This document shows, piece after piece, positions 1-64,000 of a DNA stretch of 64,000 nucleotides. The DNA is from a virus. A program made the position numbers and the translations under genes. How positions within the stretch are numbered: position 1 is the first letter of the stretch; each line of letters begins with the position of its first letter. The notes under the pieces are model-generated. The model was not told where the DNA came from. It saw only the letters and a list, made by a program, of their open reading frames with translations, and made no database searches. The stretch is taken from the IMG/VR virus record IMGVR_UViG_3300034018_000240, one strand, 5' to 3'.

Positions 1-805
1 CTGCTTTGCTATGATATACAGGAATGCCTAATGCATCTGCAATCTTTGTGACACCACAGAATACTAGAATACGCTCGTCTTTATGTTTTGCTAGAAGTTC
101 TTTAGTCTTGTTAAGTTTTGCAAGACTGTTCTGAACAATTCTCATCCTAGCAAGACGTAAAAACATTGTACTCTTTCTCTGTTTCTCCATCTGATCTATA
201 ACCCAACCATAAGCATCAAATTGCTTCTTTTCAGTTTTCCATTTGCCTTTATAGTTGTTGTCCACTTTGTTATCTAATGCTACAGAAATCACTTTGATCT
301 CGTAGTCTGTAATAACACCTTCTTTAATTGCTTGTTCTATGGGATATGTAGCTAAAACTGGTAGCTTTAACTCTAGTCCTAATGTTTCTTCTGTATTTGA
401 TGTTAAAGTTCCTGTAAGACCTAACACTCTTTTGCAACATAATTCCTTTACAGCCTCTATTTGTGCTTCTGAGAGTAAATGTATCTCATCAAGTACAACT
501 AGGTCATAAAAGCATTCTGTGTGCTTTTTAATAGATAAATGTGTAGTATAAGTTATATTACTATTCTTATACTTTCTAGTTAAGAAGTCTTGTTCCCATG
601 CTGATTTAATCTTTAGATCAGGGTAGGCGATCAATATACTAATATCCTTGGGTAATTGCTCCAATATATTGATAGTTGTATATATTTTTCCAAACCTAGG
701 ACATAGATTAAGAATACCAGACTCTTCATGATCTAAAAATATCTTAGCAAACTGTTGCTGCCTCTTATCTCGTAATGTAAGGGTGTGGGGCTTTTGGTTT
801 GCCAT
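1..805 (-). CDS. SF2 (DEAD/DEAH-type) helicase; the 3' part of the gene (C-terminal part of the protein) lies beyond the window start
   Basis: Manual minus-strand translation from the ATG at 805 gives MANQKPHTLTLRDKRQQQFAKIFLDHEESGILNLCPRFGKIYTT...CFYDLVVLDEIHLLSEAQIEAVKELCCKRVLGLTGTLTSNTEE...ILVFCGVTKIADALGIPVYHSKA. It contains a DEIH motif II and an LGLTGT motif III-like segment. The ORF continues past position 1 and is absent from the ORF track because it is truncated. Confidence 0.6.
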   Translation of the reverse strand, partial: MANQKPHTLTLRDKRQQQFAKIFLDHEESGILNLCPRFGKIYTTINILEQLPKDISILIAYPDLKIKSAWEQDFLTRKYKNSNITYTTHLSIKKHTECFYDLVVLDEIHLLSEAQIEAVKELCCKRVLGLTGTLTSNTEETLGLELKLPVLATYPIEQAIKEGVITDYEIKVISVALDNKVDNNYKGKWKTEKKQFDAYGWVIDQMEKQRKSTMFLRLARMRIVQNSLAKLNKTKELLAKHKDERILVFCGVTKIADALGIPVYHSKA

Positions 806-975
806 AGCTTATAATTGTTGTAAATGACCAAAATAAATACTCAGCATTCACAGCTACGTATGGGTCATGTTTTTGTATGTTGTTCATCAAACTGACTGTA
901 GGGAACAACACCACTTGCCACCAATGGCTCTTTTTAGTGGGTAATGTATTATACATTTTGAAGTTTAATTTCATG

Positions 976-2037
976 TTACTTGTTTAAAAAGAAAGTTTTA
1001 TTAATAATCTCATTGTATACGTTTTCATTCATATACTTTACTTTTGGTAGCTCTTTGAACATACCAATCTGACCTAGGAAACCTAGACCAATTCTTACAT
1101 CATCCTCACCATATGAATTCTTAATGAGTCTTAATGATCTAAAGTACTTTGCACCATACTCATCTCTAAGTTTGTTCAGGTCATATCCTGATGGGTCTTG
1201 TACTTTATATCTCATAGGGTCAAACAATGCTAGGACAACGTCAGCATCGTTCTGGGTTTGTGAACTGTCAGCAAAGTCTTCCAACTGTGGTTCTACATCA
1301 CCATTCTTTAGTCTCATTGGACTAGAAATGTCTCTGTTGAACTGACTGACAATCACAGGACTATAACCATACATATCTCTAGCATATCTAAGCTCATCTG
1401 ACATTTTATCTATCAGTTGCTTCTTAGTAGGATAGTCTTTTGTTGGTTTCAATAAACCTATATGATCAATAACAACAATAGTTAGTTCACTCTCATTATT
1501 AGGAATGTATCTTTTGTTATACTGATCTACATCTTCTATTACACCATTTTGTAATGCATGTTCTTTTAGATGTTTAGATATGCCTATTGGGTTATCTGGT
1601 CCATCAATGATTGTAATGACATCTTTCATGTTCTCTAAGTAATCTTCATACATCAAGAATAGATCGTGCTCATCACTCGTCATCTTCTCTGTCCAACCTA
1701 ATAGCTTTGGCACAGGAATAATTACTCCTTGGTCTAGAAATATCTTTCTACTGACCCACTTGGCATACTTGTACGTTCTACTACGCTCCATTGAGCGATA
1801 TATGATGCGTAACTTCAGTTCTGGAGGTTTGTTATCAATGTACCAATCAAATGGATTTAAAACATAAGCGTCATCAATGAAGCTAGTTTTACCTGATCCA
1901 GTGAGACCACCCACAAGTGTGTACATAGACTTCCTAATGCCAATGTATCTGTTCAATCTATCAAAGCCCATAGGTATACCATTGTTTCTACCATCTAGGC
2001 CAGCTTGAACTTCTCGTTTTAAATCTTCAAAACTCAT
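976..2037 (-). CDS. DnaB-family (RecA-fold) replicative DNA helicase, helicase domain only
   Basis: 353 aa. Walker A in TLVGGLTGSGKTSFIDDA, Walker B-like TIVVIDHIGLL, DnaB H3-like IVSQFNRD, H4-like ADVVLALFD. Motif order and spacing match the DnaB/T7 gp4 helicase family. Confidence 0.7.
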   Translation of the reverse strand: MSFEDLKREVQAGLDGRNNGIPMGFDRLNRYIGIRKSMYTLVGGLTGSGKTSFIDDAYVLNPFDWYIDNKPPELKLRIIYRSMERSRTYKYAKWVSRKIFLDQGVIIPVPKLLGWTEKMTSDEHDLFLMYEDYLENMKDVITIIDGPDNPIGISKHLKEHALQNGVIEDVDQYNKRYIPNNESELTIVVIDHIGLLKPTKDYPTKKQLIDKMSDELRYARDMYGYSPVIVSQFNRDISSPMRLKNGDVEPQLEDFADSSQTQNDADVVLALFDPMRYKVQDPSGYDLNKLRDEYGAKYFRSLRLIKNSYGEDDVRIGLGFLGQIGMFKELPKVKYMNENVYNEIINKTFFLNK

Positions 2038-2660
2038 ATGTCCATTCCTTTAATTGGTTCGTCAGCCTCTTTAATTACCACACCCTGATTGATAAGCTCT
2101 ATATAGTTTTGAAATGAGCGTTGATTCAAATAAGTAAGACTGCCTTGCATGTAACTTAATCTATTTGTACCTGTCTTGAAAGAATTCTCTTTCTTTTGCG
2201 TCACTTCATATTCTAATGCTGCTATGAGCTGATCAACTGTGTATTCTCCTTCAGCAAGGATAGCATCTAGTTTTAGTTGGCAGTCATCTTTGTAAACACG
2301 CAGTGTTCTACCACCTGAGAAGCTTTTACCTTTATGTGTAAAGATATCAGTTCCTGGATATGCAGCCCACCATCTCTCAAACTCAGCAAAGGTTTGTGTT
2401 TTCTTTACAATCTTACTAGTCTTAGCACGTGTGTTCATGAATTCCAATAGATTCCTACCAAGGACTGTAATCTTAAATTGCTCAGACACTAATCCTTTTC
2501 TACGCAATGTCTGACATAGCATATCTGTCTTTGCTCCTCCTTCAGCTAATGTCTTGATGTCAAATTCTTCATCTATCAGCTTGAGAAGAAATACCATGTC
2601 TAATGTATATCCATCTTTGAGTAGTTGCTCAAAATGGTAAGGGGTTACTTTGATGTTCAT
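2034..2660 (-). CDS. hypothetical protein (208 aa), translationally coupled to the downstream helicase gene (ATGA overlap)
   Basis: Long ORF in the same orientation as neighbours. The 4-nt stop/start overlap with the DnaB-like gene suggests a functional link (possible loader/accessory factor; speculation). No recognisable motif. Confidence 0.45.
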   Translation of the reverse strand: MNIKVTPYHFEQLLKDGYTLDMVFLLKLIDEEFDIKTLAEGGAKTDMLCQTLRRKGLVSEQFKITVLGRNLLEFMNTRAKTSKIVKKTQTFAEFERWWAAYPGTDIFTHKGKSFSGGRTLRVYKDDCQLKLDAILAEGEYTVDQLIAALEYEVTQKKENSFKTGTNRLSYMQGSLTYLNQRSFQNYIELINQGVVIKEADEPIKGMDI

Positions 2661-2874
2661 GTTCTCTGTTTAGTATTTTGTCTTTATCAATTACTACTAT
2701 CTGAGCAGGCAGTTTTATTCTTCTAAACTCCTCTTCAAGTATCTGTTGTGTCTCTTGCAAATATACTAAATCTTTGAGAGATTCTCTCTCCCAATCTTCA
2801 TTAATTTGTAGATTTTTCATCTTTTTTATATTGTGCGTTGTTCCAAAAGAATGGACATGCCACTGTAATAACAC
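2629..2874 (-). CDS. small hypothetical protein; probable true start at ATG 2820 (MKNLQINEDWERE..., 63 aa)
   Basis: The ORF-track start is a GTG directly preceded by an in-frame TAG. An ATG lies at 2820. No motifs. Confidence 0.25.
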   Translation of the reverse strand: MLLQWHVHSFGTTHNIKKMKNLQINEDWERESLKDLVYLQETQQILEEEFRRIKLPAQIVVIDKDKILNREHEHQSNPLPF

Positions 2875-3028
2875 CTAGTGTTACATCATGTTCATCTAAC
2901 ATCATGTTCACTTTATATGGGGGATCTGAAAAATATGATTGTCCCAACTCATCAGGAATTGCTGTATATCTATGACAATTTAGTCTTAACATACAACTAC
3001 CACCTTTACAACATGAAATATCTGGCAT
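2801..3028 (-). CDS. small Cys-rich protein (75 aa) containing an FSDPPY motif
   Basis: MPDISCCKGGSCMLRLNCHRY...SYFSDPPYKVN. DPPY is the catalytic motif IV of N6-adenine/N4-cytosine DNA methyltransferases, but the ORF is far too short to be an MTase and no FxGxG motif follows. Confidence 0.3.
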   Translation of the reverse strand: MPDISCCKGGSCMLRLNCHRYTAIPDELGQSYFSDPPYKVNMMLDEHDVTLGVITVACPFFWNNAQYKKDEKSTN

Positions 3029-3029
3029 C

Positions 3030-3305
3030 TTATTTGTTTTTATGATTAATGTATATACGTAGTGTCTTATGTGTATCTTCTATCAAAGCTATCACTTTGG
3101 CATTCTTATCCCAATTGTAATACTTAACTACACCATCTTCTACAACTTCAATTTGTGTAACTAGTGTAGTGTTTAATATATTTTTACTAGGTAGAGGTAG
3201 TTTGTTTAGGGATATGTCCCTTGTACTCATTGGTCTGTGATAAGGATATTTTCCTGACATATGTTTAGTTTTAATTATTCTGCTGCATAACCAAAGAATA
3301 TCCAC
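3030..3305 (-). CDS. hypothetical protein (91 aa)
   Basis: ORF in the co-oriented early block; no motif. Confidence 0.3.
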   Translation of the reverse strand: MDILWLCSRIIKTKHMSGKYPYHRPMSTRDISLNKLPLPSKNILNTTLVTQIEVVEDGVVKYYNWDKNAKVIALIEDTHKTLRIYINHKNK

Positions 3306-3832
3306 TCACCATCTCTTTCTGTTGGTGATTTTTTGTATGTTATCTTAGCTACTAAGTTGTCACCTTTCTCTAAGAACTTCTTGATTACTATTGATGTAGT
3401 TACTTGATACTTTTCTGTATATTTACGAGCGTCTTTTACAGCATCCCCTTTTGTATCCCATGAACCAATAACATGATCACCACGTTGAACAACATATTTA
3501 AGTACCCACTTCTTCGTACCTGGTGTAACTATGTGCTCCACTTGAGATTGAGTCTTGTTCTTATTACCTACAGGTTGTACAACACATATAGCTGAACAAT
3601 CACGTTTGTTCATAGCATGACTATCAAATCTGTCACGTATGTAAGCAGATACATCATTAAACTTACTTTTCTTATATGCTTCTGTTTCATCTCTAAATCC
3701 ATGGGTAGTACTAATTGTACCATTGTAGCCATCTTGATGACCATACTCAAGTTCAGCTTCTTCACAAGCTCTGTTATATGCTTCTTCTGCTGTTTTACCA
3801 CCATATCTTGCTTTAAATTGACATGCTCCCAT
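3275..3832 (-). CDS. hypothetical protein (185 aa)
   Basis: Long ORF, co-oriented; no recognisable catalytic motif. Confidence 0.5.
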   Translation of the reverse strand: MGACQFKARYGGKTAEEAYNRACEEAELEYGHQDGYNGTISTTHGFRDETEAYKKSKFNDVSAYIRDRFDSHAMNKRDCSAICVVQPVGNKNKTQSQVEHIVTPGTKKWVLKYVVQRGDHVIGSWDTKGDAVKDARKYTEKYQVTTSIVIKKFLEKGDNLVAKITYKKSPTERDGEWIFFGYAAE

Positions 3833-3843
3833 AATTATTTATT

Positions 3844-4029
3844 TTATCTGCCATTCCAGGCAGGTGATGTAAATGAAATTCCTCCTTCTGTTCTATGATT
3901 GTTATTAATCTGATTGTCAGATGGTTCATCGTCTTCTTCATCTTCCCAATCGCAATGATCCCTACATTCAGGACAAATGTCTATCTCAGGCATACGAGAG
4001 TATGCCCCACAACATGTTGAATAAGCCAT
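3844..4029 (-). CDS. small zinc-ribbon-like acidic protein (61 aa)
   Basis: CC..(x)..CPEC..HC cysteine/histidine spacing followed by the acidic run DWEDEEDDEPSD. Confidence 0.4.
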   Translation of the reverse strand: MAYSTCCGAYSRMPEIDICPECRDHCDWEDEEDDEPSDNQINNNHRTEGGISFTSPAWNGR

Positions 4030-4040
4030 AAATTTTAGTT

Positions 4041-4442
4041 TTATTTTACTTCAATGTGATTCCTACCATCATTCCAATAACTTATGTCACCATACCATAC
4101 AAAGATTTCTTCGTCTGGTTGTATGAGCTTTGTAGCAACAAACTCAAATGTGTTGCGTTCTATGTTGGATCTCCAAGCAGCGTTGGCTGTGTCTGAATGA
4201 TTATAGAATGAACCAAACCCACCAGCTACCACTTGTTTCTCCCATCCTGATCCACCACCCTGTGGCCAATTGAATCTGTAATCTATGACACAAGGAGAAA
4301 CTTCTCCATTCTTCATACCTACATCAAAAAAGGGACACTCTTCTATGATGTCCCCTTCAAATATTACCTTGTCTGCAAATACTCCCCAGCCATGTATGCT
4401 GCTTGGAGCCATGTAGACTTTTGTTGATTGATAGATACGCAT
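4041..4442 (-). CDS. SET-domain protein lysine methyltransferase (minimal viral vSET-like, 133 aa)
   Basis: GWGVFADKVIFEGDIIEECP matches the SET N-region (compare chlorovirus vSET GYGVFARKSFEKGELVEEC, quoted from memory). GFGSFYNHSDTANA matches the NHSxxPN pseudoknot motif. EEIFVWYGDISYW matches the EELxxxYG post-SET motif. Size fits minimal viral SET proteins. Confidence 0.8.
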   Translation of the reverse strand: MRIYQSTKVYMAPSSIHGWGVFADKVIFEGDIIEECPFFDVGMKNGEVSPCVIDYRFNWPQGGGSGWEKQVVAGGFGSFYNHSDTANAAWRSNIERNTFEFVATKLIQPDEEIFVWYGDISYWNDGRNHIEVK

Positions 4443-4444
4443 AA

Positions 4445-4717
4445 TTAATCTTTTATTCTCAAACCAAACTGTAAGTCAAACCATTGAAAGTTTGCCTCAG
4501 CTCTTGATTTGTTTATTTTAAATACTTTCTTCATTAATGGAATAGCGTAAGCTTTAAACTGATCATGTTGTTCTTGTGTCATAGTCCATTTGCTATACCA
4601 TTCTTTAGTCATAAATGCTTCTTGTGTAGACTTACCAATCATTCCTAATTGATAGTCTACTAAATGATCACCTATGTTCTCTCTATTTATCTTTGCCATG
4701 CTTTTTGATTTCTTCAA
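4445..4717 (-). CDS. hypothetical protein (90 aa)
   Basis: Co-oriented ORF, no motif. Confidence 0.4.
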   Translation of the reverse strand: MKKSKSMAKINRENIGDHLVDYQLGMIGKSTQEAFMTKEWYSKWTMTQEQHDQFKAYAIPLMKKVFKINKSRAEANFQWFDLQFGLRIKD

Positions 4718-4907
4718 TTACTTCATCCCAGTATTGTGGATCATTATCTAGTCCAGAACCCATCCACATATCTTTGGCTTTTGTATCCATTATTTCATGT
4801 GCTGTTAGCGATGCACAGTCTGCTGCTTTATATATATCTCCAACTATGGATAAATGATTGAGTACGAGATATGCTGCTTTTACTTTTGCTTCCATTGTGT
4901 GTCTCAT
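4683..4907 (-). CDS. hypothetical protein (74 aa)
   Basis: Co-oriented ORF immediately upstream of polB (1-nt stop/start overlap); no motif. Confidence 0.4.
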   Translation of the reverse strand: MRHTMEAKVKAAYLVLNHLSIVGDIYKAADCASLTAHEIMDTKAKDMWMGSGLDNDPQYWDEVIEEIKKHGKDK

Positions 4908-6859
4908 TAGAATAAACTCATTTGATTAGGATTAACAATAACTTTACGTTTCTTACCTTCTAGTTGTATCTTGTGTATTATGCGTTCAGCACGCTCAATA
5001 TAATATGCATGATTGATGTTGTCCAGAGGATGATCTGATGTTAGATGATTACATACATGCATCACCCAATCACCTGCTTCCACTTGTGATACATCAACAG
5101 CTGTGCTATCTGAATTCTCGTTCTTCACCTTCAGTAGCTTCTCTCCTGTATTAGATACATAATATCTAATCAGCTTGTTATAGACTGTCTTCGTCTCTTT
5201 GCTGTGACCTTCGTAATGAAAGTCTTTACTAGCTTTCTGTCTGAGACAAAAGTCATATATATTTGTATGATTGCGAATGGTATCAGCCACAGGCACGTCA
5301 TTAACAAAAAAATGCTCAAGTGCAATAGGGACAACCCTAGCACTCTTATTTTTGTGTAGTTCAAAGTCTGTAAGGAAGTCACCCTTCTTTTTGATTTCGC
5401 CATCTGTTTTGATTGCTAGATAGTCATTTACTGTCGAGAATATAATCTTAGCATAGTCTGTACGTTCTAACTCATAACTGGTTAGATCCATCCACCACTT
5501 GTTAATCTCATGCATCTTCTCAACTTTGTCTTTGTGCACCTTGATTGTCACACCATCTGTATTTGCAGATATAATGTTTATACCAGCTAATTCATATGCT
5601 TCGATGAGCATCAGAAGACTTAGTTCTCCTGTGATGGTTGTGAACATTGTGAGCTGTCTGTCATAGATCCAAGACTGCATGTCAGAAGACTTACCATAAA
5701 CTGAATTGACTGCGAGTTTGAGTGCTCCAACAATACCTTTAATCTTTTTATCCTTTTTAGCAAGAGGCTTGAGCTCCAATCTTTTATCAAACATGGTTTT
5801 GTATCCTCTAAGGAACTCAGGGCCCAAATGATGAGGATATTTACCATTATTAATAATGATAGCAGGGTAATAACTGGATACATCCCAATCCACAATAATA
5901 TAATCAGCATCAGCTTCAAATATCTTAGGCTTGTTCTCTGTATGTAAGCCACCCTTTGCAAAAGTGTATATGTTGTCATAAAACTCTAATGATTCTTTAA
6001 ATTCATCTTTGATAGTTAGTTTCTCTTTGCTAATTGCTTTTAAGAACTGTTGTAGTTTTGGTGTCTGGAATGTAATGTAATCAGCAATACAATGTCTCAC
6101 CTTTACTTCAGTTCTAAACAAGCCTTTCTTTGGTAAATCAGAATATAATATGTTCTTTTCTTGACAATAGAACTTCTTAATCATCTCATCACCAATCTTA
6201 CTATCAGAATAGTTTAAACATGGTATGCCAAACTCTTCTTCAATATCTTGTCTGAGCTCTATCTGATTATTGCCCTTATACAATGGATGCTCAGTTTGAC
6301 CTATTGTTACCTTGTAGAACTCATAGGTAGCCATAACATCATTCTTACAATAGTCTTTAGTCAGTTGAATCTCTTCATCTGTCATGTTAATCTTTGTATG
6401 ATGTATAGGCATCTCTTCAATGTTCTCTAGATCCATCTCAAACTCTAGTCGTTTCAGTGAGACCATTCTATTCTTGTTATCATAGTGGTTCACTCTGAAT
6501 ACATCTATCTGCTTAAGTGTAAGCCATTCTTCTCTGTACTCAGGAAATACATCATAGTTAGCATCATGGATAATATCAGCAGCCTTTTGTGCTATCTTAG
6601 CAGCTGTCTCAAGAGCTGTGAGCTCATGCCAGTTTTCATAGTTACGCAAGATCCACTCAATCACTTGAGAGTCAAAGCGTAAGTTATTATAACCAACCCA
6701 ATAGTATTCAGGATGTTGTTCAATAAATCTCATATACCCATCTAGTTGGTTCTTATCCTTACTCACTTCAAACTCTGTATAAGTTTTGCTCCCAGGATTA
6801 TATATGCCAATGAGGAATAACTCCTGCATTGTCTCAATATCATAGATGAGTATATTCAT
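4907..6859 (-). CDS. family B DNA polymerase with 3'-5' proofreading exonuclease (650 aa)
   Basis: Exo I IYDIET, Exo II YNNLRFD, Exo III YCKNDV. Pol motif A DWDVSSYYPAIII (DxxSLYPS), motif B KLAVNSVYGKSS (Kx3NSxYG), motif C-like ISANTDGV (variant of YxDTDS). Compact size and motif B resemble phi29-type protein-primed polymerases. Confidence 0.85.
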   Translation of the reverse strand: MNILIYDIETMQELFLIGIYNPGSKTYTEFEVSKDKNQLDGYMRFIEQHPEYYWVGYNNLRFDSQVIEWILRNYENWHELTALETAAKIAQKAADIIHDANYDVFPEYREEWLTLKQIDVFRVNHYDNKNRMVSLKRLEFEMDLENIEEMPIHHTKINMTDEEIQLTKDYCKNDVMATYEFYKVTIGQTEHPLYKGNNQIELRQDIEEEFGIPCLNYSDSKIGDEMIKKFYCQEKNILYSDLPKKGLFRTEVKVRHCIADYITFQTPKLQQFLKAISKEKLTIKDEFKESLEFYDNIYTFAKGGLHTENKPKIFEADADYIIVDWDVSSYYPAIIINNGKYPHHLGPEFLRGYKTMFDKRLELKPLAKKDKKIKGIVGALKLAVNSVYGKSSDMQSWIYDRQLTMFTTITGELSLLMLIEAYELAGINIISANTDGVTIKVHKDKVEKMHEINKWWMDLTSYELERTDYAKIIFSTVNDYLAIKTDGEIKKKGDFLTDFELHKNKSARVVPIALEHFFVNDVPVADTIRNHTNIYDFCLRQKASKDFHYEGHSKETKTVYNKLIRYYVSNTGEKLLKVKNENSDSTAVDVSQVEAGDWVMHVCNHLTSDHPLDNINHAYYIERAERIIHKIQLEGKKRKVIVNPNQMSLF

Positions 6860-7125
6860 AATTGTTTATTTTTGTTAGTCCATCCATTTGCCATGTGTTC
6901 TTAAATGCCAAAATCTATGGCTTAACACTGCAACTATTATACCCCAAAATGTATCAGCTTCATATGAGCCTTCTTTAACTATTAGTTTCATATTATCTTT
7001 TATATGTTTTAATGTATTCTTTAATACACCATTTAATCATGTCCCATAGATAATATCTTTGTTTTGATTTAGAAAGCTTGTGTAAGCTTTCATAATAACT
7101 AAAATATTCATTCATAATTAGAAGT

Positions 7126-7392
7126 TTATTTCTCTTTTACTGATTTCTTAGCTGTTTTCACAGACTTTTTACTCTTATTAGAAATATAGTTCTCTTTACT
7201 ATCTAATAATGTAAGAAACGCTGCACTAATAACATCATATAAATATTTATCTTCAAGCATAGCTGATGCAAATGATGCAGCTAATATTGTTTTATCACCA
7301 TCGTCATCATATAATGTATGTACAGTGCCATCACCTATAGACATAAAGAAATGAGCTTTGAGCTTTGCTATTTGTGCTTTACTTTTTGCCAT
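7126..7392 (-). CDS. hypothetical protein with lysine-rich C-terminal tail (88 aa)
   Basis: C-terminus KSKKSVKTAKKSVKEK is histone-H1-like/basic; possible nucleic-acid binding (speculative). Confidence 0.45.
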   Translation of the reverse strand: MAKSKAQIAKLKAHFFMSIGDGTVHTLYDDDGDKTILAASFASAMLEDKYLYDVISAAFLTLLDSKENYISNKSKKSVKTAKKSVKEK

Positions 7393-7476
7393 ATTTATCT
7401 TTTAAACGTTGATAAACATAAGTTACCATATATGCCCAGCATATCACTGCTAAGACTATTTGAATGTAGAATAAAA

Positions 7477-7686
7477 TCATAAATTTATATTATATCTTTC
7501 TAATGAGATGTTCTTACAGAATCTAATCTCTTTGTTTGTTAATGTCCATATTTGTCCATCATCCATAGCACATGTAAATAAAAGGTTATGCTCCTGGCTA
7601 TAATCTATAACCAAAAAAGCATAACCTTCCATTTTATCAGATACCCTTACTATTGGTATCATTGGATTTAATTGCAGAATCATCAT
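7477..7686 (-). CDS. hypothetical protein (69 aa)
   Basis: Small co-oriented ORF. Confidence 0.3.
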   Translation of the reverse strand: MMILQLNPMIPIVRVSDKMEGYAFLVIDYSQEHNLLFTCAMDDGQIWTLTNKEIRFCKNISLERYNINL

Positions 7687-7781
7687 CTTTATTTGTATTA
7701 TCGTCTATAAATGGGGCATTTATCCATTCAACTATGATCCATACCCAAACAAGTAATACAAAGATAATAAAATAAATCATG

Positions 7782-8021
7782 TCAATAGTTTTTAAATCTA
7801 ATAAGTTTATACTCATCAGAGCTGATATACATATATCTGCGTCCTTTGATGTGTAATCTCTTAGATGGTTTATAATTTGCTTTCACAGCAAATATACTAT
7901 CTATTAGTTTAGAACAAGAATTAATTGTTCTTCTATAAGAAGAATCTTGTTGGTCTGGTTCGTACACTGTAATTGTATGTGTGCAATGTGGTTTTGCACT
8001 AAAGATTAGGCTGTAAGACAT
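7782..8021 (-). CDS. hypothetical protein (79 aa)
   Basis: Small co-oriented ORF; start preceded by CCAACACACATG, which resembles the AACACAC upstream motif of the 9485 and 9907 genes. Confidence 0.3.
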   Translation of the reverse strand: MSYSLIFSAKPHCTHTITVYEPDQQDSSYRRTINSCSKLIDSIFAVKANYKPSKRLHIKGRRYMYISSDEYKLIRFKNY

Positions 8022-8039
8022 GTGTGTTGGTATTAGTGG

Positions 8040-8348
8040 TTAAAAGAAGAATGTCATACCTGTTTCAGATATCTCTATCTTTGTAGGCTTTCTAAACGTA
8101 ACAGATCTTTTAAGAGGCATCTTTGTAGATACTGTCTTTGTCATAACTGGTTGACGTCTAGTGCGTTGTGGTGCCATGTCTAACATTTTAATGTAAACAC
8201 CATTAACTGGTCTGTTAAGACTGTTAGCTACAAACTTTGATAACTTAGCCATGGACATAGGCTTTGCAGTCTTTTTGTTGTCCATCATCATTGTCTTGAT
8301 TGTTCTTAATTCCTTCTTGGAATAGTTGTTTGATCCTTTCTTTCTCAT
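8040..8348 (-). CDS. hypothetical basic protein (possible later start near 8252-8291)
   Basis: Overlaps the upstream ORF by about 100 nt as drawn. K/R rich. Confidence 0.25.
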   Translation of the reverse strand: MRKKGSNNYSKKELRTIKTMMMDNKKTAKPMSMAKLSKFVANSLNRPVNGVYIKMLDMAPQRTRRQPVMTKTVSTKMPLKRSVTFRKPTKIEISETGMTFFF

Positions 8349-8646
8349 TTTGCTTTATTTTTTTGTTTAGTAAATACTGTTTTCTTTTAATTCTAGCTTC
8401 CTTTCTTTTCTTATTATGTTTCTTATTAATAGGTCCAGCTTGTTGCTGTCTCAATATTTGTTTTGGTGTTGTATCAAGACTAGTTAGCGTTTCACCTATT
8501 TTAGCTGATAAAGCTGTTCTAGGTTTTAATGGTAAAGGTATATTATGATGACTCATATGACCAGTATCAACACTTAAATCAATCTCTTTCACCAAACGTG
8601 GAGGGTTTTTAATCCTTCTCTTTCTTGTATTTCCTTTTAATATCAT
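8245..8646 (-). CDS. hypothetical highly basic protein (133 aa)
   Basis: KKHNKKRKEARIKRKQYLLNKKIKQNEKERIKQ low-complexity basic region. Sits immediately downstream of the 8671-8697 terminator, so probably the first gene of a new transcription unit. Confidence 0.35.
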   Translation of the reverse strand: MILKGNTRKRRIKNPPRLVKEIDLSVDTGHMSHHNIPLPLKPRTALSAKIGETLTSLDTTPKQILRQQQAGPINKKHNKKRKEARIKRKQYLLNKKIKQNEKERIKQLFQEGIKNNQDNDDGQQKDCKAYVHG

Positions 8647-8670
8647 ACGCTCTTCTATTTTATGTGTAAT

Positions 8671-8697
8671 AAAAAAGCCCTACATTTCTGCAGGGCT
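8671..8697 (-). terminator. rho-independent terminator for leftward transcription
   Basis: Minus-strand reading AGCCCTGCA-GAAA-TGTAGGGCT (9-bp stem with one G-U, GNRA tetraloop) followed by TTTTTT. Lies between the stop of 8717-8977 and the start of 8245-8646. Confidence 0.55.
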
Positions 8698-8716
8698 CTC
8701 GCTTACTAACCACACA

Positions 8717-8977
8717 TTAACCTAACCTTAATTTATTATCGTCCCATAATGCACTGACATTTAACTCTTTACACCATTGGTTGAACTTTTCACGCTCTGT
8801 AGGTGTAAATGGTTTGTTAATCTTTACAGTGATTTTGGGTCTGTCTTCTGTCTTTTGCTTGTTTTTAAATAATTCTAAGATATTTCTCATAGCTATTTCG
8901 TTTTGAATGTTAATATTATTCTGTTTCATGGTCTGCATCATTTGGTTCAGGATCATATTCAGTGAGGTCATCTTCAT
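8717..8977 (-). CDS. hypothetical protein (start probably at an internal Met, about 8935-8971)
   Basis: Co-oriented ORF followed by the intrinsic terminator. Confidence 0.35.
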   Translation of the reverse strand: MKMTSLNMILNQMMQTMKQNNINIQNEIAMRNILELFKNKQKTEDRPKITVKINKPFTPTEREKFNQWCKELNVSALWDDNKLRLG

Positions 8978-9485
8978 CTAAATCATCCTCCCAATCCTCA
9001 TCATCATCATCATCGTATTCATGCTCATCCACAAAACTTACATGTCTAATAGTCACCTTATCATGAAAAAAGACTACATTTCTATGTATACCTTCTTCAT
9101 CTTCAGAGTCAAATACTTCCAATGCTATATCACCATTCTCACCATCTTCACCATAAACATAGGCATTAATGATTTGAACTGTGAGGTCTTCCAAGTCATC
9201 AGAACTATCACCTTGGTCCCACCAACCTATTTGGTCAGGTGTTGCAAGGATTTCTTCTTTATCATCCTTATTCTGTGTTGGCATAACAATGTATGGCTCA
9301 ACTGGTGCACCATTGAAAGCAATGTAGCTTTCCATATCTTGTGGTATGTGTGTTAGTTCATGGAGTTGTAGGTATTCATATACCTGTCCATAAACCACAT
9401 CCTTTTGCTTTGATGCAAACCACATGCCTTTCTCTAGTTGTCTAGGCATATATGATTTGAATACAAGTTTAGCTAGTGTAAACAT
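8916..9485 (-). CDS. extremely acidic protein (189 aa; C-terminal about 60 residues almost entirely D/E)
   Basis: C-terminus FDSEDEEGIH...HEYDDDDDEDWEDDLDEDDLTEYDPEPNDADHETE. Start codon preceded by AAAAACACACGATATG. Confidence 0.5.
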   Translation of the reverse strand: MFTLAKLVFKSYMPRQLEKGMWFASKQKDVVYGQVYEYLQLHELTHIPQDMESYIAFNGAPVEPYIVMPTQNKDDKEEILATPDQIGWWDQGDSSDDLEDLTVQIINAYVYGEDGENGDIALEVFDSEDEEGIHRNVVFFHDKVTIRHVSFVDEHEYDDDDDEDWEDDLDEDDLTEYDPEPNDADHETE

Positions 9486-9498
9486 ATCGTGTGTTTTT
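9486..9498 (-). promoter_or_regulatory. conserved AAAAACACACGAT element abutting the start codon (minus strand)
   Basis: Minus-strand reading AAAAACACACGAT-ATG. Confidence 0.3.
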
Positions 9499-9628
9499 AG
9501 TGTATGTTAGCAAATATAGGTTAATTAGTTAATATAAGGACCCAGCTAGGGGAAGCTGAGCCCTATATATCTCACACAAACTAACCACTAATATTGTATT
9601 GTTATAAAGTCAGGTAATTCGTTCATGG

Positions 9629-9907
9629 CTAAAGTGTGTTAGTTAATTTCTCTTGTTTATATTCTTCCACTGCTATTTTAAGCTTCTCTCTTTGTTGATG
9701 AGCATAATCTTCAGTGACAAAACTAAGCTCCATCGTGTTATCTGTTCCTGGTTCAGAACAGCGTCCACCATACTTAAGCTTACCTAAATGTCCCCAAAAG
9801 TACATATCTCTAACCATCTCAATGGCTTCGAGTTCGTCTTCTGTCTCTCTAATAATCTTATAACCACTCAAGTTGTTGTTGTCATCCCTAATTAGTTCTA
9901 GTTTCAT
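9629..9907 (-). CDS. hypothetical protein (92 aa)
   Basis: ORF preceded by TAAACACACGATTATG, the same upstream motif as the 9485 gene. Confidence 0.45.
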   Translation of the reverse strand: MKLELIRDDNNNLSGYKIIRETEDELEAIEMVRDMYFWGHLGKLKYGGRCSEPGTDNTMELSFVTEDYAHQQREKLKIAVEEYKQEKLTNTL

Positions 9908-9920
9908 AATCGTGTGTTTA
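9908..9920 (-). promoter_or_regulatory. conserved TAAACACACGATT element abutting the start codon (minus strand)
   Basis: Minus-strand reading TAAACACACGATT-ATG; near-identical to the 9486 site. Confidence 0.3.
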
Positions 9921-10258
9921 GAATGTGTGTGTAAAAAGCGAATATATAGCCTAATGTTGCCTCAGCTGTATATTCTTATGTGTATGTCATAACGCAACAA
10001 ATAAAATCCCTCTGTACTCAAATGTATAATCTGTGGTTCAGGCTCATACGTCCTTTATGATAGTCCACCCTACCTCTATGTCTAGACCATAGATTAATTG
10101 ATTATACATTTGTCTATCCTTGGGAAATAGAAATGGTACATTAAATGATTAAATAGCTGTATTACAATTCAATTACCTCCAAGCAAATAAGCTTGATAGG
10201 ACGTAATAGGTCATGCATAACCTTTTACAACTATTTAATCAATATAATAAAGAGCAGA

Positions 10259-10498
10259 CTAATTGCCTGCTCCAATATCCTGAACAAAATAGAACTCACC
10301 ACCATGAATGAGTCTAATACCACCATATAATATACCATCTATATGAACAAACTTATCCAACACACCTTGTATTGGCAATTCCATAGACTTAATACTATCA
10401 ATAGAGACTTGTTCACTCTCTATAAAGAAATCATCCTTACTAATAGGACTAATGTTATTGCCAAATAATGTATAGGCAAGTTGTTGTGCGTTATTCAT
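10259..10498 (-). CDS. hypothetical protein (79 aa)
   Basis: Isolated ORF flanked by AT-rich intergenic DNA. Confidence 0.4.
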   Translation of the reverse strand: MNNAQQLAYTLFGNNISPISKDDFFIESEQVSIDSIKSMELPIQGVLDKFVHIDGILYGGIRLIHGGEFYFVQDIGAGN

Positions 10499-10660
10499 AT
10501 AAATGCTATTTAATGCTATATATATTGTATTGTATAGCGTGAATTAATGTATCTTGAAAAGATAGCTAAAAGGGCCTATTAAGCACACACCTCTTCAAAC
10601 ATTCACACGAAATATATTGATTATCAGTGTGTTATATTGTCTGAAGTCTTGATGTTGTAT

Positions 10661-10685
10661 AAAAAAGGGGGCACGAGGCCCCCTT
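10661..10685 (-). terminator. rho-independent terminator for leftward transcription
   Basis: Minus-strand reading GGGGGC-CTCGT-GCCCCC followed by TTTTTT. Starts 3 nt after the stop of the 10690-11097 gene. Confidence 0.6.
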
Positions 10686-10689
10686 AATG

Positions 10690-11097
10690 CTAGTAAGCAG
10701 CTAGTTCTTCGTAACTAACAGCTTGCTTAGCAGTGCTATCAATTACAAATTCTTCTTCTTCACCACCTTTACCAACTGGTGCACAGATTGTAGTGATCTT
10801 ACCATCAAGGCTTTCACAAATGTTAAGCTTCAAAATGGCAGCAATCACGTCTCTTTTAGGTGCCCCATTATCAAGAGCGTTCTTCACAGTCAAGCTAACT
10901 CTCTTACTTAATGGACAAGTGGTGCTTGTACCATCTTTTAGTGTTAATACCATTGACATTGCTTTGATGACACCATCATTGAACCTGCTGATAGTACCTG
11001 GACAAAACTTAACGCTTCCACCTGCGTGAAGACTTGCAACTGTTCCCAATTCAGTTAGCTTAGGAGTGCTAACAAACTCTTTGTACATTAGTGCCAT
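10690..11097 (-). CDS. hypothetical protein, first gene of the leftward early arm (135 aa from MALMYKEFVS...)
   Basis: The ORF track extends to 11199 through the G-rich regulatory repeats. The Met at 11097 is the plausible start. The gene is insulated by its own strong terminator. C-terminus GGEEEEFVIDSTAKQAVSYEELAAY is acidic. Confidence 0.5.
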   Translation of the reverse strand: MALMYKEFVSTPKLTELGTVASLHAGGSVKFCPGTISRFNDGVIKAMSMVLTLKDGTSTTCPLSKRVSLTVKNALDNGAPKRDVIAAILKLNICESLDGKITTICAPVGKGGEEEEFVIDSTAKQAVSYEELAAY

Positions 11098-11119
11098 TGT
11101 TTTTCGTTTTAGGCTGTTA

Positions 11120-11570
11120 ATTAATAGGGGGGATGTGTCGATCCCCCAATTGTAGGAGGGGTGGCAAGCTGGAAGTACCCTCTCCTCCCATGGACACAAT
11201 AGGGGTAGGGGGTATGTAAAATTTTTGGTAGGGGGTTGTTAATTGTTCCATGTGGAACATTCTGTCTAAGCAATTGAAGACTAGGGGGTTAGCTGGCCCA
11301 AGTGTTAAATGTTGTGTCACACTTTTTCAAATATTTGTGACAGATTTGGCAAGTTATAACAAGTCTATATTCTGCCAAAAGTCAAGCTATAGCTTTACCC
11401 TAGGGGATGTTTAGTCAAGGGATAGCTTTACATAATGTGTCTTATTATACCCATAAGCATATAGTTTGGTCTTTATAAGGGACATTATATCTTAGGGCAT
11501 ATAAAAATAAATTTGGTGGGTATAAATATTTACCTGTATCTTTGGGGGGGATTTAGGGGGGGCCCCATCT
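11120..11570. repeat. divergent regulatory hub with TAGGGG(G) iteron-like repeats, short palindromes and G7 tracts; candidate early promoter/operator region and/or replication origin
   Basis: TAGGGG(G) copies at about 11125, 11152 (variant), 11200, 11205, 11229, 11282, 11401 and 11554. Inverted repeat GGGGGAT-GTGTCG-ATCCCCC at 11128-11147. Palindrome TGTTCCA-TG-TGGAACA at 11244-11259. GGGGGGG-ATTTA-GGGGGGG-CCCC at 11544-11566. Transcription polarity switches here. Confidence 0.5.
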
Positions 11571-11601
11571 AATACCTCTCTATTAATTAAAGCTTTGATA
11601 T

Positions 11602-11844
11602 ATGGTAGTATTATTACTTGGTTGTATTGTTGGTCTCTTGAGTGTGATTGTAGTGGTATGGGGGTTTGTACACTTTGAGGAGTGGGAGATAGGGATAGAG
11701 TTTCTACCTAAACATTATAACAACTTTGAGCTAGGAATATCGAATAGAAACTACGAGCTGACAGATGGAGGACTAGAGCAAGAGCTTAGAATAGGTCTGT
11801 TATTATTCACCTTTTTAATCATGTTTAGGAGATTTGATGCATAA
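11602..11844 (+). CDS. small hydrophobic (membrane) protein (80 aa)
   Basis: MVVLLLGCIVGLLSVIVVVWGFV... N-terminal TM-like segment. First ORF of the rightward arm; could be spurious. Confidence 0.3.
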   Translation: MVVLLLGCIVGLLSVIVVVWGFVHFEEWEIGIEFLPKHYNNFELGISNRNYELTDGGLEQELRIGLLLFTFLIMFRRFDA

Positions 11845-11907
11845 TATAGCATTAACTTTTATAATAACTAAAATAGTTATTTGTAGATCGTCCAGATATA
11901 CATACCT

Positions 11908-12273
11908 TTGTATCAACTAATTATGGAAGCAAAACCAATTGTACAACGACTAAAGACTTCAGTCAATGACAGTATTGTCATGGCTGAGAAGTATTATAGA
12001 ATCTTGTCAGCTGTCAATGACCTGAAGCTTACAAAGAGGGAGATACAATTGATAGCCTTTGCTGCTATAAAAGGGAACATCTCTTATGCTAATATACGTA
12101 AGGAGTTTTGTGAAAGATACGACAGTACGTCCCCAGCCATAAATAACATTATCTCCAAACTAAAGAAGATGGGGATATTTGTAAAGGATGGGACAAAGGT
12201 GAAGGTTAATCCCATCATCTTGCTCAACTTTGAGAAAGATCTTGTATTGCAAATAACTCTAGCACATGGATAA
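11908..12273 (+). CDS. hypothetical early protein (121 aa)
   Basis: Co-oriented ORF at the start of the rightward arm. Confidence 0.45.
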   Translation: MYQLIMEAKPIVQRLKTSVNDSIVMAEKYYRILSAVNDLKLTKREIQLIAFAAIKGNISYANIRKEFCERYDSTSPAINNIISKLKKMGIFVKDGTKVKVNPIILLNFEKDLVLQITLAHG

Positions 12274-12652
12274 GCCTATAAGTATGTCTGTCAAGGACTA
12301 CCTTGTTAGGACCCTTGCTGTGAAGATGATGATTTCTGAGAAGACAATTGAGACAGTGATAAACCACCAGTTTCAATCTGCCAACGAGGCGATGGACACA
12401 AATAACAGTATTGAAATCTCTGGGTTTGGGAAGTTTTATTTCAATGAGAAGAAAGCCAAGAAACGTCTAGAAGACTTGACTAGGAAGAAAAACCTAATGC
12501 TTGAGTTCCTAGCCAGTGCTGAAACCTCAGAACAAAAGAAACGTTCCTCTCAGGTGACACTAGAAAAAACAGAAGCTCTGATCAATTTACTAAAAAGTAA
12601 AATTATATATGAAGATCAACTTCTCTCAGATTTACGAGGGCTGGAAGAATAA
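12266..12652 (+). CDS. HU/IHF-like (DNABII-like) DNA-binding protein, N-terminal similarity only
   Basis: MSVKDYLVRTLAVKMMISEKTIETVINHQFQSANEAMDTNNSIEISGFGKFYFNEKKAKK parallels the HU pattern (helix-helix then GFGxF...R..R). The RNP arm motif is absent; the C-terminus is charged and coiled. Confidence 0.45.
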   Translation: MDKPISMSVKDYLVRTLAVKMMISEKTIETVINHQFQSANEAMDTNNSIEISGFGKFYFNEKKAKKRLEDLTRKKNLMLEFLASAETSEQKKRSSQVTLEKTEALINLLKSKIIYEDQLLSDLRGLEE

Positions 12653-12956
12653 CCTGTTCCCAGCTGATGACATGAAAGAACGCATTAGGGAAATTAGCCA
12701 ACAACGTATGGCTATTTGTGATACCTGTGAATGGTGTTCTGAAAACAGACCTAAGAAACCTCGAAGGTTTGATAAGCATTGTACACATTGTGGGTGTGTT
12801 CTATCAGCTAAGACTAGGTGTCTATCTTGTAGCTGTCCTATAGAAAAGTGGGGAGCAGAGATGGAATCACGAGAGGAAGAAGAACAATTAATACAAACAG
12901 TATATGGAAAACAGGGAAGTGAAAATTCAGAAGATTCCACTGGACAGACTAATTGA
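12609..12956 (+). CDS. Cys-rich zinc-finger protein (probable start at Met 12672)
   Basis: CDTCEWC...(x)...CTHCGC...C..CSC gives four CxxC-type pairs. Acidic low-complexity C-terminus. Confidence 0.4.
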   Translation: MKINFSQIYEGWKNNLFPADDMKERIREISQQRMAICDTCEWCSENRPKKPRRFDKHCTHCGCVLSAKTRCLSCSCPIEKWGAEMESREEEEQLIQTVYGKQGSENSEDSTGQTN

Positions 12957-13161
12957 GACTTTAGTTAACCTTTATAACCAGGGAATAGACTATATTGATA
13001 TATCTGGAGTACCAGGTGTTGAGTTTGATAGAATGGCTATTGTCTTTACAAAAGACTATATGACAGAAGAAGGAAAGAAAAACTTTGGAGAAGACAGTGA
13101 GTTAGACTTGGAGATTGGTCCAAGCAAACTAACAGATGACGATATAAACCAGTTAATATAA
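12904..13161 (+). CDS. hypothetical protein (85 aa)
   Basis: ORF overlapping the previous gene by 53 nt; no motif. Confidence 0.35.
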   Translation: MENREVKIQKIPLDRLIETLVNLYNQGIDYIDISGVPGVEFDRMAIVFTKDYMTEEGKKNFGEDSELDLEIGPSKLTDDDINQLI

Positions 13162-13165
13162 TACA

Positions 13166-13450
13166 ATGAGTAAAAAGACTCACTATACAGAAGTGATATC
13201 TATATTACAAGAACTAAATAAAGACTTCCCTACATACAATTTGGGCAGACACTTAGCTACAGCTCTTGCAGACTATGGTGACATTTGGGGTATAACAGAT
13301 AAAGAACTTGCATTTGCTCTAAGTAAGTATAAGAGTGAGATAGAGATGGATGTACCTCACACAGATGAATCTGAGTTAGAAAAGATTATAAAAGAAGGTA
13401 TGGACCTTGATAACATCCTGAAGGAGGAGGAAGAAGATGGCGACTATTAA
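13166..13450 (+). CDS. hypothetical protein (94 aa)
   Basis: Co-oriented ORF; acidic C-terminus. Confidence 0.45.
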   Translation: MSKKTHYTEVISILQELNKDFPTYNLGRHLATALADYGDIWGITDKELAFALSKYKSEIEMDVPHTDESELEKIIKEGMDLDNILKEEEEDGDY

Positions 13451-13769
13451 GAAAACTACATACGTAAATACAGAGCTTGAATGGGCAGAAGTACAGCTAA
13501 AGTCTTGGAAAGCATACGTTGATGCTAATCCACTACATGAATTGAAAGATAGGATTGAGTGGAAACCTACAGCTAAAGGAGGAATGTTACCTATGGTCAT
13601 AGCCTCTATTGAAGCTCAAGGTAAGTTTGTCCAAGAGACAATGAAAAACTACCTAGCATTGGTAGAAGTGGTAGATAAGTTAAGAAACATGGAAGAAGCT
13701 AAGGTGGAAGTGAGAGGAAAAGGTGAATTATCAGGAGCTGCTGCTGAGTTCTTAGCAAATAGAAAATGA
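13437..13769 (+). CDS. hypothetical protein immediately upstream of terL; positional candidate for the small terminase subunit
   Basis: 110 aa, overlaps the terL start by 4 nt. Only position supports the TerS idea. Confidence 0.45.
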   Translation: MATIKKTTYVNTELEWAEVQLKSWKAYVDANPLHELKDRIEWKPTAKGGMLPMVIASIEAQGKFVQETMKNYLALVEVVDKLRNMEEAKVEVRGKGELSGAAAEFLANRK

Positions 13770-15808
13770 TAGAACTACAAAATATAGATTACAAAGACTG
13801 GTTTATAAATCAGAAGCGTATTCCTGATAAAGACTCTCAGGAGTGTAAGCCATTCTTTGACTTTCACAGAGAGCTATGTTTAAATGGAGCCATGATGGGG
13901 GGTGTTTATATCAACCCCTTTTTGTATTGGCACCTAAACATATGGCATACAGAGGTAGATGTAATAGATGAAAGAGGAAGGATTGCACAGAAATATGCCA
14001 ATCCTTTTTTAAGAGATAATGAATGGCTTGTGACAAATGAAATTGACAGAGCTCAACAAGAAAAGAGGGGCTTAGTCATTCTAGGTATTAGACGTTTTGC
14101 CAAGTCAGTTTTAGAAGCATCCTATATTGCATGGGGTGCAACCTTTGATGAAAACAGTCAGAATATCATAGCAGGCTTAAATGCCCCAGATATAAAACTG
14201 ATTACTGATAAGATTGACAAAGGATTGAATTTCATTCCTGAGTATTGGAGATGGCAGAGAATTGAGGACAACTGGAAGAACCAAGTGACTCTAGGTATAA
14301 AGACCAAGTCTGGTGAACGTATCCCATTCTCTTCCATTCTAATACGTAACCTTGATGAAGGTAATAATGAAGAGGCCATTGCAGGTACAAAACCACGTAA
14401 ATTAATTATAGATGAAATTGGTAAAGGAAACTTTCTTAGAGGCTTACAGGCTGCTATTCCAGGTTTCACTACACCCTATGGCTGGGGATGTAGCCCCATA
14501 CTTACTGGGACTGGTGGGGACATGAAGAAATTCATGGATGCAAAGAGCTTAATGTTTGACGTAGACAACTTTAACTTCCTTACATATAATAATAGTAAAG
14601 ATGACAAACGTATACATGGATTGTTCATCTCTCATAAATATAGAATGGAGGCAAAGGATGATTCTACACTAGGAGCATATTTGAATGAACCATCCACCTC
14701 AGACTTACACAATGTAAAAATGCTTGTAAGTGATGAAGAAAAGGCAACACAGATTACTAATGATAATTTAGAAAGACTTAAGAAAGCTGGAGATAGAATA
14801 GCCTATCTAAAAGAAAAGATGTACTATCCTCAGGAAGTGGATGACATTTTCTTAAATGAGGATACTAATATATTTGATATTGACAGTGCTAAGAGACAGA
14901 AGTTTAGATTGTTGCAACAAGAAAGAACAGGAACTCCTGTTATCTTGTTTAATGATGGAGAGAAGATAGCTCATGAGTTTACAGATAAATTACCCATCTC
15001 TAACTTCCCTCTAAAAAACTCAGACCTAAAAGAAGCACCTGTTGTTATATATGAATTCCCTGTGGATAATCCTCCTTATGGATTGTATGTAGCAGGAGTC
15101 GATCCATATAGACAAGGTAAGTCTGCATATTCAAGTTCACTTGGATCTGTATACATATATAAAAGGATGCATGAAATTTCAGGTGAGAAGTATCAAGATA
15201 TGTTCGTAGCTTCGTATTGTGCAAGACCTGATAAGAAAGAAACTTGGGAAGAACAAGCTAGACTTCTTATTAAATACTATAACGCTAGAACTTTGTGTGA
15301 GAATGATGATATATCATTTATTGAATATATGAAGAGTAAAGGAGATGCACACTACTTAGAGAAACAACCTGAATGGCTTAAAGAGATTGTTCCTAATACC
15401 ACTGTAAAAAGAGATTATGGAATTCATCGTTCAAGTCAGAAGATAATTGACTATCTTCACACCTGTTTAAAGAAGTATATGGAAGCTCCAATCTTTGTAG
15501 AGAAGAATGACGCAGGTGAAGTGATTAGAGAAGTCTTGGGTGTGAGTAAGATATTTGATCCTGTATTGCTTGAAGAGATTATTCAATACAATGATCAAGG
15601 TAACTTTGATAGAATTATTGCTGCAGAGTTAGCAATAGCACAAGCATTAAAGATGGACCCAATAATGGGTAAGATAGGTGGTACATCAGATGAGAGAGTA
15701 GCTTCTATGTTCAATAAGAAAAGAGGCAATATACTTTTCACTGAAGCTAGGAACAACATGTTTGGACAATCAAGAAATAAATATAAACGAAATAAATTGT
15801 TTTCATAA
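13766..15808 (+). CDS. terL: terminase large subunit (ATPase plus RNase H-like nuclease)
   Basis: 680 aa. Walker A-like GIRRFAKS, Walker B KLIIDEIG, C-terminal nuclease motif YVAGVDPYRQGKS (hhhGhD), followed directly by the portal gene. Confidence 0.75.
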   Translation: MIELQNIDYKDWFINQKRIPDKDSQECKPFFDFHRELCLNGAMMGGVYINPFLYWHLNIWHTEVDVIDERGRIAQKYANPFLRDNEWLVTNEIDRAQQEKRGLVILGIRRFAKSVLEASYIAWGATFDENSQNIIAGLNAPDIKLITDKIDKGLNFIPEYWRWQRIEDNWKNQVTLGIKTKSGERIPFSSILIRNLDEGNNEEAIAGTKPRKLIIDEIGKGNFLRGLQAAIPGFTTPYGWGCSPILTGTGGDMKKFMDAKSLMFDVDNFNFLTYNNSKDDKRIHGLFISHKYRMEAKDDSTLGAYLNEPSTSDLHNVKMLVSDEEKATQITNDNLERLKKAGDRIAYLKEKMYYPQEVDDIFLNEDTNIFDIDSAKRQKFRLLQQERTGTPVILFNDGEKIAHEFTDKLPISNFPLKNSDLKEAPVVIYEFPVDNPPYGLYVAGVDPYRQGKSAYSSSLGSVYIYKRMHEISGEKYQDMFVASYCARPDKKETWEEQARLLIKYYNARTLCENDDISFIEYMKSKGDAHYLEKQPEWLKEIVPNTTVKRDYGIHRSSQKIIDYLHTCLKKYMEAPIFVEKNDAGEVIREVLGVSKIFDPVLLEEIIQYNDQGNFDRIIAAELAIAQALKMDPIMGKIGGTSDERVASMFNKKRGNILFTEARNNMFGQSRNKYKRNKLFS

Positions 15809-18396
15809 TGGCAATTATAAGATACACGAAAGACGCAACAATTAGGTATGCCTACCTTAATATCTTCCCTGATCAGTTCAAGACTGAGAGAGAAAAGATG
15901 GATGAGAGTTGGATTAAAAACACAATGGACTATTTTGCTAACAAGGCATATGCTGAGTATGTTAAGAGCAGAGATACATTTGTTAAAAACTATGACTTAG
16001 TAAAAGGTATTCTAAGAAGAGAAGATTTTTATCAAGAACCAGAAGTAAGAAGTTTTACAGATGTGCTCACAGCAGATTTAGCTCTTCCTGCCTATGTAAA
16101 ACATTATTCTATAATGACCACTCCTATTAACGAGTTAGTAGGAGAAATCTCTAAGAGACCTGACGCATTTCGTGTCAAAGCATTTGATGATGATAGTAAA
16201 GCTGAAGAGCTTGAGTTTAAAACTCAAATGTTAAATGATTATGTAGTTAATACAGCCAAGAGAAAGATATTAGAAAAGGCTGCTATGAATGGAGAAGAGA
16301 TTGAAGAGGAAGAATTAAATCAAATGACTTTAGATCAAGTTAAAGATGAATTAGACTCTTATACATCTACAGCAGAAAAGTGGGCAAACCATATTCTTAC
16401 AGCTCAGAAGGCTGAGTTTAATTTAAAGGAGAAAGGAGAAGACTCTTTTAGAGATCTTTTAATTTCTGCTAGAGAGTTCTTTCACATATATGAAGATAAC
16501 TCTAAGCTTGGATTTAACGTTGAGGTGGCTAATCCTAAGAACACTTGGTTCTTAACTACTCCTGATAGAAAATGGATATCTGATCCTACAGGTCGTGCAC
16601 AAGGTGCATATGCTGCTGGTATTGTACAAGTTATGGAATTGTCTGAGATTATTGAATCTATCCCAGACTTAACTAAAGATGAGATTGATCACTTACGTAG
16701 TTCATTACAAGACTATGGATTGATCAATGTACGTGAATCTAACTTGGGCAATCCTAATGCTATTCCTGGTAATGAATCTATTCAATACGATACATTTGAC
16801 CCATTAGTCTTACAGACTAGAATGATTATTGAGTCTGAGATGAAACAGAATGATGATGGTCTTCAGGACTTCTTAGGACTTACATCTAATGTAAGCTCTT
16901 TTGGTTATAAGTATGTTGTAGTAAGATCTTATTGGATTTCTAAAAAGAAGATAGGTAAAGTTATTTACTTAGATGAGATGGGTAATGAACAGTCTCAACT
17001 TGTAGATGAAAACTATAAATCTGGAATGCTTCCTACACAACAGTCTTTAGAGTGGGGTTGGATTAACCAATGGTATCAAGGTGTTAAAATTGGTCCAGAT
17101 ATCTATCATGTCAAACCTTATAACTTATTACCTTATTGTCCTATCATAGGTCAAACGTTTGAAGTGAAGAACACAGAGGCTAAGAGTCTTGTAGATATGA
17201 TGAAGCCTTTCCAAGTTTTATATAATGTGTGTATGAACCAGTTATATAAATTACTTGAGAAGGAAGTAGGTAAGGTTCAGTTAATGTCTATTAGACATAT
17301 TCCTATTCCTAAAGATGGAGATGCTCAAGATGCTCTTGACATTTGGGAAATGGAAGCTCGTAACAGAGGTGTAGTATTTGTGGATGATAGTCCAGAAAAC
17401 TTAAAGAGCCCAAGCTCATTTAATCAATACACTAGCTTAGACCTTACACGTACGCAGGAGATCCAAGCAAGATACACTCTAGCACAACAACTTAAGAATG
17501 AGTGTTGGGAATTAATAGGTATGTCAAGACAAAGACTTGGTGCTATACAAGCTAGTGAATCAGCTACAGCAACCAATGCAGCCATTACACAATCTTATGC
17601 TCAGACAGAACCTTTATTTGTAGCTCATGAATATATCATGGGTCAATTATATCAATCTATTATTGATGCTGCTTTATATGTAGAAAGTTCTAAACCACAA
17701 TCTACTATTTCTTATGTAAATTCTGAAGGAGAATCTGCATTTGTTTCTGTAAATGGTTCAGACTTACGTTTTAGAGATTTAAAAATATTCTTGACTAACA
17801 GACCTGAAGATAAGCAAATGTTTAATGAAATTAGAGGTTTGTCTCAAGCTGTTCTACAAAATGGTGGTTCATTACATGACATCATTGAGCTTTATAGCAC
17901 TAACTCTATTCGTCAGATGAAGAAGGTGTTCAAAACTCTTAAGAGCAGACAAGAAGAATTGGAAGTTACTAAGTTACAACAACAACAACAACAATTAGAC
18001 CAACAACAGCAACAAGCTGAAGCTCAACTGCAATTACTTCAACAACAACAAGCTGAGAAGATTGCTAATGATAATTATCAAGCTGAGCTTGATAGAATCA
18101 ATAAAAAAGAAATTGCTCTTATTGCAGCAGAGGCTAAGAACATGGGACCATTGAGTGATGAAGATGCTTCTGGTGTTCCTGATGTATTGGAAATCAATAA
18201 GTTAGCTACAGAGGAATCAAAAGCTATAAAAGATTATCAAAGCAAGATGGCTGATATTCAATCTAAGAATAGGATGGCTTCACAAAAACTTGAAGTTGAA
18301 AGAGAAAAATTACAAGTGGCTAGAGAAAACCAAGCAAATGATTTAGCTATTGCTAAGGAAAATGCCAAGGGTAGAGCTGCTAAAAAACCTAAATAA
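15808..18396 (+). CDS. portal protein (862 aa)
   Basis: Position immediately after terL with a TAATG overlap. Size typical of crAss-like portals. C-terminal Q-rich coiled coil (QQQQQQLDQQQQQAEAQLQLLQQQQ). Confidence 0.6.
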   Translation: MAIIRYTKDATIRYAYLNIFPDQFKTEREKMDESWIKNTMDYFANKAYAEYVKSRDTFVKNYDLVKGILRREDFYQEPEVRSFTDVLTADLALPAYVKHYSIMTTPINELVGEISKRPDAFRVKAFDDDSKAEELEFKTQMLNDYVVNTAKRKILEKAAMNGEEIEEEELNQMTLDQVKDELDSYTSTAEKWANHILTAQKAEFNLKEKGEDSFRDLLISAREFFHIYEDNSKLGFNVEVANPKNTWFLTTPDRKWISDPTGRAQGAYAAGIVQVMELSEIIESIPDLTKDEIDHLRSSLQDYGLINVRESNLGNPNAIPGNESIQYDTFDPLVLQTRMIIESEMKQNDDGLQDFLGLTSNVSSFGYKYVVVRSYWISKKKIGKVIYLDEMGNEQSQLVDENYKSGMLPTQQSLEWGWINQWYQGVKIGPDIYHVKPYNLLPYCPIIGQTFEVKNTEAKSLVDMMKPFQVLYNVCMNQLYKLLEKEVGKVQLMSIRHIPIPKDGDAQDALDIWEMEARNRGVVFVDDSPENLKSPSSFNQYTSLDLTRTQEIQARYTLAQQLKNECWELIGMSRQRLGAIQASESATATNAAITQSYAQTEPLFVAHEYIMGQLYQSIIDAALYVESSKPQSTISYVNSEGESAFVSVNGSDLRFRDLKIFLTNRPEDKQMFNEIRGLSQAVLQNGGSLHDIIELYSTNSIRQMKKVFKTLKSRQEELEVTKLQQQQQQLDQQQQQAEAQLQLLQQQQAEKIANDNYQAELDRINKKEIALIAAEAKNMGPLSDEDASGVPDVLEINKLATEESKAIKDYQSKMADIQSKNRMASQKLEVEREKLQVARENQANDLAIAKENAKGRAAKKPK

Positions 18397-18926
18397 TGTT
18401 TGATAAACTGATTGAGATAATAACTAACTGGTGGTTACAACTAACTCCAGTTATTATTGTCAGAGACTATGAAGGAGCTGTATTACTAAGGTGTGGAAAA
18501 TTCTACAGTGTTCTTGAACCTGGACTACATTTTAAGATTCCTTTGTTTGATGAGGTGATAGATCACCATGTAGTAACAACTACCCTTAGTCTTGATGCTC
18601 AATCTTTATACACCTTGGACAAACAAAACATTGTTGTCAAGGGAGTTGTAAAATACAAGATAGCTGATGTAAAGATATTCCTACTTGAGGTATTTGATGC
18701 ACAAGATGCATTGTCAGACATGTCTCAAAGTATAATAAAAAACGTTATTATGTCAATGACCATGGAGGAATGTACAGATCAGGAACTTGACAACACTTTG
18801 ACAAAGAAAGTTAGAGTGGAAGCTAGGAAATGGGGAGTTGAGGTTCAACAAGTTACACTTACAGACCTTGCCCCAATCAGAAGTTATAGGTTTATAAATG
18901 ACAACTTTCTTAACAAATTAGATTAG
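18396..18926 (+). CDS. SPFH / band-7 (stomatin-prohibitin-flotillin-HflK/C) domain protein
   Basis: Hydrophobic N-terminus (LIEIITNWWLQLTPVIIV), then VLLRCGKFYSVLEPGLHFKIPLFDEV matching the SPFH core (compare stomatin VLEPGLHFLIP), and a C-terminal ARKWGVEVQQVTLTDLAP block. Confidence 0.7.
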   Translation: MFDKLIEIITNWWLQLTPVIIVRDYEGAVLLRCGKFYSVLEPGLHFKIPLFDEVIDHHVVTTTLSLDAQSLYTLDKQNIVVKGVVKYKIADVKIFLLEVFDAQDALSDMSQSIIKNVIMSMTMEECTDQELDNTLTKKVRVEARKWGVEVQQVTLTDLAPIRSYRFINDNFLNKLD

Positions 18927-19036
18927 AGTAAAAAATATTAATGCTATATTATATTGAATAATGGTCAATATAAAGGCTCCTCTCTTTGCTATTAACTTAA
19001 GTTACTTTACTTTTACATACAAAACCAATTAAAACT

Positions 19037-19045
19037 CAACTACAT
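19037..19045 (+). promoter_or_regulatory. conserved CAACTACAT element abutting the start codon
   Basis: aaaactCAACTACATATGg. The same 8-9-mer is flush against the ATG at 22109 and 32164. Confidence 0.35.
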
Positions 19046-20329
19046 ATGGCTGAAAATCTAGATATGCCCCAAATGGGTAATTTTAGTATTCAAGATACTA
19101 TGGATATGGGAATGGGAAGTCAAGAGTTATTAAATGACTTGTTATCTCCTGATAGTGCTACATCTAACCCTGATGACATTCAGGATATTAAAGATGAACC
19201 TACACCTGCATCCACAAAGAAAACTACTTCTAAACAACCAGCTACATCAGCTCCTGCTCCAGAAGATGATAAGAAAGAAGAAGCTCCTGTAAAGGACATT
19301 CAAAGTTTCTTATATGGAGATGAAGATGATGAAGATGCTGAAGAAGATGATGACGCTCCTGCAACAGATAAAAAACCAGTTGCAAAAGGTGCTGATAATC
19401 AAGAAGATAGTAATGAAGATGGTGAAGATGGTGAAGAAGCAGTTCCTAACCAATTCGAAGCTTTATCAAAAGATCTTTTAAAACTAGGTGTCTTTTCACA
19501 AGACGAAGATGAAGAAGAAACAGTTATTGATAGCCCTGAAGCTTTCTTGGAAAAGTTCCAAGCAGAGAAGAAAAAGGGAGCTATTGAAATAGTAAACAAC
19601 TTCATTGGTCAGTTTGGAGAAGATTATCAAGAAGCATTTGATGCCATATTTGTAAAAGGAGTTAGTCCAAAAGACTACTTTAGTGCATATAATCAAATCC
19701 AATCTTTCTCTGATATGGATTTAAGCGATGAGAGTAATCAAGTTGCTGTTATTAAACAAGCATTGACAGATCAAGGATTTGAGCCTGAAGATGTTACAAC
19801 AGAGATTGAAAGACTTAAAAATTATGGTGACTTAGAAACTGTTGCTGCTAAACACCACAAAGTCTTGATAAAAAAGGAAGCGTCAAAGCTTCAACAATTA
19901 GAGCAAGATAAACAAGCTCAATTACAACAGCAACAAGCCATCAAGCAACAATACTTACAGAATGTAAACAATGTTTTACAAGAGAAGATTAAAGCTAAAG
20001 AATTTGATGGCATACCAATTAACCCTAAATTAGCTGGTGAACTACAAGATTTCCTAGTAACAGACAAGTACAAGACAGCATCTGGAGAAACTCTCACAGA
20101 CTTTGATCGTACTATACTGGAGCTGAAACGTCCTGAGAATCATGAGAAGAAGGTCAAACTTGCTCTATTGATGAAAATCATTGAGAAAGATCCTACACTA
20201 TCTACTATTCAAAAGACAGGTATCACCAAAAAGTCTAATGAATTATTTGGTGAGGTTGCCAGACAAGCCCAGAAGAGTTCAGTGAAATCTAAACAGTCAG
20301 CTAGACCTACTTCTTCTTGGTTTCAATAA
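19046..20329 (+). CDS. acidic coiled-coil protein, probable scaffolding protein (427 aa)
   Basis: D/E-rich N-terminal half (DEDDEDAEEDDD), Q-rich coiled coil (QQLEQDKQAQLQQQQAIKQQ). Located between portal and the putative capsid gene. Preceded by the CAACTACATATG motif. Confidence 0.5.
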   Translation: MAENLDMPQMGNFSIQDTMDMGMGSQELLNDLLSPDSATSNPDDIQDIKDEPTPASTKKTTSKQPATSAPAPEDDKKEEAPVKDIQSFLYGDEDDEDAEEDDDAPATDKKPVAKGADNQEDSNEDGEDGEEAVPNQFEALSKDLLKLGVFSQDEDEEETVIDSPEAFLEKFQAEKKKGAIEIVNNFIGQFGEDYQEAFDAIFVKGVSPKDYFSAYNQIQSFSDMDLSDESNQVAVIKQALTDQGFEPEDVTTEIERLKNYGDLETVAAKHHKVLIKKEASKLQQLEQDKQAQLQQQQAIKQQYLQNVNNVLQEKIKAKEFDGIPINPKLAGELQDFLVTDKYKTASGETLTDFDRTILELKRPENHEKKVKLALLMKIIEKDPTLSTIQKTGITKKSNELFGEVARQAQKSSVKSKQSARPTSSWFQ

Positions 20330-20364
20330 CAAATTTATATAACAAAAATTAAAAAAGTATAACA

Positions 20365-21918
20365 ATGGCAATTCAAACAATTCCAGGTTTAACTGGATTT
20401 ACTTATGCTCGTGTCGCTTCTATGGATAAGCGTGCAGTAGGTAAGTTAACTGATGCAAACCATTTAGAGAGCTTTCACTCTACAGAGCCTGCAGACTATG
20501 ATAAGAAGATTATCAGTTTGTACACTCAGAGTTCTCTTTATAGTAATGACTTCTTAGACATGATCAACAAGTCTACTCCTTACTATATTGATAACAACAG
20601 TGATGCTTGGAAATGGCAAGTACAAGTTCCTTACAAATTCCCAAAAATCATTGATGTTCCTACAAGCACATTAGAATTAAACAAACCTGGTATTGATGGT
20701 CAAGAATTCCAATTGATTATTGATACTAATGAGTTCTCTAAGAATGCAATTATTTCTGTAGGTACTCGTCAGTATGGTCCTCGTTTCTACGTAGTAAAAG
20801 ATCCTGTTCCTTGGAACGTAGGTTTCTTATACACTTTCACTTTGGTGAGTGACAATCCTACAGTAGATTTCGTAAGTGCTACATTCTTACAAGTGGGTAT
20901 CGAACTAGAATTAGTTGATGCTGCAATTGGTGAATTCGATCAAGACTTATTAGGTCTTCCTCGTTTAGGTGAGCAAATCACAATGTTTGAATCTTTAGGT
21001 TCTGCATATGGTTATGAGCACAAAATCACTGAGTGGGCTGATGATAAGATGATGAGAGATACAAAAGGTAATCCATTGGATATCTTAGTATACGCTCCTC
21101 AAAGACGTAACCAATTACCTTTAACTCGTAATGATGTTAAGTGGGAACCATTTATTGAGTTCTGGATGCGTAAGTCTATGTTAGAATTAAAAGTTAAGCG
21201 TATGATCTGGGCTCGTCCTGGAACTGTGAAGACTAATGGTTCTAAGCAAGAATTAAAGCGTACTTCTGCTGGTGTATATCACAGAATGCGTAACAATGGT
21301 AACTTAGTACAGTACAACAGAGGTGAGTTCACTGCGAACTTAATTCGTTCTGTATTTGGTGACTTATTCTACAGACGTGTGGATGTTAAAGACAGACGTG
21401 TTAAAATGTACACTAATGAAGCTGGCTTTGACGTATTCCAACAAGCTTTAAAGACAGATGCTTTGAATTCTGGCTTAACTTTCATGGCTGATTCTGGTAA
21501 CAGATACATGCAAGGAGAAGGACAACACATCACTTACAACTTTGCATTCGATGCAATGGTAACTCGTGAGACTGGTCGTGTTGAATTAATCCACTTGAAA
21601 GAGTTAGACCTTCCTCAAACAAATTTAGAATTTGGACAGAACAAGAAGTCAACTCCAGTATTTATGGTGTTTGATGTATCTCCAATGTCTGATGGTTCTA
21701 TGATCAATAATATTCGTGAAGTACGTATGAAGGGTGCACCTTCTATGACTTGGGGTTATATCGATGGTACTCGTCACCACTTAGGCTTTGCTAAGTCTCA
21801 AGGTATGAGTTCTGCGAACAAGTTCCCTGGATATGAGATTTGGATGAAGGATCGTTGTGATGTATTCATTGAAGATTTATCTAGAACAGTATTGATTGAA
21901 GAAATTCCTCAATTCTAA
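20365..21918 (+). CDS. putative major capsid protein (517 aa)
   Basis: Size and position (after scaffold, before a stem-loop cluster) fit crAss-like HK97-fold MCPs. No direct motif evidence. Confidence 0.5.
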   Translation: MAIQTIPGLTGFTYARVASMDKRAVGKLTDANHLESFHSTEPADYDKKIISLYTQSSLYSNDFLDMINKSTPYYIDNNSDAWKWQVQVPYKFPKIIDVPTSTLELNKPGIDGQEFQLIIDTNEFSKNAIISVGTRQYGPRFYVVKDPVPWNVGFLYTFTLVSDNPTVDFVSATFLQVGIELELVDAAIGEFDQDLLGLPRLGEQITMFESLGSAYGYEHKITEWADDKMMRDTKGNPLDILVYAPQRRNQLPLTRNDVKWEPFIEFWMRKSMLELKVKRMIWARPGTVKTNGSKQELKRTSAGVYHRMRNNGNLVQYNRGEFTANLIRSVFGDLFYRRVDVKDRRVKMYTNEAGFDVFQQALKTDALNSGLTFMADSGNRYMQGEGQHITYNFAFDAMVTRETGRVELIHLKELDLPQTNLEFGQNKKSTPVFMVFDVSPMSDGSMINNIREVRMKGAPSMTWGYIDGTRHHLGFAKSQGMSSANKFPGYEIWMKDRCDVFIEDLSRTVLIEEIPQF

Positions 21919-21950
21919 TAATGCCCCTCTAAGGATAGTATTCTTAGACT

Positions 21951-22080
21951 GACACCTCTGGTGTTTCGCATAAAAAAATCAGAAGACGTTCCCCCCACAT
22001 CCCAGTGGGGGAGTCTTCTAACACAGATGGACATGTACAAGTAAATTCTGTACAGTGTTCCCTTCGATGGGAACCATCTG
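21951..22080 (+). terminator. cluster of three stem-loops downstream of the putative MCP gene (terminator / RNA-stability elements)
   Basis: Hairpin GACACC-TCT-GGTGTT (21951-21965), then TTTCG. Long GC-rich hairpin GAAGACgttCCCCCCAC-ATCCCA-GTGGGGGAGtcTTC (21982-22018), preceded by A7. Hairpin CAGATGG...GTTCCC-TTCGAT-GGGAAC-CATCTG (22024-22080). No canonical U-tract on the plus strand. Confidence 0.4.
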
Positions 22081-22099
22081 CAAATAAACCAAATAAAAA

Positions 22100-22108
22100 C
22101 AACTACAT
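22100..22108 (+). promoter_or_regulatory. conserved CAACTACAT element abutting the start codon
   Basis: aaaaaCAACTACATATGg, downstream of the stem-loop cluster. Confidence 0.35.
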
Positions 22109-23077
22109 ATGGGCAAGATAGGAAAAATATCTACTATTAAAAAAGACTACAACAATTCTCAGTTACAAACAATGCAAGGTGGACTTGCATCAAGAGGCTA
22201 CACAAGAATTCCTGGTACAGGAGTTTTTAAATATCCTTATAAAGAATTGGATGGTCAGTACAGAACAGGCTTAGATCCAAAGGCTGCTTACATCAGAAGA
22301 ATCTCTGATCCTCTTGAAAGAGAGATGGAGATTGAAAGAGTAACAGAATTAAGAGACAAGCTAGAAGCAGCATTAGGTGGTGTTGACTTAGGTCCTCGTT
22401 CTCAGTTCTGGAACTATGGCTTATCAACTTCTGTTGATGATTCCTTACACGTACAACCTGTTAAGCTTATGGATGGCGACAATTATTATGATTTGTCAAT
22501 GCCATTGCAAGAGCTAGCATTCTCATGGTTGAGAGTTCATCCAACAATTGCTTCTAGCTATCAAGCTTGGGAGCGTGGTGAATTCCCTGCAGACATTCAA
22601 TATTATGTTGCAGATGATGAGATTGAAAACAAGGTGATGTTTAAAAAGAAACAACTTATTAATAAAGCTATTGTTAAGTTTGATTCTATGACTCCTGAGA
22701 AGAAGAAGAAAGTGGCTCGTCTACTTGGTCTTCCAGTATCTGATGATTCTAAAGAAGAAGCAGTTTACAATCAGGTGGATAACCTCCTAAAACAAACAGA
22801 ATTCAAGAATGGCAAATATCAAGGTTTGAACCCTATAGAAGTGTTCAACAGATTTGCAGATATGAAAGAAAACTTGCTCCATATCAAAGACCTAGTAAAA
22901 CAAGCTGTTGCTCATTCAATTTATAGAGTGAGACCTAATGGTAGAGTTTTTGAAGGTGAATTTGAAATAGCAGTTGATGAAGATGATTTAGTTAAATTCC
23001 TTGCAGATGAAGACAACCAAGATCAGTTATTGACTTTGGAAGGCAAATTAAAAGGAAAAAAAATAGCCTCATTATGA
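22109..23077 (+). CDS. structural protein of unknown function (322 aa)
   Basis: Preceded by the CAACTACATATG motif. Lies in the head/tail morphogenesis block. Confidence 0.5.
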   Translation: MGKIGKISTIKKDYNNSQLQTMQGGLASRGYTRIPGTGVFKYPYKELDGQYRTGLDPKAAYIRRISDPLEREMEIERVTELRDKLEAALGGVDLGPRSQFWNYGLSTSVDDSLHVQPVKLMDGDNYYDLSMPLQELAFSWLRVHPTIASSYQAWERGEFPADIQYYVADDEIENKVMFKKKQLINKAIVKFDSMTPEKKKKVARLLGLPVSDDSKEEAVYNQVDNLLKQTEFKNGKYQGLNPIEVFNRFADMKENLLHIKDLVKQAVAHSIYRVRPNGRVFEGEFEIAVDEDDLVKFLADEDNQDQLLTLEGKLKGKKIASL

Positions 23078-23805
23078 TCCCAGTAGATAGTTTATTATAT
23101 AAGATTGACCAGAAACTAAATAAACTATCAACAAATGAGCATCAACAAATTAACCTAGAAGATAAGATTCTAGCACTTAACGAAGCTCAGATAAAGCTAA
23201 TAAAGCAAAAGGTTGATGGTACTAGTACAAACTCTGGTTATGGGTTGGATGCATTTAAAAAACGCTATGAAGACCTTCAAAGTTTAGTTATCACCTATAA
23301 CAATCAACCTTTGCCTTTAGCATTAAAGAATGCACAGTTGAATCAGTATTTTGCAAGTCTTAATGTTTTGACTCCAAAATATATGTTCTATCTTGATAGT
23401 TATATATTAGCAGACAAAGGAAGATGTACAAATAGAAAGATATGGATAAATAGAGATTTGGCTAAACATGGTGACATTCAGTTTATACTAACTAATGACA
23501 ACTACAAGCCTTCTTTCGAATATCAAGAAACATTTAACTTTCTATCCTCTGACGAGATATCTATATTTACAGATGGTACATTTACACCAAAAGATATTTA
23601 CATATCATATATGAGATATCCAGTGTACATTAACAAGACAGGATATATCATGTTAGATGGCTTGCCTTCTTTTGATCAAAACTGTGAACTTGAGACTTAC
23701 TTAGAAGATGAGTTGTTGGATCTTACAGTACAAAACTTGGCAATGTATACAGAAAACCAAAGTGCTGTTCAAAGCTCAATCTATAGAATACAAACAAACG
23801 AATAA
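23074..23805 (+). CDS. structural protein of unknown function (243 aa)
   Basis: 4-nt overlap with the upstream gene (translational coupling). Confidence 0.5.
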   Translation: MIPVDSLLYKIDQKLNKLSTNEHQQINLEDKILALNEAQIKLIKQKVDGTSTNSGYGLDAFKKRYEDLQSLVITYNNQPLPLALKNAQLNQYFASLNVLTPKYMFYLDSYILADKGRCTNRKIWINRDLAKHGDIQFILTNDNYKPSFEYQETFNFLSSDEISIFTDGTFTPKDIYISYMRYPVYINKTGYIMLDGLPSFDQNCELETYLEDELLDLTVQNLAMYTENQSAVQSSIYRIQTNE

Positions 23806-23831
23806 TTTTTCACAATTAAATATAAAGCAAA

Positions 23832-24992
23832 ATGGCTGATTTTTCATTAACCACCCTCTTTGTAGTACCAGTAGGAAACACATTACCTAGCTCTGGATCT
23901 ACACAGAATTTAACAGCTGGTCAAGTAGGTATTTTCCTAAATGACTATAGTGTTGCTACATCTAGTAACATCGCTGATGCCCCTTATTTCTATGTTGCTC
24001 AAGGTAGAACAAACACGTATTTACAAGGCTCTAAGCGTTCAGACAAAATTGCTGGATGTGTAACTGGTGCTGCTTGTAAGTCAAACGTAACTGAATGGTA
24101 CAAGTCTAATGGTTGTGCAACTGCTGTAAATCAAGTTACTGATGTAACTGGTTTCACAGTTAAACCTGGTGAGATTGTAACATTAACTTTACGTGGTTTC
24201 TCTAGCTACTTAGAAACATTGTACTTCAATGGTTTCACTCGTTCTGTAACAGTTAATGCTCCATGTCTTGGATGTGGTGACGATCCTTGTACAGATGTAG
24301 ATGTGCCTGCATTGATTGATGATCTTATCTATCATTTAGAGTTAGATGCTCCAGGTAACAATCCTGATAACATCACTTTAAATCAATTTTACCAATTCCA
24401 AAGACTTGGTAACAATGCAAATGCGTTCTTACGTATCACTGGTAAACCATTGACTAAATATGGCCAGCCTTGTGACGTTGCTGCATTCCCTTGGGAGTAT
24501 GACAGATTCTACTTCAGAACTTTCATCTTCTCTGGTCCAGCTACAACTGCTGATTTCATTGTTGATGATCCTTGTAACAGAGTTGCTACTCCAGTGATTA
24601 GACAACGTTCTAACTATCCTGTTGGTACTTCTGCTGAAGTTCAACAATTAGAGAAGAACTTCTATAGCTACCAAGCTGGTTACTTAAAGCATTTATACAG
24701 AATGGGTGGTTACAACGAGAACTTTGAGTCTTGGGTAACTGATGGTCAAATCTATGATTTGTACTATATCAAATTCAATGAGTATAATAAATCTGAGTAC
24801 CAATGGGGTGACTATATCTATGAAGATAGCACAGTGATTATTGCTGTTCCTAGCAATCAAACAACTGCTATCGAAGCTATATTAGAAGCTGCTTTAGGAA
24901 CTGTTGCTGGAGATACATCTTGTATCACTACAACTAGTACTACAACTACTGTATGGCCTAGTACTTCAACAACAACTACTTTGATCCCTTAA
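23832..24992 (+). CDS. structural protein with Thr-rich C-terminus (386 aa)
   Basis: Ends CITTTSTTTTVWPSTSTTTTLIP; followed by an intrinsic terminator. Confidence 0.5.
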   Translation: MADFSLTTLFVVPVGNTLPSSGSTQNLTAGQVGIFLNDYSVATSSNIADAPYFYVAQGRTNTYLQGSKRSDKIAGCVTGAACKSNVTEWYKSNGCATAVNQVTDVTGFTVKPGEIVTLTLRGFSSYLETLYFNGFTRSVTVNAPCLGCGDDPCTDVDVPALIDDLIYHLELDAPGNNPDNITLNQFYQFQRLGNNANAFLRITGKPLTKYGQPCDVAAFPWEYDRFYFRTFIFSGPATTADFIVDDPCNRVATPVIRQRSNYPVGTSAEVQQLEKNFYSYQAGYLKHLYRMGGYNENFESWVTDGQIYDLYYIKFNEYNKSEYQWGDYIYEDSTVIIAVPSNQTTAIEAILEAALGTVAGDTSCITTTSTTTTVWPSTSTTTTLIP

Positions 24993-25020
24993 GAACTAAG
25001 GTAAGATCATATTAACCTAT

Positions 25021-25064
25021 GCCAGAGGGTGAGAGGATATCTCAAATCCTCTGGCATTTTTATT
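25021..25064 (+). terminator. rho-independent terminator
   Basis: GCCAGAGG...CCTCTGGC (alternative inner stem AGAGGAT-ATCTCAA-ATCCTCT) followed by ATTTTTATT. Confidence 0.5.
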
Positions 25065-25073
25065 ATATAAATC

Positions 25074-25631
25074 ATGACATTAGATTTTTTAGTAATTAAC
25101 ACTTATGATACTAGCACATTAGCAATAGCTGATACGTCTGTGTATAATACAAATCCACCAAGTGTTAGTTCTCCAACTATGCAAATAACTGTGCCTGGTT
25201 ATACTGTTCCTGTAGCTATTCCTTTCAATGTTCAACAAATAAATACTTATAACTCAATTATATTGGGTTTAACTGCTTTTCCTGCTATTTCTCCATTACC
25301 TGATGGTGTATATTTTTTAAAATATTCAGTGGCTCCAGCAAATACTAATTATGTAGAAAAAAACATAATGCGTACAAATGCTATTCAGGAAAAGTTTGAT
25401 AGTGCTTTTATGAAACTTGATATGATGGAATGTGATTCAGCTATCAGAACCCAAGCTAAGGTGGTATTAAATAGTGTATATTATATGATTCAAGGATCTA
25501 TAGCAGCAGCTAATAACTGTGCAATTGATACAGCTAACAGATTGTACAATCAAGCTAATAGACAACTTGACTATTTTATTGCTAACCAATGTGGTTGTAC
25601 AGGAAACAACTATATAATTAATTTCTACTAA
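25074..25631 (+). CDS. structural protein of unknown function (185 aa)
   Basis: Co-oriented ORF in the tail region. Confidence 0.5.
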   Translation: MTLDFLVINTYDTSTLAIADTSVYNTNPPSVSSPTMQITVPGYTVPVAIPFNVQQINTYNSIILGLTAFPAISPLPDGVYFLKYSVAPANTNYVEKNIMRTNAIQEKFDSAFMKLDMMECDSAIRTQAKVVLNSVYYMIQGSIAAANNCAIDTANRLYNQANRQLDYFIANQCGCTGNNYIINFY

Positions 25632-25632
25632 T

Positions 25633-25785
25633 ATGGCAAACTGTAGAGGATGTGGCATGAAAGTTGGATGTGGCTGTCAGTTGATTAATGGCCTATGTTC
25701 AGCTTGTCACAACAAAGCAAAAAATGCTCTAAAAAGATTAAAAGATGCTTACACCAAGATTGACAGATTGTGTAATAAATGGTAG
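25633..25785 (+). CDS. small Cys-rich zinc-ribbon-like protein (50 aa; below the ORF-track cutoff)
   Basis: MANCRGCGMKVGCGCQLINGLCSACHNKAK... CxxC-x5-CxC-x6-CxxC. Overlaps the start of 25745-26020 in another frame. Confidence 0.3.
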   Translation: MANCRGCGMKVGCGCQLINGLCSACHNKAKNALKRLKDAYTKIDRLCNKW

Positions 25786-26020
25786 TATCCCAGCAACTCT
25801 TACACAAATTGATGCAAGGTTGACATATTGGGCAAATATTGAATATAACAATATCTCCTTTTCTACCAATACTTACATCCCTGGGGATGTAATAGGAGAT
25901 TTACTAAATTACAAACGTATATTAGAATATAGATCTTGTAATCCAGATTATGCTATGGTGTGTGGTCTTCCCACTACCTCTCAAGTTATAAGCAGGGTTA
26001 AAATTCTAATTAATAAATAA
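25745..26020 (+). CDS. hypothetical protein (91 aa)
   Basis: ORF-track ORF. Overlaps the small Cys-rich ORF by 41 nt, so one of the two may be spurious. Confidence 0.3.
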   Translation: MLTPRLTDCVINGSIPATLTQIDARLTYWANIEYNNISFSTNTYIPGDVIGDLLNYKRILEYRSCNPDYAMVCGLPTTSQVISRVKILINK

Positions 26021-26028
26021 ATTATAAT

Positions 26029-27186
26029 ATGTCTTGCGAAAGTTGCTACAATGGTTGTGTTGATATAGTATCTGATAAGTGTGTCAGATATACAGGAGTT
26101 ACGTATGCCTCAGTGGGCATTGATGCTGGTGATTCTTTATACCAAGTAGAGATTGCTTTGATAGAAAAAGTCATTTCTTTCTTGAATGGATCTGGTATAA
26201 ACATTAGTATAAACCCTACTTTTTTATGTAACTACATGCAGACATTTTTACCTGCAGGTAGTACTTTTACACTTCCTACAATAATTTCAGGAATTGTAAG
26301 AGCTATTTGTGATATTAACACTCGTGTTGTTAGTATTAATAATACACTAACTATATTAAATGCTGATTATACAATTGGCTGTCTTACAGGAGTTACAGCT
26401 TCTTCTGACACTCATGATATTGTTCAGGCTACTATAAATAAACTTTGTGCAGTTTCAACTGATCTTACTGCTCTTACTCTTAATGTAAATACAAACTATG
26501 TTAAGTTAGCAGATCTTGATGCTTTGATTGCTGCATATATTGCAGGTACATCAGGTGGTGGTTCTACCCAACAGTATTTAAAAATGGTTCCATTTGTAGC
26601 CTATGAATATTATGGACCATTAACAAACTTTGATGGATCAGGTATTGGCATCCCAGCAAATGGTTTCTTCAAAGTATATTTATGTAATGGTCTAAATGGC
26701 ACCCCTGATAGAAGAGGACGTGCTGCTGTAGGAGCCATTCAAAATGTACCAGGTGCTCCATTAGATGCTGCAGTAAATCCTGCTAATGCTGGTAATCCAA
26801 ACTATGCTTTGTATAACACAGCAGGAGCAAACACTGTAACTTTGATTACATCACAAATTCCTGTACATAGTCATAATGCTACTGTAGTGGCATCTGGATC
26901 AGTGCCAAACCACACTCACATAATAATGGGAGGATCAGGTCCTGGTAATAGTCCTGCTCCAAATGCATTACAAGTTATGGCAAATGAAAAAGGAGATGGT
27001 GGTAATGCAAGTTATAAATTTTCAATTGCTAGTTCTCAAGTACATAACTCTGGTATAAGTAGTGCAAGTGGAGCTGGTCCTGTAGCACTTAGTGTGGCTG
27101 TTTCAAACAGCGATACAGGTAGTGGAGGAGCTCATCCTAACATACAACCTGTAATAGCTGCATATTATATTATGTATATTCCTTAA
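26029..27186 (+). CDS. tail fibre protein with phage tail-collar domain
   Basis: FKVYLCNGLNGTPDRRGRAAVG...ANTVTLITSQIPVHSHNA matches the collar-domain pattern (LPDLRGR...vtLt..qmPaHtH). N-terminus MSCESCYNGC is paralogous to that of the next gene. Confidence 0.65.
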   Translation: MSCESCYNGCVDIVSDKCVRYTGVTYASVGIDAGDSLYQVEIALIEKVISFLNGSGINISINPTFLCNYMQTFLPAGSTFTLPTIISGIVRAICDINTRVVSINNTLTILNADYTIGCLTGVTASSDTHDIVQATINKLCAVSTDLTALTLNVNTNYVKLADLDALIAAYIAGTSGGGSTQQYLKMVPFVAYEYYGPLTNFDGSGIGIPANGFFKVYLCNGLNGTPDRRGRAAVGAIQNVPGAPLDAAVNPANAGNPNYALYNTAGANTVTLITSQIPVHSHNATVVASGSVPNHTHIIMGGSGPGNSPAPNALQVMANEKGDGGNASYKFSIASSQVHNSGISSASGAGPVALSVAVSNSDTGSGGAHPNIQPVIAAYYIMYIP

Positions 27187-27207
27187 TCTATTTAAACTAA
27201 CTATAAA

Positions 27208-29106
27208 ATGTCTTGTTCTTCTTGCTATCCTAATCCTAATCCTTGTTACACTGCATATTATCAACCTGGTCAAAACTGTGGTTGTTGTGGTGGTGTAGTG
27301 GGTGATTGTGGATGTGTTGGTACTGCTGGCACTGCTGGCACTGGTGGCTGGGGCTGCTGGTGTGGTGCTACAGGCTGTGCAGATGCTCCTTATAATAGTA
27401 ATAATACTGTCTATGTTGGACCTAATCTTCCTAACTCAGGTGTTAACACTTGTGACACTTTAACCACTGCATTAGAAAAAATTGACTATGTAGTAACAGG
27501 TGGTGGAGGTGGTGGAAAAAATGGAACATCAGGAACTAGTGGAACTCCTAGTACAAGTGGTTCTTCTGGAACCTCTGGTTCTTCTGGCTCTAGTGGTGTA
27601 ACTGGTGCTCAAGGTGCTGCTGGTGTAAATGGTACAGCAGGTTCTTCTGGTACATCAGCTTTGTCTGGTTCTTCTGGATCTTCTGGAAGTTCAGGAACTG
27701 CTGGTAAAAATGGTTCTAGTGGTGTTGATGGTAGTTCTGGAATCAGTGGTAGTAGTGGTACAAGTGGAAATTCAGGATCAAGTGGTAATAGTGGTACAAG
27801 TGGTACTGATGGCTCTAGTGGAACAGCAGGAACAGCAGGAACAGCAGGAGCTGACGGAGCTAATGGAAGCAGTGGCACAAGTGGTCAAAATGCAACCAGT
27901 GGTACAGCAGGACTATCAGGTGATAAATATGCTACAACATCAGTTAGCTCATTTACACTAGGAAGTGGAGGTACAATTACTGTTGGTACAGGACTTTCTT
28001 ATACCATAGCACAATCTGTATTAATTTCATTTAATGGATCAAACTATCAAACTTCTCCAGTTACATCTTATAACTCTGGAACAGGTGTTTTAGTTTTAGG
28101 TACACCAAGTGCTACTGTAGGTTCAGGAACTTATAGTTCTTGGACAGTTAACTTAGCAGGAGCTGCAGGTGGTAATGGTTCTAGTGGTACTTCTGGTTCT
28201 TCTGGAACAAATGGTACAGCTGGTACTAGTGGTACGTCTGGTACAGCTGGTACTTCTGGTACTAATGGAACAACTGGCACTTCTGGAACAACAGGTACAA
28301 GTGGAACAAATGGAACTTCTGGTTCTAGTGGTACTAGTGGTACCAATGGAACAACTGGTACAAATGGATCATCAGGGTCTAGTGGATCTTCAGGTTCATC
28401 TGGCTCTTCTGGATCATCAGGTAGCTCTGGATCTTCTGGGGTTAGTGGTACTAGTGGATCTTCTGGTGTATCTAATAGTATTTCTGGTGCTACTAATCAA
28501 GTTCTTAAATATAGTAGTGCTACTTCTGCTGTAGGATGTTCTATATATGATGATGATAATTATACATCAATAGGTGGTCCTAATCCAGGATCAAGACTTA
28601 ATGTATATCTAGGTAATGGTCAACCAGCAGGAAACTATGTTGCAGATTTTGCAGGCATAGAACCATACGTTACAGTTAGAGCATTAGGTGGTAGTAATAC
28701 TGCTACATTACAATTACTTCCTACATCAGGTTATACAGCATTTATTGGTAACTATAATGGTGGAGGTGTGATAATTAGAGCAATGAATGCTGATGTGGTT
28801 ACAATTGATTCATCTGGTGTTACAGCTCCAGCATTTTTTGAAACTTCTGATATTAGGTATAAGGATGTATTAGAATGGAACCCAGAAATAAATGTGCTTG
28901 GAATAGATGTAATTAAATTTAAGCGTACTGATATTGTAACTAATACAATTAACTATGGTTATTCAGCTCAACAAGTACAAGAAATTATTCCTGATGTTGT
29001 TAATGAGATAGATGAAAAGTTAAGTGTAAACTACATAGCTGTTCATACATTAAAGATAGCAGCATTAGAAAAACGTATTGCAGAACTTGAAGCTAAATTA
29101 AAATAA
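27208..29106 (+). CDS. collagen-like tail fibre with C-terminal S74 intramolecular-chaperone autopeptidase domain
   Basis: Cys-rich N-terminus. Two long (G-X-Y)n tracts (about 27520-27930 and 28140-28490). C-terminus SDIRYKDVLEWNPE...GYSAQQVQEIIPDVV...LKIAALEKRIAELEAKLK matches the endosialidase-chaperone pattern (SDxRxK...GxiAQEvqevlPelV...coiled coil). Confidence 0.75.
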   Translation: MSCSSCYPNPNPCYTAYYQPGQNCGCCGGVVGDCGCVGTAGTAGTGGWGCWCGATGCADAPYNSNNTVYVGPNLPNSGVNTCDTLTTALEKIDYVVTGGGGGGKNGTSGTSGTPSTSGSSGTSGSSGSSGVTGAQGAAGVNGTAGSSGTSALSGSSGSSGSSGTAGKNGSSGVDGSSGISGSSGTSGNSGSSGNSGTSGTDGSSGTAGTAGTAGADGANGSSGTSGQNATSGTAGLSGDKYATTSVSSFTLGSGGTITVGTGLSYTIAQSVLISFNGSNYQTSPVTSYNSGTGVLVLGTPSATVGSGTYSSWTVNLAGAAGGNGSSGTSGSSGTNGTAGTSGTSGTAGTSGTNGTTGTSGTTGTSGTNGTSGSSGTSGTNGTTGTNGSSGSSGSSGSSGSSGSSGSSGSSGVSGTSGSSGVSNSISGATNQVLKYSSATSAVGCSIYDDDNYTSIGGPNPGSRLNVYLGNGQPAGNYVADFAGIEPYVTVRALGGSNTATLQLLPTSGYTAFIGNYNGGGVIIRAMNADVVTIDSSGVTAPAFFETSDIRYKDVLEWNPEINVLGIDVIKFKRTDIVTNTINYGYSAQQVQEIIPDVVNEIDEKLSVNYIAVHTLKIAALEKRIAELEAKLK

Positions 29107-29108
29107 TA

Positions 29109-29789
29109 ATGAGTTGGGCATCCTTAACAAACAATCAGTGTATTTCTTGCAATAATTTACAAGATGGTGTAAACAATAATGTGTTTACATTAAAAAATGC
29201 TATCCCTGTTAGTAACAAACAAGTCACTAGAAATGAAGCAGAATTTTATGTAAACATTCAAAATATAACAAATAGGTCTGCTAATGAACTTGTAATTAAA
29301 AGTGATGTAATATCTTCTGGTAGTACAACAACTACATCAACTACTCAAGTTCCAACTCCTTGTGGAAATCCAACTTCTTATTCAGGAGGAGTTACATATC
29401 CAACACCATTCACAATTACAGTTGGTAGTGGTACAGGAAATACTACTCTGACATTTGATGCACAAAATGTTCCTGATAGATTTATAGTTCAATGGAATGG
29501 TAATTTTGTAATTGATACAGGATATAGAGGTAATTCTAATTATAACATTGGAGGAAGTCTTAGAAGTAACTTTAATTCTTCTTTAAGTGGTAAAGTAGAT
29601 CCTATAACAGGATTAACTTATCCAAACACTACTCAATGGCCAGGAGATGGTTATCCACTAGTAGTAAGTCCTGGTAATGGAACTTCTGTATTTTCTAAAA
29701 ATGCTTCCTCACCAACTACAGCAAATGTTTTTGTTTATGCTCCTCTTCCAGGAACTGCGTGGTCATTTACATTAGGTTGCCCAATATAA
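29109..29789 (+). CDS. tail fibre / receptor-binding protein, MSWAS family paralog 1 (226 aa)
   Basis: About 70-aa N-terminal module, nearly identical to that of the next gene (MSWASLTNNQCISCNNLQD...FTLKNAIPV...AEFYVNI), then a poly-Thr linker and a unique C-terminal domain. Confidence 0.55.
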   Translation: MSWASLTNNQCISCNNLQDGVNNNVFTLKNAIPVSNKQVTRNEAEFYVNIQNITNRSANELVIKSDVISSGSTTTTSTTQVPTPCGNPTSYSGGVTYPTPFTITVGSGTGNTTLTFDAQNVPDRFIVQWNGNFVIDTGYRGNSNYNIGGSLRSNFNSSLSGKVDPITGLTYPNTTQWPGDGYPLVVSPGNGTSVFSKNASSPTTANVFVYAPLPGTAWSFTLGCPI

Positions 29790-29821
29790 TATTTTAAAAC
29801 CAAATTAATATTAAATAAGTA

Positions 29822-31336
29822 ATGAGTTGGGCATCAATAGCAAATAATCAATGTGTTTCATTAAATAATTTACAGGATGCTGTGAACAATGGAGTATTTA
29901 CATTAAAGAATATAATTCCTGTTCCTAACACTAAACAAGTAACTTCAGGTGAAGCAGAATTTTTTGTAAATATAATTCCTACAGGTAAGTCTGTTAATGA
30001 ACTTGTTGTTAAGTCTAATTTAGTTTCACCTCCAACTACAACTACTACATCAAGTACAAGTACAACAAGTACAACCACAACATTTATTTCAGATCCTTGT
30101 AATTGTGTTGAAGTAAATATTACATCTGCTGGTGGTGAAGTAGCAACATTTAATTGTTTTGGAGTAAATGAAAACTATGTTTATGCAACAGCTGGTACTA
30201 GATATATTTGTGCAGCTGTTATTGGTGGCTTATTACAAGCTAACATCGTATCAGGTACAGGAACGTTAACACCTATTGGTAATTGTAAAACTGGACCTTG
30301 TGGATCAACAACAACAACAACAACAACAACTATATTTAATCCAACTAACAACCTTAATTTTATTCAGACTATTGTAAGTAGAGATGATGTTACTAGCTCA
30401 AATGATGGAAAATATGTAGCTACAATATGCGTTACAAATAATAAATTATATATTTCTAATGACTATGGACTTACTTATACAACAGTTACTGTTGCTGGGA
30501 CAAATACACTCTATAGAGTTGCTGTAAGTGGAACAGGTGAGTATATGTATTGTCTTTCACAAGCTCAAGGACAACCAGGTGTTATTTCAAGATCTACAGA
30601 TTATGGTGTTAATTGGAATACTACAGGTACTGCAACAGGAGCATATTCTTCAATTACTACAAATAGAACAGGACAATATGTAATTGTTGGAGCAATAAAT
30701 TTAGGTGAAGCAGAATCAGGGTTGGGTCAAATTTGGAGATCTTCAGATTATGGAGTATCTTTTGTAAGAGTAGATTTTTCTTTTGGTGGTCTTTATCCTC
30801 AAGCACCCTATGCTGTTACAGTAGATAGTTCAGGTAATCGTCAATATGCTGCTACCATTAATCTTAGTATGGCAGCATTTGATGGAACTGTAGGAAGAAC
30901 AACAACTGCTTTAGGTAATTTTACACCCAAAGCTCAAGATGGTAATCAAACATATTATGGAGTGAGTACCTCTGCTGATGGATCAAAAGTGGTTGTTGCT
31001 AATCAAGGTGGATTTTACGGATATAGTCCTGGAAATGTTCAGTTGAAAAGAAGTATAGATTATGGTGACACGTATGCAAATTTTGGTGGAGTTTCTACTC
31101 AATGGCTTGGTGTAACTATAGATGGAAGTGGTACAAATATAATAGCTGTTCCAGGTACTTCAGGAGCAAGCACTTTATATAAATCAGTTTCATTTGGTAC
31201 ACTTTCTTCAGTAGCAAGTTCTAAACTTTGGACTAGTGTATCAATTTCTTATAATGCAACTGTAGCAATTGCTGCAGAAACAACTGGACTTTGGAGATCT
31301 ACAAATGGTGGATCTACTTGGACAAAATTATCTTAA
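29822..31336 (+). CDS. tail fibre / receptor-binding protein, MSWAS family paralog 2, with C-terminal BNR/Asp-box beta-propeller
   Basis: Shared N-terminal module and a poly-Thr linker. Repeated S-x-D-x-G-x-(T/N)-W-like motifs: SNDGKYVAT, SRSTDYGVNWNT, RSSDYGVSFV, SIDYGDTYAN, STNGGSTWTKL. Confidence 0.65.
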   Translation: MSWASIANNQCVSLNNLQDAVNNGVFTLKNIIPVPNTKQVTSGEAEFFVNIIPTGKSVNELVVKSNLVSPPTTTTTSSTSTTSTTTTFISDPCNCVEVNITSAGGEVATFNCFGVNENYVYATAGTRYICAAVIGGLLQANIVSGTGTLTPIGNCKTGPCGSTTTTTTTTIFNPTNNLNFIQTIVSRDDVTSSNDGKYVATICVTNNKLYISNDYGLTYTTVTVAGTNTLYRVAVSGTGEYMYCLSQAQGQPGVISRSTDYGVNWNTTGTATGAYSSITTNRTGQYVIVGAINLGEAESGLGQIWRSSDYGVSFVRVDFSFGGLYPQAPYAVTVDSSGNRQYAATINLSMAAFDGTVGRTTTALGNFTPKAQDGNQTYYGVSTSADGSKVVVANQGGFYGYSPGNVQLKRSIDYGDTYANFGGVSTQWLGVTIDGSGTNIIAVPGTSGASTLYKSVSFGTLSSVASSKLWTSVSISYNATVAIAAETTGLWRSTNGGSTWTKLS

Positions 31337-31358
31337 TTAAACCAAACAAATCAATAAT

Positions 31359-31988
31359 ATGACAGTCTTAGTAACATTAACATTAGCAGGGACAGACGTA
31401 GGTCCCTTTAACCTTTATTCAAATGTAGATGGATATACCACAGCAATAGCAAGTGGTGTATCTAGAGCTGCATTAGTAGCAGGATACAATCTTTTAAATG
31501 TGCCTGATAATGCTTCTGTTATCAGAGTACAATCTACAGGCACTTGTACAAATTATCTTGATATACTTTTAAGTGGTGCAACAACCACTACAACTAGTAG
31601 CACTTCTACTTCTACAACAACCTCTACAACCACAGCATTTGTTGAATGTATAACTGGTGATAGAAATGCACTCGCTACATGTTCTGGAGGTGAATCTGCT
31701 CCATTCACAGTGACTGCAGGAAATACAGCTCTTATCACTCCTGGTGGATATTACTACTCTGGAACTGGTACAAGAACATATGCATGTTACATTATGGATG
31801 CTGCAAATACCACAGTTTTATATACGTTCACTTATACTCAGACAAGCATGAGTCCAGGAACTTGGGCATCAACATTACCTTCTAACATCTTATCTGCAGG
31901 TAGCTATCGCTTAAGAACAGATACAGTGAACTGTTTCACTAGCTCTGGTACATTTAGTTTAGTTGCAACTTGCAACACACCTGATTAA
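31359..31988 (+). CDS. tail fibre-associated protein, TGPFDL family paralog 1 (209 aa)
   Basis: N-terminal about 70-aa module (LTLAGTDVGPFNLYSNVDGY...LVAGYNLLNVPDNASVIRVQSTGTCTNYLD) shared with the 41115 and 41560 genes. Poly-Thr/Ser linker. Followed by a strong terminator. Confidence 0.55.
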   Translation: MTVLVTLTLAGTDVGPFNLYSNVDGYTTAIASGVSRAALVAGYNLLNVPDNASVIRVQSTGTCTNYLDILLSGATTTTTSSTSTSTTTSTTTAFVECITGDRNALATCSGGESAPFTVTAGNTALITPGGYYYSGTGTRTYACYIMDAANTTVLYTFTYTQTSMSPGTWASTLPSNILSAGSYRLRTDTVNCFTSSGTFSLVATCNTPD

Positions 31989-32019
31989 AAACCCCTGTTT
32001 GTTGGTTTACAGATGGTCT

Positions 32020-32049
32020 CCCCTAGGGTTTCTACCCTGGGGGTTTTTT
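32020..32049 (+). terminator. rho-independent terminator
   Basis: CCCCTAGGGT-TTCT-ACCCTGGGGG (10-bp stem including one G-U) followed by TTTTTT. Confidence 0.7.
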
Positions 32050-32155
32050 GTTTAAACTCTAACTAAAAAAGTTATTCTATATAATTAAATTAGTTAACAA
32101 AATTTTGAAAATGTCAAAAATAATTCCTACCTTTACAGTAATTTTAACTAAACTA

Positions 32156-32163
32156 AACTACAT
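32156..32163 (+). promoter_or_regulatory. conserved AACTACAT element abutting the start codon
   Basis: ctaaactaAACTACATATGc, 110 nt downstream of the terminator. Confidence 0.35.
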
Positions 32164-33414
32164 ATGCCTGAAAATCAATCCTTGCTGCAACAGCTAGAAG
32201 AGATTCTACACTGGAAAAAAAGTAAAAAGTTCTATGCTGATAAGCTTGGAATTACAGAGTTTGAGGTGGATGAGCTATTAAAAGAATTAAGAAATCAAGA
32301 GAAGAGTGAAGAAGATGCTGAGATAGGGAACTATATTGCTGATCTAGAAAACAGGGTTATTAAGTTTACAGAAGATCTAGCTAAGGGTACAGGAGAGGTT
32401 GTAGCCAACTTTAGCGAAGAGGTTAAGAGTTTAGACGAACTCATTGAGAAATGTAAGATAGATACAGAGAAGTGGGAGATAACCAAATATGTTCAAAACT
32501 TCTGGGGAAATGGAAACAATCCTCATTGGCAAGTCAAAGCATGGTTAGGGAAGAAGTCTACAGAACAAGTTTTTCAAGATGTGTTTGTAGACTTTTTAGC
32601 TTCATATAAGCCTGTGTCTCAAGAAGTTATGAGTCCTAAGGTTGACTTTAACAAACCAAATGGTATGTTAGTTATCAACAAACAAGACTCTCACTTAAAC
32701 AAATGGGACATAGATGGTAATAATAATGTAGCAGATAGACTAGCTAACATTATGTACAAGGTGGAACTGATAGCTAATCAAGCTCAGTTATCCAACAACT
32801 TGCAGAACATAACTTACATAATAGGATCTGATGAGTTTAACAGTGAGTATACAAATGCCACTACAAAAGGAACTCCTCAACAGAACACGCATACATATCA
32901 TACATCTTTTGAATACATCTGTGGACATGAGGTGTTAATGATTACAATGTTATTACAATATGCTCAGAATGTAAATGTAATCTATGTGGCAGGTAATCAT
33001 GATGAGTTTGTAGGTTGGCATTTAGTTAACTGGTTACAAACCTACTTCAGAAATACAGAGAGATTAGCATTTGATTTATCTCCTAAGTATAGAAAGTATG
33101 TAAGCTATGGTGATTCAGCATTGATGTTTAACCATGGAGATGCTATCAAACCAGCTAAGCTTGCAGCTTTATTCCCAATAGAGTTTAGAGAACATTGGTC
33201 TAGTCATAGCAAGTTTTACATTTTTACAGGAGACAAACACCATGAGGTGAGTCATGATTTCAATGGTATAAAGTTTTATCAAATTCCAGCATTTTCAAAT
33301 GCTAAAAGTCTTTGGGACGACAAGATGGGTCACACAATGTCCAAGGCAGAAGTAACAGGATTTTTAATAGATGACTGTGATGGGATGACAAATATATTCA
33401 AACAGTATTTATAA
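32164..33414 (+). CDS. calcineurin-like metallophosphoesterase family protein (416 aa)
   Basis: Ordered motifs QDSH (DxH), IGSDE (GDxxD-like), YVAGNHDEF (GNHD/E), NHGD, TGDKHHEVSHD (GHxH-like). Preceded by the AAACTACATATG motif and an AT-rich promoter-like region. Confidence 0.55.
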   Translation: MPENQSLLQQLEEILHWKKSKKFYADKLGITEFEVDELLKELRNQEKSEEDAEIGNYIADLENRVIKFTEDLAKGTGEVVANFSEEVKSLDELIEKCKIDTEKWEITKYVQNFWGNGNNPHWQVKAWLGKKSTEQVFQDVFVDFLASYKPVSQEVMSPKVDFNKPNGMLVINKQDSHLNKWDIDGNNNVADRLANIMYKVELIANQAQLSNNLQNITYIIGSDEFNSEYTNATTKGTPQQNTHTYHTSFEYICGHEVLMITMLLQYAQNVNVIYVAGNHDEFVGWHLVNWLQTYFRNTERLAFDLSPKYRKYVSYGDSALMFNHGDAIKPAKLAALFPIEFREHWSSHSKFYIFTGDKHHEVSHDFNGIKFYQIPAFSNAKSLWDDKMGHTMSKAEVTGFLIDDCDGMTNIFKQYL

Positions 33415-34151
33415 TGGCAACATTAAGACAAATGGTTTCAGATGTACGTTCAGTACATAAATTGCTCACTACAGATAATCTAATTACTGATAGAGTGGTT
33501 GCGTCTGAAATCAAGAACAACACATTTTTACTAATCAAACGTGAGACTAATCTCAGAAAGCTTTGGGCTACTGATACTGTATTTCAAACACTTCCTTGTT
33601 TGGAAATGCTAGAGGTGCCTATTTCTGATTGCTGTGAATATGTGGACCCTTGTCAAGTTGCAAGAAGCAAATACAAACTTCCTCGCATCAGTGAGGGAAA
33701 CTATCAATACTTAATCCAAGGTGTTTATTCTATAAACGCTATGGGAGGTAAAGGAAAAAGATTCAAAGAGATTACAATCAATAGATACTTAAATCTATTA
33801 AAACTTCCTATCATAAAAGCTGAACAATACTATTGGATAGCTAATGGTGGGTATCTATATGTTAACAATCCTAACTTAAAATCAGTTAGAATATCTGCAT
33901 TCTTTGAAGAAGATATTCCAAACAGTATTTTATATCCTGATGATTGTGCTTGTGGAAACATTCCTTCTGTAACAAATGAAGAGTATTGTATAAATCCATT
34001 AGACAAAGAGTTTGGATGCCCAGGCTACTTAATAACACAAGTGTTACAACTTACTTCTCAAAAACTATTATCGACATACTTTAGCATTAAAACAGACCAA
34101 ACATTTGATGGCATTGATGGACAAGCTCCCAATGCAAAACCAACAAGCTAA
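33414..34151 (+). CDS. structural protein of unknown function (245 aa)
   Basis: TAATG-coupled to the upstream gene. Confidence 0.5.
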   Translation: MATLRQMVSDVRSVHKLLTTDNLITDRVVASEIKNNTFLLIKRETNLRKLWATDTVFQTLPCLEMLEVPISDCCEYVDPCQVARSKYKLPRISEGNYQYLIQGVYSINAMGGKGKRFKEITINRYLNLLKLPIIKAEQYYWIANGGYLYVNNPNLKSVRISAFFEEDIPNSILYPDDCACGNIPSVTNEEYCINPLDKEFGCPGYLITQVLQLTSQKLLSTYFSIKTDQTFDGIDGQAPNAKPTS

Positions 34152-34627
34152 TGCGTACTAAGATAGACTGGAGAAGCTCTAGTAAAGAAAACTACAGTAA
34201 CTTTTGTAAGAAACATCCCACCATAAAAATTACATTTGATGAGTGGCGAAACATTATATATTTATATAATGACAATTTTAAAAACTACATTCTAGAAACA
34301 GGAGAGAAAGCAAGACTTCCTTTTGGCTTTGGTGAGTTCTCTATCAATAAAAAGAAGAGAAAGAAAACAAAGACAGTTGATGGAAAAGAAGTGGTTAACC
34401 TACCAGTAGACTGGCAGAAGACAAAACAAAAGGGAAAAATCATCTACAACTTCAACTTTCATACAGAGGGATTCTTTTTTGGTTGGATGTGGTTTAAAGA
34501 GTCCACTAGGATTCGTAATATAAATCTTTGGTATTTCAAACCTTCTCGTACCACTTCTAGATTGCTGTCACATTACATAAAAACAGATGATAAATACCAA
34601 CACATTTATTGTGAATGGAAAAAATAA
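34151..34627 (+). CDS. structural protein of unknown function (158 aa)
   Basis: Coupled ORF. Confidence 0.45.
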   Translation: MRTKIDWRSSSKENYSNFCKKHPTIKITFDEWRNIIYLYNDNFKNYILETGEKARLPFGFGEFSINKKKRKKTKTVDGKEVVNLPVDWQKTKQKGKIIYNFNFHTEGFFFGWMWFKESTRIRNINLWYFKPSRTTSRLLSHYIKTDDKYQHIYCEWKK

Positions 34628-34633
34628 AAGAAC

Positions 34634-35605
34634 ATGGCATACTATTACAGATACAATTTTGTCTCACCTGAACCAATTTATTCAGTTGTTAAGGAAGAGT
34701 TAAAATCCTACTTTGACACAGGAGCAGTGGATGATTTGCTTTTCCCTACTTACTTAGACAAATGTCTACAGAAGTTAGGTAGGTCAAGTTATGTCATTGC
34801 TGAACAGACGCTAGATATTTCTGGTTATGAGGCTAGACTTCCTGATAACTTCTTTGCTGTTAGAGAGGCTTGGATGTGTACAGAGATACCATCTAACTAC
34901 CCATATCAAACAGCTAACTCGTTCTATTCTCAAGCTGCTTCTCAAACAACAATACAAGTCTCTCCTATTATTAGTGGTGGAGTTCCTTGTGTAGAACCTA
35001 ACTGTACAACAGGATGTCCTACGTGTATGCCTGATATCATCCAAGCAGTATATAAAACCAATCAACAGATTGCTAGATCAATAAAAAGAGAATACTTATT
35101 AAAACCAGGTAATATATCTTGTCAAAGTAAGTGTGATGTAAGTTATACAGATGCTTGGGAATTCTATACACCTGCTCCTCCTATACATGAGTTCACTCCA
35201 GGATCAGCAGGATATGATAGCTTTGACATTAGAGATAATAAGTTTGTCACTAACTTTGGTTGTGGTATAGTTCATATGATATTCTATGCTACAGACTATG
35301 ATGCTATTGGTAATCAGTTAATTCCTGATAACTATCGTATTAGAGAGTTTGTAGAAGCGTTTATTAAATACAAGGTGTTTGAGACATTGGCTAATCAAAT
35401 CAATGATGAAACTTTTAATCAAATACAACAGAAGCTAGCATATTACAAACAGCTACATGATGAAGCATTCATTATGGCTTACACTGAAATTAAGAAGCAA
35501 GACGCATGGACTAAACAAAGAAGAGTAAGAAATGACTTACAACGCTTTGGACAATATGAATTACCAAATAGAAGCTCAAGATATGGCAGAGGATGGAATA
35601 GATAA
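34634..35605 (+). CDS. structural protein of unknown function (323 aa)
   Basis: Long ORF, Cys-rich central part. Confidence 0.5.
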   Translation: MAYYYRYNFVSPEPIYSVVKEELKSYFDTGAVDDLLFPTYLDKCLQKLGRSSYVIAEQTLDISGYEARLPDNFFAVREAWMCTEIPSNYPYQTANSFYSQAASQTTIQVSPIISGGVPCVEPNCTTGCPTCMPDIIQAVYKTNQQIARSIKREYLLKPGNISCQSKCDVSYTDAWEFYTPAPPIHEFTPGSAGYDSFDIRDNKFVTNFGCGIVHMIFYATDYDAIGNQLIPDNYRIREFVEAFIKYKVFETLANQINDETFNQIQQKLAYYKQLHDEAFIMAYTEIKKQDAWTKQRRVRNDLQRFGQYELPNRSSRYGRGWNR

Positions 35606-38600
35606 TCAAGGAACATCTAACGTAAGACAAGAATTTAATCTTGGCAGAGTTGGATTAGACATGGACTCTTCTGTAAATCAAATACAGAAGGGTAAGCTTT
35701 CTTATGCTCTAAACGCAGCATTAGAAAACTTTGACGCTAATTCTGTAAGCTATCAGAATGAGCCAAGTAATGAAGCTTGCTTAGAGTTTCCTGAAGGCTT
35801 TCAGCTTATTGGAACTCATTTCATACAAGAGAAAAACAAACACATATTCTTCTTAGCGAATCCTCAAACAGGAGGAAGTGAGATAGGATATATGGATAAC
35901 AATGATTGTGTATATCGCACACTTTGTACTCCTATTCCTGATACAGACTTAACAGTTTGTGCTAACTCAGAATGTTTAAACTTTGATATAAACTATCCAA
36001 TACACAAGGCTGTACATAAGATTACAAACTGTACCACTGAGGTTTATTGGACTGATGGATTAAATCCAAGAAGATATATTAACATTGAGCAAGTTCCATA
36101 TGTTTTTTCATATGAAGGAGGTAATACTTGTGATCCAACTATTCTAGTAGTAGATGGACAAGGAGTTCTTGATTGTAATAAGTTAGATGTACAACCTAAC
36201 TTTCAAATTCCTAATATAGAAGTTGCTGAAATTGTTGTAGGAGGAGATTTGAGAGCTGGTACTTATCAATTTGCTATTCAATATGGTAATGCTTCAGGAG
36301 ATGCTTATACATCCTACTTCTCTATAACTAATCCTACATCTATTGCTAATACAGAAATAACAACTCCTGATTTTCAATATTCTGTAGGTGAATCTATTGT
36401 ATTAAATATTACTAACTTAGATGTTACAGGATACTTCCAATACTTTAACTTAGCTGTTATAAAGACCATTAATAATGGTACCACTGTAGAATTAGTGGGA
36501 ACATATAACATTGAAGAAAAGTCTACAAGTATAACTTATACAGGACAGAACACAACTCAGATTCCTTTGAGTCTTGCAGATGTTCTTGAAAAGTTTCCTT
36601 ATTATGAGATTGCTCAAGATGTAACAAACGTACAAGATGTTATTGTTTGGGACAACTTAACTTCTATTGATAGAATCAACTATCAAAGCGTTGCTAATCA
36701 AGTACAACTTCAATGGGAGACATATAAACTGCCAGCTGGTAACACCTATGCTGATGGTTTTTATACTTCCAACTTAAGAGGATATTTAAGAGATGAGGTT
36801 TATGCATTTGAAATTGTATTCTTATTAACCAATGGTAAGCAAACAGATGGTTTTCATATTCCTGGTAGATCACCAATTTCTAATGATTTAACTCCTATTT
36901 ATGAAACTGGTCCTAATGCAACTCCTGACTTCATAGGTACTGCTACTAATGTTGAACCTGTTACACTTTATAAATATAGTCCTAATTGGAAAATATATAA
37001 TACAGCCAGTGTATCTACAACGTATCCTGTTCCTACAGACAATACTAGGAAGATAGGAGAGGCATACCCTTATCAATCTGGAGACTTTGCATATTGGGAG
37101 TCTACTGAGGAGTATCCATGTAACGTAGATGTATGGGGAGACTTAGCTGGTAAACCAATTAGACACCATAAATTTCCTGATGTTCTTGTAAGTCCTTACT
37201 TTGAGAGTCCAAGCATTGTATATAATGGAGGTCAGATAGAACCTGTAATGCAAGTTGCCAATGCTATCTATCCAATAGGTGTGAAGATAGATGTACAACA
37301 AGTGGCATTTGCTATTCAAAGCTCTAGTTTAACAAATGAAGAGAAGGCATCTATTGCTGGATTTAAAATAGTAAGAGGTAATAGAAGTACAAACAAATCT
37401 ATTATTGCTAAAGGTATTCTTAGAAATGTAGGTAAATACACTAGAGAAGATCCTGCTGATCCTAATGCTACATACTACTACTATCCTAACTATCCATACA
37501 ATGACTTAAGTGAAGATCCATTCTTACTTGAGAGAAACAATGCTTACAACTCTCAATGTGATACGTTCTCTGTATCAGTGACAACTCCTGGTATCTTACA
37601 ATACACAAACTGTTTTACAGGAGAAGTAGATACACAAGCTTTTACTAGCAGTACCACTGAAATATGTTCTATCACACTTCCTGTTGTAAATAGTGGTTCT
37701 GCAACATTTACAAATACTACAACTACTACTTATACAATTACAAATAATTCAGCTGTTAGTTCTGTTACATTTAATTATACAGATCCAGTTACAGGAGCAT
37801 TACAAAGTATAACAGTAGGTAGTGTTGTAGGTGGTAACAACGTTAAAACATTTAACTCTACCACTTTCCCTGTAAGAACATCAGGACTAAGTAATTATAA
37901 AATAGTAGCTAGCAACACAAGTGAAAACTTAAATTGTTATCCTAATAAATTAGATGGATTTAATAATCCTGAGTCTGCTTACAGACAAGTATTTAATTCT
38001 CCAGAGACTTCTTTTGGACAACCTACACTAGGTAATGTTCTTAAGTTAGAGAGTGTATTATTTGGTGGAGGAAGAGCTCATTTTGTTGAAGTGCAGAAAC
38101 ATGCTATGTATAAGCTTATCACTGAACAAACACAAGTTGATGCTTTAACCTCTAGTAAGAGAATAGCTGATCTTGGGGGATTTAGTCCTACAGCATTCTT
38201 TACAGCATATCAAACTTACTTACAGATTTATATCAATGGTATTAGTAGACAAAACTTTGCATATTCATTTAACTCTATATCTAGTTATGATTATAGTGCA
38301 GATATTTCTAATAATCAAGGAATTAAACAAAGACAACTTGATCTAGCTCAATACGTATTTCCAGGTGTACAGAACGTAGGTGATAATTATGATCTTAATA
38401 ACTGGAACAGAGAGTCTTCAGTTTATGTTAAAACTATTGATGTTAGAAATGGAATACCTGTATCACCTTTGCCATATCCTAATGACACCCCTTCTCTTGT
38501 TGTAGCAGGTGTAAGTCAAATTAGTGACACTTCAAGATTTACAATTTCAGAAGCAGAAAACTGTGCTAGTCCTGAAGCTCAGAGAGATATCAAAGTAGTA

Positions 38601-41093
38601 TCTTACTATGGTTCTATAAAGGCTATTAATAATGCTCAATGGGGACAGATATATTCATATCAAACTATTGACACAGGATTCCAAAGAATATTCAGTGCAA
38701 TATCTGCTAATGATCCTGAAGTAATATTTGGTGGTGATACATATATTGGTAAGTTTGGATTTAAAACAAAACTTCCATTCTTTATTGATAATAGAGTGAA
38801 TGCTCCTGATGATTCTGATATATATTATGATGAGATAGGTAATGTAGCTTACCCACAATATTGGTATTCAGCAAGATCTATCTTGTCTGATTTTACTGTA
38901 GGCTCTACTGTAATGAAGAATATAATCTCTACCAAAGCACATTATCTTGATTGTCCTAATGATGATATTGCTGACAGTGGTACAACAACTTCTACAACTA
39001 CACCTGCTCCAGGAACAGTAATAGCTGGTTCTTTGAATTATGTGTATGATGGTAAGATGTACTTGTTTGCTTATGGTATTCCTTACTATTATGTAGAGAG
39101 TTCTATTAATGTAGACTTACGTCAGGCATTCAATAACTTAGAAGGTGACTTCTATCCACATGTAAGTTCAGGTATCCCTGATACTTGGTTCCAAGAAAGT
39201 AGAGTTCCTATTGCTCTTGATAATACATATTATTACAATACAACCTTCTCTAAGCAGAATGTAGAGAACTTCTTCTCTCACTTGCCTGCAGATTGGATAC
39301 AGCAATTATGTTATAAAAACTTTCCATTCAGAGCAATATACTCTGATAGACAAGAAAGTTATTCTGACAATAGAATAAATAGCTGGTTGATATATCGTCC
39401 AGTGAGCTTCTTTGATTTCCCTCAAAACTATGGTAATCTTATATCTTTAGATGGTATTCAGAACAGAGCTACACTAGCTAGATTTGAGAACAAGACATTG
39501 TTATATGGTAACATGTTAACATTGAATACAAGTAATCCTCAAGCAGCTTATTTAGGTAATCCTTCATTATTCAGCAGTGTTGAACCACCTCCTATAGATT
39601 ACGCTGAAACAGATCTTGGATATGTTGGTTGTCAAAATAAGATGTTGCTTAAGATACCTCAAGGGCAGATAACTATTGATGCTAAGAGATGTCAAGTATT
39701 TTTAATTCAAGGAACACAAGCAACTGATATTTCAGGATTTGGTTCTGGTCTTAATAGATTCTTTACAAATCATTTAGCATTTGAAATACTAAGATACTTC
39801 CCAACAGTTAACACAGATAATCATTTCAAGAATATTGGTATTCATGGTGTGTATGATAGTGTATTTGAAAGAGTAATAATTACTAAGTTAGACTATGTTC
39901 CACAACCAGGTAAAGAGGTATTTTATGATGAGGTGGTTAAACAGTTTTATGTTGACCAACCAGTAGCTGGTGATCTTGTAGTTAAGAAATATATCGAGGT
40001 GACAGATCTTGAATACTTCTGTAACAAATCATGGACTGTTTCATTTAACTTCAATACAAAGAGTTGGGTGAGTTTTCATACATATCTTCCTAACTTCTAT
40101 ATAGGAGAAAACAGCTTCTTCTATTCTGGATTAAATGAAGGTTGTGATGTCACAGCAGTGGCAGTTGTACCAATACCTTCTCCAACCACAACTACAACAA
40201 CAACAAGAATTATATACTGTAACCTAACTGGTACAGCTGTAGTGGTAGGATATCCTTGTCTTTTAGGAGGAACAGCTTCACAACAAACCACTACCACTAC
40301 AACAACATCTACATCTACTTCTACTAGTACCACTACTACTACCACAACTGCTGTGCCTTTTGACTGTATATTAATTCCAGGATCTTTTACAACAGAACCT
40401 GATTGTAGATTAACAGCAGGAGAATTTATACGTGTATCTGTTACTACAACAAGTACAACAACTCCTACTCCTACAACTAGCACTACCACTACACCACAAC
40501 CATCTCTTTATAGATATAGTTCAGCAGGTCCTGATGATGCTTGTGGTACTGCTTTAACAATGACAAATGTAATATTGACTGATCCACCATTCTGTTCTGC
40601 AACTGCAATTCAATGTGATGAGTTTGTACTATCACCAGCTGGTGTACCAGTATGGGTTCGCACTGGTAATAGCTATAGAGCTGCAACAATCAATGATCCT
40701 AATACATCTGGAATTGCTACATTCGATGTAGGAACATGTATTGTATGTACAACTACAACTAGTACTTCTTCTACTACTACTACCACTACAACTGCAGCAC
40801 CTGTTGCAAGAACTGTAACTAACCTTGGTGCAAGTGCTTCTGATATATTAGGAGAGATTTATATAGATTCCTCAGTTACTCTTAGTGGTAATGTAAATGT
40901 AGATACTATAATAGAAGTAGTTGTGTCCACTAGTACATATGGTGATATCACTGTATATGTTACAATACTCAATGGTAACAATGCAGGAGTTGGTTCAACT
41001 TCTGTTGGAATGGGAAGTCTTCCATCAGTATCAGGTCAATGTATTGCATCTTCTGATAATGTATATGTAACTTTCATTGGGTATGAATGTTAA
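35532..41093 (+). CDS. giant tail/fibre-associated protein (about 1830-1853 aa) with multiple poly-Thr/Ser linkers
   Basis: Longest uninterrupted frame. The start is ambiguous (ATG at 35532, 35556 or 35583; the last overlaps the upstream gene by only 23 nt). Four poly-T/S linker tracts in the last 300 residues separate Cys-containing modules. Confidence 0.6.
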   Translation: MTYNALDNMNYQIEAQDMAEDGIDNQGTSNVRQEFNLGRVGLDMDSSVNQIQKGKLSYALNAALENFDANSVSYQNEPSNEACLEFPEGFQLIGTHFIQEKNKHIFFLANPQTGGSEIGYMDNNDCVYRTLCTPIPDTDLTVCANSECLNFDINYPIHKAVHKITNCTTEVYWTDGLNPRRYINIEQVPYVFSYEGGNTCDPTILVVDGQGVLDCNKLDVQPNFQIPNIEVAEIVVGGDLRAGTYQFAIQYGNASGDAYTSYFSITNPTSIANTEITTPDFQYSVGESIVLNITNLDVTGYFQYFNLAVIKTINNGTTVELVGTYNIEEKSTSITYTGQNTTQIPLSLADVLEKFPYYEIAQDVTNVQDVIVWDNLTSIDRINYQSVANQVQLQWETYKLPAGNTYADGFYTSNLRGYLRDEVYAFEIVFLLTNGKQTDGFHIPGRSPISNDLTPIYETGPNATPDFIGTATNVEPVTLYKYSPNWKIYNTASVSTTYPVPTDNTRKIGEAYPYQSGDFAYWESTEEYPCNVDVWGDLAGKPIRHHKFPDVLVSPYFESPSIVYNGGQIEPVMQVANAIYPIGVKIDVQQVAFAIQSSSLTNEEKASIAGFKIVRGNRSTNKSIIAKGILRNVGKYTREDPADPNATYYYYPNYPYNDLSEDPFLLERNNAYNSQCDTFSVSVTTPGILQYTNCFTGEVDTQAFTSSTTEICSITLPVVNSGSATFTNTTTTTYTITNNSAVSSVTFNYTDPVTGALQSITVGSVVGGNNVKTFNSTTFPVRTSGLSNYKIVASNTSENLNCYPNKLDGFNNPESAYRQVFNSPETSFGQPTLGNVLKLESVLFGGGRAHFVEVQKHAMYKLITEQTQVDALTSSKRIADLGGFSPTAFFTAYQTYLQIYINGISRQNFAYSFNSISSYDYSADISNNQGIKQRQLDLAQYVFPGVQNVGDNYDLNNWNRESSVYVKTIDVRNGIPVSPLPYPNDTPSLVVAGVSQISDTSRFTISEAENCASPEAQRDIKVVSYYGSIKAINNAQWGQIYSYQTIDTGFQRIFSAISANDPEVIFGGDTYIGKFGFKTKLPFFIDNRVNAPDDSDIYYDEIGNVAYPQYWYSARSILSDFTVGSTVMKNIISTKAHYLDCPNDDIADSGTTTSTTTPAPGTVIAGSLNYVYDGKMYLFAYGIPYYYVESSINVDLRQAFNNLEGDFYPHVSSGIPDTWFQESRVPIALDNTYYYNTTFSKQNVENFFSHLPADWIQQLCYKNFPFRAIYSDRQESYSDNRINSWLIYRPVSFFDFPQNYGNLISLDGIQNRATLARFENKTLLYGNMLTLNTSNPQAAYLGNPSLFSSVEPPPIDYAETDLGYVGCQNKMLLKIPQGQITIDAKRCQVFLIQGTQATDISGFGSGLNRFFTNHLAFEILRYFPTVNTDNHFKNIGIHGVYDSVFERVIITKLDYVPQPGKEVFYDEVVKQFYVDQPVAGDLVVKKYIEVTDLEYFCNKSWTVSFNFNTKSWVSFHTYLPNFYIGENSFFYSGLNEGCDVTAVAVVPIPSPTTTTTTTRIIYCNLTGTAVVVGYPCLLGGTASQQTTTTTTTSTSTSTSTTTTTTTAVPFDCILIPGSFTTEPDCRLTAGEFIRVSVTTTSTTTPTPTTSTTTTPQPSLYRYSSAGPDDACGTALTMTNVILTDPPFCSATAIQCDEFVLSPAGVPVWVRTGNSYRAATINDPNTSGIATFDVGTCIVCTTTTSTSSTTTTTTTAAPVARTVTNLGASASDILGEIYIDSSVTLSGNVNVDTIIEVVVSTSTYGDITVYVTILNGNNAGVGSTSVGMGSLPSVSGQCIASSDNVYVTFIGYEC

Positions 41094-41114
41094 AATAATA
41101 TAAAATAAAATAAT

Positions 41115-41549
41115 ATGCCATTTTCAGCAACAATAAGTTTAAATTTTGCAGGAGCAAACACTGGTCCTTTTGATCTTTTTTCAGATGCAGACACTTATGC
41201 TGTAGCATTTGCATTAGCAGTTCCTAAAGCGTCTTTGCTTGCAGGATATTTATCAAGTGCTGTTCCTGATTTTACAACAATCTGTAGAGTTAAATCTACA
41301 GGAGCGTGTGTTAATTATGTAGACATGCCTCTTGATGATCCTTACATATTTGTATATACAAGATGTGATACAGGAGATGAGTATTATAAGATAGGATTAA
41401 TAACAACAGGAAATGTACAAGATACTAATACACCTACAGCAAACTGTTATCAATATGTTGCTCAAGGATTACTATCAGCCATGACTATTGCCTATCCAAG
41501 TTTAACAATTAACAATACTTTATCTGCTTCAAGTTGTCCTTGCGTTTAA
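41115..41549 (+). CDS. TGPFDL family paralog 2 (144 aa)
   Basis: SLNFAGANTGPFDLFSDADTY...LLAGYLSSAVPDFTTICRVKSTGACVNYVD aligns with the N-terminus of the 31359 gene. Confidence 0.5.
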   Translation: MPFSATISLNFAGANTGPFDLFSDADTYAVAFALAVPKASLLAGYLSSAVPDFTTICRVKSTGACVNYVDMPLDDPYIFVYTRCDTGDEYYKIGLITTGNVQDTNTPTANCYQYVAQGLLSAMTIAYPSLTINNTLSASSCPCV

Positions 41550-41559
41550 AATAATATAA

Positions 41560-42426
41560 ATGGCTAAAACAGTAATAATAAGATTAACTTGCTCAGGTGG
41601 CAGAACAGGACCCTTTGATATCTCTGATAACTTAGGGACAGTCTTGGGCATTGACATTACTAAACAAGACCTTATTGATGGATATACTGTTAGTGTTGCT
41701 GACTCTGTTACTACAATAATTATAAGATCTAAAGGTAAGTGTTCTACTAGCATTAATGTTACAATTGGTACAGCTACAAAAGAACAGCTTGCTGCTTTAG
41801 ACTACACTGTATGTAACACAGGATCTATATGGAAGCATTTAGATGATACAATACATTATAACAAATACTATGGTAATGTAGAACCATACATAATTGAATA
41901 TCCATTTGCTTATCAAACCTATGATGAGATACTTCAGAATGTTAAAGATTATAGTAAGGTGTATAACTATATACCATCTGTAGATGGAGTGGTTAATGAA
42001 ACTGCTAAGATAGAGGTTGATAATCAATGGTTTAACAAAGCTGTTCTATATAATGGACAACAGTCTACAGGTATATTAGAACTTGTACCAAAGCCAATCA
42101 ACAACCTAAAACAATACTTAGCTTACCCAATATATAATGACTTTAGCAAGACTATCACTTATACTAAGTCAGATAACTTCTATCAATATAATACATTCTG
42201 GGGATTAGTTAAGAATAAATCATTACCTTTGTTTAGAACAAGTTGTGAGTCTTTATCAGTAGATAAGGTTGTAAATCAAGTGAATATGGATTATGGAAAA
42301 CGTTCATTTAAGAAAGAACCATTGAGAGCCAAAGACTTAAAGGTAAGACACATCCTTGACAATAGCTCTGAAGCACATATAGTTTCTCAATTCATTATTG
42401 CACCTGCTCAAATCTCTTATAAGTAA
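41560..42426 (+). CDS. TGPFDL family paralog 3 with extended C-terminal domain (288 aa)
   Basis: IRLTCSGGRTGPFDISDNLGTV...LIDGYTVSVADSVTTIIIRSKGKCSTSINV shares the same module. Confidence 0.55.
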   Translation: MAKTVIIRLTCSGGRTGPFDISDNLGTVLGIDITKQDLIDGYTVSVADSVTTIIIRSKGKCSTSINVTIGTATKEQLAALDYTVCNTGSIWKHLDDTIHYNKYYGNVEPYIIEYPFAYQTYDEILQNVKDYSKVYNYIPSVDGVVNETAKIEVDNQWFNKAVLYNGQQSTGILELVPKPINNLKQYLAYPIYNDFSKTITYTKSDNFYQYNTFWGLVKNKSLPLFRTSCESLSVDKVVNQVNMDYGKRSFKKEPLRAKDLKVRHILDNSSEAHIVSQFIIAPAQISYK

Positions 42427-45400
42427 TGGCTAACTGGTTAGACAAATATGAACAAGGAGGCTTAGTCTTAAAGAAAAAGACCAAGGATAACTATGGCAAG
42501 AAAGCTAATCCTAATGATGTCCAAGTATCTGTAGGTCCTGACTTTGTAGGACTTGGATATAACATTAAGGGTAGGGACTATTCTCCTGCATGGGGTGGGC
42601 GATTTCAGAATGGTGGATTCTTACAACCTAATAGTTCTAAATTGCCAGAAGGATATGTAATACCATATAACACTCCTAGCACTGAATTAGCTATGTCTAT
42701 AGGTGGAGAAAAAGGAGAACCAGCTTATTTAATTCCTTCATTTAAAGGTGGTAAGAAATTAAAAGATCCTATTGCTGAATATAAGAAGACAGGTGAACAT
42801 CTTGGTGGTCCATTTAAAACATGGCAAGAAGCTGAGAAGTTTGGTGAGATGAGACATGAATATGTAGAGAAAGGACAATCACTTCCTTCTCCATTGAAGT
42901 GGTGGGATGATATGCAAATGGGGGGATCTATGCCAGGTTCTGTAGGCTTCACGTACGCACGTGTAGCTGGCTCAGCTCCTGCTAATGGTAAGTATACTAA
43001 GAAGACAAAAGCTAGTGCTCAGAATGGTCAAGAGATGAAATTCTACCAAGAAGGACTAGACTTCAAACCTAAGAGTATAAGTCAAGATGGAAAAACTATT
43101 CCTAATGAGAAAGAGGAAATAAAACCAATTACAACTTCTCAAAAAAACATAGGACAAGCTGCAGCATGGAAAGTAATAGAAGCTATTAAAGCTAACACTC
43201 CATATCAATTATCAGAAAGTGCTGTAAAGTCTGGAATAGATCCATCATTAACATGTATAGGTGGTGTATGTAATGTCTATAAAGATTTAGGTGTTGACTT
43301 CTCTGGTGTAGGAAATGAAAAACAAGGTGTAAGAGAATCAAGAACAAAAGGTAAAGTAGTAGAATATAATCCAACATTTGATAAAAACTATAAAGCTGCT
43401 GGATTTGAAAAAGTAAAAGGAAGACCTATTGAATTTAATGAGTTAACTGATATAATACAAAAAGGAAACTTAAATCCAGGAGATTTTATACAATACTATA
43501 ATAAAAAAGGTATTCCAGATCATACTAATATTGTATTAGGTTCAAACCCTGATGGCAGTGTTGAGGTTTATAATTCATATAAACATGGACAGGTAACAAG
43601 AGGAGAAAGTAAAGAACCTTATGTATATACATTAAATCCTGAAGCACAAGACTATAAAGGTAAAAAAATTAATGTATTTAGAGTAGGTGATCAAAAGGCA
43701 ACAGAAATAAGAGATGCAAGTGCAAATGATCCAAGTGGTATAACAAACACTTGGTTTAATTACAATATGGAGAAGGCGATTCAAAGAAGAATGAAAATAC
43801 TAGAAAAGGATTACCAAGAACTTGCAAAACAAAGTGGTGAACCTGCTAAAAAACTAACTCCATCACAATTAAGAAAAGCTGCAATAGAAGAAGAAAGACG
43901 TATTTATGAATCAGATCCTATGTTTAAAAGAAACCTAGAGATAATAAATACAGTTGACTTTTCTGAATCTCCACAAGAAGCAATGTATAGAACATTGAAT
44001 AAAAAGAAAAATGGTGGATGGTTAGATAACTACAGTGAACCAATAAGAGATGACAGAGGACAGTGGGCTCATCCAGGTAAGATAACAGAGATAGGATCTA
44101 ACAATATTACAATGCAAGGGGTAGACTATCCTGTTCTTGGCATATCTGATACAGGTGATACACAGATGATGTATCCTGATCAAGATTATAAGTTTGATGG
44201 TGAAAAGGTTACAGAGTATCCAATGGCTCAAGATGGTGAGAACATTACCAAAAAACTGAAGAAAGAAGCTGAGGAGAAATTAGAAAGGATGAAGAAACCT
44301 AAGGCTACTCTATCTCAATATACACCTAAGAAAGGGGAACAAGCTAAGTTTGATAAACAGAAGTTACAAAGAATAGCTGAAGACAATGCTCCATTAAATA
44401 GAATGGCTGCTAGTAAGGGAGCTAAGAATATGCAAGATGCTATAGAAGCAGCATTGATAATGGAAGGTGGATTGGCAGCAAGTAAGCTTGTTGGTAAAGG
44501 TGCCAAAGCAGCTGCTAAATATGCTACAGAACAAACAGCCTTAAAGAATGTTTATAAGTTAAATCCATATGCATTTAAACCTACAGAGGGAATGATGTAT
44601 AGAGGTATTGGTAAAGAAGGAATGGAAGATGCATTACAAAGTGGTCTGTTTAGAGCTAAACAAAATGTAACTCCTACTAGTATAGGTAACTTTAATACTA
44701 CTAGACAATTTAGTAAAGCTTACTATACTCCTAGATTTGATATAGCAGATCAGTATGGACAAGGGTATATTGCTGAGGTACCAAGAGGAGCTTCTGACTG
44801 GGGTAAGAGATATGGTAAAAAAGAATGGAGTCAAATAGCTCAAAGAGATATACCTATAACTGAAGGTAAAGTTTTACAGAAAGATTGGTTAAAAAGATAT
44901 AAAGAAGTTCCTAAACCAACTGCTTCAGAACAAGTTGTAAGAGGTCCAATTCCTGCTCCTTACAAAGGAACAACTTTACCTTATGATAACATTGGATATA
45001 AGGAACCAGCAACAGGAGAACTAGCTCCATACATGACACCAGAGTTTGAAGCAATTCCATATAGTGAATTACCTAAAACTGTATATCATGGTGGTCCTAG
45101 TGTTATTTCAGACGCAGGTGCTATTAGAATAACTAGAGAAGGATTGCCTATTCAAAGTGCAACTTCTCCAACTTCAAGAGGATTCTATGCAACTCCTAAT
45201 ACTTGGATGCATATGGAAGGTTCTCCAAATCCTCTTAGAGATGTAGAAGGATTTTATCCAAAACTTGCTAGTGAGAATGCTGAAAACTATGCAATGGGAA
45301 GAGGGGATGCATACATACATGGAGGTGAGTTTGTTGAAAATCCTAGAATAGTTGACTGGAAAACATTTAGTCAAATGGAACCAGTTAAGAATCTTAATCC

Positions 45401-45593
45401 TGACTTTAGAAGACTAAGTCCTGAGGCTGCTAAAATAGCAGAAGATCTTGGTATATATGGTCTTAGAGATAATAGTGAATATAACATTCTTAATCCACAA
45501 AAGGTTTTTAAATCATTTAAACCTGCATATAAAAATCTGGGTAAAGGTTGGGAAAAATATAACAAAGGTGGCTGGTTAAACAAATATAAATAA
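42426..45593 (+). CDS. large virion (probably ejected) protein with CHAP/NlpC-P60-like cysteine peptidase (peptidoglycan hydrolase) domain
   Basis: 1055 aa. Candidate catalytic Cys in TCIGGVCNVYKDLG (about 43251-43271). Candidate His in NPGDFIQYYNKKGIPDHTNIVLG (about 43490-43530), followed by GSVEVYNSY, matching the Cys...GDhh...HVgI...N pattern. GGWL(D/N)(K/N)Y motif at N-terminus, middle and extreme C-terminus. Confidence 0.6.
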   Translation: MANWLDKYEQGGLVLKKKTKDNYGKKANPNDVQVSVGPDFVGLGYNIKGRDYSPAWGGRFQNGGFLQPNSSKLPEGYVIPYNTPSTELAMSIGGEKGEPAYLIPSFKGGKKLKDPIAEYKKTGEHLGGPFKTWQEAEKFGEMRHEYVEKGQSLPSPLKWWDDMQMGGSMPGSVGFTYARVAGSAPANGKYTKKTKASAQNGQEMKFYQEGLDFKPKSISQDGKTIPNEKEEIKPITTSQKNIGQAAAWKVIEAIKANTPYQLSESAVKSGIDPSLTCIGGVCNVYKDLGVDFSGVGNEKQGVRESRTKGKVVEYNPTFDKNYKAAGFEKVKGRPIEFNELTDIIQKGNLNPGDFIQYYNKKGIPDHTNIVLGSNPDGSVEVYNSYKHGQVTRGESKEPYVYTLNPEAQDYKGKKINVFRVGDQKATEIRDASANDPSGITNTWFNYNMEKAIQRRMKILEKDYQELAKQSGEPAKKLTPSQLRKAAIEEERRIYESDPMFKRNLEIINTVDFSESPQEAMYRTLNKKKNGGWLDNYSEPIRDDRGQWAHPGKITEIGSNNITMQGVDYPVLGISDTGDTQMMYPDQDYKFDGEKVTEYPMAQDGENITKKLKKEAEEKLERMKKPKATLSQYTPKKGEQAKFDKQKLQRIAEDNAPLNRMAASKGAKNMQDAIEAALIMEGGLAASKLVGKGAKAAAKYATEQTALKNVYKLNPYAFKPTEGMMYRGIGKEGMEDALQSGLFRAKQNVTPTSIGNFNTTRQFSKAYYTPRFDIADQYGQGYIAEVPRGASDWGKRYGKKEWSQIAQRDIPITEGKVLQKDWLKRYKEVPKPTASEQVVRGPIPAPYKGTTLPYDNIGYKEPATGELAPYMTPEFEAIPYSELPKTVYHGGPSVISDAGAIRITREGLPIQSATSPTSRGFYATPNTWMHMEGSPNPLRDVEGFYPKLASENAENYAMGRGDAYIHGGEFVENPRIVDWKTFSQMEPVKNLNPDFRRLSPEAAKIAEDLGIYGLRDNSEYNILNPQKVFKSFKPAYKNLGKGWEKYNKGGWLNKYK

Positions 45594-45613
45594 ATCATAC
45601 AATAGAGTATAAT

Positions 45614-48490
45614 ATGAAAGACCAAATATTAAAGATTGCTAAAGTAAAGTCTGAGAAGGAATTCTACAAGAAGTATCCTACAGAAGAAGCATTCATGAAA
45701 GTTCATGGTAAAGAGTTAAAGAAAGCTGCTATGGGTAAGTCTATGGTGAACAAACAGTTACACCAACTTACAGACTTTGGCAATCCTCCTAAGTTTCAAG
45801 GTGGTGGTAGTGCTAATGGAAATGTGCTAAATCTTATGGGTTGGGGAAATGCTCAACCTGCTGTACAACCTGCTACTTATAATAGCTGGACAGGACTTGT
45901 TGGTGGATCACAGAATGCTGCTGGACAAGAAGTAGTTACAAAAGCAGCTACAGATGCTGCATTTGGTGAAGGTGGTCTTCCTGAAGGTGCTGGTGGAGGT
46001 GGTATGGCAGCAGGAGTAGCAACAGCAGCTATTGGTGCATTGCCAGGAATCATAGGAGGTATCGAAGCAATTGGTTCACAAAGAAAAGCAATAAATAAAG
46101 CATATCAAGCTAGAGAGTTATCAGAACTAGCTTTACAAGCTGGCTCTACAAGAGAGAAAGTTAAACGTAAATATGTAAGACCAGAAGATAATATTGTACA
46201 GCCTGGACAGTTAGGTAATCCTTATGGATCAGGTACAAACTTCTTAGCTGAGAATGGTAGAATGATTGGTGGCAATCCTACAGAGATTCAGAACATGTAC
46301 AATCCTGGTGATATGTACACTGACCTTGGATTTGAACCAATGGGAGAAACATTGAAACAATTTAAAAAAGGTGGCAATCTTCCTGAAGCAGCATTTGGAG
46401 ATTACTTCCAAAGTTCTGGTCAAGCACAGATTGGTAGTGCTGCAGGTACAGCCATTGGTAGTATTGTAGGTGGACCATTAGGTGGTGCAATTGGTGGACT
46501 TATTGGTACAGTGGGTGGTAACCTATTAGGTGGTGCTAAAAATGCTAGAGAACTAGAAGCAGAGAAAAAGAAAGCTGAGATGAACACTCAACAAGCTGCG
46601 TTCCAACAAGCTCAACAAAATCAGTTTGGTGCATATATGGAGCAAGGTGGTAAGGTGGATGTAGGTGATGAATATAAGTGGGTTAGTCATACATGGCAAC
46701 CACAAACAATTGCTAAGTTTGGTGAGTATAATGTTAAAGACTTGTTAAAGCCTCCTCATGATGCAGATATGCTAAGAAGTGGTGGTCATTTAAAAGATGA
46801 GTATTATACACCTCCTAGTGCAGAAGCATTGTTTACTGGCAGACCTGAGCGAAAGCCTTTAACTATGCAACATGGTGGACAGATGGCTATGGGGGGTGAC
46901 TTAGAAATAATTGAAGGTGGTAAGGCAGAAACAATCTCTTATAATCCTTTCCTACCAGATGGTGGTGAGACAGTTATGTTTAAAGGAAGATCTCATGACA
47001 ATGGTGGCATTCCTATTAACTTTGGTGAGAATGGTGTAGAAGTTGAGGGTGGTGAACCAGCTGTTAAACTAAAAGATGGTGGTAAAGACAACAATATGGT
47101 TGTATTTGGTAACATGAAGATTGATAAAAACATAGCAGACCTTATGGGAGATCCAAAAGCAAAAGGTAGAAAGTTCAAACATTATGTAGCTGATATAGCT
47201 AAGAATGATGCAAAACAATTGAAAATAAGTGAGAAGGCTAATGAAAAAATTATCAATGCTGATAATAATAGTACAGCTGGTCATTTACAGTTAATAACAA
47301 ATGAACTTATAAAACAAGGAGCTGAAGAGTATCAAAAGATAAATGCTAAAAAGATTCAGGAAGCAGGTATTGTACAAAATGCTATTCTTGATACAGCTAG
47401 TCAATTAGGAGTTAAGAGTGACAAACTTGCTGAAGGTAAGCTTGAAAAAGAATATGACAAACGTATGATGGCTAAAGATGGTAAGAAATTAAAGAAGGCT
47501 CAAAATGGAGAGTATGAATATTTTGATCCTAAAAATAATTATTTAGAAGAAGAAATTAACACTTCACAAAATACTGGTGGTGTAATGTCTGGATATGATC
47601 AAAATATGAATTACTTTGATCAGTCAGGAAATCTAGTAGATCAATCTGGAGATCTTCCTAAAGCAGTTGGAGTAGCTGGAGTTGAAGGTGGAGGATTTGG
47701 ACAAGCATTAAAGTCATTAGGAAGTACTTTAGGTAAAGGGCTTGAGAAGTATGGTCCTAGTATCCTATCTAACATAGCTCCATTCTTAAGACCTAGTAAT
47801 GCTAATGAAGAATTATCTCCAGATCAATTATATCCTGAATACTTTGCATTGGCTACCAATCAGTTAGAACCTGTACAGGCTCAAACATTCCAGCCAATGT
47901 TAGATACTCCTATGGATATCTCTTTTAATGATCAGATTAATGCTATTGATGCTCAATCTAGAGCAGCCATTAGAGCAGCAGGTTCAAACCCAGCTGCCCA
48001 AGCAATGATTATGGCTCAGGCATTAGAAGCTAAAAACCAAGTGTTTGGAAATCGAGACAGAATCAATACTACAAACAAGATGCAGATATTTGATAAGAAT
48101 AGAGCAATGTTAAATGATGCTCAGCTTAAAAACTTACAAATTCTTGATAATCAATACGTTAGACAAGCTCAGGCTAGATCTAATACTAAAGAACAAGCAC
48201 TTAGTGCGTTAAGTTCTATAGCTGCTAAGACAGCACAACAAAGAGCTGCTAATAGACAATTGGCTGTTATGGAGAACATGTACAACTTTAGATTCACTCC
48301 AAGTGGTAGAGCAATTAATATGAATGCTCCTGCTCAGTTTAATATTCCTGGAGCAGGAGGGTCTCAAAAATCTACAGATGCAAAAGGAAATGATCTTCTT
48401 CCTATCTATAATAAGAAAGGAGACATTACAGGATATAAAGTCAAAGAAGCTAGACATGGTTCACTTGTAAAAGCTCTAAAAAATCTCTAA
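45614..48490 (+). CDS. large virion protein with glycine-zipper membrane-like segments (958 aa)
   Basis: AGGGGMAAGVATAAIGALPGIIGGIEAIGS and AAGTAIGSIVGGPLGGAIGGLIGTVGGNLLGGAK ((G/A)xxxG repeats). Many Gly-Gly dipeptides. Coiled-coil C-terminal half. Confidence 0.55.
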   Translation: MKDQILKIAKVKSEKEFYKKYPTEEAFMKVHGKELKKAAMGKSMVNKQLHQLTDFGNPPKFQGGGSANGNVLNLMGWGNAQPAVQPATYNSWTGLVGGSQNAAGQEVVTKAATDAAFGEGGLPEGAGGGGMAAGVATAAIGALPGIIGGIEAIGSQRKAINKAYQARELSELALQAGSTREKVKRKYVRPEDNIVQPGQLGNPYGSGTNFLAENGRMIGGNPTEIQNMYNPGDMYTDLGFEPMGETLKQFKKGGNLPEAAFGDYFQSSGQAQIGSAAGTAIGSIVGGPLGGAIGGLIGTVGGNLLGGAKNARELEAEKKKAEMNTQQAAFQQAQQNQFGAYMEQGGKVDVGDEYKWVSHTWQPQTIAKFGEYNVKDLLKPPHDADMLRSGGHLKDEYYTPPSAEALFTGRPERKPLTMQHGGQMAMGGDLEIIEGGKAETISYNPFLPDGGETVMFKGRSHDNGGIPINFGENGVEVEGGEPAVKLKDGGKDNNMVVFGNMKIDKNIADLMGDPKAKGRKFKHYVADIAKNDAKQLKISEKANEKIINADNNSTAGHLQLITNELIKQGAEEYQKINAKKIQEAGIVQNAILDTASQLGVKSDKLAEGKLEKEYDKRMMAKDGKKLKKAQNGEYEYFDPKNNYLEEEINTSQNTGGVMSGYDQNMNYFDQSGNLVDQSGDLPKAVGVAGVEGGGFGQALKSLGSTLGKGLEKYGPSILSNIAPFLRPSNANEELSPDQLYPEYFALATNQLEPVQAQTFQPMLDTPMDISFNDQINAIDAQSRAAIRAAGSNPAAQAMIMAQALEAKNQVFGNRDRINTTNKMQIFDKNRAMLNDAQLKNLQILDNQYVRQAQARSNTKEQALSALSSIAAKTAQQRAANRQLAVMENMYNFRFTPSGRAINMNAPAQFNIPGAGGSQKSTDAKGNDLLPIYNKKGDITGYKVKEARHGSLVKALKNL

Positions 48491-48566
48491 CTAATTAAGT
48501 TATAGTGAATTACTAAAATTTGTTATAGCTCTTGGTAATTCTAATATTTTAAATTAATTTTGTATT

Positions 48567-51161
48567 ATGGCATCGTTTACTGATAAATCCTTACAATTCA
48601 ACCCTTACATCCAAGAGCTCCCTGTGGAGGCCATGGTGCAAGTGGGCATGCAAAAGCAAGCCCAGTATGATCAAGGTGTGCAAAAAATTCAGAATGAAAT
48701 TGATCGAGTTGGTGGTATAGAATTATACAGACCCCAAGACAAACAGGTATTACAATCTAAACTCAATGAGTTAGGTAGTAGATTAAAGACTGTGGCAGCA
48801 GGAGACTTTTCTAATCAACAACTAGTTAACTCAGTTGCTGGTATGACAGGTCAAATTATTAAAGATGAAAACATCATAAACGCTGTATCATCTACGCAAC
48901 AATATAAAAAAGCTGTTAAGGAAAGAGAAGAATATCTAAAAGATGGCAAGACTTCTCCATCAAATGACTGGTTGTTTCAACAAAAAACTAACAAGTGGAT
49001 GAATGGAGATGTAAAAGAAACATTTAGTGGAGGGTATGATCCATACACAAACTGGAGAAAAAATGCATTAGATATTATAAAGGATCTCACTGGAGATTCA
49101 ACTATTACAGAAGAAGATTTTACAACAGTTGTTGGTGAAGATGGGAAACCTCAAGTGGTCTTAGCAGATGCTACTACAAGAACAAAACTTGCAGGTGTGT
49201 CTCCTGACCAAATCAAACAAGCACTATCTGTAGGTTTAACACCTGCTGATTGGAGACAGTTAGAGATAGATGGTGTATATACATATAGTAATGTTACTGA
49301 TCCTAATTTATTTAAAGAGAATGTTAATAGTGAATACTTAGATAAGTCTGAATACTTCACTAAACAAAAACAAGCTCTTGAGAATTCTTTAAGTTCTACA
49401 AATTCAAATGTTCAGAAACAAATGATTCAAGATAAGATAAATGGTCTTGATTCTACAATTAACAAACTTAATAAAGAAAGAGATAGTATATTAGGTCTTG
49501 TTGATAGAGGAGATTTGGAAAGAGCTAAGGCAAACTTATTTACTCTTAACTCTATTAACAACTTTGCTAAACCTTTCTCTCATACAGAAGTTGAGATCAC
49601 AAAAGAAGATAGTCCTGCAGCTCAAATGCAAATGCAAAGGGAAACAAAAAATCAAGCTTGGAAGATACATAAAGATAATATGTATTGGAAGTCAAGAGAA
49701 GTCAAAGCTGCAGAAGAGGCTAATAAAATAGCAAAGAAAACAGCAGAAGGATATGGTGCTTTTGCAGCTCCTGTAGATCAGGATACTCTTCCTAAATTAA
49801 CTGTTGGTGAACTTACAAGAACAACAGATATAGAGTTAGGTAAAATTAAAGATAGAGATGAAGCTTTTTTAAAGTCTCAAGGTAAAACTAAAGAATGGTT
49901 TGAACAACAAAGAGCTGCGTGGGAAACAAGACCTACAGGGGTTAGTCCTGTTGTAGCTAACTATTTTAATACTACAGAAAAAGAAAGAAGACAAGCTGAA
50001 GCTAATCAAGAATTAATATTAGATGTTAGAAGAAAGGCAGAAGCTGAACATGGTACAATAGATAAGCTTATTCCTAAAAATGCTCCTACTGTTACTTATA
50101 AAAAAGGTAATGAAGTATATCAATATACAGCTAAAGACTTTGTAGACTTTAATACAGTAGCATATAAATATAGAGGTACTGGTGGTGGTACAGCTCCAGG
50201 TGGAGGATCTGTTGTTGGTATGGCAGGAACTCCTGTAGCTTCAGCAGATGCTAAAGCTAGACAAGAGTTAAGTCCTAAGATGTATAACTTGTATAAGATT
50301 TGGAGTAAGATGCCAGCCAAGAGATATGATTCTGACAAGGTTATATTAGCTCAACTAGACAATTATGCAAAGACTGTAAATAAGCCTTATAAAGAAACCT
50401 TACAAAAGATTGATAAGACTATGGAAGATACTTTTAAAAATAGGATTTCTGTAAGTCAAGCTGCTGGATATAACATCCCTTCAATAACTCCTGCTCAAAA
50501 AGGAAGTTTAAAAAGCTTTTTAATTGCTGCTGCTGCTGCTGCTGAGAAGAGTGGTGGTAAACTTGCAGGCTCTCCTGATTTTAATGTTGAGACTGCTAGA
50601 GAAATTGCAGGATCAGAAAATCCAAACTTTTCAATAGATGTTGCTGAAGGCACTGAATTCCAAGAACCTTATTATAAAGTTACAGCTGTTGGTCCAGGAG
50701 GAAAAGCAACTAGTTTTAGATTAACTCCAGAACAAAAAATAGGAGGCTTTGGTACTCAATTTGATGATGTAGCATCACAACAACTAAGACCATATTTAGA
50801 TCAAATAAATAAAACAGGAGGAATGACCACTGCCAAAGATGGTAGTGCCAGGACAACTGTTAGCAATGCTTTCTTAGGTAATCTTGATTTTGAAAATGTA
50901 AGAACCTATGGTGTGAAAGCAAATATCATACAACTTAGTCCAGGCAATTATACACTAGGTATCAAAGCATATGATCCTATAAGAAGAAGTTGGACTACTG
51001 ATGAGATGTACTATCCAAGTGTAGGAAGTATGACTAAGGAAGGACTTAACATGGCTATAAAAAATATGAATGATAGTGAGATATTTAGATTGATAAATGA
51101 AAGACCAGCAACAGCTGGTGACTTACAAAAAATACAAAAAGCTTCTCAAAAACCTTTATAA
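48567..51161 (+). CDS. large virion protein of unknown function (864 aa)
   Basis: Long ORF, TAATG-coupled to the giant ORF downstream. Confidence 0.55.
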   Translation: MASFTDKSLQFNPYIQELPVEAMVQVGMQKQAQYDQGVQKIQNEIDRVGGIELYRPQDKQVLQSKLNELGSRLKTVAAGDFSNQQLVNSVAGMTGQIIKDENIINAVSSTQQYKKAVKEREEYLKDGKTSPSNDWLFQQKTNKWMNGDVKETFSGGYDPYTNWRKNALDIIKDLTGDSTITEEDFTTVVGEDGKPQVVLADATTRTKLAGVSPDQIKQALSVGLTPADWRQLEIDGVYTYSNVTDPNLFKENVNSEYLDKSEYFTKQKQALENSLSSTNSNVQKQMIQDKINGLDSTINKLNKERDSILGLVDRGDLERAKANLFTLNSINNFAKPFSHTEVEITKEDSPAAQMQMQRETKNQAWKIHKDNMYWKSREVKAAEEANKIAKKTAEGYGAFAAPVDQDTLPKLTVGELTRTTDIELGKIKDRDEAFLKSQGKTKEWFEQQRAAWETRPTGVSPVVANYFNTTEKERRQAEANQELILDVRRKAEAEHGTIDKLIPKNAPTVTYKKGNEVYQYTAKDFVDFNTVAYKYRGTGGGTAPGGGSVVGMAGTPVASADAKARQELSPKMYNLYKIWSKMPAKRYDSDKVILAQLDNYAKTVNKPYKETLQKIDKTMEDTFKNRISVSQAAGYNIPSITPAQKGSLKSFLIAAAAAAEKSGGKLAGSPDFNVETAREIAGSENPNFSIDVAEGTEFQEPYYKVTAVGPGGKATSFRLTPEQKIGGFGTQFDDVASQQLRPYLDQINKTGGMTTAKDGSARTTVSNAFLGNLDFENVRTYGVKANIIQLSPGNYTLGIKAYDPIRRSWTTDEMYYPSVGSMTKEGLNMAIKNMNDSEIFRLINERPATAGDLQKIQKASQKPL

Positions 51162-54100
51162 TGGCAGATACTCCTTTAATAGACAGGGCATTATTAGATT
51201 CATCATTGAATGATTATACACCTACTGAACTTCCTGAAAGACCTGCAAGTGTTCCTTATCAAAGCTTGCGAAGTCAATACGAAGGAACTGGTATTCCTAT
51301 GATGGATGGAGAACCTACTCCTACTGCATTAAGTGCTCTTGAGAATGCTGTATTAACTGCAGGTAGAAATGATGGTAAGAAGATGGCAGGTGGCATTGAT
51401 AGAACTTTAACAGAGGTAAGTAGTGATAGATATAAGAGCTTCATGCCTGGTGATTATAATAATGAAGATGCTTATGCTCAAAGTCAAAGTTGGGCTAGTA
51501 AAATGGTTAATGGTGTAGGTAAAGGTTTAGTTCTTACAGGAACTACTTTCTTACAATCTACTGTAGGACTAGTAAATGGTCTAGCTAACTTTGCAAACTC
51601 TGGAAGATTTGCAGATATTTATGATAATGACATGAATAGGTTTTTAGATGAGGAAGTTGTAAAGGCTTCTGAAAACATAATGCCTAACTATTATAAAGCA
51701 GGAGAAAGAGAACAAGATTGGTATTCTCCAAGTAAGTTATTTAGTGCTAACTTTATTTGGGATGGAGTTGTTAAAAACTTAGGCTTTGCTGCAGGTGCTG
51801 CATTGTCAGGAGGAGCATATGCTGCTGCTCTAAAATCAATCCCTCTTACAGCTAGACTGTTCTCAGTGGGTAAGGGTGCTCAAGCTTTAGCTGCTTCAGA
51901 AGAAGCATTGCTTGCTGCAGATAAAGCAGCTTCTACTTATGGTAAACTTAAAGGACTTTCTGATAAGTTTTTATCATCTTATAGCTCATTAGGTCAAGGA
52001 GGTAGAATTACTGTTGCAGCTTTAGGTACAGTGGGTGAGGCTGGCTTTGAAGCATACCATACGCTTAATGATTTTAGAAATAAAAAGATTGAAGAATATA
52101 AAGAAGCAAATGGTGGTCAAGCTCCTATGGGAGAAGATCTGTTAAAGATTAATCAACTTTCTGAAGAAGTGGGTAATTCTTCTTACTTTGCAAACGTTGG
52201 TTTATTAACTGCTACTAACTATATTCAGTTTCCTAAAATACTAGGAGCTACATACAAAGGGGAGAAAGGGATTGTTAATTCTCTTACAAAAGAAATTGGT
52301 GAAATTACAACAGACGCTACTGGTAAATATATAGCAGCTCCTAATAGATTTGGAAAAATCTTATCTACATTAAATAAGGTGAGACCATATACCTTCTCTG
52401 CTTCAGAAGCATTTGAGGAAGGTGCACAATACGCAATTGGCAAATCTACAGAAAACTATTACAATAAGAAATATAACAACGAACCAACTAATTGGTTAGA
52501 TGGTGTTGCTGCAGGAATTAGTGAAACATTAACTACTAATGAGGGTATGGAGAACATACTTATTGGTGGATTGTCTGGAGCATTAATGTTAGGTCCTGGT
52601 AAGTTTGGTGAAGCAAAAGAAAAGTCAAAGAATACACAAGCTGCTATTACAGAATTTAATAATGCTATCTTGTCTGACTTCTCTAAAGAAGTTAAAGGAT
52701 CTGTTAATAGAGGTACAACTATACAAGAGGAAAGAGAAACAGCAATAAGAAGAGGTGATATTCTAGAGAGCAAAGACTTAGAGCGTGATTACATAATCAA
52801 CTATCTAACTCCTCGTATTAAGTATGGTAGATTTGATCTTGTTCAAAGCGACATTGCTCAGTATAAAACTCTAGCAATGACTGATGAGGGATTTGCACAG
52901 TTACAATCAGAAGGTAAGGCATTAGATACAGATACTAAAGAAGCATATCTACAAAGATTAGCTAACTTAGAAGTTACTGCTCAGAACATTAAATCATTAT
53001 ATCAATCATTAGATGTACGTTATGGTGGGTTAGTAAATGCTGATGGTAAGCCTGTCTATTCACCAAAGGTGATGGATCAGATGATATATGCTGCAACTAA
53101 GGTGGCAGACTATGATGAAAGACTTCCTCAATTAATGACAGTGTTAGATGCTGTAGGTATTGATACTACTACTGTTGTTAATGACTTAACTAATGGAGAC
53201 AGTGATTCTTACATAGCAGCTGTTGAAAAAATTAAGGCATCAAAGTCTATTAATGAAGATGAATTAATGCAGACATTAGAAGATGTTGCAGAGCTTGCTT
53301 TGCGTAGAGACAACTTCTTGTTTGAATATAATGATATAAAGAACAATCCTAGTAAGTATGACACTGCAGAAACTATGGATAAAGATGCTCCAAAGAAAGA
53401 AACTGTAAAAGTTAAGACTAAGGATGGTGAAGAAGATATTGAAGTAGATACAGAATACTACTTAGGTAGAACTGTTAAGTATGACAAAGATGGTAATGAG
53501 GTTTATGGATTTCCAAGATTAACTATCCTTGGAGAAAATGAAGATGGTACTATTAAGATTAAGGATTCTAATGGTGTTGTAAGAGACATCTCTAAAGAAG
53601 AATTAGCTGGCTATAAATTAGGCAAAGTGTCAGACACTTTAAATAATAAAAAAGCCAAATACTATATGGAACATAGTAACACTGTGTTTCAATTTAACTT
53701 TGGTAAAGGTAAGAAAGTTAAAGGTAGATTAGAATACTCCCCTAAAGATGGAGTATTAAACTTTGTGTACAGAGACACTAAAGGAAAGATTAAATCTATT
53801 GAGGTTACAGGTAGTCAATTTGTAGCTCAAGAAGGATATGATGTTCCTATGATTATGGCTGTTGGTGAACTTACACCAATTCAAAAACAAGCATTAGATG
53901 AATTTGTTAGTTTAAAAGAATCAAAATTTTCTGCTAAAAGAGAAGCTAGATTAAAAATACTAAATGACATGTTTGATGAAACATCATCAAAGCTAATGTC
54001 TACACAAAAGTTATTAGAACAAAAATACAATGAACTTGAGAAGATAACAGGCGATCTTACTAATGTTGAAACCAAGCTTAAGGCTGGTGAGATGACTAAG

Positions 54101-57100
54101 AAGAATGCGTTCAAAAAAACCACAGCCAACGCACTTAGAGCTGCAAGTAAATTATCTAAACTAAGAGATAAGTTAATTGATGAGATTAGAGAATTAGAAT
54201 CTCAACAAGAAGAACTTGAGTTTACACAAGCTTACATTGCTGACATGGTTCAGAATATAGGTGAGCTTCCTGCAGAAAGTGAAGACTTTATCAATGAATT
54301 AAAAGAACAAAAGTCTCTTGTTGAAGATTTAATATTAGATACTGGTAAAAATATTAATGCTTTGTCTAAGCTCTTAACTAATGTTGAGAAAGCTTTAGAT
54401 ACTGCTGTAGATTTGGCATTAGATCTGATTAAGAAGTTTGAAGCTAAATATCCAAACTTACCTTACACTCCATTAGCTTTACAAGAATATTTGAATGCTA
54501 ATCCAGAAGTTAGAAGAAATAACCCTGAATTAATGTCAGACTTAATTGAGTTTGAAAGAGATCTTGCCAATATTGATGAGTTAGATGTAACTCCTAATGA
54601 ACGCAGTGTTGCTGAATTAAGAGAAGAGTTACAAGGTTTACAAGATCAGTTAAAGGAATATGAGCAAGACTTAAAAGCTAGAGAAGCAATTTTAACTAGA
54701 TTTCAAGATGTTGCTAAAGCTTATAAGTTACAGAAAGAACAAGAGAAAAAGTTAAAGAGTGATGGTAAACTTATTAATGCAGTTATTGGTACATTAAGTA
54801 AGGAACAATTAGACAATACTCCATATAGTGTTAAGTACGAACCTACTTCTAAGAAAGGTCCAAAGATATTAGTTACATCTACTGTTGCTAGTAAGAATAT
54901 ATTAGGCTATGCACGTGCAAATTACTTTGGTAATAAGTTCAACTCATTCCCTAATAAGAATAATATATTTGGTGTCTTAGTTACTTCTGCAAATGAAGAC
55001 AACATTATACCAGGACTTACTTCATATTTACAGAACAACAATACAGACATAGATCCAACAAAAACTATTGCATTAGTAATGGTTGAGGATCAAGGCAATG
55101 GTAACTTTGTATTGGTAGGTCAAGATGGGCAACCTCTTGCAGAAGGCCAAGATAAGTTAGAGAATGCTGTATTCCAAGTAATGCCTGACGAGAGTTTACA
55201 ATGGGGTCCTGACTTTGGTAATGAAACAATGTTCAGAAGCAACACACCTGAGCAAACTAGAAAAGAGTTAAAAGATCAATACATTGCTTTCAGAAATGAA
55301 ACATTAAAAGATCCTGCTGTTAGATTACAATCAATCACTCCTTCTTTTGGAAGACCTACTAGAGTTAGTATTACATTACCTGATGGTAAGAAGGTTACTG
55401 ATCCAAGTGCTGCTGTGTCTGTAAAGGCTGCTGGATTAATTGAAGACAAAGACTTAGTTGAAAAGCAGTTAATTGAAGTGCCTACTGTTGCAAAAGATAT
55501 TAGTAAAGGAAGCACAGAGTTTACAGATGTGCTTGGTAGAATATTCTTAGTATTAGATAATGCTTATGTTAAGTTAAAGAACAGACTGTTCAATACTAAA
55601 GAAGCTGAAACTATCTATGAGGTTCTTAATCAATTATCTAACAATGTGTTTGATGATGGTGGTGTAGAAGCTAGAAGTGAATATTTAATTGACTGGTTAA
55701 GAAGTGTTACATTCTGGGGCAAACCTAAAGAAGGCAAAGACCCTGGTTATAATAGTATATGGTTTGAGAGAGCAGATGGTGAATTAAGATTGTTCTTCTC
55801 TGGTAAAGGAGAGAGTCTTTCTTTTACACCACAAGCAATGGAAACTCAGAAAGATGCAATTGTCACTCTTCTACAAAACATGTACAATAATGTTAATGCT
55901 AGAAAGGTACAAAACACAGATGAATATAATTTAACATATGAAGAAATCATAGGTATTGGTGAGAATGGTATTCCACAAACAAAAGAATGGCAAAACTATC
56001 AAACATATTTGTTATCAGATGAGGGAAGAACAGCTGATGAGATTCCTTTGTTTACTGATATTACTGCGTTAGAATCTCCTGAAGATACTAATAGAGAGGG
56101 TGTATACTTTACACTTAGCGATGCTGCTGACAACTTTACTATTACAGAGATAGTTAGAACTGTGCCTAAGACTGTTGTTCCTGGTGGCATTAAGCCTACA
56201 GCTGCAACACCTGTTTCTGCAGAAGAAGAAACATTTACTGTAGGAGAAACACAAGAAGCTCCAATAGAAACTAAGACTGGTTCAAAGTTTGTATTAGATG
56301 GTAAGACTAAGAATATATTTATTACTCCAAAGGGAACTAGAATAGCTTTCACAGCTAATCGTAATTTATTGGCTAAAGGAGATATTGATAATGGTATTAA
56401 GATATTAAAAGGAGAAGACTTAGCTAAAGCTGAGGAAGCTTTAATTGCTGCAAATGTTAAGAAGGAAGATATGGGAAGAGCTTTAAAAGCTCCTATTGCT
56501 AACTTCTTAAATGTACCTGTACAGAAGGCAACTGCTGTAGAAGAAGATGAAGAAGCTTTTGCAATACCTGATGAAACAGATGCAGATGATGTAGTAATAG
56601 AGATTGAAGAAAAGGCACCAGCACAAATTACAACAAAGGGCCCTAGTGTAAGAAGTGGTGCTATAAAAGAAGCATTATTAGAAGATGAAGATGGAGACTT
56701 ACGTGAGATATTAGAGAATGAAATAAAGACATTCAAATCTGAAAACTGGAAGAAGTTAGAACAATGGTTAAGAGCTAATCTACCTAACGTTCCTGTATAT
56801 AGAGTGAAGAATGTTATCAAAGCTACAGGGGGAAGAAAGGCTTGGGGTATGTATAAGAATGGTGCTATCTATGTATACACTAATGCAGAGGCTGGGACAA
56901 CATATCATGAAGTGTTTCATGCTATCTGGAATATGTTCTCTGACCCTAAGGAACGCAAGGCTATTGTAAATGAATTCAAGAATAGAAAGGGCAGCTTTGT
57001 AGATAGAGTTACAGGACAAGAAGTTAAATACTCAGAAGCAACTCCTGGTCAAATCAAGGAACAACTAGCAGAAGAGTTTAGAGAATATGTATTAGATAAG

Positions 57101-60100
57101 AAAGTTCCACCTAAGCCTGCTGATGGTAGACCTTACATCATTAAGTTATTTACTGATTTAGCAAACTTTATTAAGGAATATTTCTTAGGTCCTCAAGCTG
57201 CAAGAAACACAGAAGAGTTATTTAAGAGAATAGGAGAAGGTTATTATAAGAACGCATCTCCATATCAGTCTAAGTTAGCATTAGCTAAACCTGGTATTAT
57301 TGATGTTGAAGATGCTATAGGCGACCCAACTAGTGAGTATAGTTTAATTGCTAATGGTCTTACAGGAGAACAAGTACATGATACTATTCAACAAATGACC
57401 TATTCTACTCTTACAAATCTTATTGCTACTAATCAAAGCCTATTTGATATCCCTGCTAAGAACAGAGCTGTAATATATAAAGAAGCTAAAGATAATCTTA
57501 AGTATACAGTTGTAGATAAGATTAAGAACATTGCTGCTAAACTAATGAAAGAAGGTATTGCTACAAAAGAAGATGTAGCTCCTGAGGTAGCAAAAGCTGA
57601 GCAGTTGTTTGCAATCATAGATAAAAACTGGGATGAGATAACTCAAATCTTTGAAGAACAATTATTATCTTATTCTATTGAATTTGATGAGAATGACAGT
57701 ACTCAAACAACAAATGAGAACAATACAGGTAGAGGAGACTATCAAGAGTCAGAGAAAATAGACAAGTTTAAGAAGGCTAACGCTGCTATTAAATTATTGT
57801 TAGCTACCATTCCATACAGAAATGCAAGAGGTAAAAGAACACTTTCTTCAATCAATGGTGTTAGATTAATACCAATGAGCAAGGTGTATATAGACCTTAA
57901 GAATGCTTTATACAACTCAGATACAGTAGATGATATGATGGAAAAACTACGTGAGTTTGTAGAGTCTCAAAAACCTGAATATGGTGTAATATACCAAAGA
58001 CTTACAGGACAACCTTCTTCTGAGAAGTTGAATCCTTATGCTAATATAAAAACTGATGCAGATCTTCAACTGGTTACTTCTTTCTACAATGTAATGAAGG
58101 GACAAGCTCCTGACGTGGTTACAGTGTACACAGCTCCTGATGGAACTGTAGTGACAACTGATATGTCTGTAGGCACAGCATCTAAGCAAATTGCTATTGA
58201 TATGGAAAACAGTATCATTAGCTCTATACAAAAGAACTTAGGAAAGTACTATAGATATGATGCTCCTAACAAAATGTACGTAGCTATTAAGAAGAACATT
58301 GAGAATCAACAGTTAGGATCATTAGAAAGAAGTGTATTATTTATGAAGTCTTTAGGAGTGGATGTTCCTATTAGAATGATTAGAAGACTTGGCTTTGAAT
58401 CTGACTTTAACAAAGCTGTTGCTGGTATAAAGAAGAACTTATTAGAAGCTGAGCAGATTAAGTTTATTTCTAGTAAGACAATTAACACTGCAGGTAGAGT
58501 TAAGGAGATTGCTGACATGCTTGCTAAGATTCAAAATCCTGACTTTGAAAGTACATATTTTAACCTTGAAGGTGATAGAGTACAGTCTTTCATAGGTGGT
58601 AATGCTATTAGTAGCTTACGTGATTTCTTAACTAAGATAAGCAATAAGAAACAATTAGTTGGCTCTAGATATGAATACTTACTTACAGATAACTTTGCTA
58701 ACATTGGTTCTGTATTCATGGACAAGATATTTGATAAAGATTCAGGAAACAAATTACCTAAGGGTGATGAGATATTAAGCACAGCGTATGCAGGTGGTAT
58801 GATTGATGAGGGTCTTGGCAAAAGAAAAGACCCAGCTAGTCTTACACCTAGTGAGCGTTTGAAGGAAGAGTTAAACCTTAACCTAGCAGGATACTATATG
58901 AACCTTGTTCCAGGAGATGCCTCTTTGGACTGGGCAAACTATGTAGGTAATACAGTTACATTAAATAGTTTAAAGAAAGACAATAGCTCAATACATAAAG
59001 TATTTAAAGGATACTTCTTGTCAGAGTTAGCTGTTTCTAGAGAAGGTCGTAAGATTGTACAAGATGAGAACGAGACTAGAAAGTCTACAGACCTGCGTTT
59101 CTTCAAGAATATATTAGGACCATCATTACATGAAGATATTGTATCATATGATCCAAGCAAAGAGAAATCTCTTGAGGATGTTTACACACACTTTGAATCA
59201 AGAATAAACACTGCTATAGACGCATTTGTTAAGAAGGATATTGAGAGAAGAAAAGCTGTGTATTCTAATTACAATATTCTTTCTGAAGATGAGAATGGTT
59301 TTAACTTTAATGGAGTGGAATTTGAAAAGAAAAGATCTTTAAGTGAGAATGATGTTGATGTGAATATCAAGTACTTATCTGTTAACTATATGATTAATAA
59401 CATAGAGTTACATAAACTTGTATACTCAGATCCATATTTCTACAAAGATGAATTGAAGCGTATTAAGAGTTTTTTATCTCCACGTCAGGCTATCATATAT
59501 GGTTCAGCAGGTTTAAATGCTGTAATGAATAATGTATATAATGATGACTATACAGATATTGATGATCTTGGATACACTGACTTCACAGCTGACTATTTCA
59601 AAACCATCACATTAGAGGATGTCAAAGGTGTAGCAGATGTAGAAGGATTTGCTAAAGAGTATTCATCATTCACTGAAACAGATGGTGGTGGTATGATTAG
59701 TATGCAAGCATATCGCAACTTTAGAATACGTGCTTCAAATTGGAACCCTAATGAGGAAAGACAATACAGATATGATGTTGCTTTTGAGAAAAGAGACAAG
59801 GGTCAGGACCTTTCTCCTAATGAATCAAATTTATTAGAAGCAGGCAATCCTCAAGTAAAGAGTGCATACACTCCATTGAAACCAGTTGTAGCTGGGGCTA
59901 AGATGAGTAAACAATCTTACAATGATGTTGTATTAGATAAGTTTGCCCTTTATCCATTGAGTTACAGAGTGTTACATGAGATTAATAAAGATTCAAATGC
60001 TATCAAGTTATACAACAAGATGCAGAAAGATAAGATTGACTACGCTGTATTTGACAGTGGTAGAAAGGTGGGGGCTGATGTATTAGTTAAATTATATGAT

Positions 60101-63100
60101 AGCAAGGGTAACTTTAATGATGCTCCTATTGCAGATGCAGATAAGATTAATATACCATTTAGTATTATAAGTGTACAGTCTGAGGTGCCTTCTAAGGATG
60201 AGGCTTTTGTAACAAGAGGTTCTCAGATTACCAAATTGGTAACATTAGACTTCTTACAAGCTGGTGTACCTTTTGACTTCATGTCTGATGAGAAAGATTT
60301 TAACAAGCGTTTAGAAGCTTGGGAAAACTTAGAAGATGAAACAGCTATGGCTAATGCATCTCCATTCTTCAAAGAGATATTGGAGAACCAAGACTTACTA
60401 GAGGAAATGACTGATATTGGTTATAAAAACCTTCTTGATAGATTAGGTATTAAACAAACCAAAGCAGGATTTGAGATTGTAGATCCTGAGAAGATTGCTC
60501 AAACATTACGTTCTGAGTTATTCAAAAGAGAAGTGAATCGCAATATAGTGGCTGCACTTGTGGGCTTTGAGAAAGGTCAAGTTTTAATTGAAGCTAGCCC
60601 TATGTACAGTCAAGTGAGAAACATTCTTTATTCTATAGTGGATAAGAACATTGTACGTCCAAAGATTAATGGTGGATTAAAAGTACAGATTCCTTCTACA
60701 GGATTTGAATCAGTAAGACCTGTAGGAAAGAATGGATTGTTTGAGTCAGATGTATTAAAGTTTTATGAGAAAGGTGGAGAGCGTGTAGCTGAGGTGATGG
60801 TAGGAAGATGGTTTGATAGTGATATGTCTGATGAGGACTTATTAAAATATTTAAACACTACAGATGAAGGTCAAGCTTTATTAAAGGGTGTAGCGTTTCG
60901 TATACCTACACAGAAGCAAAACTCTGTGGATGTAATTAAGATAGCTAAGTTTCTTCCTAAGGAGTTTGGTGACTCTGTTGTTGTACCAGCTGCGTTAGTT
61001 CAGAAGGTTGGATCTGACTTTGATATAGATAAGTTATCTATGTATTTCAAGAACATCTACAAAGGAAAAGATGGTAAGCCTAAGTTGATTCCATACTTTG
61101 GAATGGGCAAGGATGCTATCAAGAAGTTTGAAGAAATGTTTGACAAAGGAGAGTTCTTAACTAAAGAACAATTACAAGAGCTTGACAGATACATAGCAGA
61201 AGAACAAATCATGTTGGAAGACTTGATTGAAGAGAAGTCTAATGCAAGTAAGTTAATTACAGCAATAGTTGGAAACTTAAATGGTCTTATTAATGAAGAG
61301 GAATTAACACAGGAATTTACTAGAGGTATCAAAGCTAAAGATCAAATAATCAATCTATTATACAAGAAGTCTATTGAGAACCAATACATTCAGTCTTTAG
61401 AAAACATTATTGGAAGTGAGGCTAACTACACTAGATTAGTTACACCAAACAATGCTAAAGTGTTAAAAGATATGTCAATTGATATTACAGACAAGTTAGG
61501 TCTTGGTTCATTTGATTATTCTTCCACTGACAATATGTTGAATCAAATATTCATGTCTAGACTTAGACAGGCATTTGTACGTGGTAAATATGCAATTGGT
61601 CTTGCTGCTGTAGCTCAAACTAATCATGCTCAGAACCAACGTTCTAATATGTATGTTGATAAATCAATGATGTATAAATTAAGCAAGTCTGATCAGAAGT
61701 GGTTAGGAGATGCTAATGTTAACTTTAGCAAATATAATACAGTGAGGGTTGGTGGTAGAACAGTGCCTAGTCTTTCTGGTATTAAAGATGCTAACAATAA
61801 ATATGACATATCTGATATCATTGGTCAGTTTATTGATGGATATGTGGATATTGCTAAGGGTCCTTGGATTATGGAATTAGGTGCAAGTCCTAATGTAGCT
61901 CCTACATGGTTGTTCTTAGTTAAGATTGGAGTTCCAATTAAAGAAGTTGCCTACTTTATGAACCAACCAATCATTCGTGATTATGTACGTGAGTTAGAAA
62001 ACAGTGGATACACTTGGTTATTTAATGACTCAACTGTAGCTGCTATTAAAGACTCTGAGAAATATAAGGTGGACCCAAGTAAGGTACAAGGATTGAATAG
62101 TATTCCTAACGTTGCTGCTCTTGAGAAGAACATAGGTAAGAAGTCTTTTGATGTTGCTGGAAAAGCTGAACAACAATTCATATTAAATGAGTTCTTGAAG
62201 TATGGCATGATGGCTAATCAATTGTTTAAAGTGGTACAAGGATCTAACTTTGATACAACAGCGTTCAATGACCCAATGTTAATCTTTAAGAAAGAAGAGC
62301 AGTTATCTCAAGCTAGAGAAACTATTATATCTTCTGTAGATAACTTATTAAATAAATCTTTCATAGGTAGAGTTAGAATAGGATTACGTGATAGTAGAAA
62401 TGCTATTGGTCAGACAGCTTTGACTTCTGATACAAGAAGGGTAAGAGGTGTGCTTCAAAGCGTACTAAGACCTTACGTTAACTTGAACGATAGACAGTTT
62501 GTTAAGGTGGCTAGAAAAGCTGTTAATGATCTTTTTGACTGGGCTGTGCAAATCAATCCTACATTTAAGATCAATATGGAGAGAGACCTATTATCTAAAG
62601 ATGGTACAGCAAAACAGATTACAGATTATTTTAATGATATTAAAAATGATCCTGAGCACGTTTTACATAACAATGTTATTGTAAACTCTTTGGCTCCTAA
62701 GTTTGCAGGAACAGAAGAAGAGCGTCCTAATAATCTTTACATGCCAGGTAAGGATAACAAAGTATATGATCAAAACAAAGTTATATATGGCTTTGAAGAG
62801 TTGAGAAACTATATGGAGTCTACAGGTGATCTTCCTTTGTATAAGAAGTTGGTAAAGCTTTCTATATTACAATCTGGTTTATCTACATCTGCTATATCTT
62901 TCACTTCTCTTATTCCTTATGATGACTTTGTAGAAGAATACAATGATATTTTGTCCAAGTTAGAAACTTTACCTAACTTAGCTGACTTTGCTACATTGAA
63001 TGTTTTTGAAAGAAACAACTGGAATGATGATGAAATTGTTCCTCACAAGAAAGCACAATGGAAAACAGAGAAGCAAAAAGATGGTAAGTTAAAGACTAGA

Positions 63101-63598
63101 TATGATAATAATGCATTAACTATCTTAAACACTGGTGCAAATATTGCAATGAGAGATAAGAAGATACCTCAAGTTATTAAGATATCAACATTGTCTAGAG
63201 AGAGCACTAAGGATATCATTGTATATAGTTGGGAAGAAATACCTGCAGGAAAGACAAGAGCAGAGATGGTCAAAGCATCAGATTTCTCTTTTATTAAGAA
63301 AGGGTTATTTAAGAAAGTGATAGATGATGGTATTGATCCTTTAATTACATATAACAGATCAGGATATACATTCATTGTCTACAAAGCCATCAATGCTTGG
63401 GGTGATAGTTTTAGAGCTAATGAGTTCTATGACTTTGCTAACAAGTCTAAGATTGATAATGGGTTCATAGAGGTAGATGAGGTTAGTGATGATACTATTA
63501 AATCAGTATTCATAGGTGGTCAAAAGACTCCTCCTGTTGAAGCTTCAGAAATAGATGACGTATTAAATAAGAAAGATAAAGGCTGTAAAAAACAATAA
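51161..63598 (+). CDS. giant multidomain virion protein (4145 aa): HExxH zincin-like motif plus C-terminal DFDID motif consistent with the crAss-like two-barrel virion RNA polymerase
   Basis: Single uninterrupted 12.4-kb frame. HEVFH at 56906-56920 (residue about 1916, context GTTYHEVFHAIWNMF). DFDID at 61016-61030 (residue about 3286, context VQKVGSDFDIDKLSMYF), matching the DxDxD variant of the DPBB catalytic loop recalled from crAss-like virion RNAP literature. Long coiled-coil regions. Confidence 0.7.
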   Translation: MADTPLIDRALLDSSLNDYTPTELPERPASVPYQSLRSQYEGTGIPMMDGEPTPTALSALENAVLTAGRNDGKKMAGGIDRTLTEVSSDRYKSFMPGDYNNEDAYAQSQSWASKMVNGVGKGLVLTGTTFLQSTVGLVNGLANFANSGRFADIYDNDMNRFLDEEVVKASENIMPNYYKAGEREQDWYSPSKLFSANFIWDGVVKNLGFAAGAALSGGAYAAALKSIPLTARLFSVGKGAQALAASEEALLAADKAASTYGKLKGLSDKFLSSYSSLGQGGRITVAALGTVGEAGFEAYHTLNDFRNKKIEEYKEANGGQAPMGEDLLKINQLSEEVGNSSYFANVGLLTATNYIQFPKILGATYKGEKGIVNSLTKEIGEITTDATGKYIAAPNRFGKILSTLNKVRPYTFSASEAFEEGAQYAIGKSTENYYNKKYNNEPTNWLDGVAAGISETLTTNEGMENILIGGLSGALMLGPGKFGEAKEKSKNTQAAITEFNNAILSDFSKEVKGSVNRGTTIQEERETAIRRGDILESKDLERDYIINYLTPRIKYGRFDLVQSDIAQYKTLAMTDEGFAQLQSEGKALDTDTKEAYLQRLANLEVTAQNIKSLYQSLDVRYGGLVNADGKPVYSPKVMDQMIYAATKVADYDERLPQLMTVLDAVGIDTTTVVNDLTNGDSDSYIAAVEKIKASKSINEDELMQTLEDVAELALRRDNFLFEYNDIKNNPSKYDTAETMDKDAPKKETVKVKTKDGEEDIEVDTEYYLGRTVKYDKDGNEVYGFPRLTILGENEDGTIKIKDSNGVVRDISKEELAGYKLGKVSDTLNNKKAKYYMEHSNTVFQFNFGKGKKVKGRLEYSPKDGVLNFVYRDTKGKIKSIEVTGSQFVAQEGYDVPMIMAVGELTPIQKQALDEFVSLKESKFSAKREARLKILNDMFDETSSKLMSTQKLLEQKYNELEKITGDLTNVETKLKAGEMTKKNAFKKTTANALRAASKLSKLRDKLIDEIRELESQQEELEFTQAYIADMVQNIGELPAESEDFINELKEQKSLVEDLILDTGKNINALSKLLTNVEKALDTAVDLALDLIKKFEAKYPNLPYTPLALQEYLNANPEVRRNNPELMSDLIEFERDLANIDELDVTPNERSVAELREELQGLQDQLKEYEQDLKAREAILTRFQDVAKAYKLQKEQEKKLKSDGKLINAVIGTLSKEQLDNTPYSVKYEPTSKKGPKILVTSTVASKNILGYARANYFGNKFNSFPNKNNIFGVLVTSANEDNIIPGLTSYLQNNNTDIDPTKTIALVMVEDQGNGNFVLVGQDGQPLAEGQDKLENAVFQVMPDESLQWGPDFGNETMFRSNTPEQTRKELKDQYIAFRNETLKDPAVRLQSITPSFGRPTRVSITLPDGKKVTDPSAAVSVKAAGLIEDKDLVEKQLIEVPTVAKDISKGSTEFTDVLGRIFLVLDNAYVKLKNRLFNTKEAETIYEVLNQLSNNVFDDGGVEARSEYLIDWLRSVTFWGKPKEGKDPGYNSIWFERADGELRLFFSGKGESLSFTPQAMETQKDAIVTLLQNMYNNVNARKVQNTDEYNLTYEEIIGIGENGIPQTKEWQNYQTYLLSDEGRTADEIPLFTDITALESPEDTNREGVYFTLSDAADNFTITEIVRTVPKTVVPGGIKPTAATPVSAEEETFTVGETQEAPIETKTGSKFVLDGKTKNIFITPKGTRIAFTANRNLLAKGDIDNGIKILKGEDLAKAEEALIAANVKKEDMGRALKAPIANFLNVPVQKATAVEEDEEAFAIPDETDADDVVIEIEEKAPAQITTKGPSVRSGAIKEALLEDEDGDLREILENEIKTFKSENWKKLEQWLRANLPNVPVYRVKNVIKATGGRKAWGMYKNGAIYVYTNAEAGTTYHEVFHAIWNMFSDPKERKAIVNEFKNRKGSFVDRVTGQEVKYSEATPGQIKEQLAEEFREYVLDKKVPPKPADGRPYIIKLFTDLANFIKEYFLGPQAARNTEELFKRIGEGYYKNASPYQSKLALAKPGIIDVEDAIGDPTSEYSLIANGLTGEQVHDTIQQMTYSTLTNLIATNQSLFDIPAKNRAVIYKEAKDNLKYTVVDKIKNIAAKLMKEGIATKEDVAPEVAKAEQLFAIIDKNWDEITQIFEEQLLSYSIEFDENDSTQTTNENNTGRGDYQESEKIDKFKKANAAIKLLLATIPYRNARGKRTLSSINGVRLIPMSKVYIDLKNALYNSDTVDDMMEKLREFVESQKPEYGVIYQRLTGQPSSEKLNPYANIKTDADLQLVTSFYNVMKGQAPDVVTVYTAPDGTVVTTDMSVGTASKQIAIDMENSIISSIQKNLGKYYRYDAPNKMYVAIKKNIENQQLGSLERSVLFMKSLGVDVPIRMIRRLGFESDFNKAVAGIKKNLLEAEQIKFISSKTINTAGRVKEIADMLAKIQNPDFESTYFNLEGDRVQSFIGGNAISSLRDFLTKISNKKQLVGSRYEYLLTDNFANIGSVFMDKIFDKDSGNKLPKGDEILSTAYAGGMIDEGLGKRKDPASLTPSERLKEELNLNLAGYYMNLVPGDASLDWANYVGNTVTLNSLKKDNSSIHKVFKGYFLSELAVSREGRKIVQDENETRKSTDLRFFKNILGPSLHEDIVSYDPSKEKSLEDVYTHFESRINTAIDAFVKKDIERRKAVYSNYNILSEDENGFNFNGVEFEKKRSLSENDVDVNIKYLSVNYMINNIELHKLVYSDPYFYKDELKRIKSFLSPRQAIIYGSAGLNAVMNNVYNDDYTDIDDLGYTDFTADYFKTITLEDVKGVADVEGFAKEYSSFTETDGGGMISMQAYRNFRIRASNWNPNEERQYRYDVAFEKRDKGQDLSPNESNLLEAGNPQVKSAYTPLKPVVAGAKMSKQSYNDVVLDKFALYPLSYRVLHEINKDSNAIKLYNKMQKDKIDYAVFDSGRKVGADVLVKLYDSKGNFNDAPIADADKINIPFSIISVQSEVPSKDEAFVTRGSQITKLVTLDFLQAGVPFDFMSDEKDFNKRLEAWENLEDETAMANASPFFKEILENQDLLEEMTDIGYKNLLDRLGIKQTKAGFEIVDPEKIAQTLRSELFKREVNRNIVAALVGFEKGQVLIEASPMYSQVRNILYSIVDKNIVRPKINGGLKVQIPSTGFESVRPVGKNGLFESDVLKFYEKGGERVAEVMVGRWFDSDMSDEDLLKYLNTTDEGQALLKGVAFRIPTQKQNSVDVIKIAKFLPKEFGDSVVVPAALVQKVGSDFDIDKLSMYFKNIYKGKDGKPKLIPYFGMGKDAIKKFEEMFDKGEFLTKEQLQELDRYIAEEQIMLEDLIEEKSNASKLITAIVGNLNGLINEEELTQEFTRGIKAKDQIINLLYKKSIENQYIQSLENIIGSEANYTRLVTPNNAKVLKDMSIDITDKLGLGSFDYSSTDNMLNQIFMSRLRQAFVRGKYAIGLAAVAQTNHAQNQRSNMYVDKSMMYKLSKSDQKWLGDANVNFSKYNTVRVGGRTVPSLSGIKDANNKYDISDIIGQFIDGYVDIAKGPWIMELGASPNVAPTWLFLVKIGVPIKEVAYFMNQPIIRDYVRELENSGYTWLFNDSTVAAIKDSEKYKVDPSKVQGLNSIPNVAALEKNIGKKSFDVAGKAEQQFILNEFLKYGMMANQLFKVVQGSNFDTTAFNDPMLIFKKEEQLSQARETIISSVDNLLNKSFIGRVRIGLRDSRNAIGQTALTSDTRRVRGVLQSVLRPYVNLNDRQFVKVARKAVNDLFDWAVQINPTFKINMERDLLSKDGTAKQITDYFNDIKNDPEHVLHNNVIVNSLAPKFAGTEEERPNNLYMPGKDNKVYDQNKVIYGFEELRNYMESTGDLPLYKKLVKLSILQSGLSTSAISFTSLIPYDDFVEEYNDILSKLETLPNLADFATLNVFERNNWNDDEIVPHKKAQWKTEKQKDGKLKTRYDNNALTILNTGANIAMRDKKIPQVIKISTLSRESTKDIIVYSWEEIPAGKTRAEMVKASDFSFIKKGLFKKVIDDGIDPLITYNRSGYTFIVYKAINAWGDSFRANEFYDFANKSKIDNGFIEVDEVSDDTIKSVFIGGQKTPPVEASEIDDVLNKKDKGCKKQ

Positions 63599-63609
63599 AA
63601 TCAATCCAA

Positions 63610-64000
63610 ATGGCTGAATGTCAAGTATTTAGAAATGATGATGGTGTAATTGAAAGAGTAGAAGCTCCTAATGGGCAGCCTTCTACTCTATATAAAACTC
63701 TGCAAGATCTTGTAAAAGACAAGGAGCAAGCCTTACGTCTATGGGCACAGGTGTACACTGGTTCATTTAAGAACTGGTTTGGTGATTGGGAAAGAAAGCA
63801 AGGTTCTAAAGTAGTTGATGAAAATGGTGAACCATTAATAGTAAATGGTGATAAATTTCAATCAGATATAGTAACACCTGGACCTAATCAATTTAAGTCT
63901 GTACTTAATGAAGGATCATTTGCCATTGACAAGGGTGGATATGATAATACACAGGTAAGAACAGAAGCTATTCCTAGTGGAGAGGGAGTGGTAGCACGTA
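63610..64000 (+). CDS. hypothetical protein, 5' part only (runs off window end)
   Basis: ATG at 63610 (MAECQVFRNDDGVIERVEAPNGQPSTLYKTLQDLV...) is open to the window end. Confidence 0.45.
   Translation, partial: MAECQVFRNDDGVIERVEAPNGQPSTLYKTLQDLVKDKEQALRLWAQVYTGSFKNWFGDWERKQGSKVVDENGEPLIVNGDKFQSDIVTPGPNQFKSVLNEGSFAIDKGGYDNTQVRTEAIPSGEGVVAR

Follow-up and report, generated by a model that had tools for sequence, protein, structure and literature searches.

Tandem genes with a common N-terminal domain and exchangeable C-terminal modules behind a predicted self-cleaving fibre gene of a crAss-like phage

Two neighbouring phage genes whose products begin with the same domain and end in entirely different ones raise the question of what the common domain does and why both genes are present. 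We analysed such a pair, here named orfA and orfB, in a stretch of 64,000 nucleotides (the window) from the IMG/VR virus record IMGVR_UViG_3300034018_000240. A preliminary description had regarded them as receptor-binding genes in which one docking module carries alternative heads, implying either that two fibres share one attachment site or that the two are used alternatively.

The source of the window is an uncultivated crAss-like phage whose hosts are Bacteroidota. The window corresponds to the structural module of such a phage, in which crAss-type capsid, ring and muzzle proteins are encoded. Among cultured phages the sole match of the major capsid protein is to Leptolyngbya phage Lbo-JY46 (26% identity), and a megablast search of positions 26000-34200 against them returned no match. 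Both genes reside in a tail-fibre cluster, with a collagen-like fibre on one side and the crAss ring proteins on the other (Table 1), and the gene that begins this cluster is kept in relatives. The start of orfA is located 2 nt past the stop codon of the collagen-like fibre gene. No terminator-like hairpin was found between orfA and orfB, the two are co-oriented, and they appear to be co-transcribed.

Table 1. Features of the tail-fibre cluster (positions in the window)
Feature	Position (nt)	Strand	Description
Tail-fibre-like protein, 385 aa	26029..27186	+	Opens the fibre cluster; matches phrog_8469 'tail fiber protein', E 1.6e-13
Collagen-like tail fibre, 632 aa	27208..29106	+	Pfam Collagen, E 1.2e-28; C-terminal Peptidase_S74-type intramolecular chaperone
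S74-type chaperone of the fibre	28849-29103		Residues ~548-632
orfA, 226 aa	29109..29789	+	N1, residues 1-69 (nt 29109-29315); Thr/Ser linker, 70-83; HEADA, 84-226 (nt 29358-29786)
orfB, 504 aa	29822..31336	+	N1, residues 1-69 (nt 29822-30028); poly-Thr linker, 70-87; M; second linker; propeller
orfB module M, Cys-rich beta, 70-residue	30083-30301	+	Residues 88-160; followed by poly-Thr linker, ~161-179
orfB 7-bladed BNR/Asp-box propeller	30359-31333	+	Residues 180-504
orfC, 209 aa	31359..31988	+	N2 module, residues 1-73; Thr/Ser linker; third head; last gene of the fibre operon
Terminator-like hairpin	32020..32053	+	10 bp stem, 7 G-C pairs, then T-run; closes the fibre operon

Both open reading frames carry the proposed common N-terminus of about 70 residues, which we call N1. 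BLASTP aligns residues 1-69 with 48 of 70 positions identical (69%, E 6e-26) and finds no significant similarity beyond residue 69. The similarity withstands alignment statistics, the Smith-Waterman score being 233 against 30 +/- 5.7 in 2000 shuffles (z = 35.6), and at 69% identity the description of the two N-termini as near-identical was an overstatement. Divergence sets in at Thr/Ser-rich linkers, as had been said of a Thr hinge. At the nucleotide level the N1 copies are 75% identical over 69 aligned codons with a dN/dS of ~0.40, which points to purifying selection on both; each retains the family-conserved residues and matches the N1 profile with high significance (E 2e-38 and 7e-36). In the AlphaFold2 model of full-length orfB (mean pLDDT 80.7), N1 is seen as a compact globular alpha/beta domain (pLDDT 90-97) that leads into a linker without order, values for the linkers being below 50. 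Owing to the second linker, orfB consists of three folded modules and not two. N1, M and the N2 module of orfC are unrelated to one another.

N1 matched nothing in Pfam, PHROGs or the PDB, and tblastn against cultured phages was also negative. A word-indexed profile search yielded just 6 fragments, and it was an exhaustive profile search of 1.84 billion representative proteins that revealed a family of 430 clusters at E<=1e-3. N1 always occupies residues 1 to ~73 of proteins that are 59 to 855 aa long, and the regions behind it fall into at least 52 clusters. Mean pairwise identity across the family is 60% for N1 vs 23% for the regions that follow. N1 is an undescribed family, while the modular phage adhesin is an ordinary, known kind of protein. 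One candidate for a diverged N1, the N-terminus (MKVNNYLVTGANL...) of the post-S74 protein of locus L087, was rejected as jackhmmer gave no link and hhalign a probability of 0.8%.

One of the heads had been described as a BNR propeller, and several lines of evidence agree with this. The C-terminal part of orfB contains repeats of the Asp-box S-x-D-x-G-x-T-W (among them SNDYGLTY, STDYGVNW, SSDYGVSF, SIDYGDTY and STNGGSTW) and is modelled with about 29 strands; Pfam BNR_6 is matched below threshold (E 1.5e-4), homologues bear PF15899, PF15902, PF02012 and PF13088, and the best Foldseek matches in the PDB are GH74 and sortilin propellers, with phage propellers also matched. HEADA, the head of orfA, is characterised by the motif VPDRFIVxWNGxxVIDTGYRG. 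A 16-sequence alignment of HEADA gave nothing credible against PDB sequences and Pfam, and weak sub-threshold matches to ThreeFoil and Coleoptericin were rejected since they were not reproduced with this alignment.

Exchange of these heads is visible in related phages. HEADA is a mobile domain which, besides N1, is preceded by at least four other kinds of N-terminus, including N2 and a lambda-gpI-like one. The orfB propeller is found behind N2 instead of N1 in P0008 (94% identity) and in P0012-P0029 (59-72%), M is present in more than 40 other proteins, and the head encoded at this locus differs in close relatives. N2 itself, which in relatives bears an orfB-type propeller or HEADA, recurs in the window in the ORFs at 41115-41549 (46% identical to that of orfC, E 3e-19) and 41560-42426. 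The occurrence of the same heads behind other N-terminal modules supports the cassette exchange that had been proposed.

What N1 attaches to is suggested by its neighbourhood. The same-strand ORF just upstream of the N1 gene is S74-tailed in 61 of 76 cases, and in most of the exceptions a single small ORF or inserted gene separates the two. With two exceptions among the 76, one of which is orfB, the gap between the upstream ORF and the N1 gene lies within -26 to +5 nt. Reciprocal searching with a single S74 tail as query, followed by a check of the downstream gene, located N1 directly downstream in 21/21 loci at >=70% identity, 7/10 at 45-70% and 1/18 at <45%. Clustering revealed no gene family other than the S74 fibre tail that is common to more than 34 of 89 loci, and N1 stays ~60% identical in loci whose remaining genes lack similarity to the window; the phage type of distant N1 loci could not be told from Pfam scans of the genes around them. 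The pair of S74 fibre and N1 gene is also present in an isolate genome, that of Nubsella zeaxanthinifaciens TDMA-5, on contig NZ_QMHP01000012.1.

The fibre encoded directly upstream of orfA matches collagens among PDB sequences, and its C-terminal chaperone is matched by Pfam Peptidase_S74 below threshold (E 0.0087). A profile of the C-terminal tails of such fibres matches the chaperone region of phage S16 gp37 (6F45, E 1.8e-6), the T5-like L-shaped fibre 8HQZ (E 1e-3) and MYRF (7DC3). The predicted self-cleavage motif FFETS|DIRYK, of the form S-D-x-R-x-K, spans residues 543-552, with the cut after Ser547, and its Ser and Lys are ~90% conserved among partner fibres. Among the fibres upstream of N1 genes, conservation begins only ~15 residues ahead of this motif. 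In Mantel tests N1 co-varied modestly with the chaperone, with the 25 pre-cut residues and, most of all, with the fibre body, so that the outcome reflects shared ancestry and does not inform on the identity of the partner.

The tandem arrangement is rare. A single N1 gene is present in 118 of 122 N1-bearing loci, and two were found in only 3 of the 80 loci that have at least 1.5 kb on either side; tandem pairs are limited to the phage of the window and one relative. The arrangement of orfA and orfB is identical in 19 contigs. The N1 of orfA is 91% identical to that of one relative and the N1 of orfB 84% to that of another, indicating two acquired cassettes rather than a copy made in place. Alternative use of the two genes, one of the implications drawn earlier, finds no sign of regulation. 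The N1 copies form direct repeats at a distance of 713-716 nt, a search for the repeats of an invertible segment turned up just three inverted pairs, which are weak and short (18-21 nt), and Pfam and PHROG scans of the neighbouring ORFs revealed no invertase. With neither suitable inverted repeats nor an internal terminator, the model of an invertible or diversity-generating cassette or of a regulated switch finds no support.

We therefore consider it about an even chance (probability roughly 0.5) that N1 anchors monomeric adhesins at the tip of the processed fibre, in the manner of phage gp37 and gp38, and that both types of head are displayed. orfA and orfB would be modular adhesins with N1 as their attachment domain, and the variable C-terminal modules would serve as ligand-binding heads on flexible Thr/Ser linkers. 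The fibre encoded directly upstream would trimerise, its S74 chaperone would then cleave itself off, and N1 would most likely dock onto the distal end thus processed. As both N1 copies are conserved and apparently expressed, the two proteins should compete for one site, giving virions which show HEADA as well as M with the BNR propeller. Virion incorporation, docking partner, stoichiometry and ligand binding by the heads are what we infer here; of the docking module with receptor heads in the preliminary description, the architecture is borne out by comparative data, and docking by N1 and receptor binding by the heads are putative functions of its parts. The globular N1, the disordered linker, the heads of monomer type and the tie to the fibre gene suggest alternative tip adhesins rather than two independent fibres, so the earlier notion of two fibres at one site probably needs changing to that of alternative tip adhesins on one collagen-like fibre. 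More tentatively, and with doubt prevailing, N1 might be a universal plug-in domain that reads the new fibre C-terminus left by S74 self-cleavage, so that loading of the adhesin is gated by correct folding of the fibre. It would then be a widespread, unrecognised and non-homologous counterpart of the gp37-gp38 system in Bacteroidota phages; where a phage has two N1 genes, their products would compete for the tip, and the resulting mosaic virions would hedge its bet on host range.

It is also conceivable, and in our view rather unlikely, that N1 docks directly on the tail, at a hub or ring protein, or else on the capsid, and that orfA and orfB form two independent short appendages competing for one site, in line with the preliminary description. 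The crAss-type ring and muzzle proteins in the window and the docking of crAss001 fibres by short N-terminal segments in tail hubs and hexon pockets (PMC10172136) speak for this, and the co-variation tests lend no preference to the fibre tip. However, a domain docking there would be expected to track the hub or capsid proteins, yet N1 keeps its identity across dissimilar loci, and the overlap or near-abutment with the fibre stop codon would be left unexplained. [quoted passage not shown] We hold this to be improbable, because the fibre already comes with an intramolecular chaperone whose Ser/Lys motif is intact, no tail-fibre-assembly family was matched by orfA or orfB in Pfam and PHROGs, and what varies are large autonomous domains, among them propellers of 325 residues, which also occur behind unrelated N-modules that do not adjoin S74 fibres, as suits binding heads rather than chaperone surfaces specific to a fibre.

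Less probable still is that both proteins are soluble factors that bind or cleave glycans after being freed at lysis, with N1 acting in folding, oligomerisation or regulation. The best solved-structure matches of the propeller are indeed GH74 glycoside hydrolases; however, in GH74 enzymes two propellers form the cleft and orfB has one, and the genes lie inside a tail-fibre operon between fibre gene and ring proteins, with start/stop coupling to the fibre gene. By sequence the N-termini are unlike signal peptides, so that release would need lysis. That the pair is a decaying duplication with one non-functional copy, as the prevalence of single N1 genes might be taken to mean, seems scarcely credible: both reading frames are intact with strong N1 profile matches and a low dN/dS, the heads are unrelated and each is conserved elsewhere, and the different nearest relatives of the N1 copies and the recurrence of the arrangement argue against it too.

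The two-adhesin arrangement is in itself a modest finding. Many phages change their host range through conserved anchors with swappable heads, on which receptor-binding-protein engineering is also built. To these anchors N1 would contribute an unannotated, compact family from phages of Bacteroidota, a group in which little is understood of receptor recognition and crAss-like phages are difficult to bring into culture. The near-obligate pairing of N1 with S74 fibres offers a simple rule for spotting adhesin genes in metagenomic phage contigs, and the cultured Nubsella isolate with this pairing an experimental entry point.

Among known systems, the Tfa genes of Mu, P2 and lambda and the invertible S/U cassettes likewise lie after a fibre gene, and alternative C-termini behind a conserved N-terminus set the host range. 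They differ from the present locus, where no match to these families and no suitable inverted repeats were found and neither gene is truncated or inverted relative to the other. crAss001 shares the virion type, with its capsid, ring and muzzle proteins. Its docking segments comprise residues 1-26 of gp22 in the tail hub and residues 1-38 of gp21 and 1-58 of gp29 in hexon pockets, and its authors suggest that the head fibres gp21 and gp29 represent two binding specificities (PMC10172136). No crAss001 chain was matched when orfA and orfB were searched against PDB sequences, and N1, unlike these segments, occurs also in loci without detectable similarity to the window, almost always beside S74 fibres. 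[quoted passage not shown] An N-terminal docking element, interchangeable receptor-binding modules and adjacent genes are common to both systems. However, collagen and S74 are all that Pfam detects in the upstream fibre, with no T4gp10-like domain, and it finds nothing relevant in the first ORF of the cluster; further, RBP2 combines a short docking peptide with trimeric beta-helix depolymerases, whereas N1 is a folded domain and its heads are not of that kind.

The closest likeness in logic is to gp38, the long-tail-fibre tip adhesin of T2, T6 and S16 (Straboviridae), whose gene directly follows that of a distal fibre likewise ending in an intramolecular chaperone of this family; the S16 chaperone is mentioned in PMC10579305. 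In gp38 a short linker joins the conserved N-terminal attachment domain to a variable receptor-binding part, and in S16 the tip of the trimeric gp37 fibre bears it as a monomer via the attachment domain (PMC12032242). N1 differs in having no sequence or fold similarity to that domain. The receptor-binding part of gp38 is a polyglycine sandwich with hypervariable loops, whereas the sequences and model of HEADA, M and the propeller are without a glycine-rich motif array and whole domains are exchanged. The locus described here is further set apart by its long poly-Thr/Ser linkers, its two tandem adhesin genes, its Bacteroidota hosts and its crAss-like virion.

The window represents the structural module of a crAss-like phage that is uncultivated and has a G+C content of about 35%; the window's features are collected in the table. 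No close cultured phage was found by megablast, and among cultured phages the capsid protein matches only that of a cyanophage (26% identity). The same neighbourhood could be read in 19 contigs, and a 77-kb NCBI metagenome contig carries a locus 100% identical to the window. The 416-aa protein encoded after the fibre operon and before ring protein 2 matches the PHROG 'DNA repair exonuclease' phrog_704 (E 5e-45) and is 83% conserved in one relative; since a nuclease-like protein is oddly placed there, this product may have a structural role and a metallophosphatase-like fold.

Features of the window
Feature	Coordinates	Strand
DnaB-like helicase	976-2037	-
SET-domain protein (E 4e-13)	4041-4442	-
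P22-type portal	15808-18396	+
SPFH/Band 7 protein, directly 3' of portal gene	18396-18926	+
crAss major capsid protein	20365-21918	+
Fibre cluster	26029-31988	+
orfA	29109-29789	+
orfB	29822-31336	+
Module M of orfB	30083-30301	+
orfC (N2 gene, ends fibre operon)	31359-31988	+
Terminator-like hairpin	32020-32043	
416-aa protein	32164-33414	
crAss ring protein 2	33414-34151	+
crAss ring protein 1	34634-35605	+
Muzzle protein	35532-41093	+
N2 genes just 3' of muzzle gene	41115-41549; 41560-42426	
Large ORFs 3' of muzzle gene, one a single ORF of 4145 aa that ends the structural module	51161-63598 (4145-aa ORF)	+

The preliminary description had read orfA and orfB as tandem genes with a common N-terminal adaptor and different heads, and alignment statistics confirm this. 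The two proteins are 69% identical over residues 1-69 (E 6e-26, z 35.6 against shuffles), and no similarity was found in the alignment past residue ~70. This shared module, N1, shows 75% nucleotide identity between the genes with a dN/dS of about 0.4, and is followed in both by Thr/Ser-rich tracts that are disordered in AlphaFold2. orfA consists of N1 and a 143-residue head, HEADA, without match in Pfam or PDB sequences. orfB contains three folded parts, namely N1, a Cys-rich all-beta module M (residues 88-160) and, as had been described, a propeller (residues 180-504), which is 7-bladed, of the Asp-box type and closest among solved folds to GH74 xyloglucanases and sortilin. M is ~70 residues long with six conserved cysteines and poly-Thr linkers on both sides, and occurs twice within one protein in P0031 and P0032.

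An exhaustive profile search at E<=1e-3 places N1 in 430 clusters (counted at 50% identity), of which 271 reach E<=1e-10; in IMG/VR it is found at 134 loci. The proteins measure 59-855 aa and all begin with N1, a few after a short N-terminal extension. The C-terminal regions behind it are unrelated and form at least 52 clusters; a poly-Thr/Ser linker follows in only 67 of 293 proteins. The full-length model shows N1 as a small alpha/beta domain (strand 11-13, helix 14-22, strand 39-41, helix 42-48; pLDDT 90-97), and modelled by itself it keeps the same secondary structure at a pLDDT of only 67.6. Genome matches are almost all from Bacteroidota (Bacteroidia, Sediminibacterium and Chryseobacterium MAGs and the isolate Nubsella zeaxanthinifaciens) and therefore point to this host phylum.

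The main new point is the coupling of N1 genes to self-cleaving fibres. The C-terminal tail of the collagen-like window fibre is a Peptidase_S74 intramolecular chaperone, sub-threshold in Pfam, with the predicted cleavage motif FFETS|DIRYK; its profile matches the S16 gp37 chaperone region 6F45 (E 1.8e-6), a T5-like fibre and MYRF. The ORF ending just 5' of the N1 start has C-terminal ~90 residues like those of this fibre in 61 of 76 cases, even in loci with nothing else in common with the window, and only two of the 76, orfB among them, have a spacing outside the range -26 to +5 nt. Most exceptions to adjacency have one small ~110-aa ORF or an apparent inserted endonuclease-type gene in between. 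In the reciprocal search, with one S74 tail as the only query, N1 was found downstream in 21/21 loci at >=70% identity, 7/10 at 45-70% and 1/18 below 45%; tails at greater distance have no [FY][FY]E[ST]S motif and precede a different small ORF. Clustering revealed no gene family besides the S74 tail common to more than 34 of 89 loci. The Nubsella pair overlaps by 4 nt, and the sequence preceding its cleavage site differs. What appears undescribed, and is the new part, is the N1 family together with its coupling to S74 fibres; the principle of swappable heads is already well known.

Several further features accompany these junctions. In strain TDMA-5 of N. zeaxanthinifaciens, a cultured Sphingobacteriaceae isolate (NZ_QMHP01000012.1; L148 36-5149), a gene for a 1322-aa S74-tailed fibre and a 382-aa N1 gene lie in a probable prophage or tailocin, a possible experimental handle. 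A 277-aa gene between fibre and N1 (L014 4459-5292, L015 5057-5890) ends in an S74 tail copy (...IYQEIRELKAKLN) and looks like a mobile endonuclease-type insertion. Small ORFs of ~105-130 aa and at least two sequence types occupy this position in about a dozen loci (among them L021, L022, L026, L028, L031, L041 and L043), and similar ones lie directly 3' of more distant S74 fibres without an N1 gene (L124-L140); they may be further fibre-associated partners. In two loci, giant S74 fibres (2813-3086 aa) with N1 partners are followed after 2.4-5.6 kb by glycosyltransferase genes on the opposite strand (L017 12920-16635, L054 16168-19584, both minus), one of which has extra methyltransferase and GT9 domains; no such gene turned up when ORFs in the left arm of the window were scanned.

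The proposed exchange of cassettes is supported. The orfB propeller lies behind another N-terminal module, N2, in protein P0008 at 94% identity, and recurs at 59-72% identity in 416-421-aa proteins of 112-118-kb contigs; HEADA is found behind N1, N2, a lambda-gpI-like N-terminus and others, and M at 65-89% identity in over 40 further metagenomic proteins, where its position varies. C-terminal swapping among related phages was likewise borne out, as gene content varies between the fibre gene and that at 32164. The fibre is followed by one N1-propeller gene and an N2 gene in L003 and L008, by N1 with a different propeller, N1-HEADA and N2 in L083/L084 (a tandem pair in reverse order to the window), and by a protein with a non-homologous N-terminus, N2-propeller and N2 in L087, which shows that this place can also be taken by a different sort of N-terminus. 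N2 (~73 aa, MTVLVTLTLAGTDVGPFNL...) is present in three genes of the window, is 46% identical between orfC and the ORF at 41115 (E 3e-19), and bears the same heads as N1 in relatives; hhalign finds it unrelated to N1.

Tandem N1 pairs are rare (4/122 N1 loci; 3/80 when each flank is 1.5 kb or longer) and confined to the window phage and its L083/L084 relative. The N1 of orfA is 91% identical to that of the 226-aa gene of L083, while the N1 of orfB is 84% identical to that of L003 and only 51% to that of the first L083 gene. These identities indicate that the two copies come from different cassettes rather than from a recent in-place duplication, and a decaying duplicate is less consistent with the data. 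The roughly 25 nt before the orfB start (29790-29821) are similar to the fibre gene's final codons ahead of orfA (29080-29108; ...AAATTAA.AT...TAATG); the similarity may be an S74/N1 junction remnant brought along with the cassette or merely a shared AT-rich initiation region. orfA starts 2 nt past the fibre stop and orfB 32 nt past orfA, the sole strong terminator-like hairpin lies 3' of orfC, and no inverted repeats suggesting a switch were found; co-expression of both proteins with the fibre is therefore expected.

On the best-supported reading, N1 would be the domain by which exchangeable heads, probably binding glycans, are fastened to the distal end of the fibre after S74 processing, and a site common to both proteins would give virions with a mixture of two heads. 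Docking and receptor binding are plausible, unproven roles; the fibre is the suggested partner on the basis of synteny, because co-variation tests gave no information on the partner. The data are less consistent with direct attachment to the tail or capsid, of the kind seen in gp22, gp21 and gp29 of crAss001 (PMC10172136), with a chaperone-like part in fibre assembly or maturation, or with action outside the virion. Given the linkage of N1 genes to the upstream S74 fibre, the suggested two fibres at one site are better put as a single fibre with two alternative adhesins at its tip. By homology tests N1 does not belong to the gp38 family. The closest known logic is nevertheless that of T2, T6 and S16, where a monomeric gp38 adhesin, encoded directly downstream of gp37, binds the fibre tip via a conserved N-terminal attachment domain (PMC12032242), and where the chaperone on gp37 belongs to one family with that of the window fibre (S16 chaperone: PMC10579305).

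Follow-up and report, generated by a model that had tools for sequence, protein, structure and literature searches.

A probable cargo block of a crAss-like podovirus with a mosaic, cassette-bearing protein

The virion block and its gene order

The window analyzed here, a 64,000-nucleotide stretch of viral DNA (IMG/VR record IMGVR_UViG_3300034018_000240), holds a virion module of the Crassvirales type, in which a crass-fold MCP, a P22-like portal, and ring and muzzle proteins lie in one block, with Pfam matches that all exceed the gathering scores (Crass_capsid, 1.3e-27; P22_portal, 5.9e-17; CrAss_Ring_1, 1.4e-08; crAss_MUZ, 7.6e-30). Three ORFs of 1055, 958 and 864 aa occupy positions 42426-51161, after the crass muzzle gene and before a giant, virion-RNAP-like ORF of 4145 aa (51161..63598), just as an earlier, sequence-only reading of this DNA had placed them; we denote them P1 (42426..45593), P2 (45614..48490) and P3 (48567..51161). 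Directly upstream of P1 lies o288 (41560..42426), an ORF of 288 aa with an invariant length; all these genes, and hence the features within them, are on the + strand. Identical or near-identical copies of the P1, P2 and P3 proteins are carried by many metagenomic contigs, so the three can be taken as real genes.

The same reading had the three genes tightly packed and co-translated. The packing is indeed tight, with spacers of 20 nt between P1 and P2 and 76 nt between P2 and P3, and with TAATG stop/start overlaps at the o288/P1 and P3/giant junctions, but co-translation is no more than a possibility, and P1, P2 and P3 do not overlap one another. Promoter-like and terminator-like sites show no excess. 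The gene order, namely, ring, muzzle, (o144), o288, P1, P2, P3, RNAP giant, is kept across 80 viral contigs, and fibre-like genes are located upstream of the cargo block. The CV of protein length in the syntenic loci is 0.51 for P1, 0.17 for P2, 0.06 for P3 and 0.01 for o288, the last of these spanning 287-301 aa over 71 loci. The C-terminal part of phrog_15100 matches o288 and its N-terminus matches the muzzle protein; o288 is probably a muzzle-associated piece.

The presence of P1, P2 and P3 in the virion is suggested by synteny and, for P3 and a P1 scaffold segment, by MS-confirmed distant homologs in Cellulophaga phage phi4:1. On balance, we consider it probable that the locus encodes the cargo, or ejection proteins, of a crAss-like podovirus found in environmental metagenomes, and that the P1 scaffold carries swappable payloads.

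P1 is a mosaic on a small scaffold

The P1 family comprises more than 817 homologs with patchy coverage; across 72 syntenic relatives, the proteins in this slot vary in length between 193 and 2042 aa. P1 has a mosaic architecture around a common scaffold of about 200 aa that consists of three parts (M1, M3 and M5), and the shortest family member, of 193 aa, is this scaffold alone. Segment M1 (aa 1-66; 42426..42623), which begins with MANWLDKY, is shared by about 100 of the top 120 homologs and by 54 of the 72 slot proteins; M3 (aa 159-229; 42900..43112), with the border motifs SAQNG and SQDG and with residues that are invariant across homologs, by 69 of the 72; and M5 (aa 532-606; 44019..44243), the best-conserved part of the family, by about 120 of the 120 homologs and, again, by 69 of the 72 slot proteins. 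The full-length AF2 model of P1 is mostly low-confidence or disordered; in it, M5 appears as a beta-rich mini-domain of six strands at pLDDT 70-80.

Passengers enter this scaffold at three positions, and their borders carry GGWL[DN]KY, AQ[ND]G or x[ND]GG. The motif W[LIVM][DNES][KNR][YF] occurs 153 times against 0.6 expected and is restricted to P1-slot proteins, and GGW[LIVM] occurs 138 times against 1.2 expected, these proteins being homologous, so that neither count represents independent events. One relative, P0004, has an insert with AQNG at either end. Gain and loss of cassettes are recent, being seen between phages that share 95-97% identity in the ring and o288 proteins.

Four passengers are present in the phage at hand: M2, an NlpC/P60-CHAP-like domain with a helical arm, M6 and M7. 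The optional M2 (aa 67-158; 42624..42899) is found in about 65 of the 120 homologs and 17 of the 72 slot proteins, and is missing from P0002, a 97%-identical relative. M6 (aa 607-842; 44244..44951), found in 13 of the 72, comprises a helical linker followed by a domain of about 125 aa with invariant Arg, Asp, Ser, Arg, Tyr and Glu (alignment A7). M7 (aa 843-1045, with a C-terminal GGWLNKYK; 44952..45590) is limited to close relatives, 13 of the top 120 homologs. Pfam gave no match for M2 or M7, and neither PDB nor Pfam yielded one for M6. An ADP-ribosyltransferase was considered for aa 716-842 and rejected: hhalign against the ART-PolyVal segments of sister proteins gave 0.6%, and no Pfam or PDB match was found. 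The spacing from R726 to S739 is, moreover, atypical for an ART.

The papain-fold cassette (aa 230-433; 43113..43724) is the passenger with the clearest assignment. The Cys-His module of CHAP/NlpC-P60 type that the sequence-only reading discerned in P1 corresponds to a predicted papain-like alpha+beta fold with an intact predicted triad, Cys277 (43254-43256), His366 (43521-43523) and Asn383 (43572-43574). Conservation of the Cys and His among homologs, a check named beforehand, came out clearly: C277 is kept in 17 of 17, H366 in 16 of 16 and N/D383 in 16 of 16, as read from the sequences. The helical extension that follows (aa 434-531; 43725..44018) accompanies the cassette in homologs and ends in NGG, directly ahead of WLDNY; AF2 gives helices at cassette residues 211-301. 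Compared with NlpC/P60 and CHAP hydrolases (clan Peptidase_CA: PF00877, PF05257, PF12671), the P1 cassette thus has an added N-terminal helical part and an added C-terminal helical arm of about 100 aa, and is embedded in a large predicted virion protein.

By P1's own score, no Pfam family reaches the gathering score for the cassette, the match to Amidase_6 (E 0.011, 16.3 bits) lying below the cut-off of 23.2; among the 17 cassette homologs, Amidase_6 matches 6 (best E 5e-5), CHAP 5 and NLPC_P60 1, and the best match in the PDB profile search is the CHAP domain of LytN (E 0.077). Foldseek ranks papain-like protease toxins and C39 peptidases first, albeit weakly (E 0.03), so that a proteolytic or deamidase role keeps some probability: rather than a peptidoglycan hydrolase, the cassette could be a cysteine protease or a deamidase, with host proteins as its substrates, or could process P1 itself at the double-glycine borders, although we regard this as unlikely.

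The sequence-only reading suggested wall degradation by P1 within a complete entry system; a digestion module that is a fixed part of such a machine does not survive the comparison, the NlpC cassette being present in 1 of the 72 distinct P1-slot proteins and in just 20 cluster representatives among 1.84 billion proteins, and absent from near-isogenic relatives. Other relatives contain ADP-ribosyltransferase, histidine phosphatase, Amidase_2, YkuD, zincin-like or unassigned cassettes. Precomputed Pfam matches on relatives include PF18760, PF03496, PF00300 and PF01510; His_Phos_1, ADPrib_exo_Tox and YkuD are matched as well, and P0051 combines ART-PolyVal and Amidase_2 in one protein; most cassettes, including M6 and M7, have no function assignable by profile or structure-database matches. 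Since the NlpC cassette is so rare and the other relatives carry other cassettes, digestion of the wall appears to be an optional payload rather than a fixed step, and P1 is better seen, from these sequence comparisons, as a mosaic that carries interchangeable enzymes than as a protein for degrading the wall.

P2, P3 and the giant ORF beside known ejection systems

P2, a core protein with 2218 homologs, most of them full length, contains the two long glycine-zipper tracts that had been noted previously, at aa 125-156 (nt 45986-46081) and aa 264-308 (nt 46403-46537), both uncharged, with 33-38% Gly, and both kept in the family alignment. Eight of the 10 GxxxGxxxG starts in P2 fall in the second tract, where they overlap within 45 uncharged residues (33% Gly); the first tract reaches a Kyte-Doolittle maximum of 1.71. 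P2 accordingly has repeated GxxxG in an uncharged hydrophobic stretch of membrane-spanning length, the hallmark of PF13488-like glycine-zipper segments; the match of Pfam Gly-zipper_Omp to P2 (E 0.0011, 19.3 bits) is under the cut-off of 25. The family alignment further reveals an invariant central block (46895-47203), and the conservation profile a variable insert region after KAQNG (47492-47863). P3, the other core protein, has 2065 homologs and is divided into a conserved N-terminal part of about 350 aa (48567-49616) and a fast-evolving C-terminal half (49617-51158): in BLAST comparisons over the loci, the N-terminus aligns in 65 of 65 and the C-terminus in fewer than 10%, the C-terminal forms being still homologous by profile (97.9%, at 15% identity).

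The RNAP-like character ascribed to the giant was upheld. Its N-terminus is similar to gp47 of ΦcrAss001 (BLAST E 1e-36) and another part to gp50 (E 1e-12); the ORF also has a zincin motif, HEVFH (56906-56920), of the HExxH form that is absent from P1, and the gp50-like part includes DFDID (61016-61030; aa 3286). A giant virion protein with the DFDxD motif described for crAss-like virion RNAPs (bioRxiv 10.1101/2020.03.07.982082) is therefore encoded downstream of the cargo genes.

The closest positional counterparts of P1-P3 are the ΦcrAss001 cargo proteins C1 (gp45) and C2 (gp46), which are encoded at the same place, after the muzzle gene and ahead of the RNAP-associated giants, and which, by the published proposal, leave the particle first and form a trans-envelope channel (Bayfield et al. 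2023, PMC10172136). There are three cargo genes here and two in ΦcrAss001, and the RNAP parts, unlike those of ΦcrAss001, are fused in a single 4145-aa ORF. The claim that the domain composition differs from that of described crAss cargo proteins stands for P1 and P3, for which hhalign detects no similarity to gp45 or gp46, but is less secure for P2. The two families align in the TM region only (hhalign probability 58.8%, E 9.4e-5), where the Gly-rich N-terminal region of gp45, with its one predicted TM helix, faces the second glycine zipper of P2; in so Gly-rich a segment, the score may partly reflect compositional bias. Similarity to the portal-bound domain of gp45 (residues 425-552) covers 60 columns at 35% identity and is not significant (E 0.15); further weak matches are collinear. 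P2 may thus be a diverged counterpart of C1/gp45. The gp46 family gives no indication of homology by hhalign (P3, 0.8%; P1, 0.2%; P2, 0.1%), gp46 and P3 having in common only the position directly upstream of a gp47-like ORF. The authors of the ΦcrAss001 study remark that cargo sets vary, and in the portion of that article considered here, neither a hypervariable cassette carrier nor an NlpC/P60 domain is found for the cargo (PMC10172136).

A like layout is seen in Cellulophaga phages phi4:1 and phi17:2 (Lightbulbvirus), where a muzzle-like giant, three proteins of 740-975 aa and giants follow one another (gp039-gp042), annotated from MS/MS virion proteomics. The likeness does not extend beyond some 60-325 residues, at 23-36% identity, and the homologs that bear on virion location are 25-36% identical over parts of P3 and P1: the P3 N-terminus matches phi17:2 gp040 and phi4:1 gp039 (hhalign 95.7%), and M5 matches residues 29-85 of the virion protein phi17:2 gp041 (84.5%, E 7e-6), at the N-terminus of gp040/gp041. 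No P2 homolog was detected in these isolates, which, unlike P1, give no sign of modular variation.

Internal virion protein operons expelled ahead of DNA are known also from T7 (gp14/gp15/gp16) and N4 (gp52/gp51/gp50), whose ejectosomes include proteins that insert into membranes and one muralytic domain, that of T7 gp16; the N4 set also has a giant virion RNAP (PMC13434306). With hhalign values of at most 1.7% between P1, P2 or P3 and T7 gp14, gp15 and gp16 or N4 gp51 and gp52, the likeness is functional and positional only. The muralytic domain of T7 gp16 is a lytic transglycosylase; it is fixed there, whereas in P1 the corresponding activity would come from an optional cassette, and the N4 ejection proteins are devoid of any muralytic domain.

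A different parallel is offered by the polyvalent proteins and MuF-type toxins, multidomain, virion-packaged proteins that contain unrelated enzymes (ARTs, peptidases, lysozyme-type) and whose injection along with the DNA has been predicted (Iyer et al. 2017, PMC5512222); crAss-like phages are not mentioned in that work. ART-PolyVal (PF18760) is common to polyvalent proteins and to sister proteins of P1, but the three-part scaffold and the border motifs are particular to P1, and no Pfam match to MuF, portal, SNF2-methylase, ArdC-N or MPTase modules was found in P1 or 39 slot relatives. Polyvalent proteins have at least two disparate enzymatic domains; sister P0051 does as well, and the window's P1 has one that can be assigned (NlpC/P60).

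Possible delivery of payloads and its implications

In the scenario that we favor, P1, P2 and P3 would be packaged inside the capsid and the lumen of the tail, from which they would exit before the DNA, as proposed for C1 and C2 of ΦcrAss001. The glycine-zipper helices of P2 would enter the host membrane, and P2 would help build the conduit; P3 would accompany the RNAP giant, the conserved N-terminal domain serving as a virion anchor and, speculatively, as the fast divergence suggests, its C-terminal half contacting host components. The P1 scaffold would be the packaging and ejection handle, with mostly disordered Gly-rich linkers that let P1 thread the portal, and the NlpC/P60 cassette would cut peptidoglycan peptide stems locally in the periplasm. 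Relatives would deliver their other enzymes instead, tuning entry, early host takeover or counter-defence. In its fullest form, which we put forward tentatively and at a low probability, the P1 family would be a polymorphic effector-delivery platform following a logic like that of Rhs, CDI and MuF toxins: interchangeable payloads on the packaging/ejection scaffold would be bracketed, each one, by GGWL[DN]KY and AQ[ND]G motifs that act in processing or docking; the zincin domain of the RNAP giant packaged alongside might, for instance, cleave there, such that several independent enzymes are released into the periplasm and cytoplasm at injection.

The mosaicism of P1 could, conversely, reflect adaptation to the host surface, as in tail fibres and tail-tip lysins, if P1 were an external or tail-tip protein, that is, a virion-associated lysin or a host-range determinant. 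We find this quite unlikely: the ADP-ribosyltransferase and histidine-phosphatase cassettes of relatives act inside cells; Pfam detects no fibre, beta-helix, Ig or collagen modules in P1; the long, low-confidence Gly-rich linkers recall the cargo protein gp45; P1-P2 fusions exist; and the fibre-like genes sit upstream. Improbable, too, is a conserved inject-digest-perforate-transcribe machine in which P1 digests the wall and P2 forms the channel, together with P3 and the giant, for all that the papain fold with its conserved predicted triad, the glycine zippers of P2, the operon-like packing beside a virion RNAP and the precedent of T7 gp16 (an ejected protein with a muralytic domain, by annotation) speak for it, because a muralytic-type cassette is rare both in the syntenic slot and globally, near-isogenic relatives do without it, most relatives hold unrelated cassettes or none, and a conserved digest step would require a further enzyme.

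Returning to P1 as a carrier of payloads, the overall scheme, in which ejected cargo precedes a virion RNAP and makes a channel, is not new, as it has already been published for ΦcrAss001 and N4 (PMC10172136, PMC13434306); what is new in the present locus is P1 as a slot for cassette exchange on a shared scaffold. The crassviruses, together with their environmental relatives, count among the most abundant phages, and their co-injected proteins are largely uncharted, ΦcrAss001 being the sole case examined. In a large clade, with more than 800 P1, more than 2000 P2 and more than 2000 P3 homologs, cassette exchange has a hot spot in one of the cargo genes. Even if P1 is no carrier, three formerly nameless genes, core and accessory, can be annotated as predicted virion genes. 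If it is one, the locus provides a rule for harvesting candidate injected effectors, namely, to extract whichever gene follows the 288-aa ORF and precedes that of the glycine-zipper protein, and to split it at the GGWL[DN]KY borders, and names a source of the muralytic activity in some podoviruses that is absent from N4-type ejection proteins. And if P1 proteins do form a delivery platform, the cassettes without a Pfam match, which number in the hundreds, would constitute a large, untapped reservoir of enzymes of entry, host takeover and anti-defence in environmental crAss-like phages.

Organization of the structural module and the giant ORF

The window covers a crAss-like phage structural module: a P22-type portal (15808-18396), the Crass major capsid protein (20365-21918), CrAss_Ring_1 (34634-35605), the crAss_MUZ muzzle (35532-41093; E 7.6e-30), two small ORFs, o144 (41115-41549) and o288 (41560-42426), three large ORFs, P1 (42426-45593, 1055 aa), P2 (45614-48490, 958 aa), and P3 (48567-51161, 864 aa), and a giant ORF of 4145 aa (51161-63598), the last four on the plus strand. 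The order ring, muzzle, (o144), o288, P1, P2, P3, giant recurs in nearly all of the 80 IMG/VR contigs that were recovered with the P2 profile, and proteins identical or nearly identical to P1, P2, and P3 are present in many metagenomic contigs of ~77-118 kb. The tight packing of the three ORFs, noted already in the sequence-only reading, is borne out: spacers are short (20 nt between P1 and P2, 76 nt between P2 and P3), TAATG stop/start overlaps join o288 to P1 and P3 to the giant, and scans detected no excess of promoter-like and terminator-like motifs over shuffled expectation. On these grounds, the packing of P1-P2-P3 is operon-like, and the three genes may be co-translated.

The giant, which the same reading had described as RNAP-like, indeed appears as such. 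Its identity is based on BLAST matches to ΦcrAss001, according to which it fuses one part resembling gp47 (E 1e-36) with another resembling gp50 (E 1e-12), together with a DFDID motif at aa 3286 (61016-61030); crAss-like virion RNAPs carry DFDxD as their catalytic signature (bioRxiv 10.1101/2020.03.07.982082). A HEVFH zincin motif lies ~1370 aa upstream, at aa 1916 (56906-56920). BLAST did not detect a gp49-like part in the giant, and phmmer against PDB returned nothing at E <= 0.01. In relatives, the giant spans 3769-4303 aa.

Several features of the surrounding genes deserve mention. The length of o288 is nearly constant (287-301 aa in 71 loci), and o144 is optional among relatives. Because the N-terminus of PHROG 15100 matches the muzzle and its C-terminal ~200 positions match o288, the latter looks like a split-off piece of the muzzle. 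The muzzle ORF as listed shares 74 nt with the ring gene (35532-35605); given that relatives' muzzle is called as 1845 aa and that BLAST to one relative begins at residue 9, the gene probably starts 8 codons downstream of the listed position. A 632-aa ORF with collagen triple-helix repeats (27208-29106; Pfam 1.2e-28) and a weak match to the Peptidase_S74 intramolecular chaperone is probably a tail fibre. GC skew and AT skew both reverse sign at ~10000-12000, where minus-strand genes (976-11199) give way to the plus-strand structural module.

P1, a probable mosaic carrier with optional cassettes

P1 has more than 817 homologs, and a BLAST map of the best 120 of these resolves it into near-universal scaffold segments, namely, M1 (aa 1-66), M3 (aa 159-229), and M5 (aa ~540-606), the last being the most conserved of all, and optional stretches: aa 67-158 in about half of these 120 homologs, aa 230-540 in ~15-25, aa 610-842 in ~60-85, and aa 842-1055 in 13. 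The length of the 72 distinct proteins that occupy the P1 slot varies from 193 to 2042 aa, with a CV of 0.51, compared with 0.01 for o288, 0.06 for P3, and 0.17 for P2 in the same loci. The shortest member, 193 aa, consists of M1, M3, and M5, beginning with MANWLDKY and finishing with GGWLNKYK. Cassette content differs even between phages with ring and o288 proteins 95-97% identical; one such near relative has neither the optional cassette M2 nor the NlpC-type cassette, and a protein from a near-isogenic relative (P0004, L198:8992-12567) carries an extra insert of ~295 aa (residues ~205-500) with a HELAH zincin motif, AQNG at both ends, and weak matches to eCIS_core and Peptidase_M48.

Short motifs mark the cassette borders. 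In the 72 P1-slot proteins, W[LIVM][DNES][KNR][YF] was found 153 times vs 0.6 expected from shuffles, GGW[LIVM] 138 times vs 1.2, and [AS]Q[ND]G 129 times vs 3.6, counts that, being taken from homologous proteins, describe a feature of the family rather than independent events. P2, the giant, and the muzzle contain no copy of the first motif; as a group, these border motifs are specific to P1 and strongly enriched there. Long variants contain up to five GGW copies, spaced roughly 350-800 aa apart in one locus (L083). Some relatives (P0370; consensus of alignment A6) have, before the first GGWLDKY, an additional zinc-ribbon-like N-terminal segment of ~40 aa with the pattern CxxC…CxxC.

The payloads recognized by Pfam in relatives are ART-PolyVal, ADPrib_exo_Tox, His_Phos_1, Amidase_2, YkuD, and DUF6973; most of the cassettes have no Pfam match. 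In P1 itself, aa 716-842 include a set of invariant residues (Arg726, Gly729, Gly732, Asp735, Ser739, Gly740, Arg743, Tyr777, Glu784, Trp821, and Tyr825) and match nothing in Pfam or PDB, and aa 843-1045, limited to close relatives, likewise have no Pfam match. An ADP-ribosyltransferase-like identity of these two regions was rejected, with the ART-PolyVal segments of sister proteins at 0.6% in hhalign and no Pfam or PDB matches.

The cassette at aa 229-540 is the one for which a CHAP/NlpC-like Cys-His module, and hence wall degradation, had been proposed. An exhaustive HMMER search of 1.84 billion proteins with this stretch recovered only 20 cluster representatives, many of them stand-alone proteins of 230-400 aa. 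Cys277 is invariant in the cassette alignment, all sequences covering position 366 have the His there (His366), and residue 383, one strand after His366, is always Asn or Asp. Individual members weakly match Amidase_6 (6/17), CHAP (5/17), and NLPC_P60 (1/17), and among PDB sequences the cassette profile best matches CHAP domains, those of LytN and lysin L2 (E 0.08-0.9). The outcome that the sequence-only reading had named as refuting, a Cys and His unconserved in homologs, did not materialize, and the fold claim stands. The cassette may, alternatively, be a non-muralytic cysteine peptidase: the top Foldseek matches, obtained with a model of the cassette only, are papain-like protease toxins and C39 peptidases, if weak ones (best E 0.03). 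That model took the place of the full-length P1 AF2 model (pLDDT 38.7), which is mostly of low confidence, with helical and beta islands, and unusable for fold search, albeit compatible with a protein that would thread through the portal. As for the CHAP/NlpC-like module as a wall-degrading step, the fold stands and the fixed place in a conserved machine does not: since an NlpC-type cassette is present in 1/72 syntenic P1-slot proteins, this module is best regarded as an optional, putatively wall-degrading payload of a modular carrier.

P2, a candidate membrane component, and the two halves of P3

Most of the 2218 homologs of P2 are full length. The two long glycine-zipper tracts reported for it (aa 125-156 and 264-308) are real: both are hydrophobic, uncharged, Gly-rich, and conserved in the family alignment, and a role of P2 as a membrane-inserting component is plausible. 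In every one of 72 loci, aa 151-600 and 751-900 can be aligned; the variable regions are aa 51-150 and the stretch after KAQNG (~627-750). In profile-profile comparison with the 36-member family of gp45, the ΦcrAss001 cargo protein C1, P2 278-352 matches gp45 129-216, which covers the predicted TM helix and the following helix (58.8% probability, E 9.4e-5), and weaker matches downstream are collinear. An invariant block of P2 (…GRSHDNGGIPINFG…VEVEGGEP…VVFGN…) is 35% identical to the portal-bound domain of gp45 over 60 columns (E 0.15, not significant alone). We rate the chances that P2 is the counterpart of C1 as roughly even.

In some phages, P1 is not a gene of its own: its N-terminal scaffold is fused directly to P2 in an ORF that reaches 1787 aa (P0214 in alignment A3; L037:10001-15364). 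This fusion links P1 and P2 functionally and suggests joint action.

P3, with 2065 homologs and no hydrophobic segment, combines halves that evolve at different rates. Its N-terminal ~350 aa align in 65/65 loci; BLAST aligns the C-terminal ~500 aa in <10% of the loci, and at least five clusters of this part are unlinked by BLAST. In the one pair of forms compared by profile, the C-terminal form of the window and the largest alternative cluster align over 406 columns at 15% identity (hhalign 97.9%). Because such divergent forms are still homologous by profile, P3 appears to be a single protein, conserved in its anchor and fast-evolving in its other half. The C-terminal half (49617-51158) keeps its length at ~15% identity between lineages with ring and o288 proteins 95-97% identical, and its divergence suggests that alleles were replaced or that evolution was very fast. 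A match of the P3 profile to colicin Ib (PDB 8iom_A, E 3e-4) at aa ~250-370 (49314-49676) was dismissed: 0/39 members match Pfam Colicin, there is no hydrophobic hairpin, and this region yields only generic helical-bundle matches, so that the borderline similarity is probably of this generic kind.

Probable virion cargo and relationship to known ejection systems

No DNA similar to the window was found in deposited phages; for P1 and P2, these phages yielded neither near-identical DNA nor a tblastn match, and the profiles of both retrieved nothing meaningful from PDB sequences. The one line of evidence for a place in the virion is indirect and comes from Cellulophaga phages. The N-terminal ~325 aa of P3 match phi17:2 gp040, a 'virion structural protein' equivalent to phi4:1 gp039 (tblastn 3e-6, hhalign 95.7%), and M5 matches residues 29-85 of phi17:2 gp041 (hhalign 84.5%, E 7e-6). 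The Cellulophaga locus has the same layout, with a muzzle-like giant (phmmer 4e-100 to the window muzzle), three proteins of 740-975 aa, and giants, and the GenBank record notes give experimental MS/MS proteomics as the basis for annotating phi4:1 gp038-gp042. We consider it very likely, from homology and gene order, that P1, P2, and P3 are virion cargo or ejection proteins. The earlier proposal of an ejected entry machinery thus survives in its general form, without the fixed inject-digest-perforate-transcribe machine that it envisaged.

Such an entry scheme is a known concept, encountered here in a new clade. In ΦcrAss001, the order is muzzle gp44, cargo C1 gp45, cargo C2 gp46, gp47; the authors of that work (PMC10172136) propose a trans-envelope channel formed by gp45 and gp46, which would be ejected first, and state that crass families differ in their cargo sets; a 2026 paper on N4 (PMC13434306) draws the analogy between crass cargo and the N4 gp51/gp52/vRNAP ejectosome. 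No homology was detected between P3 and gp46 or between the P1 scaffold and gp45 or gp46, and none of the proteins has a sequence relationship to T7 gp14, gp15, or gp16 or to N4 gp51 or gp52. Conceptually, P1 comes closest to the 'polyvalent proteins' and MuF-type polymorphic toxins (PMC5512222); none of their hallmark modules is present in P1, which has a scaffold and border motifs of its own. Searches of the accessible literature retrieved nothing relevant on the WLDKY motif or on a variable crass cargo protein. Thus, the overall scheme has already been described for crassviruses, and what is new is the cassette architecture of P1 and the apparent two-speed evolution of P3.

What the first reader, a model, noticed from the sequence alone, without database searches (positions are those of the whole stretch)
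42426..45593. GGWL(D/N)(K/N)Y motif repeated at the N-terminus, middle and extreme C-terminus of the 1055-aa protein
MANWLDKYEQGG (42426-42461), NGGWLDNYSEP (about 44029-44061) and KGGWLNKYK-stop (45564-45593) share the same core, even at the DNA level (tggttagacaaatat / tggttagataactac / tggttaaacaaatat). A short motif placed exactly at both termini and once internally suggests segment boundaries, for example protease cleavage or junction signals, a packaging or ejection signal, or an oligomerisation tag. NGGFL at residue about 62 is a weaker fourth copy.
Basis: seen in the sequence. Interest (0 to 1): 0.55.

Follow-up and report, generated by a model that had tools for sequence, protein, structure and literature searches.

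The report
Delimiter tag on crAss-like phage cargo
A short peptide, GG-W-L-x-K-Y, brackets and separates the interchangeable modules of a highly variable, probably injected protein in a large uncultured group of crAss-like phages; it most likely acts as a docking or address tag and has not been described in the papers searched.

Summary
W-L-[DN]-[KNR]-Y occurs at residues 4, 532 and 1050 of the 1055-aa ORF. A GG-less fourth copy, WLKRY, sits at 821. The motif occurs nowhere else in the six-frame translation of the 64 kb window (chance of three or more copies about 1.6e-10).

It is conserved in relatives. Among 120 homologs, 116 end in GG-W-L-x-K-Y followed by 0-2 residues, and most start MAxWLDKYEQGG. 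Of 120 further representatives (clusters at 50% identity), 103 carry the strict C-terminal motif and 10 a near variant.

The gene is syntenic and very mosaic: 129 to about 2200 aa, 80 architectures in 165 proteins. It lies between a muzzle-associated gene and the gp45-like cargo gene. Modules such as ART-PolyVal, amidase and histidine phosphatase switch partners exactly at the motif. Codons vary synonymously, so the peptide itself is under selection. AlphaFold2 places every copy in a low-confidence segment between domains.

crAss001 gp45 relatives carry a looser GG-aromatic-L delimiter. It sits at the start of the portal-bound domain, on both sides of inserted lysozyme modules, and at the C-terminus. 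One lineage fuses the variable protein to the gp45-like protein and lacks the C-terminal tag.

Best reading (inferred): a docking or address tag that also serves as an in-frame recombination joint. Simple protease cleavage is less likely. No paper in the searched library mentions it.

The parts
42426..45593 (+). Gene for the 1055-aa variable cargo-type (polyvalent-like) protein, called VCP here
   Evidence: ORF and translation. 817 mosaic homologs. 4275 cluster representatives at E<=1e-3. The exact protein occurs on many contigs of up to about 112 kb.
42426..42461 (+). N-terminal copy MANWLDKYEQGG (core WLDKY at 42435-42449)
   Evidence: The family N-terminal consensus is M-A-[NK]-W-L-D-K-Y-E-Q-G-G. 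The ATG shares one base with the stop codon of the upstream gene (TAATG).
42609..42623 (+). NGGFL (aa 62-66): GG-aromatic-L hinge on the 5' side of variable insert 1
   Evidence: 45 alignment segments (HSPs) to homologs end in the bin aa 61-70.
42618..42920 (+). Variable insert 1 (aa 65-165). It is bracketed by FQNGG and MQMGG and is absent from the family consensus. In L062 it stands almost alone, flanked by both motifs.
43092..44042 (+). Variable insert 2 (aa 223-539). It contains a papain/NlpC-P60-like Cys...His region (about aa 270-420) and helices, and it ends in the internal motif.
   Evidence: The family consensus reads ...KSISxxG|xxIKDDMGQW... without this insert. Weak Amidase_6 hit at aa 331-378, E 0.011, below the Pfam cutoff. 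AF2 gives a confident island at aa 334-420. Foldseek local hits to papain-like toxin and Tse1 are weak and not significant.
44010..44042 (+). Internal copy NGGWLDNYSEP (core WLDNY at 44019-44033). It forms the C-terminal end of insert 2 and sits immediately before the conserved beta domain.
   Evidence: 65 alignment segments to homologs start in aa 521-540. This is junction type UP2/UP3 to DN2.
44043..44237 (+). Conserved small beta domain (aa 540-604). It is the most conserved part of the family. In the window it ends in ...VTEYPMAQDG without the WLxKY that most homologs carry at this point.
   Evidence: Nearly invariant columns. AF2 pLDDT 66-80. Homologous to post-muzzle proteins of Leptolyngbya phage Lbo-JY46 (E 3e-10) and Cellulophaga phage phi17:2 gp041 (E 1e-6).
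44538..44915 (+). ART-like module (about aa 705-830)
   Evidence: AF2 confident island at aa 715-820. Homologs of this region carry PF18760 ART-PolyVal. Foldseek hit to the PARP12 catalytic fragment is weak. Not significant for the window protein on its own.
44886..44900 (+). Fourth copy WLKRY (aa 821-825). It has no GG in front and lies at the C-terminal edge of the ART-like module.
   Evidence: The context LQKDWLKRYKEVP recurs in many homologs, some of which end about 10 aa later with ...KKEDGGWLNKYK-stop.
45546..45560 (+). Degenerate tandem copy GWEKY (aa 1041-1045)
   Evidence: Read directly from the translation.
45564..45593 (+). C-terminal copy KGGWLNKYK plus the stop codon
   Evidence: In 116 of 120 homologs the last GG is followed by W (116), L (116), x, K (115), Y (116) and then 0-2 residues.
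41560..42426 (+). Upstream syntenic gene o288 (288 aa). It resembles the C-terminal part of muzzle-type proteins.
   Evidence: phrog_15100 positions 1588-1781. It always directly precedes the motif gene.
45614..48490 (+). Downstream syntenic gene (958 aa), the co-linear relative of crAss001 cargo protein 1 (gp45)
   Evidence: Glycine zipper. hhalign of 7 gp45 sequences against it gives 648 aligned columns, E 7.6e-4, probability 25%. It is fused to a VCP core in P0331.

Best explanation
What is shown:
- GG-W-L-x-K-Y, often followed by x-x-G-G, is a conserved linear peptide motif under selection at the protein level.
- It caps both ends, and marks the internal joints, of one hypervariable, mosaic gene.
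- That gene lies in the virion and cargo gene block of a large uncultured clade of crAss-like phages. It sits between the muzzle-associated gene and the gp45-like cargo gene.
- The modules between motif copies are exchangeable. They include effector-type domains (ART-PolyVal, amidase, histidine phosphatase, peptidase).

What is inferred:
- The motif is a small docking knob, probably one and a half helical turns. W, L, K and Y would face a partner, and the variable residue would face the solvent. Gly-Gly hinges hold it out on either side.
- The knob tethers whatever module set the protein carries to a constant part of the virion interior or of the ejection machinery. Candidates are the gp45-like cargo protein, the portal, the tail-barrel rings, or the muzzle/o288 complex. 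This would make it an address or anchor tag for packaging and ordered ejection.
- Because the tag is constant and in frame, it also serves as the joint at which modules are gained, lost and swapped by recombination.
- It is a sharpened, lineage-specific form of a looser GG-aromatic-L delimiter present in gp45-type cargo proteins of gut crassviruses.
For: Reality and conservation:
- Searches show non-random occurrence, unique to this ORF.
- in 116 of 120 homologs the C-terminal GG is followed by W-L-x-K-Y, with W, L and Y invariant.
- of 120 new representatives (clusters at 50% identity), 103 carry the strict C-terminal motif and 10 more a near variant. 101 have a copy in the first 60 aa.

One gene, fixed position:
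- Searches show the motif is confined to one syntenic gene per locus, in about 85 loci.

The tag is the only constant:
- Gene length runs from 129 to about 2200 aa.
- Minimal genes are a single module flanked by both motifs, and different minimal genes hold different modules.

Junction role:
- 131 internal junctions fall into 20 upstream and 20 downstream flank types, giving 35 combinations. One upstream type joins at least 7 different downstream types.
- 80 architectures among 165 proteins.
- high-identity DNA alignment segments end within 18 nt of the motif centre in both genes, at the same offset.

Selection on the peptide:
- One search shows synonymous codon variation (Leu TTA/CTA/TTG/CTT, Lys AAA/AAG, Tyr TAT/TAC) with no amino-acid change.
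- N-terminal copies are mostly WLDKY and C-terminal copies mostly WLNKY. Each site is therefore conserved on its own rather than homogenised.

Presentation:
- All four window copies lie in segments with pLDDT below 50, between confident domains. Three-residue helices are predicted at aa 5-7 and 1050-1052.
- GG occurs only on the side of the motif that faces a module.

Link to known cargo:
- In crAss001 gp45 the Pfam crAss_CARG1 match (aa 424-555) and the ordered, portal-bound domain (aa 425-552) start at A-F-G-G-W-L.
- In 7 gp45 relatives a [FY]-A-x-G-G-x-[LIVM] delimiter is conserved near residues 20, 209, 373, 427, 562 and at the extreme C-terminus, for example KSKGGYLTYGK-stop and KKSHGGFLNI-stop.
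- That delimiter brackets both segments seen ordered in the cryo-EM map, and it flanks inserted modules on both sides in bajarodcaudo virus (lysozyme) and cr128_1.

Natural fusion:
- P0331 (1495 aa, found on 24 contigs) joins a VCP core to the gp45-like protein. There is no separate gp45-like gene in that locus.
- The fusion point is where unfused relatives carry ...NFTNYNKPTKGGWLDKYK-stop, and the C-terminal tag is missing.
Against: - No binding partner was identified, and no structural or proteomic data exist for any member of this family.
- AF2 gave no confident model of the motif.
- In crAss001 the GGWL lies at the edge of a folded domain. It could be a fold-boundary element there rather than a free docking peptide.
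- The same tag at both termini and at internal sites needs many equivalent binding sites, and their number is unknown.
- The fusion argument rests on one lineage.
- The assignment of the 958-aa protein as gp45-like is weak: hhalign probability 25%, and neither window protein hits PF25725.
- That the 1055-aa protein is packaged at all is inferred. The basis is synteny, domain content, the fusion, and a 'virion structural protein' annotation on a distant beta-domain homolog.
Confidence: 0.42

Rival explanations
1. Processing sites of a polyprotein. A phage or host protease cuts at or next to the Gly-Gly, for example GG|W, and releases the individual effector modules in the capsid or after injection. 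WLxKY would act as the recognition or spacer element.
For: - Gly-Gly directly precedes the motif at module boundaries.
- Polyvalent proteins are proposed to be processed by their own peptidase domains (PMC5512222).
- Some homologs carry peptidase-like modules: DUF6782, and the papain-like region of the window protein.
- Periplasm-acting modules (amidase) and cytoplasm-acting modules (ART) sit on one chain, and cleavage would resolve that.
- From my own knowledge, GG-X cleavage of virion polyproteins is established for adenovirus protease and for ASFV pS273R.
Against: - The invariant residues are P1' to P5', with only GG on the non-prime side. That is unusual for a protease site.
- The extreme N- and C-terminal copies would release only 3-12 residues, yet they are the most conserved copies.
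- No peptidase module is universal in the family. Only about a third of homologs cover aa 270-420.
- No protease family was found in the window's structural block.
- In crAss001 gp45 the analogous delimiters lie inside an ordered domain, and inside a chain the authors treat as continuous between tail and capsid. No proteolysis is reported.
Confidence: 0.17
2. A structural boundary element only. The GG hinge plus a hydrophobic cap lets neighbouring modules fold, unfold and thread through the tail independently. There is no specific binding partner.
For: - The motif sits at domain edges in low-confidence linkers.
- In gp45 the delimiters sit at the start of, or between, segments that are ordered independently.
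- Cargo proteins must partly unfold to be ejected (PMC10172136).
- GG dipeptides are about twofold enriched in the two downstream cargo-type proteins.
Against: - A copy after which the protein simply ends (116 of 120) bounds nothing.
- A hinge or cap would tolerate W to F or Y and L to I or V, as the gp45 family does. This family keeps W, L and Y invariant.
- The 129-aa minimal proteins keep both tags.
Confidence: 0.12
3. A host-directed motif used after ejection. It could be an interfacial membrane, LPS or peptidoglycan anchor, since the Trp/Tyr/Lys context is cationic. It could instead be a short box that hijacks a conserved host protein, in the way the colicin TolB box (DGSGW) works within a disordered Gly-rich translocation domain.
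For: - The residue types W, L, K and Y, with Lys-rich flanks such as KKKNGGWLNKYK, fit interfacial binding.
- The motif stays invariant across phages whose virion proteins have diverged to about 45-55% identity. That suits a conserved host target.
- The protein is Gly-rich and mostly predicted to be disordered.
- The resemblance to the TolB box is recalled from my own knowledge. It is a lead, not a test.
Against: - Non-specific membrane anchoring would not need invariant W, L and Y in a fixed order.
- The host is unknown. The motif followed by a stop codon is absent from 185,579 species genomes, so no host mimicry is detectable.
- The fusion that lacks the C-terminal tag points to a role tied to the phage's own cargo machinery.
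- The related delimiter in gp45 is seen bound inside the virion.
Confidence: 0.12
4. A recombination joint and nothing more. The conserved ends and joints persist because module shuffling happens there, through shared descent and DNA-level copying. The peptide has no function of its own.
For: - Mosaicism is extreme, and partners switch at the motif.
- The rare Gly codon GGC is strongly enriched at the second Gly (20 of 57, against 3% background). C-terminal copies mostly read GGTGGCTGG.
- Inserts are flanked by duplicated delimiters.
Against: - Synonymous variation without amino-acid change at W, L, K and Y, across about 4000 clusters at 50% identity, indicates purifying selection on the peptide.
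- Exact DNA identity between copies within one gene is only about 6-9 nt.
- The conserved flanking genes (o288 and the gp45-like gene) already give ample homology for swapping the whole cassette, so the terminal tags are not needed for that.
- N-terminal and C-terminal copies keep distinct consensus residues, D and N respectively.
Confidence: 0.07

Closest known systems
Crassvirus cargo protein 1 (crAss001 gp45; Pfam PF25725 crAss_CARG1; PDB 7QOG and others; Bayfield et al. 2023, PMC10172136)
   Same: - It is encoded just after the muzzle gene.
- It is Gly-rich and largely unresolved in the map.
- Short segments anchor it to the muzzle, tail barrel and portal.
- It carries GGWL twice and ANWLD once.
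- A GG-aromatic-L delimiter is conserved at module edges, on both sides of inserted lysozyme-type modules, and at the extreme C-terminus.
   Different: - There is no detectable sequence homology. Neither window protein hits PF25725, and BLASTP finds nothing.
- The co-linear gp45 relative in the window is the next gene (958 aa). The motif-bearing protein is an extra gene, which in one lineage is fused to the gp45-like gene.
- Here the delimiter is extended to WLxKY, is invariant, and brackets a hypervariable set of effector modules.
Polyvalent proteins of phages and conjugative elements (Iyer, Burroughs, Anand, de Souza, Aravind 2017, PMC5512222)
   Same: - These are multi-domain, mosaic proteins encoded next to virion genes and predicted to be packaged and injected.
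- The family includes ART-PolyVal, ADP-ribosyl exotoxin-type, histidine phosphatase, amidase and metallopeptidase modules.
   Different: - That paper contains no occurrence of 'linker' and none of 'crAss', so it does not appear to describe a fixed delimiter peptide.
- The window's own copy has no domain that passes a Pfam threshold.
- The gene occupies one fixed syntenic slot.
Cargo-targeting peptides of capsid-like compartments: encapsulin cargo-loading peptides and the T4 capsid-targeting sequence of internal proteins (my own knowledge)
   Same: - A short conserved peptide sits at a protein terminus, joined by a flexible Gly-rich linker to otherwise unrelated cargo.
- The peptide is the only constant feature among diverse cargos.
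- The shell has the HK97 fold.
   Different: - Binding is not demonstrated here.
- The sequence is unrelated.
- Copies occur at both termini and internally.
- The T4 sequence is N-terminal only and is removed by the prohead protease.
- Encapsulin peptides bind the shell protein, whereas here the partner is unknown.
Pre-toxin demarcation motifs of polymorphic toxins: VENN in CdiA and PxxxxDPxGL in Rhs/YD proteins (my own knowledge)
   Same: - A short invariant motif marks the joint between constant and exchangeable modules.
- It coincides with recombination breakpoints.
- The variable parts are toxin or effector domains.
   Different: - No immunity gene follows. The next gene is a conserved cargo gene.
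- No orphan cassettes were seen.
- The motif also caps both termini.
- The system is a virion protein, not a secreted toxin.
Gly-Gly-X cleavage sites of virion polyproteins: adenovirus protease (M/I/L)XGG|X and ASFV pS273R GG|X (my own knowledge)
   Same: Gly-Gly followed by a conserved residue marks the boundaries of units in a protein packaged into a dsDNA virus particle.
   Different: - Specificity here would lie on the prime side.
- Copies sit at the extreme termini.
- No cognate protease was found.
- There is no evidence of cleavage.

Membership tests
Crassvirus cargo protein 1 (gp45 / PF25725 crAss_CARG1) | Sequence match to the crAss_CARG1 domain (the portal-bound domain, gp45 aa 424-555) | tested here: not met
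   Pfam scan at E<=10 gave no PF25725 hit for the 1055-aa or the 958-aa protein, while gp45, bajarodcaudo virus and cr128_1 score 1e-54 to 1e-66. hhalign of the VCP beta domain against gp45 gave probability below 1%.
Crassvirus cargo protein 1 (gp45 / PF25725 crAss_CARG1) | Gene lies directly downstream of the muzzle gene, in the block that runs on to the giant RNAP-type genes | tested here: met
   Gene order in the window: Ring2, Ring1, muzzle (PF25702, PF24228, PF25731), o144, o288, VCP, 958-aa, 864-aa, 4145-aa. The same order holds in related loci.
Crassvirus cargo protein 1 (gp45 / PF25725 crAss_CARG1) | Present in virions and anchored to the portal, tail barrel or muzzle | not testable with these tools
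   Needs proteomics or cryo-EM. The only indirect support is the 'virion structural protein' annotation of the distant beta-domain homolog phi17:2 gp041 and the natural fusion to the gp45-like protein.
Polyvalent proteins (Iyer et al. 2017) | Two or more effector or enzymatic domains of different function in one polypeptide | tested here: inconclusive
   Met at the family level: ART-PolyVal, ADPrib_exo_Tox, His_Phos_1, Amidase_2 and DUF6782 occur in homologs. For the window protein there is only a sub-threshold Amidase_6 hit (E 0.011) and non-significant fold hints for a papain-like and an ART-like module.
Polyvalent proteins (Iyer et al. 2017) | Encoded by a phage or conjugative element, in the neighbourhood of virion or transfer genes | tested here: met
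   (portal, crass capsid, ring proteins, muzzle).
Terminal cargo-targeting peptide (encapsulin CLP / T4 CTS type) | Short conserved peptide at a terminus of otherwise unrelated cargo proteins, joined by a flexible linker | tested here: met
   (conservation and cargo diversity). (low-confidence linker context). GG hinges.
Terminal cargo-targeting peptide (encapsulin CLP / T4 CTS type) | The peptide binds a defined site inside the shell or core and is necessary and sufficient for encapsidation | not testable with these tools
   No multimer prediction or experiment was available.
Protease-processed virion polyprotein (GG-X type) | A cognate protease is encoded by the virus, or is part of the polyprotein in all members | tested here: not met
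   No protease family was found in the ORFs scanned with Pfam or PHROGs within 13.7-63.6 kb. The papain-like module is covered by only about 43 of 120 homologs. The window does not cover the whole genome of about 112 kb, so absence is not proven.
Protease-processed virion polyprotein (GG-X type) | Mature products with termini at the motif | not testable with these tools
   Needs N-terminomics or mass spectrometry.
Polymorphic-toxin demarcation motif (VENN / DPxGL type) | Invariant short motif at the junction where variable modules are exchanged | tested here: met
Polymorphic-toxin demarcation motif (VENN / DPxGL type) | A cognate immunity gene lies immediately downstream, with orphan toxin/immunity cassettes nearby | tested here: not met
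   The downstream gene is always the conserved gp45-like gene, 20 nt away in the window. No other ORF carries the motif within about 8 kb on either side.

The most novel reading that the evidence does not exclude
GG-WLxKY is a portable address tag. Any polypeptide bracketed by it would be loaded into the crAss-like virion and injected, giving a natural plug-and-play protein-delivery slot that these phages use to shuffle anti-host effectors. The looser GG-aromatic-L delimiters of gp45-type proteins would then show that all crassvirus cargo is built as beads on a string, with the delimiters encoding where each bead is parked (muzzle, tail barrel or portal) and in what order it leaves.
Probability: 0.25. 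Interest if true: 0.85.

Novelty: new variant of a known kind. Interest (0 to 1): 0.66.

Why it matters
- Crassviruses are among the most abundant phages known. How they load and eject several megadaltons of protein cargo is an open question: the 2023 crAss001 atlas left most cargo unresolved, and a 2026 N4 paper calls for structures of crassvirus ejection proteins.
- A universal tag on an otherwise freely variable cargo gene gives a concrete sequence to mutate, to search for in maps, and to use as bait for the binding partner.
- The locus is also a rich, unexplored catalogue of injected effectors: about 4300 clusters at 50% identity.
- If the tag proves sufficient for packaging, it could be used to deliver engineered proteins by phage.
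- The finding that gp45-type proteins carry related delimiters around their ordered segments can be checked at once in the deposited crAss001 models.

Tried and rejected
1. Known structure or family for the protein. The PDB sequence search found nothing. PHROGs found nothing for this protein. Pfam gave only a sub-threshold Amidase_6 hit. Foldseek against the PDB on a model with pLDDT 44 gave nothing below E 0.07.
2. Cultured relatives. tblastn of the 1055-aa and 958-aa proteins against 50,697 GenBank phage records found no match. The best match to the major capsid protein is 26% identical, in a Leptolyngbya phage.
3. WLxKY in distant relatives. The post-muzzle genes of Lbo-JY46, phi17:2, FpV4 and csAssE-Sib have no WLxKY. 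The only trace is an N-terminal x-x-K-Y-K in front of the shared beta domain in two of them.
4. Idea that the VCP beta domain equals the portal-binding CARG1 domain of gp45. Rejected: hhalign probability below 1%.
5. Homology between the VCP N-terminus and the gp45 C-terminal tail. Only marginal: local alignment score 55 against shuffles of 27 +/- 5, but hmmsearch E 0.012 for a single target. The segment is conserved in only 2 of 7 gp45 relatives.
6. Global test that all homology breakpoints lie at the motif. The enrichment is weak: 7.9% of breakpoints lie within 15 aa of a motif, against 3.8% for random positions. Many breakpoints lie at other GG hinges or inside modules. The junction-specific analysis is the informative one.
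7. Motif in cellular genomes. GGWL[DN]KYK followed by a stop codon gave one chance hit (Azoarcus, not in an ORF) among 185,579 species genomes.
8. Tandem motif-flanked genes that could have fused. None were seen; there is one gene per locus.
9. Literature. Full-text searches for GGWLNKY, GGWLDKY, WLDKYEQGG and 'GGWL motif' returned 0 papers. Other searches found nothing on the motif.
10. The homolog search with gp45 returned only sequences at least 96% identical, which says nothing about conservation. Diverse gp45 relatives were taken from GenBank phages instead.
11. A DNA-level reading as an antisense promoter-like string or an out-of-frame stop codon was considered. It was dropped because the synonymous codon variation shows the constraint is on the peptide.

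Full report
**Observation**

The ORF at 42426..45593 (+) encodes 1055 aa. W-L-[DN]-[KNR]-Y occurs at three places:
- aa 4, as MANWLDKYEQGG, 42426-42461;
- aa 1050, as KGGWLNKYK followed by the stop codon, 45564-45593.

From the protein's composition, 0.001 copies are expected and P(3 or more) is about 1.6e-10. None of 20,000 shuffles had more than one copy. In the six-frame translation of the whole window the motif occurs only in this ORF.

**Context**

The window is the virion block of a crAss-like phage:
- P22-like portal (15808-18396);
- crass capsid protein (20365-21918);
- ring protein 2 (33414-34151) and ring protein 1 (34634-35605);
- muzzle protein (35532-41093).

After the muzzle come two small genes, o144 and o288; the 1055-aa gene; a 958-aa gene; an 864-aa gene; and a 4145-aa gene.

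The exact protein occurs on many metagenomic contigs of up to about 112 kb. No GenBank phage holds a relative of the 1055-aa or 958-aa proteins. The nearest cultured phages by muzzle protein are Leptolyngbya phage Lbo-JY46 (34%) and Cellulophaga phages phi17:2 and phi4:1 (27%).

The 958-aa protein, not the 1055-aa one, is the co-linear relative of crAss001 cargo protein 1 (gp45). It has a glycine zipper followed by a basic helix and an SH(D/E)..GG..VExGE region. hhalign of seven gp45 sequences against it aligns 648 columns with E 7.6e-4 and probability 25%. This is a weak assignment. Neither window protein matches Pfam PF25725. The motif-bearing protein, called VCP here, is therefore an extra gene between o288 and the gp45-like gene.

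**Conservation**

A search of 5.8 billion proteins gave 817 homologs. They are strikingly mosaic, with high identity over only 13-85% of the query and lengths of 580-1700 aa.

Among the best 120 homologs:
- 90 carry the motif within 12 residues of the start, with consensus M-A-[NK]-W-L-D-K-Y-E-Q-G-G. Others have it after a leader of about 36-50 aa, such as a CxCGHSW zinc-ribbon-like module.
- 118 carry it at the C-terminus.
- 146 internal copies have the consensus [KQE]-[NDE]-G-G-W-L-[DSN]-K-[YF]-[QE]-[DQ]-G-G.

A count made without the motif pattern gives the same picture. In 116 of 120 homologs the last GG is followed by W (116), L (116), x, K (115), Y (116) and then 0-2 residues.

A full HMMER pass over 1.84 billion cluster representatives found 4275 relatives (1392 at E<=1e-30). 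Of 120 new representatives (clusters at 50% identity), 103 have the strict C-terminal motif and 10 more a near variant such as GGWLSQYK, GGWLNKWK or GGWLDQY. In 101 of them a copy lies in the first 60 residues.

**One gene, one slot**

About 85 IMG/VR loci were fetched, either by protein similarity or by the DNA pattern for GGWL[DN]KYK followed by a stop codon. In these loci the motif is confined to a single gene. That gene always follows the o288 homolog and precedes the gp45-like gene.

Gene length ranges from 129 aa to 2042 aa with five copies (L058), and up to 2186 aa among the representatives. The minimal genes consist of one module flanked by both tags, and the module differs between them:
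- L062 holds the equivalent of window aa 66-160.
- L076 holds the aa 160-225 core.
- L047 holds the core plus the beta domain.

The tags are thus the only constant feature.

**Joints between modules**

Relative to the family consensus, the window protein has two inserts:
- aa 65-165, bracketed by FQNGG and MQMGG;
- aa 223-539, which ends in the internal KNGGWLDNYSEP. After it the conserved beta domain resumes.

131 internal junctions were clustered by their 45-aa flanks. This gave 20 upstream and 20 downstream types in 35 combinations. The end of the beta domain (VTEYPMAQx) joins at least seven different downstream types, and the N-core type is preceded by three different upstream types. 165 unique proteins show 80 architectures.

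At the DNA level, alignment segments of at least 88% identity that carry the beta-domain module sit at different positions in different genes. They end within 18 nt of the motif centre, at the same offset in both partners.

A global breakpoint test shows only about twofold enrichment at the motif. The motif is one class of joint among several GG hinges.

Module content in homologs includes ART-PolyVal, ADP-ribosyl exotoxin, histidine phosphatase, Amidase_2 and a metallopeptidase. This is the 'polyvalent protein' theme (PMC5512222).

**Constraint on the peptide or on the DNA**

Across 29 distinct genes the motif codons vary synonymously, while W, L, K and Y do not change:
- Leu: TTA 60, CTA 8, TTG 5, CTT 2.
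- Lys: AAA 61, AAG 10.
- Tyr: TAT 51, TAC 14.

N-terminal copies are mostly WLDKY and C-terminal copies mostly WLNKY. Each site is therefore maintained separately. The rare Gly codon GGC is enriched at the second Gly (20 of 57 against 3% background), which reflects shared descent of the C-terminal copy. The conserved flanking genes already provide homology for swapping the cassette. The terminal tags therefore need a function at the protein level.

**Structure**

AlphaFold2 with a 51-sequence alignment gave mean pLDDT 44. All motif copies fall in segments below 50 (aa 1-113, 502-553, 821-860, 1027-1055). These lie between confident islands:
- aa 334-420, papain/NlpC-like;
- aa 445-500, helices;
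- aa 554-600, beta domain;
- aa 715-820, ART-like.

Three-residue helices are predicted at aa 5-7 and 1050-1052. In a helix, W(i), L(i+1), K(i+3) and Y(i+4) would cluster, and the variable residue (i+2) would point away. GG occurs only on the side of the motif that faces a module. These features fit a short linear motif held out on hinges.

**Link to a solved system**

crAss001 gp45 contains AIGGWLGG (155), AFGGWLNTQGG (427) and ANWLD (799). The Pfam crAss_CARG1 match covers aa 424-555, and the ordered domain that binds the portal wing covers aa 425-552. Both start at A-F-G-G-W-L.

In seven diverse gp45 relatives a delimiter [FY]-A-x-G-G-x-[LIVM] is conserved near residues 20, 209, 373, 427 and 562. 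It is also conserved at the extreme C-terminus, as KSKGGYLTYGK-stop, RSKGGYLTIKKKK-stop and KKSHGGFLNI-stop.

The two segments resolved by cryo-EM are aa 214-245 on the tail-barrel rings and aa 425-552 on the portal. Each begins at or just after one delimiter and ends before the next. In bajarodcaudo virus (a Phage_lysozyme2 module) and cr128_1, inserts of about 200 aa sit exactly at the 427 delimiter and are flanked by two copies, for example GGNLF ... FGGDLL.

The window's motif is therefore a sharpened, lineage-specific version of a wider cargo delimiter. The crAss001 paper mentions neither a glycine motif nor proteolysis of gp45.

**Natural fusion**

P0331 (1495 aa) joins a VCP core (N-terminal WLDAY tag, insert-1 module, beta domain) to about 850 aa homologous to the 958-aa protein (E 1e-61 and 2e-56). 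It occurs on 24 contigs with the gene order muzzle, 209 aa, o288-like, fusion, 862 aa, giant gene. There is no separate gp45-like gene in that locus. The fusion point is where unfused relatives end ...NFTNYNKPTKGGWLDKYK-stop, and the C-terminal tag is missing. This ties VCP functionally to the gp45-like cargo protein. It also suggests that a covalent link can replace the C-terminal tag.

**Interpretation**

Shown:
- The delimiter peptide is conserved and under selection at the protein level.
- It sits on one hypervariable cargo-block gene and coincides with module joints.

Inferred, with confidence about 0.4:
- It is a docking or address tag that tethers variable cargo to constant virion or ejection components.
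- It also serves as an in-frame recombination joint.

Rivals:
- Protease processing (0.17). Weakened by conservation on the prime side only, by the terminal copies, by the lack of a universal protease, and by the gp45 analogy.
- A pure hinge or fold boundary (0.12). Weakened by the terminal copies and by the invariance of W, L and Y.
- A host-directed anchor or a TolB-box-like motif (0.12). No test was possible.
- A recombination joint only (0.07). Weakened by the synonymous variation.

Full-text searches for the motif strings returned no papers, and other searches found nothing on it.

**Verdict**

This is a real, strongly non-random feature that I did not find described.

Noticed in passing
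L095 11988-14516 (crAss001 gp45); L096-L101 (gp45 relatives): gp45-type cargo proteins of gut crassviruses carry a recurrent delimiter [FY]-A-x-G-G-x-[LIVM] at about six conserved positions and at the extreme C-terminus. It brackets the two segments that are ordered in the cryo-EM map, and it flanks inserted modules on both sides (lysozyme in bajarodcaudo virus, an unknown module in cr128_1). DAC17 has a tandem duplication of a module of about 60 aa bounded by it. The crAss001 paper does not mention it.
   Followed up: partly
L102 and L103, 6001-10488 (P0331): A natural fusion of the variable protein's core with the gp45-like cargo protein (1495 aa) replaces the two separate genes in one phage lineage. 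It is found on 24 contigs.
   Followed up: partly
window 45614-48490: The 958-aa protein looks like the true gp45 (cargo protein 1) counterpart. It has a glycine zipper at aa 270-310, then a basic helix, an SHDNGG...VEVEGGE region and a C-terminal helical part, and it is co-linear with gp45 in hhalign. It does not reach any Pfam crAss_CARG1 score.
   Followed up: partly
window 18396-18926: An SPFH/Band-7 domain protein (PF01145, E 1e-25) is encoded between the portal gene and the putative scaffold gene. This is an unusual place for a stomatin-like protein, and no partner NfeD-type protease was seen.
   Followed up: no
window 41115-41549 and 41560-42426: o144 and o288 have similar N-termini (...NFAGANTGPFDLFSD... 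and ...TCSGGRTGPFDISDN...), and tblastn cross-hits between them occur in other loci. The C-terminal 200 aa of o288 match the C-terminal end of muzzle-type PHROG 15100, as if a muzzle C-terminal domain had become a separate gene. The o288 stop codon shares one base with the start codon of the motif gene (TAATG).
   Followed up: partly
window 35532-41093 (about aa 1560-1800): The muzzle protein has long poly-Thr and Thr/Ser tracts (for example TTTTTTTR and TTTSTSTSTSTTTTTTT) separating small Cys-containing segments near its C-terminus.
   Followed up: no
window 27208-29106: A 632-aa protein has collagen triple-helix repeats (PF01391, 5 matched stretches). It is presumably a fibre protein.
   Followed up: no
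window 51161-63598: A 4145-aa ORF has no Pfam hit. By its position it should correspond to the crassvirus virion RNA-polymerase-type cargo genes, fused into one gene. The homologous gene is 4276 aa in L102 and is split in L103.
   Followed up: no
L069 1-291 and L078 3789-8348 (both from contig IMGVR_UViG_3300037488_000489, 117.7 kb): One contig holds two different copies of the VCP/gp45-like locus. The ART-module end is 97% identical between them, then the sequences diverge right after WLKRYKEVP. This is either a chimeric or concatenated assembly of two strains, or microdiversity at this hypervariable gene.
   Followed up: partly
P0025, P0027, P0056 and others (first about 40 aa); L058, L060: Many homologs start with a leader of about 36 aa that looks like a zinc ribbon (M-x-x-x-I-x-C-T-C-G-H-S-W-...-C-G-K-D-N-T-M). 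It sits in front of the first GGWL copy. Gene callers sometimes start the gene at the Met just before the motif instead.
   Followed up: no
L088 16878-18365 (Leptolyngbya phage Lbo-JY46); L089 21127-23814 (Cellulophaga phage phi17:2 gp041): Distant cultured relatives share the small beta domain at their very N-terminus. It is preceded by MGKINKYKFG or MAIRKKYKRG, that is an x-x-K-Y-K remnant without W-L. The K-Y part of the tag may therefore be older than the W-L part.
   Followed up: partly
window 45614-51161: GG dipeptides are about twofold over-represented in the 958-aa and 864-aa proteins relative to their Gly content. They are not over-represented in the capsid, portal or muzzle proteins.
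   Followed up: partly
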